Below are positions 1-32,120 of a DNA stretch of 32,120 bases, piece by piece. The position numbers and the translations under genes were made by a program. Under the pieces are notes generated by a model. It made no database searches and was not told where the DNA came from. It was given only the letters and a program-made list of their open reading frames with translations. Origin of the DNA: an uncultured archaeon (lineage in GTDB: Archaea; Asgardarchaeota; Thorarchaeia; Thorarchaeales; Thorarchaeaceae). The stretch lies in the NCBI GenBank assembly GCA_964590575.1, contig CAZPWM010000032.1:1-32120 (forward strand), in the 5' to 3' direction. Within the stretch, counting starts at the first letter, position 1. Each line of letters opens with the position of its first letter.

Positions 1-2
1 CA

Positions 3-1058
3 AGTCCCCTATCAACAGGTAGTGAAAAAGTGAGTGAAATTGGACTTACTGCATTTGATGTGACAGCACGCCGGAGAGTCGAACAAAGACTCAGAGATGA
101 GAGTGAGAGGGCTAATCTCTACATGGAGGTCATGAGTAGCGACCTAAACATGACAAATCAGAACGTGCTTTTCTCTTTGGAAGATCTCAGTATATCATTA
201 GATCTACCCGATCGTCTTCGAGGACTGCTAAGCGAAACTGCTTGGAGTTTACGTAGTGCAGGAAGAATGATAGCTAACATGGGTGTCTTGATATCCTTGA
301 GCCAAGCACCACCAAGTAAGATTCAGACTCGACTTCAACCCCACTTCAATAAGGCTGTTCGCGAGGCTACGCGAGACTTCGAATGGAAAACTCTCAAGAT
401 TAAGTCGAATATTCCGGAACAATCCTTTGATGTTGTTGGACATGCCTTCATGTGGTATATCTTCTTCAATATTATCCATTATTGCGCAAGTGAAGATCCA
501 AATCTGATAGTAGAGTTAGAGATTATCGCAGACATTACAGAGGATGGTGAAAATATCCGGATTGAATTTCTGGATCGTGGACCCGCTATACCCGATGAGC
601 TGAAGGATCAGATTTTCAGACGAACTGGAGGGCCTGAAGAACAGCTGGCTGGGAAGGGTCTTGGTTTGACAGTAGTTGACAAATATATCGAAAATCTGGG
701 TGGACGAGTTTGGGTTGAAGATAGAGACCCCTCTGACCCCTCTATGGGAAGCAAGTTCATTATTTTACTCCCTGCTTGGAAGGAAGAGCTTAAGATACCC
801 CCAATCATTTTCTACAAATCAGAACATTGCGTATTCTGTGGTCCTGTTCTGGAATCACTCACATTAGTCTTGAAGGAGATGAACATCAACCCAACAAATA
901 TTCATCTCATTAACGTTGACGATCCAGATTCAAAAATGCGCGAAGATGAGCTGCCAGCTCTTCCTACGATTCATATGGGCAAGAAACAGATTGCAGGTTT
1001 CATCTCTGAAGATGATCTGAGAGTGGAAGTATCCACTATGCTCCTGATGTCCAGTTGA
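3..1058 (+). CDS. 5'-truncated PAS/PAC + histidine-kinase-like (HATPase) protein with C-terminal thioredoxin-like CxxC domain
   Basis: Frame is open to the window edge (SPLSTGSEKVSEIGLTAFDVTARRRVE, a PAC-end signature). G1 box DRGPAI, G2 box GKGLGL, GGRVWVED...GSKFIILLP; C-terminal FYKSEHCVFCGP...ALPTI. Confidence 0.8.
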   Translation, partial: SPLSTGSEKVSEIGLTAFDVTARRRVEQRLRDESERANLYMEVMSSDLNMTNQNVLFSLEDLSISLDLPDRLRGLLSETAWSLRSAGRMIANMGVLISLSQAPPSKIQTRLQPHFNKAVREATRDFEWKTLKIKSNIPEQSFDVVGHAFMWYIFFNIIHYCASEDPNLIVELEIIADITEDGENIRIEFLDRGPAIPDELKDQIFRRTGGPEEQLAGKGLGLTVVDKYIENLGGRVWVEDRDPSDPSMGSKFIILLPAWKEELKIPPIIFYKSEHCVFCGPVLESLTLVLKEMNINPTNIHLINVDDPDSKMREDELPALPTIHMGKKQIAGFISEDDLRVEVSTMLLMSS

Positions 1059-1228
1059 TACCACATACTATTTTGGTGGCGTTGGAGCAACGACATCGTT
1101 ATCGTCCCGGATACCCATCTCTGCAACAAGTCCTAATCCAGAAAATCGCTCCTTTTAATCCATCGAGAATGGCAAAGATTTCGAACAGTGTAATTAAAGT
1201 GTGATAATCCTCCTGTCTATACTAAAAG

Positions 1229-1675
1229 GTGTATGAATTGGAATATTCACTTTATCCTATTGGTCATGTTGAGAAGAATAACGCAGGTATCTTCCTCGTC
1301 ATCAACCCTGAAATTTGGGATGCAACTGTGCATATTGATCTCTTTTCACATTTGATTATCTTATGGTGGATTCATGAACGTGACACTGAGGAAGATCGAA
1401 GCACTCTGATCTCATATCCTCCTAGAAACAAAGGGAAGGAAGCATCAGGTGTATTTTCATGTAGAACGCCCTCGCGACCAAATCCAGTTGGGCACACCAT
1501 TGTGAAACTTTTAGAGGTAGATGCAAAGAACTCAAGACTCAGAATTGACCATATTGATGCTAAACATGATTCGCCTATTATCGATATTAAACCATATCTC
1601 CCTTCATCTGATAGGGTGGATGATTCGAGAGTTGCCCCATGGTTCTTGGATCTTAAACCTCGATATACCTCGTAA
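1229..1675 (+). CDS. trmO: TrmO/TsaA (UPF0066) family SAM-binding tRNA methyltransferase
   Basis: Motifs PIGHV, FSHLIILWW, GVFSCRTPSRPNPVG, IDAKHDSPIIDIKPY; GTG start. Confidence 0.85.
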   Translation: MYELEYSLYPIGHVEKNNAGIFLVINPEIWDATVHIDLFSHLIILWWIHERDTEEDRSTLISYPPRNKGKEASGVFSCRTPSRPNPVGHTIVKLLEVDAKNSRLRIDHIDAKHDSPIIDIKPYLPSSDRVDDSRVAPWFLDLKPRYTS

Positions 1676-1928
1676 TCATTTTGTTTCTTCAATATAATAC
1701 TTGAGAAGGTCGTTCATTGATTTGTTTCAAAGCGATAAATTATAGCACGGTATGCACCCACTCAGAATTGTCAGTCCTGGATTTATTGCATAGAACTGGT
1801 AAACGAGAACGTGGACCGATTGGCAAGGACTTACTCAGGAATTCATCTGCTCAGGAATATGGTTTGATTGAAACGGCATTAAGCAACATGCAAGAAACAA
1901 TTTAACACTGAGGATAGGGGAGTCACAA

Positions 1929-2963
1929 TTATCTGGTCATGGGATACTTGCCTTGATTCTTTGCGGAATCAATCATTGCTCTGATATTATCACTTGGACA
2001 AGTGGGGGGAACATCACATCCCGGTGCAAGTACAAACGCTCCTTCAAAACCTCCAGTAGCCATAGCTTCGACGCTAGCCTTTTCCACGGTTTCCGGAGTC
2101 CCATTCATGAGGACGCCTGTAGGGTCAATATTACCAACAAGTGCAGTCCTATCAATGACTTCACGAGCTGCAGACATGTCCACCATTGAGTCGATGCTTA
2201 TCCCATCTGCACCTGTATTAGCCATATCTTCAATAATGGGCATAGTATCCCCACATATATGGAACACAGCTTTTGCCCCCTTCTTATGTATCCAATCCAC
2301 AAGCGACTTGTCAAATGGCCAGAAGAATTTTCGATACATCCTCGGTGAGATGAGGTCCGGAGAACCTGGTGATGATGAGAAATCAAGAACATCGATGCCT
2401 AATTCCAATACTGGTTCAACGGCTGCTTTGAAAGCATCAACGCTGAACCTGAAGAGGTCTTCAACAAATTCAGGGTCTTCAATCAAGCATTCCATTAAGA
2501 ATTCGGTTTCAACAATCCTGGCAGCATTGGACAAAGGTCCAGTAGTCATATACCAAACCGCACGCGAACTACCTAGCTGTTCAATAAGTTGCTTTGCATG
2601 CATTGTTGAGGCTTGAATTGACTTGTCCTTCAGAGGATTCAGCTTTTCAAGCTTGTCGAGGTCTGAAGGACTAGTTACTGCTGGTTTCTTGAGAAGGGGA
2701 AACCCAATCTTCGGGAATTTCCATTCCGTCCCATAATATGATGGTATAATTGTTGAGCTGAGACTTGGTACTACCGCATCCGCTCCAAATTCTTTATCAA
2801 ATCTGCACCATGTATCCGTCATCAAATCAGGATCTTGATATGCAGTTGAGAGTTCTATGCCGTAGTTGCTAAATACCCATGCGGATGATACTATTGCTAC
2901 TGGAACTCGTTCCGGTGTTTCTCCAGATAGTGCAGACAGAATGAGGTCTTTGGATGACTCCAT
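1929..2963 (-). CDS. UroD/MtaA-family methylcobamide:thiol methyltransferase
   Basis: GETPERVPV, TGPLS, Zn motif FHICG, ADGISID, LVGNIDP, LAPGCDVP; adjacent to a corrinoid protein gene. Confidence 0.85.
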   Translation of the reverse strand: MESSKDLILSALSGETPERVPVAIVSSAWVFSNYGIELSTAYQDPDLMTDTWCRFDKEFGADAVVPSLSSTIIPSYYGTEWKFPKIGFPLLKKPAVTSPSDLDKLEKLNPLKDKSIQASTMHAKQLIEQLGSSRAVWYMTTGPLSNAARIVETEFLMECLIEDPEFVEDLFRFSVDAFKAAVEPVLELGIDVLDFSSSPGSPDLISPRMYRKFFWPFDKSLVDWIHKKGAKAVFHICGDTMPIIEDMANTGADGISIDSMVDMSAAREVIDRTALVGNIDPTGVLMNGTPETVEKASVEAMATGGFEGAFVLAPGCDVPPTCPSDNIRAMIDSAKNQGKYPMTR

Positions 2964-3605
2964 TCATTCCCCCTCCATTAAACGGATTGCGACATCTACA
3001 GCATCTTTTGCATCTTTGCCATAACCATCTGCTCCAATCTTCTCCGCATAATCCTCAGTTACAGGACCTCCTCCAACCATCACCTTTGCTCTAATGCCCT
3101 CAGCCTTGGTGAGATTTACAACATCCTTCATTCCTAACATTGAGGTTGTCATCAATGCGGAAACACCGATGATGTCTGCATCATTGTCCTTCGCAGCTTT
3201 AACAAACTCCTTTGCGGGCACGTCTGCACCGAGATCAATAATATTGAAACCCGCAGCTTCAAGCATGGTGGCAACTAAGTTCTTACCAATCGTGTGGATG
3301 TCTCCTTCGCATACACCAATGATAACTGTTCCACCTGCTTTTTTGTCCATCTCTTCAAGATACGGTCGAAGAACCTCCATTGCAGCCTCAAAGGCTTTCG
3401 CAGACATGAGAATTTCCGGTACAAAATATTCTCCCTTTTGATATAGGACTCCTACCTCTGACATAGCTGGAGCACAAACTTGGATAATAATCTCATATGC
3501 CTCCATGCCTGATTTTAGAAGATCATTCACCAACTCAGGTACTAATTTCCTCTTTCCACTAATTATCTCACTCTTGAGTTTGAATTTTTTCTCCTCATTG
3601 TTCAA
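2964..3605 (-). CDS. Corrinoid (B12-binding) methyl-carrier protein, MtaC/MttC-like
   Basis: Cap domain (MSEVGVLYQKGEYFVPE), DxHxxG motif GDIHTIGKNLV, SALMTT, VMVGGGPV, IGADGY; TTG start with GAGG SD. Confidence 0.92.
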   Translation of the reverse strand: MNNEEKKFKLKSEIISGKRKLVPELVNDLLKSGMEAYEIIIQVCAPAMSEVGVLYQKGEYFVPEILMSAKAFEAAMEVLRPYLEEMDKKAGGTVIIGVCEGDIHTIGKNLVATMLEAAGFNIIDLGADVPAKEFVKAAKDNDADIIGVSALMTTSMLGMKDVVNLTKAEGIRAKVMVGGGPVTEDYAEKIGADGYGKDAKDAVDVAIRLMEGE

Positions 3606-3774
3606 AGATATCGCCTCTAATCCCGACTGCTAAAAGAATCAGCCTTTTATCTGGTTCGAATCAAATATCTGAAATCTTTCATATTGTAACTGAATTTTAT
3701 GAAATGAACGATTCTCACTGCTTCTAATCTACAAGTATTTTATTAGTCCGCTCGACACCATTGCATCAAGGTCT

Positions 3775-4800
3775 ATGAAGATGAATGAAACATCATATGA
3801 CATTGTGAAAAACACTCTTCAATTCCAAGAACCAGACAGAATTCCAACAATCCCTATTGTAGGATTATATTCTTTAAACATCAGTAGCCTATCCTCACAC
3901 GAGATTCTTCATGATGCACAGAAACAAGCAAAATCGCAGATTACGTGTCAGTCTAGATTCGGTTATGATGGAATTTTCAATGTGATGGACCTGAGCGTGG
4001 AGGCTCAAGCTCTGGGTGCTGAAGTTGAGTTTCCTGCAAGAGCATTTCCCTACTTGAAAAGTCATCCACTAAAAGATCCTGAGAGATTCGAGGATATTCT
4101 TCCTTTGGAAGTTAAATCTACGAGACTATCTGTTTTCATAGACTCAATCAGACTAATCGCAGAGAAAGTCAAGAGTAATTTGTATATCAACAGCTACGTG
4201 ATTGGTCCCTTTACGCTTGCTGGTCATCTCTTTGGCATTGATAACCTCATGGAGCATACACTAGAGGATGAAGAAACTACAGCGTCACTGGTTGCTCATT
4301 GTGCAAAGCTAGTTGAACCCTATATTGAAGCCCAAGTTGTTGCTGGGACAGATAACATTGTGATTCTCGAACCAAGTGCTAGTAGTAGTTTAATTTCACC
4401 CAAGTTCTTTACAATGTTCTCTTTTCAGAATGTCAAATCATTAGTATCACGAATCCATAGTTTGGGTGTAGGTGCAACCCTCCATATCTGCGGACGGACA
4501 TCAAAGATACTTGAGATGATGTGTGAAACCGGGGCGGATGTTCTCAGCATTGACTCGCATGTTAACATTTCAGAAGCAAAGGAATTACTCAAGGACAATG
4601 TGTGTCTTATGGGAAATGTGGATACAACACTCATGGTTAATGGAACTCCAAATGATATGGAATCAGCAGTTGACCAGTGCATTGCAATGGCGGGTAATGG
4701 TCGTGGGTTTATCTTGAGCACAAGCTGTGATACACCTATCGAGGTACCTGAAGATAATTTGGTATCACTCGTAAACGCTTCTATGAACCATCGTTATTAA
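3775..4800 (+). CDS. Second UroD/MtaA-family methyltransferase
   Basis: PDRIP, DLSVEAQALGA, IGPFTLA, LHICG, LMGNVD, FILSTSCD. Confidence 0.85.
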   Translation: MKMNETSYDIVKNTLQFQEPDRIPTIPIVGLYSLNISSLSSHEILHDAQKQAKSQITCQSRFGYDGIFNVMDLSVEAQALGAEVEFPARAFPYLKSHPLKDPERFEDILPLEVKSTRLSVFIDSIRLIAEKVKSNLYINSYVIGPFTLAGHLFGIDNLMEHTLEDEETTASLVAHCAKLVEPYIEAQVVAGTDNIVILEPSASSSLISPKFFTMFSFQNVKSLVSRIHSLGVGATLHICGRTSKILEMMCETGADVLSIDSHVNISEAKELLKDNVCLMGNVDTTLMVNGTPNDMESAVDQCIAMAGNGRGFILSTSCDTPIEVPEDNLVSLVNASMNHRY

Positions 4801-4938
4801 ACGATAGTACTGTCTGTAACAGAACACTTGCAATTTACTAAAATAAGGAACTATTCATAAGTTGTAGCTGGCAACGGTGCTATATTCGAGACAAAAAATC
4901 GCGGATTAAGTGCATTATGAAAACCGAGGTCTAGTCCT

Positions 4939-6813
4939 TTGAATGACACTATCAAGACTCTTGAACAAGCATTGACCGATGCAAACCTCAGAAAGCTCCT
5001 AGCAATTCCAAATAGGAGAGTTCACAGGTTTGTGGCTGACGCAATCCAGCTGTGCAAACCCATGAAGGTATTTGTCTGTAATGATTCAAAGATGGACACG
5101 GAGTATATACGAAGGACTGCAATCGCTCGTGGAGAAGAAACCCCGCTTGCCAATCCGTACCACACGGTGCACTTTGATGGTTTTCATGATCAAGCACGTG
5201 ATAAAGAACGTACTGTTTACCTTGTCCCAAAGGGCGAGAATTTAGGTGATCAGCTCACCCAGATGGACAGAGAGAAGGGTCTAGAAATTGTACATGATCG
5301 ATTAGACGGGAGTATGGACAACAAGAAAATGGTTGTTCGATTCTTCTGTCTTGGACCATTGGACTCACCATTTTCAATACCAGTAATTCAAATCACCGAT
5401 TCTTTCTATGTCGCACACAGTGAAGACCTGCTCTATCGACGTGGCTATGATTATTTCAGACGATTACCTGATGACAAGGAAATTTTCTGGATGCTTCACT
5501 CATCTGGAAAATTGATTCACTCAGTGAGTACAGACTGGAAGAAACGCGGAGTTATGATTGACTACATAGACAATACTGTGTACAGTGTGAATACACAGTA
5601 TGCTGGCAACACAATAGGTCTCAAGAAACTCGCACTACGACTTGCAATCCGAAAAGCTGACCATGAGGGATGGCTTGCCGAGCACATGTTTCTAATGGCA
5701 GTTCATGGACCTTCAAACCGGAGAACGTATTTCGCAGGTGCCTATCCCTCAGGTTGTGGAAAAACTAGTACTTCAATGGTTCGGGGAAACACTATTGTTG
5801 GAGATGACCTTACCTACCTACGAATCCTGGACGGTAAGATCAGAGCTGTTAATGTCGAACGGGGTATATTTGGAATCATTCGTTCGGTGACGCAGAAGGA
5901 TGACCCTGTGATTTGGGATGTTCTTCACTCAAATCAGCCAGCAATCTTCTCCAATGTGCTCATTACTGGGGATGAAACACCTCGCTGGCTAGAAGACGGT
6001 ATTGAACCTCCTGGAAGTGGTACGAATTTTTCTGGAGATTGGTTTCCCGGGAAAGTAGATCGTAATGGCGAAGAGATACCTTATGCACACAAGAACGCTC
6101 GGTATACAATCGGATTAGAGGGTCTCTCAAATCTTGATGATACTCTGGATGACCCCTGTGGTGTTGAGGTTGGCGGTATTATCTATGGTGGTCGAGACAA
6201 AGATACATGGGTGCCTGTTCAACAATCACTTGATTGGAATCATGGTGTGGTTACCATGGGCGCTAGTCTTGAATCAGAGTCTACAGCTGCAACACTTGGA
6301 CCTAGCGGTATCAGAAACTTCCAACCATTTTCCAATCTTGATTTCATTTCAATTCCTCTTGGTAAGTATATCCAAAATCATCTAGATTTTGGAAAAGATA
6401 ACAAGCAGAGCCCTCTGATTTTTTCGGTTAATTATTTCCTGAAAAATGATGAGGGTGACTTCGTTTCTGATAAGTTGGATAAAACAGTCTGGCTTAAATG
6501 GATGGAACTCCGAGTTCACGGAGAAGTTGATGCAATCAAAACTCCAACTGGTTATATCCCCATATTCGAGGACCTGCGGGAGCTATTTCTCTTTCATCTT
6601 GGTAAAGACTACACTCGCGAGGAGTACAATATCCAGTTCACAATCCGCGTACCAGAGCTACTAGAAAAGATTGGTCGAATCGAGAGGATCCATAGGGAAA
6701 CAGTATCTGACACACCTCAAGTGTTGTTTGATATTCTCGACGATCAACGTTTTCGCTTGCTTGAAATTCAGAAAAAACATGGTGATTGTATATCACCTAC
6801 TGTATTTGTTTAA
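4939..6813 (+). CDS. pckG: Phosphoenolpyruvate carboxykinase (GTP), archaeal type
   Basis: YAGNTIGLKK, WLAEHM, AYPSGCGKTS, VGDD, NARYT, IIYGGR; TTG start after GAGGT. Confidence 0.93.
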   Translation: MNDTIKTLEQALTDANLRKLLAIPNRRVHRFVADAIQLCKPMKVFVCNDSKMDTEYIRRTAIARGEETPLANPYHTVHFDGFHDQARDKERTVYLVPKGENLGDQLTQMDREKGLEIVHDRLDGSMDNKKMVVRFFCLGPLDSPFSIPVIQITDSFYVAHSEDLLYRRGYDYFRRLPDDKEIFWMLHSSGKLIHSVSTDWKKRGVMIDYIDNTVYSVNTQYAGNTIGLKKLALRLAIRKADHEGWLAEHMFLMAVHGPSNRRTYFAGAYPSGCGKTSTSMVRGNTIVGDDLTYLRILDGKIRAVNVERGIFGIIRSVTQKDDPVIWDVLHSNQPAIFSNVLITGDETPRWLEDGIEPPGSGTNFSGDWFPGKVDRNGEEIPYAHKNARYTIGLEGLSNLDDTLDDPCGVEVGGIIYGGRDKDTWVPVQQSLDWNHGVVTMGASLESESTAATLGPSGIRNFQPFSNLDFISIPLGKYIQNHLDFGKDNKQSPLIFSVNYFLKNDEGDFVSDKLDKTVWLKWMELRVHGEVDAIKTPTGYIPIFEDLRELFLFHLGKDYTREEYNIQFTIRVPELLEKIGRIERIHRETVSDTPQVLFDILDDQRFRLLEIQKKHGDCISPTVFV

Positions 6814-7168
6814 ACATCTATGAGATAAAAAGTTTCAAATTGTAATCGTGATTCTTACGTGTTGAAAAAAGCAAAATCAGTAATTAGTTACAAAACTTTC
6901 TTTTTCATTCATTTTCACTCGATATATGTAAGAAATTGATACTATTTAATTTATAGCCTATCGTTGTCATACTCAACAAGCATATAGTCACCTATTATTG
7001 TCGCTAACACACCAAGGTCTTGGCGATTATCATTGAAATCCTCTCAATTTACGTTGAATTCATCCCTGGATAAATGGAGCAACGAGAGAGTGGTGGAAAT
7101 GCCTCTTATAGAAAGGTTGCTAGACCTATCCATAACGAGATTTGAGTGGTCGTTACGGAGGAAGGCAG

Positions 7169-9916
7169 ATGACTACTGAAAGACAGCCCAAATCAAGTAC
7201 TATCGGTACTAAAAACAGTATCAAATCCAATGAAGCCCTCGTCGTTGGTGGCGGAGTTGCTGGCATGCAGGCAGCACTTGATATTGCTAATCAGGGATTC
7301 AAGGTTACCCTCCTTGAGCAGACACCCTCGATTGGTGGCCGCATGGCAATGATCGATAAAACATTTCCCACACTGGACTGTAGCGCGTGCATACTTACGC
7401 CAAAGCTCAGTGAGGTATCAAGGCACCCGAACATCGACCTGGTCACTTATGCAGAAATCAAATCTGTTCATGGGGCGACCGGTGACTTTAGGGTCCGGGT
7501 CCACAAACATTCTCGCTATGTGGATGAGGACAAGTGTTCTGGCTGCGGTGACTGTATTCCAGTCTGCCCAATAGAGGTGCCAAATGAGTTCGACCAAGGA
7601 CTCGGCTTTCGAAAAGCAATCTACACACCTTTCCCACAAGCAACTCCAAATGTTGTAACTGTTGACAAGAAGGGTGAACCTGCTTGTAGAGCAACATGTC
7701 CTGCGGAGGTCAACGCACAAGGTTTTGTTACTATGATGAGACATGGGAAAATGGATGAGGCTCTTGAAATTGTTCGTAGATCCATCCCATTCCCCGGAGT
7801 TTTGGGCCGCGTCTGCATCAGCTTCTGTGAGGCTGAGTGTGAGCGGGGAATGCATGATGAGAGCATCAGCATCCGAAATCTCCATAGGTTCCTAGCAGAT
7901 TATGAACGAGCACATGGTGCAGCTCCAGTAGAGTCCAAGATTGATAAAAAAGAACGAGTGGCTGTCGTCGGTGGAGGTCCTGGAGGGATTAGTTGTGCGT
8001 ACCATCTTGCACGGATGGGCTATCCTGTTACAATTTTCGAGGCTCGGGAAAAAGCTGGAGGCATGCTCAGATATGCAATTCCTGAATATCGTCTACCACG
8101 CGAAATTCTAGATGAAGAAATCCAGCGCGTTGTTGACATGGGTGTCAAGATTAAGACAAAGACATTAGTGAAGTCTATCCATGATTTGAAGGAGAAGGGC
8201 TTCAAGGCAGTATTCGTTGCTACAGGTGCTTGGCAGAGTAATAAACTTGGAATTGCTGGTGAGGAGTCAGAGGGTGTTGTGCATGCTATCGAATTCCTTG
8301 AGAATGTGAACAGCGGAAAAAGAGTAGATGTTGGAAATAGAGTAGCAGTCATCGGAGGCGGTGATGCTGCTATCGATTCTGCTCGAACTGCAATTAGGCT
8401 CGGAGCCAAAGAAGTGACTCTCATCTACAGACGTTCTCACATCGAACTCCCTGCTATTCCAAGCGAAGTTGACGACGCCAAGGAAGAAGGCATCAAGTTC
8501 ATGCTTCTTACATCTCCAACAGAGATACTCTCCTCCAAGGGGAGAATCACTGGTTTGAGATGCATGAAAATGCGATTGGGTGAGCCCGACCACTCTGGTC
8601 GAAGACGGCCCGTTCCAATTCCAAACTCTGAGTTCACAATGGCAATTGATGAGATGATTGTCGCTATCGGTCAATCAACAGATCCGCGTGGAGTCCAGAC
8701 TGACCTCAAGTGCTCTGAATGGGCTACTGTAACAGCTGACCCAATCACACTAGAAACCAGTGAGCCTGGTGTCTTCGCTGGTGGTGATGTTGTCCTTGGA
8801 CCATTAACTGTTGTCAAAGCTGTTGGTCATGGAAAAGAGGCTGCATATTCTATAGATCGTTACATTCGTGGTATCGACCTTCGAGAGGGTCGTATCAAGG
8901 AACGTCATCGTGTCCAGTCTTATGAAGTCGATAAGAAGGGTATACCTTTCGAGAATCGAGCCTCCATGCCTAAACAGGGCATCAACAGCCGGAAACGCGG
9001 GTTCACTGAGGTTGAGTTGGGCTTTAATGAAGCAATAGCTGCTGCTGAAGCTGAACGTTGCTTGGGCTGCGCAGTGTGTTGTGAATGTGAGCGTTGTGTT
9101 GAAGCATGCACACGTGAAGCAATAAACCACCATATGAACGATGAGGTAATCGACCTTCACGTGGGTGCAATAATTCTGGCGACAGGTTATCGCCTTTTCA
9201 ATGTTGAAGAGTACCCACAGTTTGGTTATGGTAGACTACCCAATGTAATTCATGCCCTGGAGTACGAACGACTCATCAATGCAGCAGGACCAACTCAGGG
9301 TCATCTTGTCCGACTCACCGATGGAAAGGTGCCACAGAGTATTGGCTTTATTCAGTGTGTTGGTGCTCGTGACGTGCAGAAGGGAGTTCCTTACTGTAGT
9401 CGTGTTTGTTGCATGTATGGCATTAAAAACGCAGTTATGGCTAAAGAACACAGTCCTGACACCGAGGTCACTATCTATTATGCTGATATTCGCGCTTTTG
9501 GCAAGGGATTTGAAGAGTTCTATGAGATGGCTCGAACTCGGTTTGGAGTTAAGTTCATTCGAGGTCGTGTTGCAGAGGTCAATGAAGACAAGGAAACTGA
9601 CTCACTGATGGTACGTTTCGAAGACACTGAGACTGGAGAACTGCAAGAGGTCCATCATGACCTGATTGTGATTAGCCCAGGTGTCCAACCCCCTGAGGGT
9701 CTCGAGGACATCGCAGTGGAACTCAACATGGACCTCTCTGAAGAAGGATACGTCACAGTGGAAGACTTGGTTATCAGACCAGTTGACACTTCCATTGATG
9801 GTGTGTTTGTCTGTGGTTGTGCAGATGGTCCAAAGGACATTCCTGATTCTGTGTCAGCGGGAAGTGCTGCAGCAATGAGAGCTACAATCATTCTATCGAA
9901 AGTTGATGAAAATTAA
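7169..9916 (+). CDS. hdrA: HdrA-family flavoprotein with inserted GltD/NfnB-like NAD(P)H oxidoreductase module (HdrL-type)
   Basis: ATG 7169 after GGAGG preferred over TTG 7142. VVGGGVAG, KTFPTLDCSAC, ferredoxin CSGCGDC; insert with CRATCP, CEAECERG, GGGPGG, GGGDAAID, YRRS, FAGGD; then CVGAR..CSRVCC and GPKDIPDSV. Confidence 0.9.
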   Translation: MTTERQPKSSTIGTKNSIKSNEALVVGGGVAGMQAALDIANQGFKVTLLEQTPSIGGRMAMIDKTFPTLDCSACILTPKLSEVSRHPNIDLVTYAEIKSVHGATGDFRVRVHKHSRYVDEDKCSGCGDCIPVCPIEVPNEFDQGLGFRKAIYTPFPQATPNVVTVDKKGEPACRATCPAEVNAQGFVTMMRHGKMDEALEIVRRSIPFPGVLGRVCISFCEAECERGMHDESISIRNLHRFLADYERAHGAAPVESKIDKKERVAVVGGGPGGISCAYHLARMGYPVTIFEAREKAGGMLRYAIPEYRLPREILDEEIQRVVDMGVKIKTKTLVKSIHDLKEKGFKAVFVATGAWQSNKLGIAGEESEGVVHAIEFLENVNSGKRVDVGNRVAVIGGGDAAIDSARTAIRLGAKEVTLIYRRSHIELPAIPSEVDDAKEEGIKFMLLTSPTEILSSKGRITGLRCMKMRLGEPDHSGRRRPVPIPNSEFTMAIDEMIVAIGQSTDPRGVQTDLKCSEWATVTADPITLETSEPGVFAGGDVVLGPLTVVKAVGHGKEAAYSIDRYIRGIDLREGRIKERHRVQSYEVDKKGIPFENRASMPKQGINSRKRGFTEVELGFNEAIAAAEAERCLGCAVCCECERCVEACTREAINHHMNDEVIDLHVGAIILATGYRLFNVEEYPQFGYGRLPNVIHALEYERLINAAGPTQGHLVRLTDGKVPQSIGFIQCVGARDVQKGVPYCSRVCCMYGIKNAVMAKEHSPDTEVTIYYADIRAFGKGFEEFYEMARTRFGVKFIRGRVAEVNEDKETDSLMVRFEDTETGELQEVHHDLIVISPGVQPPEGLEDIAVELNMDLSEEGYVTVEDLVIRPVDTSIDGVFVCGCADGPKDIPDSVSAGSAAAMRATIILSKVDEN

Positions 9917-9933
9917 ATGGGACGTGGTAAAAT

Positions 9934-10455
9934 ATGACTGAACAAGCAAAAAGTGACCAGCCGGTCAATCACACACCGAGCTCTAGCTTTGCAAAGGAGA
10001 TTGAACAAGAGCCTGGCGGCGAAGGTATCATGCAGTGCATCCAATGTGGAATGTGTACTGCCTCATGTATGGTCGCTAGCGTAACCGAGAGATATCGGCC
10101 ACGAAAGCTCATTCAGAAGATTCTCCTTGGAAAGCGAGATGAAGTGCTGAATAGTGAGATGCCTTGGCTTTGCATGACGTGCAGACTCTGCGAAGAACGA
10201 TGTCAGGAAGATGTCCTCCTATCAGAGATATTCACAGCCGTACGAGAGATAGCTGCTCGTGAGGGTCATATCCCATCTGTTTTCCAGAATACTATCACCA
10301 AGGTCCTTGAAGATGGATGGCTTCTAAACGATGCCTACACAGACTTCGAGGAAGATGACCGTTCTGACCTTGGGCTTGATACTGACTTAGGTTGGAATAA
10401 CGAGTTTGTTAAGAAGCTCAAGAAGAAGTACTTCAATGGAGGCGCCAAAAAGTGA
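9934..10455 (+). CDS. hdrC: Heterodisulfide reductase subunit C
   Basis: CIQCGMCTASC and WLCMTCRLCEERC two-cluster motifs; directly before hdrB. Confidence 0.92.
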   Translation: MTEQAKSDQPVNHTPSSSFAKEIEQEPGGEGIMQCIQCGMCTASCMVASVTERYRPRKLIQKILLGKRDEVLNSEMPWLCMTCRLCEERCQEDVLLSEIFTAVREIAAREGHIPSVFQNTITKVLEDGWLLNDAYTDFEEDDRSDLGLDTDLGWNNEFVKKLKKKYFNGGAKK

Positions 10456-11318
10456 AAGAATATGTTCTTTATACTGGTTGTACAGCTCCAGTCCGACTTC
10501 CAGCCTATGAGAGAGCAGTTGAAGTTGTACTTGAGAAGCTTGGTATCCGCTTAACGACTATGAAAGATGCCAACTGTTGTGGCGCTCAATATGTCGAGTC
10601 AGTCAATCATGTTGCGTTTGCTGCAATGAGTGGAAGAATTCTAGCAATTGCGGAAAGTATGGACTTGGATATACTCGCAATATGCGGTGCTTGTTCAGGG
10701 TCTCTCAAACATGTGAAACATGATCTAGATCACAATGATGAGCTTCGTGCAGAGGTCAATGAAATATTGGCGGAGGAAGGTCTCAAATACACGGGCACAG
10801 TGCAGGTCAAGCATCTTCTCCAGATATTCAGAGAAGATATTGGTTATGACGCTATCAAGACTGCAGTCGTGAATCCCTACAAGGATATACGTCTTGCAGC
10901 ACATTATGGATGCCACGTGACACGACCTGAAGAGATAGTTCAGGTTGATGATGCTGAGAATCCGACAATTATTGATCGGATTATCGAAGCTGTGGGTGGT
11001 ACAGCTGTTGACTACACTGGTAAGACTCGTTGCTGCGGTGGACCATTACTTGCAATGGATGAAGAAGTGGGGAATGCCATAGGTAGGGACAAGATTGAGA
11101 ACATTCGAAATGAGAACGCAGATGGTATTGTCACTGCTTGTGTGTTCTGCGACATCCAGTTGACTCAGGTGCAGTTCGGACCAGAGGCTGGGGACAAACC
11201 AAAGATTCCTGTCATAACTCTCCCCCAGTTCCTAGGTCCTGCACTTGGAATCGATTTTGATTCTCTTGGTATTCATCTAAACAAGATTAGCCCAATGCCA
11301 ATTCTTGAAGCACATTAG
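10452..11318 (+). CDS. hdrB: Heterodisulfide reductase subunit B
   Basis: Two CCG domains: YTGC/NCCG/ICGAC and HYGCH/RCCGG/TACVFC; GTGA overlap with hdrC. Confidence 0.93.
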   Translation: MKEYVLYTGCTAPVRLPAYERAVEVVLEKLGIRLTTMKDANCCGAQYVESVNHVAFAAMSGRILAIAESMDLDILAICGACSGSLKHVKHDLDHNDELRAEVNEILAEEGLKYTGTVQVKHLLQIFREDIGYDAIKTAVVNPYKDIRLAAHYGCHVTRPEEIVQVDDAENPTIIDRIIEAVGGTAVDYTGKTRCCGGPLLAMDEEVGNAIGRDKIENIRNENADGIVTACVFCDIQLTQVQFGPEAGDKPKIPVITLPQFLGPALGIDFDSLGIHLNKISPMPILEAH

Positions 11319-11329
11319 GAGAAAAAAGA

Positions 11330-12628
11330 ATGAACAAATCAACAGCAAGTGCACTTGTTGTAGGTGGCGGAGTTGCAGGAATGCAAGCCGCGCTTGATAT
11401 AGCAAACCAAGGATTCAAGGTCTACCTAGTTGAGAGAGGTCCATCTATTGGTGGCCGTATGGCCATGCTCGACAAGACGTTCCCCACGCTAGATTGTAGT
11501 GCGTGCATATTGACACCAAAGCTGAGTGAGGTTTCCAGACATCCAAACATTCAGTTAATGACATACTCTGAGATTGGGAGTGTATCAGGAACAACTGGAG
11601 ATTTCAAAGTTAAAGTACGTCGAAAAGCGCGCTATGTCCGAGAGGACCTCTGCTCTGGATGTGGGGATTGTGAAGCAAACTGTCCAGTTGAAGTACCTAA
11701 TGAGTTCGATCAAGGAATAGGATTCCGAAAGGCTATCTATACTCCATTTCCTCAAGCCACTCCACATGTTTATACTGTTGACAAGGAGAATTGCACTGAT
11801 TGTGGAAGATGTGTTAAGGTCTGTGAGAGGAAAGCTATCAATATGGAAATGAAGGACAAAATTGTTAATCTTAAAGTGGGGGCAATAATAATCGCGACTG
11901 GCTTTGAGCTCTTTGATGTCACGCAATACCCCCGATTAGGATATGGACAGTATCCCAATGTTATACATGCAATGGAATTTGAAAGGTTGATTAACGCTGC
12001 TGGGCCAACTCATGGTCATCTCATTAGGCTCAGTGATGGAAAGAAACCGAAGTCAATTGCTTTCATTCAATGTGTAGGAGCTCGTGATGTACAGAAAGGA
12101 GTGCCCTTCTGTAGTAGAGTTTGCTGCATGTATTCAATTAAAAACGCTGTAATGGCTCTTGAGCACGATCCCGAAGCCGAAGTGTGGGTTTACTACGCTG
12201 ATATCCGTGCGTTTGGCAAAGGTTTCGAAGAATTTTATGAAATGGCTAAGAGTAGATTCGGTGTTCGTTTCGTCAGAGGTCGTGTTGCTGAGGTTATGGA
12301 GGGTAGAAGCTCCCATGATCTTATTGTCAAAGTCGAAGACACAAGCACATCTAAAGTTCGACTTATCGAGCACGATCTTGTTGTAATCAGTCCTGGAGTC
12401 GTTCCTTCGGAAGGAATGGACACCATGGCTAAAAAAATGGGATTAGAACAGAGCTGTGATGGTTACGTGGAGATCAGTCACTCGTTCTTTGGGCCAACAA
12501 TCACTAAAACTCCCGGAGTATTCGTATGTGGATGTGCAGACGGTCCAAAGGACATCCCCGATTCAGTGTCAGCGGGAAGTGCTGCCGCCATGAAAGCCAC
12601 CATCATTCTGGCTACCGGAGGAACATAA
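11330..12628 (+). CDS. hdrA: HdrA core paralogue (FAD domain + inserted ferredoxin; lacks N-terminal domain and C-terminal ferredoxin)
   Basis: Collinear with 7169-9916 minus the GltD insert: VVGGGVAG, TLDCSAC, CSGCGDC, CTDCGRC, CSRVCCMYSIK, GPKDIPDSV. Confidence 0.9.
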   Translation: MNKSTASALVVGGGVAGMQAALDIANQGFKVYLVERGPSIGGRMAMLDKTFPTLDCSACILTPKLSEVSRHPNIQLMTYSEIGSVSGTTGDFKVKVRRKARYVREDLCSGCGDCEANCPVEVPNEFDQGIGFRKAIYTPFPQATPHVYTVDKENCTDCGRCVKVCERKAINMEMKDKIVNLKVGAIIIATGFELFDVTQYPRLGYGQYPNVIHAMEFERLINAAGPTHGHLIRLSDGKKPKSIAFIQCVGARDVQKGVPFCSRVCCMYSIKNAVMALEHDPEAEVWVYYADIRAFGKGFEEFYEMAKSRFGVRFVRGRVAEVMEGRSSHDLIVKVEDTSTSKVRLIEHDLVVISPGVVPSEGMDTMAKKMGLEQSCDGYVEISHSFFGPTITKTPGVFVCGCADGPKDIPDSVSAGSAAAMKATIILATGGT

Positions 12629-12632
12629 GAAA

Positions 12633-14387
12633 ATGTCAGGATCGGAAGAAGAACCTAGAATTGGCGTGTTTATCTGCCACTGTGGGCATAACATAGCCGG
12701 TACTGTTGATGTCGAAGATGTAGCAAAGATGGCTTCTAAACTGCCACATGTTGTATTTTCAACAGATTCGATGTTCATGTGCTCGGATGCCGGGCAGATG
12801 CTCATCAAGGATAGCATAAAGGAGCATAAGCTCAACCGTGTGGTTGTGGCAAGCTGCTCTCCTCGAATGCACGAGCCCACATTCAGGCGAGTTGTTGAAG
12901 AGGCTGGTATGAACAGGTATCTGTTTGACCAAGTCAATCTTCGTGAGCATGTGTCATGGTGTCATATGAGAGAACCAGAACTTGCGACAGAGAAAGCCAA
13001 AGACCTTGTGAGAATGTCTGTCGCACGGGCTGCGAAGTTAGAAAATCTTCCAATCAAGACAGTAAGTGTCCTACCCAAAACAATGGTTGTGGGTGGAGGA
13101 ATTGCTGGTCTAAGAGCCTCCTTAGACATTGCTGAGAGAGGATTTGATGTTTTGCTAATCGAGAAGGCTGAAAAGCTTGGTGGCAATGTTGCTAAATGGA
13201 CACATCTATTCCCCTCAGACGAATCGGGTGCTGATATCATCCAACCTCTTATTCGTGATGTGAAAAAACACAATCGAATCAAGATACTAACAAGCAGTAA
13301 GGTGTCCGAGTTCGATGGCTATATTGGGAACTTCGGAGTTACAGTGAAGAACCTGAAGACTGAGAAGGAACAGAGGTTCGAGGTGGGTGCAGTGATTGTA
13401 ACCACTGGATTTGAACCCTTCAAACCTGCAGGTTACTATGCCTATGGTGAGTCTCCTGACATTATCACCTTGGCTGAACTCCAAGAACTTACTCCACGTG
13501 AACAACTTGTTAAACCTAGTGATGGAAAACCAGTGAAGAATGTTGTCTTCATTGGATGTGTAGGGTCTCGCGAACCAGGAGTCAAAGGTCACGAGCACTG
13601 CTCACGTCACTGTTGCTCAGCCACAGCGAAAGCCGCATCAGACTTGAGAGACCGCGTTGATGAGGTCATCGTATTATACCAAGACATTCGAACCTATGGG
13701 AAGGGTCATGAAGAGTTCCAAAGAATGGCCCGACAGAAACATGTCATTTACAGTAAGTTTCCTCTGGAAGCGCATCCTGAGATTTCTGTAAAGAAAGGCA
13801 AGATCAAGATGAAGTGGTATGACGTTCTAGCTGCTGAAGATTTGGAGTTTGAACCAGACCTTGTTGTTCTTGCCACCGCCATGATTCCCCCTGAGGATGT
13901 TGAAGAAACTTCACACATGTTCAGCCTAACTCGCAGTGGTGATGGCTTTTTCAATCCTGAGCACATCAAACTAGCTCCACTAACAACCCACACAGCTGGT
14001 GTGATGATTGCAGGAGCTGCGCAGGCAGCTAAGAACGCTTCTGAGTCAGTCATTGATGCAAGCGGCGCGGCAGCAAAGGCTGTTAGCCTCATGGCACAGG
14101 GTGAGGTTGAGATTGAATCGACGGTTTCGCATGTCATTCCTGAACTCTGTTCCAGCTGCCACACTTGTCTTACCGCTTGTCCCTATGGTGCCATCGCAAT
14201 GGATGAAACCAAGGACCCACCGGTTGCTTTTGTGACAGAGGCGAAGTGCCATGGTTGTGGAACATGTGCAGCCGCCTGCCCAAGCAGTGCAATTGTGATG
14301 TATCACTCAACAGATGACCAGATTCTAACAATGGTGGAAGCCTTTCTATGTCCTGCACCTGAGGTTGGAGGAGGCGGTTCAGCATGA
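12633..14387 (+). CDS. hdrA: HdrA-like subunit (N-terminal Cys domain, FAD domain, C-terminal ferredoxin; lacks TLDC motif and inserted ferredoxin)
   Basis: RIGVFICHCGHNIAG, MCS, ASCSPRMHE, NLREHVSW, VVGGGIAG, CSRHCC, CSSCHTCLTACP, CHGCGTCAAACP. Confidence 0.88.
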   Translation: MSGSEEEPRIGVFICHCGHNIAGTVDVEDVAKMASKLPHVVFSTDSMFMCSDAGQMLIKDSIKEHKLNRVVVASCSPRMHEPTFRRVVEEAGMNRYLFDQVNLREHVSWCHMREPELATEKAKDLVRMSVARAAKLENLPIKTVSVLPKTMVVGGGIAGLRASLDIAERGFDVLLIEKAEKLGGNVAKWTHLFPSDESGADIIQPLIRDVKKHNRIKILTSSKVSEFDGYIGNFGVTVKNLKTEKEQRFEVGAVIVTTGFEPFKPAGYYAYGESPDIITLAELQELTPREQLVKPSDGKPVKNVVFIGCVGSREPGVKGHEHCSRHCCSATAKAASDLRDRVDEVIVLYQDIRTYGKGHEEFQRMARQKHVIYSKFPLEAHPEISVKKGKIKMKWYDVLAAEDLEFEPDLVVLATAMIPPEDVEETSHMFSLTRSGDGFFNPEHIKLAPLTTHTAGVMIAGAAQAAKNASESVIDASGAAAKAVSLMAQGEVEIESTVSHVIPELCSSCHTCLTACPYGAIAMDETKDPPVAFVTEAKCHGCGTCAAACPSSAIVMYHSTDDQILTMVEAFLCPAPEVGGGGSA

Positions 14388-14830
14388 CAACAACAATGAC
14401 TGAAACTGCTGCTTCAAAGAAAGAATGGGAACCCAAGATTATGGCGTACTGCTGTAACTGGTGTTCATACGCGGGTGCTGACCTAGCAGGTACTAGCAGG
14501 ATTCAATACCCTACCAATGCAAGAATTCTACGTGTGAACTGTACTGGGCGTATCAGTCCTGAGTTCATTTTAGCTGCTCTTAATATGGGCGCAGACGGAG
14601 TACTTGTTTCCGGGTGCCACCCCGGAGATTGTCATTATACCAGTGGAAATCTCAAAGCCCGAGCACGATGGGCATTGATGGAAACTGCCATTGAACAGGC
14701 TGGAGTTGATCCTCGCAGGGTCCGACTTCAGTGGGCAAGCGCATCAGAAGCGCAGATATTCGCTGACGGTGTAAGAAAACTTACTGAACAAGTTAGAGAA
14801 CTAGGTCCAATAAGGAGGAACTGGAAATGA
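14384..14830 (+). CDS. mvhD: [2Fe-2S] MvhD/VhuD adaptor subunit
   Basis: CCNWCSYAGAD, RVNCTGR, GADGVLVSGCHPGDCHY, WASASE; all ligands are Cys codons. Confidence 0.95.
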   Translation: MTTTMTETAASKKEWEPKIMAYCCNWCSYAGADLAGTSRIQYPTNARILRVNCTGRISPEFILAALNMGADGVLVSGCHPGDCHYTSGNLKARARWALMETAIEQAGVDPRRVRLQWASASEAQIFADGVRKLTEQVRELGPIRRNWK

Positions 14831-15063
14831 GCAGAATGTTTGCACAATACTTTACTCAAAAACGTGGTGACGTTCGCAAGCAACGAAAAGCTATTGAGGA
14901 CTTCCTCAAGGGCGGTCCTGCTGCAGTATCGAAGATAGCTGAAGCAACTAAGTTTGAAACAGATCTTGTAGTCTGGAATCTCATGGGTATGCTCCGTTGG
15001 GGGCAGGTTGAGGTTGCGGGTGAAGAGGAACACGAGCTGGTATACGTACTGAAGGAGGTCTAA
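14827..15063 (+). CDS. Small winged-HTH-like protein inside the hdr-vhu operon
   Basis: 78 aa; ATGA overlap with mvhD; IEDFLKGGP-AVSKIAEAT-helix-GQVEV pattern resembles a wHTH; its 3' end carries the GGAGG SD for vhuG. Confidence 0.7.
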   Translation: MSRMFAQYFTQKRGDVRKQRKAIEDFLKGGPAAVSKIAEATKFETDLVVWNLMGMLRWGQVEVAGEEEHELVYVLKEV

Positions 15064-15065
15064 GC

Positions 15066-15989
15066 TTGGCGGATCCAGTTTCTATTGCAATGGGTCAAGG
15101 TAGCTCTTGTTGGGGATGTTTCCAGAGTTTAGTTGATATCCACCTCAACTTAGCTACAGTTCTCCCAGCACTAGAGATCAAGTACTGGCAAGCTGTTGCT
15201 GACTTTAAGCTCCATCACCTCGAGAGTTATGAGGACAAATCGATAGTTGTTGGCCTCTTCGAAGGAATGGCCCGGACTGAAGAAGACATTCACCTTCTCA
15301 AATTGATGCGAGAGAAATGCCAGGTATTGATTTCATTCGGTTCCTGTTCTTGTTTCGGCGGGATTCCGGGTCTAGCAAACTTTTCTGACATAGAGGAGTG
15401 CCTTGATGTCAAGTTTCGTGAGAATGCCACCGTGACCGGTGGAAAGGTTCCAAGTGAGAACCTGCCCGGTATTGCTCCTGTGGTTAAACCTAACACTTCC
15501 TTTGTTGATTTTGACATTTTCCTTCCAGGATGCCCACCTACATCGAAACTAATTCTCACTGCGGTAACTAAGCTACTGGCTGGGGAACCAATTGAACTCC
15601 CACCACACACAGTATGCCATTATTGCAATCGCGAGAAGAAAGAAACACCCATTGAGAAAATTCTCCGCCCCTATCAAGGGATTGCAGACCCTGACAGATG
15701 CCTGCTGGAGCAAGGTTACATCTGTGTAGGTTCCGCTACTTGGGGGTTGTGCGAAGGTCAGTGTGTGAACAAGGGTGCAACTTGCAGAGGTTGCTTTGGA
15801 CCACCTCCGCCAATAATGCAGGACCATGGTGCTAACTCGATGGCTATGCTTGGTACATACGCTCCTCTTCCACCTGAGGAGATAAAGGAACAGGTGAAGG
15901 ACCCATTGGGTACTTTCTATCGCTTCGATTATGCCACTAGTAACTTAGGAGAAATGCGAATCAAGCGTGAGGAGGTCAAGAACAGATGA
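15066..15989 (+). CDS. vhuG: Group 3c [NiFe(Se)] hydrogenase small subunit
   Basis: SCWGC, FEG, GSCSCFGGIPGL, PGCPP, TVCHYC, CLLEQGYICVG, CRGCFGP; TTG start. Confidence 0.92.
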   Translation: MADPVSIAMGQGSSCWGCFQSLVDIHLNLATVLPALEIKYWQAVADFKLHHLESYEDKSIVVGLFEGMARTEEDIHLLKLMREKCQVLISFGSCSCFGGIPGLANFSDIEECLDVKFRENATVTGGKVPSENLPGIAPVVKPNTSFVDFDIFLPGCPPTSKLILTAVTKLLAGEPIELPPHTVCHYCNREKKETPIEKILRPYQGIADPDRCLLEQGYICVGSATWGLCEGQCVNKGATCRGCFGPPPPIMQDHGANSMAMLGTYAPLPPEEIKEQVKDPLGTFYRFDYATSNLGEMRIKREEVKNR

Positions 15990-17302
15990 CCGAAGACAAA
16001 ACAATCCGAATTGATCCAGTGACTCGACTCGAAGGACATGGATCGCTCACGATAAAGCTTGGAAAGGATAACAAGATCAAAGACGTGCAGTTCAATGTGA
16101 ACTCTACTCGATTCTTTGAGAAGTTTCTTGAGGGTCGCCCAATGGAGGAGGCCCCCAGAATCGCTCCAAGAATCTGTGGTATCTGTCCAATCCCCCACCA
16201 TCTTGCATCTGTCAAGGCTGTCGAGGCGGCATGGGATGTTACTCCAACTCCAACCGCAGTCAAGCTACGTAGACTGATGATTGAGGCGAAGCAGTTCTCC
16301 TCTCATGTCATTCACTTCTATGCGCTTGCTGCTCCAGACTTCGTCTATGGACCTTTCGCAAACCCTGCAGATAGGAACGTTGCCGCGGTGTTGAGAGACT
16401 TACCGGAAGTCGCAGTACAAGCAATCAAGATGATGGAATTTGGCCAAGAGTTGATCAAGACTGTTGGTGCCAAAGCAATCCATCCAACAACTGCAATTCC
16501 AGGCGGCATGCTCACATCTCTGAAGGAAGAGGACCGTGACTTTTTCCTCGGACGCCTTGAAGAGGTCCAGCAACTCACACTGAATACTGTGGATCTAGCA
16601 AAGAAAGTCGTAACCGATTACCTAGATGTAATTACAAAGGTCGCAGTCACTCCTACATACTACATTGGTCTCTCCAACAAGGGGACACTCGATATCTATG
16701 ATGGAACTGTTCGTGTGATGGACCCAGATGGCAAGATTGTCGCTGACTTCGAACCGAAGGACTACACCAAGTACTACGGTGAACATGTAGCAAAGCACAG
16801 CTATGCAACTCATATTTACTACAAACCAGCTGGATACCCCGAAGGTATCTGGAGAGCCAATACCCTGGCACGATGCAACGTCAACGAGAGGATGGCAACG
16901 CCGCTTGCTGACGCCGCGCTCAAGGAGATGCGTGAGCTCATTGGTCGACCATCGCATCACACTTTTGCATTCCATTATGCTAGGATTGTCGAAATTGTCC
17001 AAGCGTTCGAGTCGATTGCTGGACTCCTGAATGATCCCGATATCTGTGACACTGATGTGAAAGTATCCGACGTTGAACCCAAGGCCGGTAACGGTGTTGG
17101 AATCGTAGAGGCGCCACGAGGAATTCTGATGCATAATTATGTGTCAGACGACAAGGGAATGCTTACCAAGGCAAATCTAATCGTTGCAACAAACAACAAC
17201 ATTGCTGGCATTGAGAAGAGCCTCATGACAGCAGCAAAACAGATCTTCGAAGACAATGCCCTTGAGAGCATTGTTCTTCCCGAACCAATGGTGAAGAGGT
17301 AA
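15986..17302 (+). CDS. vhuA: Group 3c hydrogenase large subunit, split type (C-terminal Ni-binding motif absent)
   Basis: PVTRLEGH, RFFEKF, L1 motif PRICGICP, EAPRG, NLIVATNNN; ends at TAA with no DPCxxCxxH. Confidence 0.93.
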   Translation: MTEDKTIRIDPVTRLEGHGSLTIKLGKDNKIKDVQFNVNSTRFFEKFLEGRPMEEAPRIAPRICGICPIPHHLASVKAVEAAWDVTPTPTAVKLRRLMIEAKQFSSHVIHFYALAAPDFVYGPFANPADRNVAAVLRDLPEVAVQAIKMMEFGQELIKTVGAKAIHPTTAIPGGMLTSLKEEDRDFFLGRLEEVQQLTLNTVDLAKKVVTDYLDVITKVAVTPTYYIGLSNKGTLDIYDGTVRVMDPDGKIVADFEPKDYTKYYGEHVAKHSYATHIYYKPAGYPEGIWRANTLARCNVNERMATPLADAALKEMRELIGRPSHHTFAFHYARIVEIVQAFESIAGLLNDPDICDTDVKVSDVEPKAGNGVGIVEAPRGILMHNYVSDDKGMLTKANLIVATNNNIAGIEKSLMTAAKQIFEDNALESIVLPEPMVKR

Positions 17303-17348
17303 AGGCCATACCTCATGATTATAAAGAAAAAAAGAAACGTGAAAAACT

Positions 17349-17501
17349 ATGTCGGAAGAAATTCCTGAAGGAATACTGAACCTCATCGAGATGGTGGTTC
17401 GGTGTTACGACTGCTGACTATCCTGCGGCGCTCATTTCGTCATTGTAGACGATGAGGGTCGCGAGATTGTCAGGAAGGAGCTTGTGACTGGCGGCGGATG
17501 A
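17349..17501 (+). CDS. vhuU: Selenocysteine-containing VhuU peptide completing the [NiFeSe] active site (absent from ORF track)
   Basis: MSEEIPEGILNLIEMVVRCYDC-U(TGA 17415-17417)-LSCGAHFVIVDDEGREIVRKELVTGGG-stop. Matches VhuU NLIE..R.YD.U.SC.AH; lies 46 nt after vhuA; SECIS-like hairpin follows. Confidence 0.93.
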
Positions 17502-17544
17502 AGACGCGGTCGTAAACTAACGGACCGGGTCTGACAACCCTGCT
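17490..17544 (+). promoter_or_regulatory. Eukaryote-like SECIS element of vhuU
   Basis: ATGA core 17498-17501 opposite TGAC 17532-17535; stem GAC/GTC, G.G mismatch, CGGTC/GACCG, GT/AC; apical AAA at 17514-17516, 12 nt from the core; lower helix GCGG/CTGC. Confidence 0.85.
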
Positions 17545-17545
17545 C

Positions 17546-17583
17546 GGGTGTGCTTGTCACACTCCTTCCCTCCTTTCTCTTTT
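17546..17583 (+). repeat. Hairpin + pyrimidine-tract element, copy R1
   Basis: GGGTGTG-CTTGT-CACACTCCTTCCCTCCTTTCTCTTTT directly after the SECIS. Confidence 0.75.
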
Positions 17584-17642
17584 CACTAATTAAGAATAGT
17601 AGAATATATGAGCAGTATAGTTACTATCGTAGTGAGAGGAGA

Positions 17643-17795
17643 ATGACAAGCACTATTGCTGAACAAGTGAGGCACAGAAGAGACCTTGACCAGGTAAGAA
17701 CAGCTATCGAAGCTAGACGTTATACAGGTCTTGAAACTCTGATCATGGGGCTAAAACTCTCTGCTTTGGCTTTGCGGATTGCAGGTGATAAATAG
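17643..17795 (+). CDS. Small 50-aa protein abutting the nucleotidyltransferase gene (possible TA-type partner)
   Basis: ATG at 17643 with GAGAGGAG just upstream; TAG stop directly followed by the next ATG. Confidence 0.55.
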   Translation: MTSTIAEQVRHRRDLDQVRTAIEARRYTGLETLIMGLKLSALALRIAGDK

Positions 17796-18350
17796 ATGGA
17801 AGAGTTTCCTGAAATTCTCCAGCTAGTTTGTACATATCTGAATGACAATAGAATCGACTATGTCATCGTTGGTGGAGTAGCAGTCATGTACCATGGTGTC
17901 CCTCGAACCACAGTAGACATTGATTTCATACTTCAGATGGATGATGAACAAATCTCTTTATTCACAGATTTTTTGAACTCAAAGGGGTTTGTTGCATCAG
18001 CAACCGACATTCGAACCGCATTCCAAGAGAAATCACATAGCACCGCATTCTTCAAAGACACGCTGCTTCGTCTTGACATTCAAGGGATTAATTCCGATTT
18101 TGATACGATGACATTAGATCGAGCAATCTCGGTTGATTTATTTGGTACATCTATTAGGATTGGTTCTGCAGAAGACACTTTAGTCAATAAGATACTGTTT
18201 CAAGGTGAACAAGACCTGAGAGATGTTCTTGGTATCCTCAAAAGAAATCCTGAGCGCCTTGATTTTGATTACATCCGGTCAACATGCGAAATGCTTGGAA
18301 TCGGAACCCTTCTGGATGAATTTCTGAGTAGTTCAGAGAAGCTAAAGTAG
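17796..18350 (+). CDS. Pol-beta superfamily nucleotidyltransferase (DUF6036-like)
   Basis: YVIVGGVAVMYHGVPRTTVDIDF (GG..DxD), SAEDTLVNK, QDLRDV. Confidence 0.8.
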   Translation: MEEFPEILQLVCTYLNDNRIDYVIVGGVAVMYHGVPRTTVDIDFILQMDDEQISLFTDFLNSKGFVASATDIRTAFQEKSHSTAFFKDTLLRLDIQGINSDFDTMTLDRAISVDLFGTSIRIGSAEDTLVNKILFQGEQDLRDVLGILKRNPERLDFDYIRSTCEMLGIGTLLDEFLSSSEKLK

Positions 18351-18370
18351 AAAGCATAGCGTTTCACATA

Positions 18371-18409
18371 GGAGTGCGCTGGTCGCACCTCCTTCCATCC
18401 TTTCTCTTT
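18371..18409 (+). repeat. Hairpin + pyrimidine-tract element, copy R2
   Basis: GGAGTGCG-CTGGT-CGCACCTCCTTCCATCCTTTCTCTTT in a convergent intergenic gap. Confidence 0.8.
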
Positions 18410-18425
18410 GTCATTCGAATCTGAA

Positions 18426-20156
18426 TCAATTATCCCATTTACCTGCAGCACGGAGTTCTTCCACTTTGATATCAGCCGTTTCTTTCAATGTGACATAATC
18501 AGTTTTTGCTACTCGATTCAGAGGCATCTCAGGAATGATCTCGACATGTGATGGTCGTTTGTATGAAGCCATCCCCTTAGCTGCTTGATGGACTTCCTCA
18601 GGTGTCACTGTCTGTCCAGATTTTGGGACCACGAAAGCGAAGATTGCTTCTGTGAAGACCTCGTGCTTGACTCCAACACAAGCAACCCCTGCAACTGTTT
18701 CTTTCAGTGAATTCATGATGAAGTTCTCTACCTCAGTTGGGAAGACATTGTATCCTTTTGGTTTGATTATCAATTTGGTTCGACCAGCTAGATGCAACCC
18801 CTTGTTGTCATAGCTGCCATAATCACCAGTATACAACCATCCATCTGTTGAGATTGTCTTTCGAGTTGCTTCTTCATCATTCACATATCCTAAGAAGAGT
18901 TGTGGTCCGCTGAAGCATATCTCTCCGTTTTCACCGGGTGGTAATTCTTCCCCAGCTTTTCCATCTGTAAGCATTGGCTCTCTGATAGAAATAGGTGTGA
19001 TCGGCATGGCATACCCTACCCCTGCAAGAATGTCGTCCACTGTTCCGTTTAGGGGCGTGTACGTACAAAATCCTGAAGTTTCAGTCAGTCCCAATCCGGT
19101 TCCAAATCTCGGAGTCATCTGCTGCAACTGTTCTAAGAATTGGCGTGAAACCGCTTGACCTCCATAGAGTCCGAATTTCAAACTTGAAAGATCATAGTCT
19201 GCATAGTTGGGCAGCCGCCATTCCATGACAAACAGAGCAGGGATTTGACCAAAGAGTGTCACCTTATACTTTTCAATTGCTTCCAAAGTGAGTTCCGGTT
19301 TGAAAATATGGAGAACGACACATTTTCCACCAAAGAACCAAGGAGTCATCAGTTGCTCTGCTTGACCTCCAACATGACTAGGCGGTAGATTCACACACAT
19401 TGTGTCGCTTTCAGTCATGTCGAATCCCATTCCAAGGGTCAGATTTTGAGAAGTGATTCCGCGATGAGAGAGAAGCGCAGGTTTTGGAGAACCAGTAGAG
19501 CCTGTGGTATAGATGACTTGACACCCGTCAGTTTCAATTATACTGGATTTTGCTTCCCAATATTTCTGAGCCAATTCTGGAGCTTTCCCGGATAGCACTT
19601 TCTTTGCTAATTCCTCTGCATCTTTTGCAAGAGTAAATGCTGACATTGTTCCTTCATTGCACTCTTCAGGTTTAGAGAATTGAATAAAGTGCTCTACGAA
19701 TGAACAGTTTTGCTTAACTGCAACTGCCAAAGCTCCAAAGTCAGCATTGGGTGTTGTCCCCAAGTGACAATATGCTTTTGCTTTCACAAGGGTTAAGCAA
19801 CGAATGACTTCAGGGGGCTTTAGTCGAAGGTCTAGTGGTACATGGATGACTCCAATTTGGAAACAAGCATATTGCAGGAAGATATGTTCTGGGAGAAAGG
19901 GTAACGATGTAGCCAGAAAATCCCCCTTCTCAAGTCCCATTTCGGTTAGCTTTATAGCAATTGCACTGGCTGACTGGTGGATAGTCTTCCATGAGAATTC
20001 CCTTCCATCATCTGCACAGATCAAGCCAATTTCATCCGGTTTCTCTGTTGCCCACTTTTCAATTACTCCGTGAACCAAATGACGGTCTGTAAAATCAGTT
20101 TCATATTGATCCATTGTACACATCGGTACACCATCTTTTGTCTCTATCTGCGTCAT
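18426..20156 (-). CDS. AMP-forming acyl-CoA synthetase (ANL superfamily)
   Basis: YTTGSTGSPK, GLGLTETSG, GEICFSGP, GWLYTGD, GYNVFPTEVE, MPLNRVAK. Confidence 0.9.
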   Translation of the reverse strand: MTQIETKDGVPMCTMDQYETDFTDRHLVHGVIEKWATEKPDEIGLICADDGREFSWKTIHQSASAIAIKLTEMGLEKGDFLATSLPFLPEHIFLQYACFQIGVIHVPLDLRLKPPEVIRCLTLVKAKAYCHLGTTPNADFGALAVAVKQNCSFVEHFIQFSKPEECNEGTMSAFTLAKDAEELAKKVLSGKAPELAQKYWEAKSSIIETDGCQVIYTTGSTGSPKPALLSHRGITSQNLTLGMGFDMTESDTMCVNLPPSHVGGQAEQLMTPWFFGGKCVVLHIFKPELTLEAIEKYKVTLFGQIPALFVMEWRLPNYADYDLSSLKFGLYGGQAVSRQFLEQLQQMTPRFGTGLGLTETSGFCTYTPLNGTVDDILAGVGYAMPITPISIREPMLTDGKAGEELPPGENGEICFSGPQLFLGYVNDEEATRKTISTDGWLYTGDYGSYDNKGLHLAGRTKLIIKPKGYNVFPTEVENFIMNSLKETVAGVACVGVKHEVFTEAIFAFVVPKSGQTVTPEEVHQAAKGMASYKRPSHVEIIPEMPLNRVAKTDYVTLKETADIKVEELRAAGKWDN

Positions 20157-20242
20157 GAGTGGTCACTCGATGATGTTCCTTAGAAAATAAAAGATTTCGT
20201 CAAAACTGGTTTTTCAGCATGTCCATCAAAATTCTTACAATT

Positions 20243-20277
20243 ATGCACTCGTCACATTCCATCCATCCTTTCGCTTT
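20243..20277 (+). repeat. Degenerate copy R3 of the hairpin + pyrimidine-tract element
   Basis: ATGCA-CTCGT-CACATTCCATCCATCCTTTCGCTTT; 20251-20277 differs from R1 at 4 of 27 nt by manual alignment; inner stem is broken. Confidence 0.55.
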
Positions 20278-20287
20278 ATTTTGCACA

Positions 20288-20453
20288 ATGCAAAACACCT
20301 TAAGCAAATTCCCGCGTTTCAAATATACAGGCATAGCGACTACGCAAACCTTCTCAGACTGGTTTTATTGAGGATTGACTTTTTTCCTGTACTTCCACAT
20401 GAGGACTACTCTAGTTTTGAATGACCTGAATTCACATGAGCGAGTGATAAACA
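20288..20453 (+). promoter_or_regulatory. Conserved promoter + long leader of ssb copy 1
   Basis: ~86% identical (manual count, 23 differences in 166 nt) to 20964-21127; hairpins GCATAG/CTACGC and AAACC/GGTTT; GAGTGA SD. Confidence 0.7.
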
Positions 20454-20846
20454 ATGAATGAACACAAGATAGAGGCCAACAAGGCCACAATTGTCACGCT
20501 TGAGCCTGGAATGAGAAGTGTAAACATCACTTTCAAGGTCATGAGCACAGGCGACGAAAGATCGGTCGACTCCAGTAGGGATGAGGGGACACATCGGGTC
20601 CTAGATGCTGTGGTTGGCGATTCGACAGCAACAGTTCTAATGCCTGTCTGGAATGAAACAATCGACGCAATAAAAGAAGGCGGGACTTACACCCTTTCGA
20701 ATGGATACACAGGTCTTTTCAAGGGTAGTCTAAGACTTCACTTGGGAAAGTTCGGTTCCATTGTTTCGGCTGAAGAATCAATTCCTGAAGTGAACACTGA
20801 AATTGACATGTCCACTAGAGATTTCAATAGCAGTCCAACAAGTTAA
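20454..20846 (+). CDS. ssb: Single-OB-fold ssDNA-binding protein (crenarchaeal SSB/hSSB1-like), copy 1
   Basis: LEPGMRSVNITFKV, VVGDSTATVLMPVWNE, NGYTGLFKGSLRLHLGKFG. Confidence 0.85.
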   Translation: MNEHKIEANKATIVTLEPGMRSVNITFKVMSTGDERSVDSSRDEGTHRVLDAVVGDSTATVLMPVWNETIDAIKEGGTYTLSNGYTGLFKGSLRLHLGKFGSIVSAEESIPEVNTEIDMSTRDFNSSPTS

Positions 20847-20963
20847 TTCCTAGGACTCAAATCAGTGTCGGATTACAACTGAATCTTATATTGCAAAATA
20901 CAGTTTTTTCTAATCATCACTTTTCGCGTATGTATTGCAGCAACAATTCTGGTGTGTATCTGT

Positions 20964-21127
20964 ATGCATAACGCCTTATGCGAACTCCCGCGTTTCAAAT
21001 GTACAGGCATAGCAACTATGCAAACCTTCTAGATTGGTTTTATTGAGGACTAACGACCTTCTTGTACTTCCACTTGAGGACTACCCTAGTTTTAATGACC
21101 TGAATTCGCAAGAGCGAGTGATATACA
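20964..21127 (+). promoter_or_regulatory. Conserved promoter + long leader of ssb copy 2
   Basis: Paralogue of 20288-20453; perfect hairpin GCATAG-CAA-CTATGC, AAACC/GGTTT, internal direct repeat TTGAGGACTA x2, TCGC-AAGA-GCGA next to the SD. Confidence 0.7.
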
Positions 21128-21520
21128 ATGTATGATAACAATATAGAAGCCATTGAGGCCACTATCGCCGAGCTTAAGCCCGGAATGAAAAGTGTAAACA
21201 TCACCTTCAAGGTCATGAATACAAGTGAAGAACGAGAGGTTGAATCCCGCAAGACGGGTGAGACCTACCGAGTAGTAGATGCCCAGGTTGGAGATTCTAC
21301 AGGGACAATCCTGATGCCTATCTGGAATGAGACCATCGATTCAATAGAGGAAGGAACGACTTACATGCTTTCTAATGGATACACTGGTCTCTTCAAGGGC
21401 AATCTCAGACTTCAATTAGGGAAGTTCGGTTCAATTGCTGCAGCTGAAGAACCAATCGATGAAGTGAACTCAGAAGTAGACATGTCTGCTGAAGATCACG
21501 GTAGTCGTCCAAGATATTAG
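21128..21520 (+). CDS. ssb: Single-OB-fold ssDNA-binding protein, copy 2
   Basis: LKPGMKSVNITFKV, VGDSTGTILMPIWNE; 85/130 aa identical to copy 1 (manual count). Confidence 0.87.
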   Translation: MYDNNIEAIEATIAELKPGMKSVNITFKVMNTSEEREVESRKTGETYRVVDAQVGDSTGTILMPIWNETIDSIEEGTTYMLSNGYTGLFKGNLRLQLGKFGSIAAAEEPIDEVNSEVDMSAEDHGSRPRY

Positions 21521-21537
21521 ACACTTCGATGTCAGAT

Positions 21538-21582
21538 GAAGGAGCTGGCGTTAGTCGCACCTCCTTCCATTCCTTCTCTTTT
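21538..21582 (+). repeat. Hairpin + pyrimidine-tract element, copy R4
   Basis: GAAGGAGCTGGCG-TTAGT-CGCACCTCCTTCCATTCCTTCTCTTTT; 17-mer GTCGCACCTCCTTCCAT (21554-21570) identical to 18382-18398. Confidence 0.8.
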
Positions 21583-21592
21583 AGGATTTAAT

Positions 21593-22576
21593 CTATAATG
21601 GCAACCAAGTTCCAATTCCCTTCTCTATAGCTCTTTGATAGATCAAAGGTGCGACTGCCATATCATTCATTGCAAGTCCGAGGTTGCATGTGATAGTACA
21701 CTCTTCAGATGTTTCCCTGCCTGGTTTGTGCCCCGCGACCAACTCACATAGGTCTGCATAAATCGGGGGAATGTCTTGGAAATAGCCCATCTCTTGATAA
21801 TGTTGGAGTTGTGGAATGTCATCAGTACAGAACTTGCTAGATTCTTTCAGTGCATCTGGGTGCCAGTAGGAATCAAAATCAACTAAGGAGGCAAATATTC
21901 CTGCATCAATCCACCCTGCTTGTATTGTAGCATGAGGTTTCTTCAGAATCGGCCCCGCAGTCACTACGATATCACATCCAGATACAGCATCTTTAGGTTT
22001 GTCAACAGGTGTGACCTCTAATCCGAACTTGGCTTCTATTTCTGATGCGTATTTAGCTGTAACTTTATTATCAATGTCATATGCCATGACTTTTTTCAAT
22101 GGAAAATCGACACTTAGGGCTTCGATATTACTCCGACCTTGGACACCACATCCTAGAATTCCAACAATAGATGACTCAGGACGAGCAAGTCGCTTTGCAG
22201 CGATAGCAGTTGCAGCACCAGTTCGCTTAGCAGTTATCCATACGCAGTCCATGACAGAGATTGGCAGACCGGTTTCTGAATCATTTAGAATCAATAGACC
22301 TGAAATATATGGTAATCCTCTCTCTTGGTTATGTGGGAAACCACTGACCCATTTCACTCCTGCGGACTTCATCGCTGGGATATATGCAGGCATTGCATGA
22401 ATGAAGTTGTCTGCATCGCCAGGATGAATTCCAGGTTTTGGAGGCATTTCAACACGCCCCTCTGCCTTTTCCGAGAATGCAACTTCAAGTTGATCGATTA
22501 TATCTCTCATAGAGAGGTTGATCTTTTTGATGTCTGCCTGTGAAATGTAAAGCAGACGGTTTTCCGCCTCTGACAT
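21593..22576 (-). CDS. Ornithine cyclodeaminase / mu-crystallin / archaeal alanine dehydrogenase family protein
   Basis: EMPPK, HAMPA, GVKWVS, ITAKRTGAA, GILGCGVQG, GLAMND; ATG at 22576 after GGTG preferred. Confidence 0.88.
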   Translation of the reverse strand: MSEAENRLLYISQADIKKINLSMRDIIDQLEVAFSEKAEGRVEMPPKPGIHPGDADNFIHAMPAYIPAMKSAGVKWVSGFPHNQERGLPYISGLLILNDSETGLPISVMDCVWITAKRTGAATAIAAKRLARPESSIVGILGCGVQGRSNIEALSVDFPLKKVMAYDIDNKVTAKYASEIEAKFGLEVTPVDKPKDAVSGCDIVVTAGPILKKPHATIQAGWIDAGIFASLVDFDSYWHPDALKESSKFCTDDIPQLQHYQEMGYFQDIPPIYADLCELVAGHKPGRETSEECTITCNLGLAMNDMAVAPLIYQRAIEKGIGTWLPL

Positions 22577-22799
22577 GTAGTGCACCAATTGAATAACTTG
22601 ATTCTCACTCTGTTATAGGTTATGGGATGGTCTAAGACCTTCTTCTAGCACATTACTCCTTCTACCCTTTATTGATTGAATCCGTTTTTGGATTGAACTC
22701 TATATAACTTGGACATCACTTCAGTGAATCAAAATGTGCAAGAGTTTAAGTTACTTCACTCTATCTTAATACCGATTCTGAATCTTTGGAAGTCCAGTC

Positions 22800-23054
22800 A
22801 TGAGGATTCCTCTGGGTGCTCAACCACCGGTTAGTAGAATGTGGGAAACAGGTGTGGCTATTGCATCTGTAATATTCATCCTCGTTCTAATAGCATTAGT
22901 AGTTTACCGTCCATTAATTGATTTGATTTTCTTTGGAGTGTTGATTCTAGCGTTAGCTGTTAGTGCCACTGTTTGTCTTGGTCTATATGATTCAGCGCGC
23001 GAGGCACTTGAGTACGCGGACTCAAGCAATTTTTTCAAAGGTTACAAATTGTAA
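22800..23054 (+). CDS. Small membrane protein with two predicted transmembrane helices
   Basis: Two long hydrophobic stretches; TTTAAG TATA-like box near 22745. Confidence 0.55.
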   Translation: MRIPLGAQPPVSRMWETGVAIASVIFILVLIALVVYRPLIDLIFFGVLILALAVSATVCLGLYDSAREALEYADSSNFFKGYKL

Positions 23055-23083
23055 GAATAAATAATATGGTGACATAAATAATA

Positions 23084-23090
23084 TTTATAA
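23084..23090 (+). promoter_or_regulatory. Putative TATA box of the mvhD-fdhAB operon
   Basis: TTTATAA ~45 nt upstream of ATG 23134, preceded by an AT-rich direct repeat. Confidence 0.5.
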
Positions 23091-23133
23091 CTAGCTCATT
23101 TACGATTAAATTTTGAAATCCAGAGGGTTACTT

Positions 23134-23553
23134 ATGTCCAAAGGGAATTTTGAACCTCGAATTATTGCTTTCCTCTGTAATTGGTGCAGTTATGCGGGTG
23201 CTGACTTAACGGGCACAAGTCGTATCCAATACTCACCTAATGTAAAAGCGCTCCGAGTAAATTGCTCAAGCCGCGTTGACCCAACCTTCGTGATCAAAGC
23301 CCTCATGTCGGGGGCTGATGGTGTACTTGTTGCTGGTTGTCATCCAGGAGATTGCCACTACAAATCCGGGAATCTTTACACAAGAAGAAGAGTCATGATG
23401 CTGAAGACACTTCTCGAAACGATTGGTATACCCCCAGCTAGATTACGACTGGAATGGGTGTCTGCGTCAGAGGCAATCAAGTTTGCTACCGTGGTCAATG
23501 ATTTCGTGGATGAGATCAAGGAACTAGGTCCTAGTACAATAGGAGTGAACTGA
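23134..23553 (+). CDS. mvhD: Second MvhD paralogue, heading the formate dehydrogenase operon
   Basis: FLCNWCSYAGAD, RVNCSSRV, GCHPGDCHY, WVSASE; ATG 23134 after GAGGGT. Confidence 0.93.
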   Translation: MSKGNFEPRIIAFLCNWCSYAGADLTGTSRIQYSPNVKALRVNCSSRVDPTFVIKALMSGADGVLVAGCHPGDCHYKSGNLYTRRRVMMLKTLLETIGIPPARLRLEWVSASEAIKFATVVNDFVDEIKELGPSTIGVN

Positions 23554-25587
23554 ATGATCGAGTACAAAGAGACAATCTGTCCCTACTGTAGTTGTGGTTG
23601 TGGAATCTATCTAGTGATAGAGGATGGGAAGATCATTGGTGAAGAACCTCAGAATAATCACCCAATAAACGAGGGCGGGAACTGTCCAAAAGGGAGGAAT
23701 GCATACCAGTTTCTCTATGCTGAGGACAGACTGAAGACTCCAATGATACGAAAGAACGGGAAGCTTGTGAAAGCCACATGGGATGAAGCACTCGACCTCA
23801 TCACTTCAAAACTGAAGGAGGCCGGACCCAATGAGTTTGGTCTTATCGCTTCGGGAAAGAACACGAATGAGGACGCATATGTTCTGCAGAAGTTCACACG
23901 AGTTGTAATGGGCACGAACAATGTGGAGTACTGTGGTCGATTATGTCACTCGTCTACTGCTTCGGGACTTGGCCCCACAGTTGGATCTGGTGTAATGCCT
24001 ATCTCTCAAATGGATATTGAGAATGCAGATTGTATCTTCCTAGATGGAATCAATATCAAAGAGACTTTTCCTCTTATGGCAAAGAGGGTCATGAGGGCAA
24101 AGAAAAAGGGTGCAAAGATAATCGTCATGGACCCCCGAAAGTCTATTACCGCACGTGAACTTGCTGACATCCATTTGCAATTGGAACCCGGAACAGACGT
24201 GCTTGTTCTCAACTCACTCATGAAGATTATCCTCGAAGAGGAGCTTGAGGACAAAGAATTCATCGAAGCTAGAACCACAGGGATTGAAGCACTTCGAGAA
24301 CACCTAGGCTCCTTGGACCTTAAGGAGATGTCAGATCTCTCGGGAGTTTCCATGCGCAAGCTGGACGAGGCGGCTCGTATGCTTGCCAAGGCCAAGACAT
24401 GCACGATACTGTTCAATCAAGGACTCAATCAACACATTTCTGGAACTGATGGTATCAAGGCTCTAGCAACTCTGGCTCTGATAACCGGTCAATATGGAAG
24501 ACCCGGTACTGGCATCAGTCCAACTCGTGGTCAGATCAATGGTGAAGGTACAGGGGATATGGGTTGCCTCAATGTGTTCTATCCTGGTTTCCAAAAGGTA
24601 GGAACACCAGCTGAGCCACACAAGAAATTCGCCGAACTTTGGGGGGTTGAGAATCTTCCTGACCAACCGGGGCTACCTTATACGAAGATGATTCAGCAGA
24701 CTAAGTATATGTGGATAGTAGGGACAAATCCAATGATGGCAGCTCCCGATATTGATAAGGTGCGCGAGTCACTTGAAGCAAAAGAACTTCTAATTGTTCA
24801 GGACATCTATCCGACTGAAACTGCTGAGCTAGCTGACATTGTGCTCCCTGTAGCCACATGGGTTGAGCGAGAGGGAGTTCATGCATATGTCGACCGACGA
24901 GTACAGAAAATCAACAAACTCATTGATCCACCTGGTGAGGCAAAGCCTGACTGGTGGATTGTCTGTCAGGTTGCAGAGCGGATGGGTTTCAAGAAGTATT
25001 TTGACTTTTCATCTTCAAGTGAGATATTTGAGGAGATACGAAGAGTCGTACCACCATACAAGGGACTGACCTATGAGCGAATTGAGAATACATTGGGTGG
25101 TATCCAGTGGCCTTGTCCAACGGAGGACCATCCCGGCACACCCACCTTCTTCACTCAGAAGTTCAATACACCTGACGGATTAGGTCATCTTCAAGTTGTG
25201 GACTTCAAACCACCTGCAGAGTTGACTGATGAGCAGTATCCATTCATTCTTACAACTGGCAGGAGTATCTTCCATTATCACACTGGCACCATGAGTCGTA
25301 GAACTCCGACGTTGCATTCGGAAGTTCCAAAGAACTACTGCCAGGTTAATCCTAAGGATGCTGCCGCTAAGAACATCAGAGAAGGGACAAAGATCTCTTT
25401 GAGTACCAGACGGGGTACTATCGAAGCAAAAGCTCAGGTGACTGATGACGTTCCTGAAGGGCTTATCTTTCTTCCTTTCCATTTCCATGAGTCATGTGCC
25501 AATAAGATAACGAATCCCGTGTTGGATCCAGAATGTGGGATGCCTGAATACAAGGTCTGTGCAGTCAATATTGAGGTGGTCAAATGA
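23554..25587 (+). CDS. fdhA: Formate dehydrogenase alpha subunit (Mo/W-bis-PGD), Cys type
   Basis: CPYCSCGC...CPKG, RLKTP, active-site CGRLCHS, RGQINGEG, ADIVLP, LTTGR, PEYKVCAV. Confidence 0.9.
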   Translation: MIEYKETICPYCSCGCGIYLVIEDGKIIGEEPQNNHPINEGGNCPKGRNAYQFLYAEDRLKTPMIRKNGKLVKATWDEALDLITSKLKEAGPNEFGLIASGKNTNEDAYVLQKFTRVVMGTNNVEYCGRLCHSSTASGLGPTVGSGVMPISQMDIENADCIFLDGINIKETFPLMAKRVMRAKKKGAKIIVMDPRKSITARELADIHLQLEPGTDVLVLNSLMKIILEEELEDKEFIEARTTGIEALREHLGSLDLKEMSDLSGVSMRKLDEAARMLAKAKTCTILFNQGLNQHISGTDGIKALATLALITGQYGRPGTGISPTRGQINGEGTGDMGCLNVFYPGFQKVGTPAEPHKKFAELWGVENLPDQPGLPYTKMIQQTKYMWIVGTNPMMAAPDIDKVRESLEAKELLIVQDIYPTETAELADIVLPVATWVEREGVHAYVDRRVQKINKLIDPPGEAKPDWWIVCQVAERMGFKKYFDFSSSSEIFEEIRRVVPPYKGLTYERIENTLGGIQWPCPTEDHPGTPTFFTQKFNTPDGLGHLQVVDFKPPAELTDEQYPFILTTGRSIFHYHTGTMSRRTPTLHSEVPKNYCQVNPKDAAAKNIREGTKISLSTRRGTIEAKAQVTDDVPEGLIFLPFHFHESCANKITNPVLDPECGMPEYKVCAVNIEVVK

Positions 25588-26861
25588 GTATGAATATGTT
25601 TATTGCTCGCTCAACCAATGAGAGTCTACTGGAGAGAGGAGAAACCGGTGGAGCAGTCACCGCTGTTCTCAAGTGTGCTCTTGAGAACGGGGACATTGAT
25701 GGTGTCGTTACAGTCAGGTCAAAGAAAGGCGACAGGTTTTCTGGCATACCGGTTTTAATAACAGACCCAGAGGATCTCGTTGATACAGCAGGATCCCTTC
25801 ATTGCTCATTGCCGAACATCCCCCGCTTTGTTAAGGAGTACCTAGGTGGTGCTGCCCACATGAAGTTGGCTGTAGTGGGTAAACCCTGTGATATACGAGC
25901 CATCATTGAGCTCCAGAAGAGAAAGCAGATTGACATTGACAATGTAATCCTTATCGGTCTCAATTGCACAGGAACCATCGCGCCAGCAGTTGCTAGGAAG
26001 ATGTATACTGAGGACTTCAAGGTTGATCCAAGCGATGTTATTCGCGAAGACATCGATAATGGAGAGCTGACGATTACTCTGAAGGATGGAACTACAAAAT
26101 CAAAGGACCTTGCTAAACTGGAAAAGAAGGGTTTGGGTCGTCGAGAGAATTGCAGACGCTGCGAGTATAACATCCCTACCTTTGCAGACTTGGCATTTGG
26201 CAAATGGGGGACTGAGGATCTCGAAGATGTTGGGACTTTCGTTGAAGTGCGGACTGAGAAAGGAAAGACTCTGCTTGATAGAGCCATCGATAAGAAGTGC
26301 ATCGAAGTCACTACTCCATCAAAGATAGGCATCGAAACAAGGGAGCAAAAGGATAAGACAGCAATCGAAAGTGCTAAGGAATGGAGAGAACACGATTTCA
26401 GTCCTCTACTCAAAATGGACCTTCCAGAACGTTACAAGTACTGGACAGAAGAGTTCAGAAAATGCATCAAGTGCTTTGGTTGCCGAGACGCATGTCCAAT
26501 TTGCTACTGTGAAACATGTCTGCTTGAAGCCAATAGAGAGTTTCTTGTTGGTGGTGAAGTCCCTCCCAATGGTATATTTCCTATAACTAGGCTTGCACAT
26601 GTTGCTGATTCGTGCGTTGGTTGTGGACAGTGTCAGGATGCTTGTCCAATGGAGCTACCTCTATCGAAATTATTCACTCTCATGAACTCACAACTCAATG
26701 AGGTATTCGACTATGAACCAGGAGTTGATGTTGAGGAACGACCTCCAACAACGGTAGCCAGAGATGAGGAACTACAAATAGATGATACATTTCTGAACAT
26801 CACAAGCGCACTCAAAAGAAATCATGAGAAGAAAGAGGAAGTCATGACGGGTGGTAAATAA
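25584..26861 (+). CDS. fdhB: Formate dehydrogenase beta subunit (FrhB/FdhB F420-binding fold + C-terminal ferredoxin)
   Basis: GGAVT, AGSLHC, GKPCD, IGLNCTGT, RRENCRRC, CIKCFGCRDACPICYC, CVGCGQCQDACP. Confidence 0.9.
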   Translation: MSMNMFIARSTNESLLERGETGGAVTAVLKCALENGDIDGVVTVRSKKGDRFSGIPVLITDPEDLVDTAGSLHCSLPNIPRFVKEYLGGAAHMKLAVVGKPCDIRAIIELQKRKQIDIDNVILIGLNCTGTIAPAVARKMYTEDFKVDPSDVIREDIDNGELTITLKDGTTKSKDLAKLEKKGLGRRENCRRCEYNIPTFADLAFGKWGTEDLEDVGTFVEVRTEKGKTLLDRAIDKKCIEVTTPSKIGIETREQKDKTAIESAKEWREHDFSPLLKMDLPERYKYWTEEFRKCIKCFGCRDACPICYCETCLLEANREFLVGGEVPPNGIFPITRLAHVADSCVGCGQCQDACPMELPLSKLFTLMNSQLNEVFDYEPGVDVEERPPTTVARDEELQIDDTFLNITSALKRNHEKKEEVMTGGK

Positions 26862-26988
26862 AAATGAAGTTATTGTCGTGATTTTAGTGGTCCTATTGAA
26901 GCAGGATAACTTAGCATGATCCGACTATCAATTATAAAATAGCGAGAATACTTTAAGCACAAGAACTTGTATTTCTCAATGTGATACT

Positions 26989-27822
26989 ATGACGCTTAAC
27001 ATTCCATCTCTCCGGAAGGAATTCGAAGGTCCCCACCATCTACTCACAACCTCAGACAATCAGATTCTCTTCCTGAGAAAGTGGGAACCTGGAATGGAGG
27101 AGATTAAAGACACAGCAATTCTATTATTCCATGGAATAACTGCATATAGTGGACCATATGGATTGATTACTAAACCCCTTACAGAATTAGGTTTCTCGGT
27201 GTATGGCCTTGATCTAAGAGGGCATGGGCTATCAGACGGGAACAGAGGTGACTCTCCCAGCATGAACAGATTCGTCAAGGACCTCTGTGAATCAATCCAG
27301 TTTGTCAAACAGCTTCACTCTAAAGTCGTACTCTTGGGTCACAGTCTTGGAGTTCTCTCAAGTCTGATTGCTCTCAACAACTGCCTTGAGAATATAGATG
27401 GTGCTGCACTCCTAAGTGGAGCTCGTATTACTAAATCAAATTTATATGCTGAAATGTCCCTGACTCAAAAACTGAATATTCTGCTAAACTCGATTTTCAG
27501 ACCAAGCAAACCAGTGATTCGATACTACCGTGAAGGAATGATAGGACTAGATAATCCTCTCTTTAATTTCAGCTACACATACCGTTTCATGAAAATTGTC
27601 AGTCTTCGAGATTTCACGTTTCCTGAGCTTGGAGAAATGCCTGTCTTCGTTGGAATTGGCGACAATGATGAACTATTCTCAGTTGAGGACTGTCGAGCGC
27701 TCTTTGATGAGGTACCATCTACGAACAAGATGTTTCATATTGCTGTAGGTGCAAAACATTCCGAATTTCCGCCTGGGAGTTGGGATCCACTTGGTAGATG
27801 GCTTGATGAGCAGTTTGACTAA
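26989..27822 (+). CDS. Alpha/beta hydrolase (lysophospholipase / monoglyceride lipase-like)
   Basis: LLFHG, DLRGHGLS, nucleophile motif GHSLG, GDNDE, AKH. Confidence 0.88.
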   Translation: MTLNIPSLRKEFEGPHHLLTTSDNQILFLRKWEPGMEEIKDTAILLFHGITAYSGPYGLITKPLTELGFSVYGLDLRGHGLSDGNRGDSPSMNRFVKDLCESIQFVKQLHSKVVLLGHSLGVLSSLIALNNCLENIDGAALLSGARITKSNLYAEMSLTQKLNILLNSIFRPSKPVIRYYREGMIGLDNPLFNFSYTYRFMKIVSLRDFTFPELGEMPVFVGIGDNDELFSVEDCRALFDEVPSTNKMFHIAVGAKHSEFPPGSWDPLGRWLDEQFD

Positions 27823-27909
27823 AGTGGACATTTTTTGGTAGGTAGCATAGCTCTTAAGTGATTAAGGAGTATCAGTTAGAATCTGCCTCTTTCAGTGGAG
27901 TTGTCAGAA

Positions 27910-29373
27910 ATGGTTCTGAAGACAGGAGAAGAATACATCGAGAGTTTGAGAAAGCGTGGGCCTCTCACAATCTACATGCTCGGCGAAAAGGTAGAGAATC
28001 CAGTCGATCATCCCATAATCAGAGCATCAATCAACTCGGTAGCTCTTACCTACGATTTGGCTCACAATCCCGAGTTTTCAGATTTAATGACCGCAAAGTC
28101 AGTAATCACAGGAAACACGATCAATAGATTCTGTCACCTACACAAAAGCACGGAGGACCTTCAGAATAAAGTCAAGATGCTGCGTGTGTTGGGTCAGGCA
28201 TCGGGGACATGTTTCCAGAGATGTGTAGGAATGGATTCCCTCAATGCAGTCTATCTCACAACATATGAGATTGACCAGCAGTTCCAGACTGATTACAACC
28301 AGAGATTCATCGACTATATCAAAATGGCAGAGGCTGAAGATTGGGTCATCGATGGATGTATGACTGACCCTAAGGGTGACCGAAGCAAACGACCCTCAGA
28401 GCAACAAGACCCTGATGTCTATGTGCATGTTGTTGAGCGAAGAAATGATGGTGTTGTGATACGCGGGGCAAAGGCTCATCAAACAGGAGCTATCAACTCG
28501 CATGAGCATCTCATCATGCCAACATTATCTATGCGGAATGAAGACAAGGACTATGCAATCTGCTGCTCTGTTCCTGCTGACGCTAAGGGCATCACATACT
28601 ATTACGGACGACAATCATGTGACCTTCGTCGTCTTGACGAAACAGAAGCAGGAGATGTGGATTGTGGCAATCCGCTCTTCGGTGGGCAAGAATGTCTTAT
28701 CGTGTTTGATGATGTCTTTGTTCCGAATGAGCGAATCTTCATGAACGGCGAGAGCGAGTTCTGTACTCGGCTTGTTGAATCTTTTTCAGCCTATCACAGA
28801 CAGAGCTATGGTGGATGCAAGGTAGGAGTGGGTGATGTGCTGGTGGGTGCTGCTGCGTCTATTGCTGAATACAATGGCGTTGAGAAGGCGTCCCACATAC
28901 GGGATAAAATCACCGAAATGATCCACCTTAATGAGACCCTATACTCATGTGGAATAGCTTGTTCAGCTGCAGGTCATAAGACACCTGCGGGAAATTATCT
29001 AGTTGACCTCCTTCTGGCGAATGTGTGCAAGCAGAATGTGACGAGGTTTCCCTACGAAATATCCCGACTCTTGCAAGACATCGCGGGTGGTCTCTTTGTG
29101 ACCTGTCCAAGTGCCAGAGAATTAAGGAATCCAGAAACTCGTGAAATCGTAGAGAAATATTTGGTCGGAGCAGAGGGTGTCGATACGTTGGACCGTATCA
29201 AGATACTGCGATTGATTGAGAATCTAACGCTCGGACGAGCTGCAGTAGGGTATCTAACAGAATCTATGCATGGGGCTGGATCTCCTCAAGCTCAGAGAAT
29301 CATGATAAACCGCTTGAGCGATTTGGAGAAGAAGAAGAAATTGGCGAAGAATTTAGCTCAAGTTTCTGATTAA
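27910..29373 (+). CDS. abfD: 4-hydroxybutyryl-CoA dehydratase / vinylacetyl-CoA isomerase
   Basis: CFQRCVGMD, MTDPKGDRS, GAKAHQTG, YHRQSYGGCK (3 Cys + His cluster ligands), ESMHGAGSPQAQ; ATG 27910 after GGAG. Confidence 0.92.
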   Translation: MVLKTGEEYIESLRKRGPLTIYMLGEKVENPVDHPIIRASINSVALTYDLAHNPEFSDLMTAKSVITGNTINRFCHLHKSTEDLQNKVKMLRVLGQASGTCFQRCVGMDSLNAVYLTTYEIDQQFQTDYNQRFIDYIKMAEAEDWVIDGCMTDPKGDRSKRPSEQQDPDVYVHVVERRNDGVVIRGAKAHQTGAINSHEHLIMPTLSMRNEDKDYAICCSVPADAKGITYYYGRQSCDLRRLDETEAGDVDCGNPLFGGQECLIVFDDVFVPNERIFMNGESEFCTRLVESFSAYHRQSYGGCKVGVGDVLVGAAASIAEYNGVEKASHIRDKITEMIHLNETLYSCGIACSAAGHKTPAGNYLVDLLLANVCKQNVTRFPYEISRLLQDIAGGLFVTCPSARELRNPETREIVEKYLVGAEGVDTLDRIKILRLIENLTLGRAAVGYLTESMHGAGSPQAQRIMINRLSDLEKKKKLAKNLAQVSD

Positions 29374-29392
29374 ATTCCGAGAAATCCATTCG

Positions 29393-30304
29393 TCAACTAC
29401 TATCCTCGAAAAGACGCCTAAGCTCAGTTATACCTGGCCAATCAAATAGATTATTAGAATATAAGACAAGTGTCGACAGTGATTTCACAAATGGTGCCCT
29501 TTTCACAACTCTTGCAATGGACTCGATAGCTTCAAGATCTTCTACAACGAACCTAGCAAAAACAACAGGGAGCGCAGCGCTAACAAATGGTGACCAGAAT
29601 TCTAGTGGATATTCATTCCGAAGCCAATCTATAACAACTTCATGATCTGAATTCTTCTCATCCCACTCAATTCGTAATAGAACCTCATTGAGCCCACCTT
29701 TACTTAGATTCCACAAGACTGCAAACAGAATTCCCTCACCTTCTTGTAACTCAGCTATTGTCCTCCGAACTCTTCTTGCGGACATTCCTGCTAGTTCTGC
29801 TATCTCCATGATAGATATTCGTGGGTTGTCAACTAGATACTTCACAACCCGCAGCTGCAGTTTTGTCAATGTGATTTTGTGTCCTCTCGGATAAAGAAGC
29901 ACATGAATGTCTGAATTTGTAACTGGTGCCAGTGTTCGGATGAATGTACCAAAATCTGATAGAGCTGGAAGGCCACTGGTTACAGCAAAGACAGCGTATA
30001 ACCCTCCTTTGCCACAAGCAATAGAGCTCATTTGGATTACAGAAGGATTGTTTCCTACTTCTTCGATGAAATCTTCTTCAAATTCCGAACCATCTGTCTG
30101 GATTATAGCTAGAAGGAGATCAGAGTCAATCATCTCAAAGTTGAGAGTTGTAATGAAGCGATCAATCACACCTTGTTCCATTAATTTTATGACTCTCTTT
30201 TTTACAGCATTAGCTGATAGGTCTAGTTTGTCTGCCATTTTTTGGTATGTTATTCTACAATCTGAATCAAGTGCTAATATTATTCTCTTGTCGATGTCAT
30301 CCAT
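29393..30304 (-). CDS. Lrp/AsnC-family regulator with tandem HTH-RAM repeats
   Basis: MDDIDKRIILALDSDCRITY..LSANAVKKR and second HTH LVDNPRISIMEIAELAGMSARRV; ATG 30304 preferred. Confidence 0.85.
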   Translation of the reverse strand: MDDIDKRIILALDSDCRITYQKMADKLDLSANAVKKRVIKLMEQGVIDRFITTLNFEMIDSDLLLAIIQTDGSEFEEDFIEEVGNNPSVIQMSSIACGKGGLYAVFAVTSGLPALSDFGTFIRTLAPVTNSDIHVLLYPRGHKITLTKLQLRVVKYLVDNPRISIMEIAELAGMSARRVRRTIAELQEGEGILFAVLWNLSKGGLNEVLLRIEWDEKNSDHEVVIDWLRNEYPLEFWSPFVSAALPVVFARFVVEDLEAIESIARVVKRAPFVKSLSTLVLYSNNLFDWPGITELRRLFEDSS

Positions 30305-30457
30305 AGATATCACATCATCCAAAGATGCAACACACTTTCAAATCCTATCCATTTGTGTTTCGGTTAGGCTGAGTGAAACGAGAAGCTATTTTCCGAACCT
30401 GCAGGTGTAGGCCATTTCATATTCAATTCAGGAGAACTCTATTCTGTGAAGTGGAAG

Positions 30458-30826
30458 ATGACACTCGATTTGAAAGAAAAATACACCAAAGCTGTAACTA
30501 CCCTTAGAGACCCTAGTGGCTCAGATGAGGTGACAACATTGATTCATCGTACACCCTGGGTCCGTATCCTACTTGAACACGACCAACAAGAAAGTGATTC
30601 CCTGTTTATTGAAGTTGAAATGTCTCTTCCTGAATCAGCTGAAACTGGAAACGCGGATGCTTCAGAACTTATAGTAAAGCTCTCTGAGCATTTGCAATAT
30701 CTTCAGAAACTCAGGAGCGCTGGTTTTGAGTTGTCAGTCATTGGCTCCGGTTGCATTTACTGTGCTTCGAAAGAACTTCAAGAACCTCCTGAAGACAACA
30801 TATTTACCTCACTAATACCTCCATAG
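30458..30826 (+). CDS. Hypothetical protein
   Basis: Open frame of ~122 aa with normal composition between two Lrp genes; no motif recognised. Confidence 0.65.
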   Translation: MTLDLKEKYTKAVTTLRDPSGSDEVTTLIHRTPWVRILLEHDQQESDSLFIEVEMSLPESAETGNADASELIVKLSEHLQYLQKLRSAGFELSVIGSGCIYCASKELQEPPEDNIFTSLIPP

Positions 30827-30846
30827 ACTGTTTACAGACAGTCAAG

Positions 30847-31770
30847 GTGGAGCTCTTGGACCTGATCGATAAACGCATTCTTCTTGCTCTTGATGAGAAT
30901 TGTAGATTATCGTATCAAGCACTAGCTGAGAGGATTGGTTTAACAGCCAATGCAATTAGAAAAAGAATGGACCGGCTAATTGAAACTGGTGTCATTGAGG
31001 AGTTCTCTGTGATTTTGAAATCAGCAATGATGAACTCCGATTATCTGGTTGCATTAGTTTCTACAGACGGTTCTGAGGATGAGGAGGAGTTCATGGAACA
31101 GATTGGTTCCAATTTAATGGTTATACAAGTGGGTCAAATCGTAACTGGTAGTGGTCGACTTTACTTCATCTATTCCGAGTATGTGGGTGTTGAGGGGCTT
31201 CAGAATCTCAGTACATTCTTTCGAACACTTGAATCAGTGACCAACATCGAGTTACACACCACTTTGACACAACGTGGTGAGAAGTTTGATATCAAGAAAC
31301 TGCACCTTCGTGTATTGAAACATCTTCTCGTGGACGCTCGAATGCAGGTCAGTGAGATATCAGAACGTACGGGTTTGACAGCAAGACGGGTCGGTAGGGC
31401 TATTCAGGAGATGTTGGATAGCAATGCGTTCTGGTTTGCTGCGCGATGGAATCTGAGCCTCGGGAACAACACCGAGTTCTATCTCAAGGTAACGTATGAT
31501 GAACAAACTGCAATAATGGATGAGATTGACGAGTGGTTTCGCAACAGCTTTCCAGATGAATACTGGTTCTTGTTTAACTCCGCAATGGAGCCAATCCTTT
31601 TTGCAAAGTTTGTAACTGAACACTTTCGGGATGCTGAGCAGGTTTCAAGAATTACTAAAAATGCACCATTCACAAAAACCGTTGATATCCTTCTCTCATA
31701 TCCGGTGAAGAAGTTCCCAAGGCTTGGTCGAATTAAGATTGAGCAAATGATTGGCGATGCTGGTATTTAG
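30847..31770 (+). CDS. Second tandem-domain Lrp/AsnC-family regulator
   Basis: LDLIDKRILLALDENCRLSY..LTANAIRKR; second HTH DARMQVSEISERTGLTARRV. Confidence 0.85.
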   Translation: MELLDLIDKRILLALDENCRLSYQALAERIGLTANAIRKRMDRLIETGVIEEFSVILKSAMMNSDYLVALVSTDGSEDEEEFMEQIGSNLMVIQVGQIVTGSGRLYFIYSEYVGVEGLQNLSTFFRTLESVTNIELHTTLTQRGEKFDIKKLHLRVLKHLLVDARMQVSEISERTGLTARRVGRAIQEMLDSNAFWFAARWNLSLGNNTEFYLKVTYDEQTAIMDEIDEWFRNSFPDEYWFLFNSAMEPILFAKFVTEHFRDAEQVSRITKNAPFTKTVDILLSYPVKKFPRLGRIKIEQMIGDAGI

Positions 31771-31850
31771 TCTTGAACAAGATTTTTCTCTAAGTAGAGT
31801 GTTTTCATATTAATGCGACAACTGTTCCAGCTGTTAGAGGGAGAGCGGCG

Positions 31851-32120
31851 ATGGAACCAATCGGAACGATAACACAGTATTTCCCCTTCATAGATGAGGA
31901 AACCAGGAATGTACTAGAGAACACGATGACGGAGGCATCAGACTATTACGACTTTGTAGAACGATTGCGTGACCTAGTTCTCAACACCGATTGCCCGATT
32001 ATGGTTGTTTATTTTGCGATTCATCATTCAATGATTGCATTAGATTACAAACCCATTGATAAAATCAGAGAGAAATATGGGGACCATCAAATACTCGGTC
32101 CAAACCTGTACTACTCTTCA
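31851..32120 (+). CDS. 3'-truncated hypothetical protein (MEPIGTITQYFPFIDEETRNVLE...), absent from ORF track
   Basis: ATG at 31851 after GAGGGAG; 90 codons open to the window end. Confidence 0.75.
   Translation, partial: MEPIGTITQYFPFIDEETRNVLENTMTEASDYYDFVERLRDLVLNTDCPIMVVYFAIHHSMIALDYKPIDKIREKYGDHQILGPNLYYSS

Follow-up and report, generated by a model that had tools for sequence, protein, structure and literature searches.

The closest described counterparts of the locus analysed here are the vhuU genes of other Asgard archaea. In its main text, Mariotti 2016 (PMC4989117) describes Lokiarchaeota VhuU as a protein of ~50 aa with one selenocysteine (Sec), and defines a lokiSECIS element in which an AUGA precedes a stem of 9 bp; the loop of 11 nt is rich in A and has G as its last nucleotide, and GA/AA follows the stem. 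In Loki VhuU.1, the same main text states explicitly, the AUGA has a second role as stop codon. A catalogue of 1439 selenoprotein sequences from Asgard archaea was compiled by Huang, Xiao and Zhang 2024 (PMC11227280); the main text reports Sec use in 77.4% of Thorarchaeia, with frhA/mvhA/vhuU in 68.3% of Sec users, and describes type I elements for frhA and loops that start with G[U/G]AAA in most Thorarchaeia frhA/vhuU genes. According to the main texts of these studies (PMC4989117/PMC11227280), vhuD and hdrA are the most abundant selenoproteins in Lokiarchaeia. This picture of Asgard vhuU and its SECIS is repeated in a 2026 review (PMC13188914) and a 2024 genome paper (PMC11291895), and the pairing of an Asgard vhuU with a eukaryote-like SECIS is the published basis for the proposed descent of the eukaryotic Sec system from an Asgard-like one. 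Outside the Asgard archaea, the reference is PDB 9sfi, the Hdr-Vhu-Fwd structure of Methanococcus maripaludis published in Nature in 2026, where the text names the hydrogenase VhuADGU (PMC13518236). Because Mariotti 2016 and Huang 2024 describe the arrangement in Lokiarchaeota and Thorarchaeia, respectively, a Sec-containing vhuU with its SECIS is already known for Asgard archaea.

Here, we analysed a vhuU gene of a Thorarchaeote, encoded within a 32,120-nt stretch of DNA that we refer to as the window. Sequence comparisons make it very probable that vhuU completes a split [NiFeSe] hydrogenase large subunit, that the UGA at 17415-17417 is read as Sec via a eukaryote-like SECIS, and that the product belongs to a Vhu/Mvh-Hdr module. 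If gene calling is not Sec-aware, the operon looks like a broken hydrogenase, and the value of the finding lies in annotation. Read correctly, the operon of this Thorarchaeote provides every part of a [NiFeSe] Vhu/Mvh-Hdr module, and the genome counts as Sec-using; no new biological principle is added by this vhuU. The genes and sites concerned, all on the + strand, are as follows.

7142-9916, + strand: GltD/HdrA-like fusion (Pfam; NCBIfam HdrA2 hits in the hdr block)
9934-10455, + strand: hdrC (Pfam)
10452-11318, + strand: hdrB (Pfam)
11330-12628 and 12633-14387, + strand: two hdrA-like genes (Pfam; NCBIfam HdrA2 hits in the hdr block)
14384-14830, + strand: vhuD/mvhD (FlpD), with no in-frame TGA (Pfam FlpD, 171 bits; NCBIfam VhuD, 125.6 bits, below cut-off)
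14827-15063, + strand: conserved 78-codon ORF
15066-15989, + strand: vhuG, hydrogenase small subunit (Pfam Oxidored_q6; NCBIfam VhuG NF045875, 221 bits, cut-off 450)
15986-17302, + strand: vhuA, [NiFe(Se)] hydrogenase large subunit without the C-terminal Ni-binding strand (translation, Pfam NiFeSe_Hases, NCBIfam, PDB)
17303-17348, + strand: A-rich spacer of 46 nt between vhuA and vhuU (sequence)
17349-17501, + strand: vhuU coding sequence, 50 codons and a stop, with TGA 17415 read as Sec by prediction (translation, relatives, NCBIfam)
17412-17414, + strand: TGC, Cys22, directly 5' of the predicted Sec, where Pro is usual (conservation)
17415-17417, + strand: UGA, predicted Sec at residue 23, corresponding as a Ni ligand to the first Cys of DPCxxCxxH (alignment, conservation)
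17436-17498, + strand: 21-codon C-terminal tail FVIVDDEGREIVRKELVTGGG, predicted to be cleaved off after His29 (from [NiFe] maturation biology)

A large subunit with the RxCGxC motif, an Oxidored_q6 small subunit, an MvhD/FlpD protein and neighbouring hdrABC genes thus occur together. VhuA and VhuU, with VhuG, VhuD and the products of the adjacent hdr genes, would form an Mvh/Vhu-Hdr-type [NiFeSe] module, for which we take the subgroup label to be group 3c.

VhuA is 438 aa long and ends in LPEPMVKR, followed by TAA. The N-terminal ligand motif, RICGIC, occupies residues 62-67 (nt 16169-16186), and the only cysteines are C64, C67, C307 and C353, so that VhuA has no DPCxxCxxH-type motif. Its top match among solved structures was the 418-aa VhuA chain of 9sfi (9sfi_g; 424 bits, residues 7-421 aligned on 4-417). 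After 9sfi came fused MvhA chains, among them 5odc_F, which were matched only as far as their residue 411, with residues 7-414 of VhuA aligning with 4-411 of 5odc_F. The protein is 96% and 94% identical to its counterparts in the Candidatus Thorarchaeota MAGs AB_25 and SMTZ1-45, respectively. The spacer that follows varies among relatives, being replaced by other letters in contigs of runs X17 and X5, and the vhuU frame beyond it lies at +1 relative to vhuA.

The vhuU frame starts with ATG at 17349 and comprises 22 codons, TGA at 17415-17417, a further 27 codons, and a TGA stop at 17499-17501. It translates as MSEEIPEGILNLIEMVVRCYDC, then TGA/U, then LSCGAHFVIVDDEGREIVRKELVTGGG and the stop, with U followed by LSCGAH, FVIV and, further on, GGG. 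His29 is encoded at 17433-17435, leaving a 21-residue tail. Under translation table 11, the ORF list contains only a 22-aa stub at this position (17349-17417). The preliminary description of this DNA had claimed that vhuA carries RICGIC while stopping without the C-terminal Ni/Fe ligand motif, that a 50-codon ORF with a TGA at the Ni-ligand position lies 46 nt further 3', and that standard gene callers would miss it. All of this is borne out by the translations and the ORF list, and the coordinates, residues and counts (29 + 21) were right.

Evidence for the identity of the small frame came from family models and solved structures. The best NCBIfam families were VhuA NF041785 for the large subunit (482.8 bits, covering 4-417 of the 418 model positions) and VhuU NF041786 for the small frame (52.9 bits, with Sec scored as Cys), compared with cut-offs of 800 and 70 that test equivalog status in models we assume to be methanococcus-centred. 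The in-frame TGA aligned with the X (Sec) of the 27-aa solved VhuU chain, 9sfi_M, in the context YDPXYSCAAH, and with the ligand Cys, the first of DPCxxCxxH, in the fused large subunits 3zfs_A, 7t2r_D, 9sw2_F and 5odc_F. VhuU residues 6-32 aligned with the C-terminal end of 5odc_F (425-451), and the VhuU tail is similar to that of FrhA (3zfs_A); 9sfi_M as deposited extends one residue beyond the His. We therefore read the window as encoding a large subunit in two parts, VhuA and VhuU, which together are colinear with fused MvhA and place the TGA exactly where the first C-terminal Ni ligand is found.

Additional evidence came from relatives. We searched 41 genomes for vhuU: the genome itself, 24 others of the genus, and 16 from elsewhere in the phylum. 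In 17 of the 41, the genome itself included, the frame is complete and contains a single in-frame TGA, and all 17 read D-C-U-x-x-C-x-x-H. A VhuA query located 33 loci, 30 of which have a vhuU with TGA at the same codon; the three loci without vhuU (L061, L077 and L079) stop inside or at vhuA. Since the same frame and TGA codon recur in 16 other genomes and at 30 of 33 loci, the frame is not a product of chance. Once duplicates were removed, 36 distinct vhuU coding sequences remained, every one of which has TGA at the Sec site and TGC just before it, while 34 end with TGA and 2 with TAA. In the 25 of these that are equal in length, changes relative to the window 3' of the TGA fall on codon positions 1, 2 and 3 in the ratio 78/33/180, a pattern that is the signature of a region putatively translated after the TGA. 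More widely, 219 of 400 genomes drawn from the phylum matched vhuU at E<=1e-5 and 203 at E<=1e-8, and exactly one TGA was present in all but one of the matches listed, a further 117 matches falling outside the list.

The 3' end of vhuU overlaps the first of two structured regions on the + strand.

17497-17536, + strand: SECIS, eukaryote-like type I, by prediction (Rfam SECIS_1, covariation, our covariance model R1, fold)
17537-17585, + strand: downstream hairpins ACCC-UGCUC-GGGU or, alternatively, GUGUG-CUUGU-CACAC, with a pyrimidine-rich tract (covariation, MFE fold)

From 5' to 3', the first region consists of AUGA (17498-17501), an A, a 5' arm (17503-17511), an 11-nt loop GUAAACUAACG (17512-17522), a 3' arm (17523-17531), U 17532, and GA (17533-17534). 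The AUGA core includes the vhuU stop codon, and the element starts 80 nt 3' of the UGA at 17415-17417. The loop begins with GUAAA, a form of G[U/G]AAA, and the 5' side of the lower stem coincides with conserved Gly-Gly-Gly codons. The region folds at -34 kcal/mol (z -2.47). In a permissive scan of 17250-17700, Rfam SECIS_1 (RF00031) was the top match, covering 17490-17544 with the full model (1-64) at 19.2 bits and E 0.46, a score below the gathering score of 35; at gathering thresholds, no Rfam family matched anywhere in the window.

Covariation among 33 distinct Thorarchaeia sequences provides further support for the element. In the proposed structure, 95.3% of cells pair, compared with 12.6-51.8% in slid controls where the 3' partners were moved by 1-3 columns, and the covariation score was reached by none of 500 shuffles. 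The upper stem has nine pairs, 94.2% paired, and six of the nine are changed on both sides among the 33 sequences; one pair, 17506/17528, is a G.G mismatch in the window and is unpaired in 11 of the 33. The SECIS A, T, G and A, the 3' A, and the AA of the loop are invariant. A covariance model, R1, built from these 33 vhuU SECIS sequences scored the window element at 56.8 bits and recovered a SECIS at all 18 further loci of the Thorarchaeia family outside its training set. In other Asgard families, R1 found 6 of 23 loci at E<=1; by eye, AT-rich loci outside the Thorarchaeia show the layout AUGA-stem-AAA-stem-GA/AA, with the stop mostly within the AUGA. The AUGA, the GA one nucleotide past the stem, the covarying stem of ~9 bp and the loop of ~11 nt are those of Asgard type I eSECIS-like (lokiSECIS) elements. 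We therefore classify 17497-17536 as a SECIS-like element of the Asgard eukaryote-like kind, with a predicted role in Sec insertion.

Downstream of the SECIS, pairing in hairpin 2 reaches 97.7%, one of its pairs is changed on both sides, and the CTCCTTCC..TTTCTCTTTT motif also occurs 3' of other genes in relative L130 (family D2). The hairpins and tract at 17537-17585 probably mark the transcript end. As a separate observation, relatives hold orphan copies of the vhuU tail together with the SECIS.

Searches for other selenoprotein genes in the same genome took several forms. With R1, no second SECIS was found among the 150 of 728 candidates that were scored; R1 is too vhuU- and GC-specific for mapping the selenoproteome. 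A hand-written SECIS pattern ([AGT]TGA, stem, AAA loop, GA) returned 212 candidates with vhuU in the middle of the list, and was set aside for want of discrimination. Hidden Sec genes in the window were sought in the ORF list with TGA read as U, and three candidates were rejected. The pairs 1929-2963/2964-3605 and 23113-23553/23554-25587 are each two complete genes by Pfam, encoding URO-D and a B12-binding protein in the former case and FlpD and FdhA in the latter, while an extension spanning 12456-14486 overlaps the preceding gene, and the HdrA there matches its family model from residue 9. None of the 10 FlpD matches in the genome has an in-frame stop, and neither vhuD nor hdrA has Sec.

The genome, a draft of 194 contigs that is 91% complete, also encodes the means to make and deliver Sec. 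A tRNA-Sec with anticodon TCA scored 60 bits, above the cut-off, and a SepSecS gene on the same contig scored 485 bits. A PSTK-like gene, at 136 bits against a cut-off of 290.5, adjoins both on contig C120. The SelB/EFSec homologue scored 293 bits, above its cut-off. The selD gene itself ends in TGA and has another TGA in frame, where the reading is G-U-SCK; when its 3' region was folded, no SECIS could be assigned with confidence. A gene for a HycI-family maturation protease was also found (65 bits, G000:C6:13697-14026). In proposing that TGA 17415 is Sec, the preliminary description had named Sec machinery in the genome, and homologues with the TGA at a Sec/Cys position followed by conserved sequence, as what should be found. 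Both expectations held: tRNA-Sec, SepSecS, a PSTK-like gene, SelB/EFSec and a Sec-type selD are present, and the TGA is kept in all 36 distinct sequences, with third-position-biased changes beyond it. Together with the 9sfi_M alignment and the covarying SECIS, these data support the predicted assignment of TGA 17415 as Sec.

Contigs from RNA libraries bear on transcription of the gene pair. Record 7 of X17 spans the vhuA-vhuU junction (17104-17438), and record 14 of X21 runs across it to the stop (16755-17501). DNA contigs of other runs likewise cover the vhuA-vhuU region. The RNA-library contigs come from two studies, are 90-95% alike (and so derive from relatives), are possibly DNA carry-over, and carry neither strand nor expression level; they give only a weak hint that vhuA and vhuU are transcribed. 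No change at 17415-17417 appears among the 40 contig differences listed out of 195.

Taken together, these data suggest the following mechanism. VhuA would bring the N-terminal Ni ligands of RxCGxC, and VhuU, a protein of ~50 aa, would bring the C-terminal strand D-C-U-L-S-C-G-A-H. PSTK and SepSecS would make Sec-tRNA(Sec), with selenophosphate from SelD, and the SelB/EFSec homologue would deliver it. The UGA at 17415 would then be read by EFSec and Sec-tRNA(Sec), with the SECIS acting on it from 80 nt downstream. The second UGA, by analogy with the minimal-distance argument of Mariotti 2016, would terminate rather than be recoded, because the stop at 17499 lies inside the SECIS, which is necessarily melted as the ribosome arrives. 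By homology, a HycI-type protease would remove the 21-aa tail after His29 following Ni-Fe insertion, and a 29-aa selenopeptide would remain on VhuA, completing the Ni-Fe-Se site. Cleavage at this position is presumably the work of the HycI-family protease; the prediction draws on the presence of that gene and on the length of the solved chain, 27 aa, compared with the 45 positions of the VhuU family model. Because the tail would be discarded, the fate of the second UGA would be irrelevant to the mature enzyme.

Other readings of the in-frame TGA have to be weighed against this one. The codon could simply terminate translation, the frame beyond it being the decayed remnant of a once-fused subunit and the hydrogenase being either inactive or completed by another protein. 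Translation under table 11 does yield a 22-aa stub, and TGA is a common stop in the window, where it terminates 11 of the 28 ORFs; since TGA is an ordinary stop elsewhere in the window, any recoding must be local and site-specific rather than a global reassignment. A decayed remnant is difficult to reconcile, however, with third-position-biased conservation after the TGA, seen both in the 36 distinct coding sequences and across the phylum, or with a downstream hairpin that covaries. Moreover, the genome has the full Sec machinery, and a homologous split enzyme has been solved with Sec at the same place. We consider termination extremely unlikely. The chance that the codon is really TGT or TGC, misread as TGA in sequencing or assembly, is negligible: while the genome is a draft of many contigs and incomplete, the same TGA occurs in 36 distinct sequences from independent assemblies, and the spanning DNA and RNA-library contigs show no change there among the differences listed.

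Read-through of the UGA as Cys or Trp by near-cognate tRNAs, often or always, for example where selenium is scarce, would produce a [NiFe] enzyme from the same gene. Precedent for such an enzyme exists in another Asgard genome, where a natural Cys paralogue (G230:C96) reads D-C-C, ends in TAA and has no SECIS; the existence of this paralogue indicates that Cys works at the Sec site. A dedicated SECIS and a complete Sec pathway have nevertheless been maintained, and TGA is kept in 36 of 36 sequences even though one substitution, to TGT or TGC, would suffice for Cys, so that we regard such read-through as very unlikely. Insertion of Sec at 17415, directed by the SECIS, is thus the reading that we retain.

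The residue before the predicted Sec sets the Asgard proteins apart. The motif D-C-U is present in all 36 distinct coding sequences and at 37 of a further 38 Asgard loci; the remaining one is the Cys paralogue with D-C-C. In contrast, 11 fused Asgard large subunits, as well as the second large subunit of the same genome (contig C15), read D-P-C; the solved Methanococcus VhuU, 9sfi_M, reads D-P-X, and the large subunits aligned with VhuU keep D-P-C/U. The substitution of Cys for Pro is not mentioned in the main texts of PMC4989117 and PMC11227280, and a literature search found no mention of it. One speculative and rather unlikely proposal is that Asgard VhuU replaced the otherwise invariant Pro of the motif by Cys, and that a selenenylsulfide could form reversibly between the vicinal Cys and Sec, protecting or gating the Ni-Fe site. 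If this were true, Asgard [NiFeSe] hydrogenases would have, in the Cys-Sec pair, an active-site variant of their own. Two features may merit specialist attention: the conserved D-C-U motif and the orphan tail-plus-SECIS copies in relatives.

Comparison with known systems places the locus close to other Asgard vhuU genes, with which it shares a length of ~50 aa, a single predicted Sec, and a position beside vhuA, vhuG, vhuD and hdr genes. As in the lokiSECIS of Loki VhuU.1, the AUGA doubles as the UGA stop; as in lokiSECIS elements generally, the arms are 9 nt and the loop 11 nt long, the loop starts A-rich and has G at its end, and GA follows the stem. Unlike in Lokiarchaeia, the vhuD and hdrA of this genome carry no Sec; otherwise, nothing essential differs. 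The preliminary description had likened the locus to the Vhu hydrogenases of Methanococcus, and the part of the comparison that concerns a split subunit with Sec stands (9sfi), whereas the host is a Thorarchaeote and the SECIS is of the Asgard eukaryote-like kind. With Methanococcus VhuA/VhuU (9sfi/9t1s), the locus has in common the split subunit, Sec at UxxCxxH, the C-terminal tail, and the association with VhuD, VhuG and Hdr. It differs in reading D-C-U where 9sfi_M has D-P-U, in a VhuA that is ~20 residues longer at the C-terminus, and in its eukaryote-like SECIS, the methanococcal type being GAA_A (PMC13188914). The design AUGA...AAA...GA is that of the eukaryotic SECIS (RF00031, SECIS_1), but the upper stem in the window is shorter, the element overlaps the coding sequence, and its score is below the gathering score. 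Fused MvhA proteins (5odc_F, 9sw2_F and 7t2r_D) are colinear with VhuA plus VhuU, and differ in being one polypeptide with Cys in place of Sec, a D-P-C motif, and no SECIS.

VhuU carries two cysteines beyond the usual motif. Cys22 (window 17412-17414) adjoins the selenocysteine (Sec) and occupies the usual proline position (D-C-U versus D-P-C/U), while Cys19 (window 17403-17405) is a second extra cysteine (RCYDCU versus RAYDPC) that is found in most, though not all, Asgard VhuU proteins.

The 3' end of vhuU is also present as extra, "orphan" copies in same-genus relatives, each comprising approximately the last 13 vhuU codons, the SECIS and downstream hairpins. Coordinates for two loci are listed below; further copies occur at L132, L133 and L037.

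L131 (G365:C24), 1111-1150, 1677-1716 and 2501-2541: orphan copies
L130 (G022:C80), 1321-1445 and 6167-6291: vhuU-tail/SECIS repeat copies

The three copies in G365 are spaced by 566 and 825 nt. In G022, the repeat is 125 nt long, with 85% identity between copies and a spacing of 4846 nt, and the copies enclose a nucleotidyltransferase (NTase), SSB-like genes and an AMP-binding enzyme. No selenoprotein frame was seen upstream of the extra copies in the relatives. No orphan copies were found in the contig's own genome, where the covariance model built from 33 Thorarchaeia vhuU SECIS sequences gave one match (150 of 728 candidates scored). The orphan copies could be traces left by rearrangement, or material from which new genes with a SECIS might arise.

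An NTase also lies behind vhuU in the window, and in G022 vhuU is likewise followed by this DUF6036/DUF2204 NTase.

17644 (ATG; within the ORF listed as 17550-17795), + strand: small ORF directly behind the vhuU terminator region
17796-18350, + strand: DUF6036/DUF2204 NTase

Together, these genes resemble a toxin-antitoxin-like pair. Further downstream, copies of a 37-nt repeat (86% identical) lie one upstream of each of two tandem genes.

20288-20324 and 20964-21000: 37-nt repeat
20454-20846 and 21128-21520: SSB-like OB-fold genes

The motif also precedes the SSB-like pair at L130, and probably acts as a common promoter or operator.

Within the hydrogenase operon, an additional ORF separates vhuD from vhuG.

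14827-15063, + strand: 78-aa ORF

It matched no family in Pfam or NCBIfam; among the 33 loci from relatives, 26 conserve it at the equivalent site, with 45-91% identity, and a weak paralogue is encoded on contig C80 of the own genome. Its product may be a small subunit of the hydrogenase module, or a regulator, that has so far gone unrecognised.

The window also encodes formate dehydrogenase-type genes and a methyltransferase system, the latter consisting of two URO-D/MtaA-like genes with a corrinoid protein gene between them (window 1929-4800).

1929-2963, - strand: URO-D/MtaA-like methyltransferase gene 1
2964-3605, - strand: B12-binding corrinoid protein gene
3775-4800, + strand: URO-D/MtaA-like methyltransferase gene 2
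23113-23553, + strand: second mvhD-like gene, TGA stop
23554-25587, + strand: fdhA (TIGR01591, 749 bits, above cut-off)
25584-26861, + strand: fdhB

fdhA directly follows the TGA stop of the second mvhD-like gene in the same frame, and itself contains no in-frame TGA. Elsewhere in the genome, the selB model matches a translation-GTPase-like sequence (G000:C1:52475-53557, - strand; 70 bits) within a 567-aa open frame with one TGA, which may represent two genes or another recoded gene.

The operon's hdrA and vhuD (window 12633-14830) contain no in-frame TGA, the stop codon of hdrA being TGA, and none of 10 FlpD-domain matches genome-wide has an internal stop. By this check, the operon's hdrA and the genome's FlpD-domain (VhuD-type) proteins lack Sec, in contrast to many Lokiarchaeia.

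Follow-up and report, generated by a model that had tools for sequence, protein, structure and literature searches.

The window considered here, i.e., the whole 32,120-nt stretch of Thorarchaeota DNA that was analysed, contains an hdr-mvh-vhu gene cluster whose vhuU-type gene has an in-frame UGA and terminates inside a predicted SECIS element. The genes and features that frame this element are the following:

12633-14387: hdrA, in its Cys form
14384-14830: mvhD, in its Cys form
14827-15063: an ORF of 78 aa between mvhD and the gene for the hydrogenase small subunit, with a 4-nt overlap with each neighbour
15066-15989: hydrogenase small subunit
15986-17302: truncated large subunit, NiFeSe_Hases in Pfam (vhuA)
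17349-17501, + strand: vhuU-type gene, 50 codons including that for Sec, plus the stop codon; its ATG start is at 17349
17415-17417, + strand: Sec UGA codon
17570-17585, + strand: pyrimidine/U-rich tail, a conserved C/T-rich run in alignment A1 (see below)

No Pfam match was found for the 78-aa ORF at 14827-15063. The same holds for the 50-aa vhuU product by itself, and the vhuU name therefore rests on motif and synteny. At the Sec site the translated frame reads R-C-Y-D-C-U-L-S-C-G-A-H, and the product is predicted to be the C-terminal piece, carrying the Ni site, of a split [NiFeSe] hydrogenase large subunit. When the large subunit was used as a query against GTDB species genomes, 33 loci were recovered at 75-96% identity, most of them labelled Thorarchaeota. 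Three of these end before vhuU, so that the vhuU set consists of 30 loci and the window (31 sequences, alignment A1). Throughout this set the Sec codon is TGA and takes the place of the first Cys in the C-terminal metal-binding motif, and the pattern D-C-U-x-x-C-x-x-H is kept (31/31 in each case). In addition, all 30 related loci share with the window a Sec TGA combined with a TGA stop that lies inside ATGA. The Sec UGA and the stop are separated by 84 nt in 21 of the 31 loci and by 96 nt in the others.

Codon choice in vhuU is strikingly restricted. Around the Sec codon (window 17412-17423), synonymous sites are nearly frozen, with GAC in 30/31, TGC in 31/31 and CTA, for a six-fold Leu, in 30/31 loci. 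All 31 loci have A as the third base of the last sense codon, irrespective of whether it is GGA (26), GCA (3) or GAA (2). Glycine at this last codon is thus written GGA in 26/26 cases, and elsewhere in vhuU GGC is used in 24/24, AAG in 31/31 and GTG in 30/31 cases. This codon usage therefore points to a constraint at the RNA level.

The genome from which the window comes appears equipped for Sec decoding, as it has a tRNA-Sec (C120:2154-2244) and a Sec-containing selD on contig C4, with the motif H-G-U-S-C-K. Other candidate selenoprotein genes gave negative results: none of the 10 FlpD/MvhD paralogues matched in the genome has an in-frame stop, its second vhuA paralogue (C158) has no vhuU directly downstream, and neither do 10 further vhuA-type genes, among which no Cys-form negative control was obtained. 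The genome encodes two L7Ae-family proteins, the usual number, and nothing among these genes points to a dedicated SECIS binder. To our knowledge, no binding protein has been reported for archaeal 3' SECIS elements.

At the transcript level, contigs from four RNA libraries (X17, X19, X21, and X22), in which DNA carry-over is possible, bridge vhuA and vhuU. This suggests, albeit weakly, that the mRNA is probably not short, as opposed to what the initial annotation of this DNA had stated. The contigs covering vhuA-vhuU end at 17501-17547, and such contig ends are no proof of true 3' ends. The pyrimidine/U-rich tail at 17570-17585 is a possible archaeal termination tract. In one contig of run X17, the vhuA-vhuU spacer (window 17292-17355) is swapped for 27 other letters, and this contig probably comes from a relative with another intergenic region.

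The predicted SECIS itself straddles the end of vhuU and comprises:

17498-17501, + strand: AUGA, the 5' half of the SECIS core, invariant in 31/31 loci; its UGA (17499-17501) is the vhuU stop codon
17503-17511 with 17523-17531, + strand: P2, the SECIS upper helix, 9 bp, with a G.G mismatch at 17506/17528
17512-17522, + strand: apical loop of P2, 11 nt, GUAAACUAACG, with AAA at 17514-17516
17533-17534, + strand: GA, the 3' half of the SECIS core; GA in 30/31 sequences and AA in L030

Its consensus geometry is AUGA, one N, a 9-bp helix, an 11-nt loop, one N, GA and C, this C (17535, right after the core GA) being invariant. The P2 loop, GUAAACUAACG, begins with GUAAA and has G as its last base; the AA columns are invariant in the 31-sequence alignment, and some clades have loops of 8 nt. 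The initial annotation had placed ATGA at 17498-17501, the AAA 12 nt further on and a 3' TGA opposite, all of which are exact, and the reading frame confirms that the core UGA is the vhuU terminator. Its tandem GA/GA core is likewise present as sequence, with AUGA in every locus and the 3' GA in all but one. More generally, the core and the AAA are invariant or nearly so among orthologues, so that the lack of conservation that would have spoken against the element was not seen. The upper helix, in contrast, is shorter than the ~11 bp first proposed. While G17512-C17521 and U17513-A17520 do lengthen it to ~11 bp in the single-sequence minimum free energy (MFE) fold, and pair 50/60 is always G-C or G-U, pair 51/59 is unpaired in 15/31 sequences; for this reason the extension was left out of the conserved set, and the conserved helix is of 9 bp. 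The 3'-side TGA (17532-17534) is in frame with vhuU in the window, as had been noted, but is not conserved, since its U is found in only 12/31 loci. Accordingly, the A17502-U17532 pair below P2 is present in only 12/31 sequences.

The segment 17490-17544 folds at -25.4 kcal/mol (z -3.8), with 0/200 shuffles as stable. In a permissive Rfam search of 17380-17640 (261 nt), the eukaryotic model SECIS_1 (RF00031) was the top one of three weak matches and aligned over its full length to exactly 17490-17544, with 19.2 bits against a gathering score of 35 and an E-value of 0.27. The suggested check against a eukaryotic SECIS model was thus positive as to the top match and its extent, but not as to the gathering threshold, and no Rfam family reaches gathering level anywhere in the window. 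A kink-turn is made up of a C stem, a 3-nt bulge, tandem sheared G.A/A.G pairs and an NC stem. Of these, the vhuU element has the tandem GA/GA as sequence and P2 as an NC stem; its C stem is reduced to G(col 34)-C(col 74), to which variable pairs or the junction described below may be added, and a regular UCC/GGA C stem fits in the selD element. The AUGA...GA core may be of the kink-turn type.

Comparative data point to conservation of this structure. RNAalifold applied to A1 predicts the SECIS upper helix, with 7-9 double changes at each of four pairs. P2 has six of its nine pairs changed on both sides, a check on covariation having been suggested in the initial annotation; 94.5% of its cells are paired over the 31 sequences, and the hairpin forms in 31/31 full-length MFE folds. 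For the named structure as a whole, 93.4% of the A1 cells are paired, versus 33-52% when the partners are slid, and 55 cells show changes on both sides versus 19.5 +/- 3.4 in shuffles; none of 500 shuffles reaches 55, a figure that overstates independence, and hence significance, because the A1 sequences are mutually related. A covariance model restricted to the core (R1, built from alignment A3) was also run against the genome of the window. The sole significant hit was vhuU, matching itself (E 5e-18); the ten others, with E-values of 0.04-10, fall within ORFs or lack a selenoprotein context. R1 missed the selD element of the same genome and is therefore too gene-specific for finding other SECIS elements. 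A scan of the genome with a loose AUGA-stem-AAA-GA regular expression was dropped, as nearly all of its 101 candidates were noise.

Below the core, the element extends into the coding sequence through additional helices:

17473-17480, + strand: P0 5' strand, GGAAGGAG, in the R-K-E codons, pairing with 17562-17569
17562-17569, + strand: P0 3' strand, CUCCUUCC, pairing with 17473-17480
17484-17493, + strand: P1 5' strand, in the V-T-G-G codons, pairing with 17551-17560
17551-17560, + strand: P1 3' strand, pairing with 17484-17493
17537-17549, + strand: P3, a small ACCC/GGGU hairpin between the 3' GA and P1, inside the junction

P0 has 92.7% of its cells paired over the 31 sequences and appears in the MFE fold of a 186-nt stretch (17405-17590). 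Three pairs of P1 are changed on both sides, and P3 reaches 97.6% of cells paired, its pair 77/89 being AU in 25, GU in 3, GC in 2 and CG in one sequence. The SECIS is thus predicted to be housed in a three-way junction that is conserved and takes its 5' strands from the last ~10 vhuU codons. A canonical helix I under the core (columns 29-35 with 78-83) is equally compatible with the alignment, almost all of its columns being invariant; it is the choice of both the single-sequence MFE fold and the Rfam alignment, and it excludes P3. The covariation, however, falls on the three-way junction alternative (P1 and P3). The 186-nt stretch as a whole folds at -75.9 kcal/mol (z -4.25, 0/200 shuffles as stable), and this fold shows P0, P1, P2, and P3 together with H1, a hairpin on the Sec codon that is discussed further below.

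This arrangement has a possible consequence for termination. As the 5' strands of P0 and P1 coincide with the last ~10 codons, a ribosome moving on from the Sec codon would have to unwind the SECIS progressively. Once the stop UGA occupies the A site, the core could not exist, and this UGA would then be read as a stop. The base contexts agree with such a melt-and-terminate logic, as the base following the UGA is C at the Sec codon and A at the stop, in 31/31 loci each. It is very unlikely that the stop UGA in the core is instead partly decoded as Sec, which would give a C-terminally extended VhuU ending at the next in-frame stop (17532-17534). While the window does have this downstream TGA, and the stop UGA lies on the same mRNA as a recoded UGA, 84 nt upstream, the variable U of the second TGA means that there is no conserved extension frame, the downstream region evolves as paired RNA and not as codons, and the two UGAs differ in their contexts as just described.

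Neither the overlap nor the melting argument is new. Mariotti 2016 (PMC4989117) already reported that AUGA doubles as the UGA stop in Lokiarchaeota VhuU.1, and argued, by reference to the minimal distance of eukaryotic SECIS elements, that such stops would be too close to the SECIS to be recoded; Huang 2024 (PMC11227280) further mentions that UGA stops often overlap AUGA. As both points are in print in the text of these papers, they are to be regarded as already known. The stop-in-core SECIS of the vhuU studied here is real but known in kind, and the locus is one more member.

The same overlap recurs in selD, another selenoprotein gene. Among 30 selD loci fetched from Thorarchaeia, 29 have the Sec motif, and in all 29 (hence 29/30 overall) the stop TGA lies inside ATGA (18) or GTGA (11). 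The helix following the selD stop has 7/7 pairs changed on both sides. In the genome of the window, the selD stop TGA is part of cccATGAtt, and a type-II-like hairpin comes after it (G000:C4 62787-62840, i.e., L050:2399-2452). A second, highly conserved hairpin was observed directly after the selD SECIS, ~40-70 nt past the stop (L059-L088), with the sequence GAGGAYUGCYG ... CRGCCGGUCUC. Its base uses the 3' GA of the core, and the two structures may therefore compete.

In order to cover a wider range of vhuU genes, 40 stretches downstream of vhuA-type genes were taken from other Asgard families and from Thorarchaeia paralogues, 29 of which have the vhuU Sec motif. The overlap, kept in 31/31 Thorarchaeota loci, is also found in 23 of these 29, which stop with TGA inside NTGA (ATGA in 18, TTGA in 4, CTGA in one), and is thus widespread in Asgard vhuU. 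A strict script test for the helix plus GA/AA was passed by 18 of the 23, while the other five, with a bulge or an offset, were judged by eye. The remaining six loci have a TAA stop and a SECIS further downstream, which shows that the overlap can be dispensed with. Sec UGA and stop lie 84 nt apart in 28 of the 29 loci and 96 nt apart in the other one, and this spacing is maintained even with a TAA stop and a downstream SECIS. As to the variants of the core, UUGA is found at the vhuU stop in one Asgard family (f19, L092-L095) and CUGA in L111 (family f7), with the hairpin and the 3' GA in their usual places; the core variants given in the text of PMC4989117 and PMC11227280 are only AUGA and GUGA.

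These data bear on the possibility that the structure is only a transcription terminator or a 3' stabiliser of the hdr-mvh-vhu operon, with AUGA, GA and AAA being incidental. A pyrimidine/U-rich run does follow the structure, RNA-library contigs end at 17501-17547, and the sequences of the upper helix vary freely, as those of terminator stems do. However, AUGA, AAA and GA show little or no variation although the stem is variable, the last codon keeps a final A for each of three amino acids, the core-helix-GA design recurs after selD, and the top Rfam match is SECIS_1. We therefore give hardly any credence to this explanation. Judging from conservation, gene context and the Sec machinery of the genome, the 3' element is very probably a SECIS of the Asgard, eukaryote-like type that directs Sec insertion at UGA 17415-17417, 84 nt upstream.

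This assignment is consistent with the published Asgard elements; as stated in the initial annotation, such elements have been described in Lokiarchaeota (PMC4989117) and in Thorarchaeia (PMC11227280). The lokiSECIS consists, according to the text of the former, of AUGA, a 9-bp stem, an 11-nt A-rich loop with G as its last base, and GA (AA in VhuU). The element of the window resembles the VhuU.1 version in its AUGA core coinciding with the vhuU stop, 9-bp stem, 11-nt loop with a final G, and 3' GA/AA, and loci of the Loki-like family f9 have exactly this VhuU.1 arrangement as described there. In contrast to lokiSECIS (PMC4989117), the loop of the window begins with GUAAA and not with AAAAA, there is one extra N.N position (A17502/N17532) between core and helix, and the lower part is a conserved three-way junction made from coding sequence. 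The element of the window also matches the eSECIS-like type I of Thorarchaeia frhA, from the same clade and gene family (PMC11227280). Huang 2024 reports that most Thorarchaeia frhA loops begin with G[U/G]AAA, a start that the window shares together with the AUGA_GA core, and that the frhA lower stem has the pairs [U/C]GG_C[C/U][A/G], which match columns 27-29 with 93-95 of P1 in the window; for Thorarchaeia selD, GUGA_GA is given. The sequence and context features that mark an eSECIS-like or lokiSECIS type I element are found here: AUGA 5' of the stem, a 9-bp stem with an 11-nt loop of the appropriate start and end, GA 3' of the stem, a position at the end of a gene that contains an in-frame Sec UGA, and a tRNA-Sec and a Sec-containing selD in the genome. 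SBP2 was not found in Asgard archaea, as reported in the text of both papers (PMC4989117, PMC11227280).

With the eukaryotic SECIS form 1 (RF00031), the element has in common the AUGA/GA quartet, a helix of ~10 bp, an unpaired apical AAA and a lower helix. Unlike in eukaryotic SECIS elements, its core and the 5' strands of its lower helices lie inside the coding sequence and not in the 3' UTR. Its likeness to euryarchaeal SECIS elements lies in its position 3' of the Sec codon, its presence in an archaeal hydrogenase gene and a similar distance to the UGA, which is 88 nt in M. maripaludis fruA (PMC9622424). It differs from them by an upper helix of 9 bp, versus three G-C pairs, and by the absence from the consensus structure of the GAA/A asymmetric bulge between two stems, in agreement with the initial distinction from the Methanococcus SECIS.

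The second structure of this mRNA lies at the Sec codon itself:

17414-17473, + strand: H1, a long hairpin in the vhuU coding sequence, at whose base C-UGA-C pairs with G-UCA-G

H1 is 21-32 bp long and built from the codons of the C-terminal extension, with the Sec UGA at its base. In the window it folds at -33.5 kcal/mol (z -4.41, 0/200 shuffles as stable). Across the 31 Thorarchaeota loci, native folds range from -26.6 to -48.7 kcal/mol, while synonymous recodings (200 per locus, drawn for all loci from the codon usage of the window, which is a limitation) have means of -13 to -22, giving native z-scores of -2.2 to -6.6. Recodings as stable as the native sequence numbered 0 in 29 loci, one in L020 and three in L023. 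The 12-nt insertion present in some loci merely extends the H1 stem. On alignment A4, 94.3% of the H1 cells are paired, versus 28-59% with partners slid; three pairs, chiefly in one clade, are changed on both sides. All three bases of the Sec UGA are paired in 21/31 MFE structures, and at least two of them in 31/31. The apical loops of H1 differ between loci and are not conserved.

The same recoding test applied to the Sec regions of 29 selD loci gave z of about 0 in 28, the other locus standing at 0/100; the H1 effect is therefore gene-specific. H1-like hairpins occur in several other Asgard families (z -1.7 to -4.4 by dinucleotide shuffles). They are missing from the Loki-like family f9, in which nine loci have z-scores of -0.9 to +0.9 and one of -2.1 in the same kind of test; vhuU of the window is thus set apart from f9 by its long hairpin at the Sec UGA. 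This absence fits the RNAz report by Mariotti of nothing else in Loki, as given in the text of PMC4989117. H1 is not described in the text of PMC4989117, PMC11227280 or PMC13188914, and no paper on it was among the matches listed for literature on 'redefinition element', selenocysteine and archaea. Likewise, P0, P3 and the Sec-codon hairpin are not described in the text of PMC11227280, whose search covered, for each gene, the last 30 nt before its 3' end and the 600 nt after it; its Tables S4-S6 and Figs S10-S12 may hold more.

Could H1 be the true recoding signal, akin to a bacterial SECIS, with the 3' element being an accessory? In bacteria, the SECIS hairpin comes right after the UGA, its small apical loop has a conserved G/U, and the winged-helix domains of SelB bind it (PMC13188914). 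H1 is extremely stable and conserved, and the UGA at the base of its stem recalls the bacterial position. Nonetheless, its variable loops set it apart from the bacterial element, and PF09107, the winged-helix domain of bacterial SelB, went undetected in this 91% complete genome; moreover, selD carries Sec without such a hairpin (z about 0 in 28/29 loci), and f9 has no H1 yet keeps the 3' SECIS. For the first three of these reasons a bacterial-type mechanism for H1 is unlikely, and we consider it improbable that H1 is the recoding signal in place of the 3' SECIS.

H1 could rather serve in ribosome pausing, in positioning of the Sec codon or in mRNA stability. A parallel may be drawn with the Sec redefinition element (SRE) of eukaryotic SEPN1, a stable hairpin in the coding sequence at or just after the Sec UGA. 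In comparison with the SRE, H1 begins at the UGA itself, is of 21-32 bp, lacks loop conservation and occurs together with a 3' SECIS. How the coding sequence can accommodate such a hairpin may be related to [NiFe] hydrogenase maturation, in which the C-terminal extension is cleaved off after the Ni-site His. The 21 vhuU codons that follow this His presumably correspond to the cleaved extension, which would explain that they are free for RNA structure.

Taken together with the 3' SECIS, H1 allows a broader and more tentative reading, which we regard as possible rather than probable: the 3' half of the Thorarchaeia vhuU mRNA (~170 nt, beginning at the Sec UGA and ending with the U-rich tail) may function as one integrated recoding module. 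H1 would sequester the Sec UGA and adjoin the long lower stem P0/P1, made of coding sequence, which would in turn carry the kink-turn SECIS within the three-way junction. H1 would act in pausing or positioning, in the manner of an SRE or of the stem of a bacterial SECIS, and set the Sec codon at the foot of the SECIS. The functions assigned here to H1 and to the three-way junction are suggested by their positions and conservation. Such a module, if real, would combine bacterial-style and eukaryote-style logic in one mRNA.

Asgard SECIS elements are a proposed link between archaeal and eukaryotic selenocysteine decoding. In this context, two aspects of the present data are possibly useful, namely that the overlap is invariant in Thorarchaeia vhuU and present in 29/30 selD among the loci searched, and that there is extra conserved RNA structure inside the vhuU coding sequence, in the form of the lower helices and H1. 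The last 28 vhuU codons appear to be shaped both by the encoded protein and by the folding of the RNA. The lower helices and H1 are the part that deserves a second look from a specialist, and both offer mutable targets for the existing Bla reporter of M. maripaludis.

Further along the window, two other gene groups were noted. Tandem paralogous ORFs of 130 aa at 20454-20846 and 21128-21520 are alike in MNEHKIEANKATIV... and MYDNNIEAIEATIA... The region 23113-26861 contains a second mvhD, again in its Cys form, then a 677-aa ORF with an N-terminal Cys cluster and a 425-aa Cys-rich ORF, neither of which has an in-frame TGA. By eye, these last two look like the alpha and beta subunits of a formate dehydrogenase.
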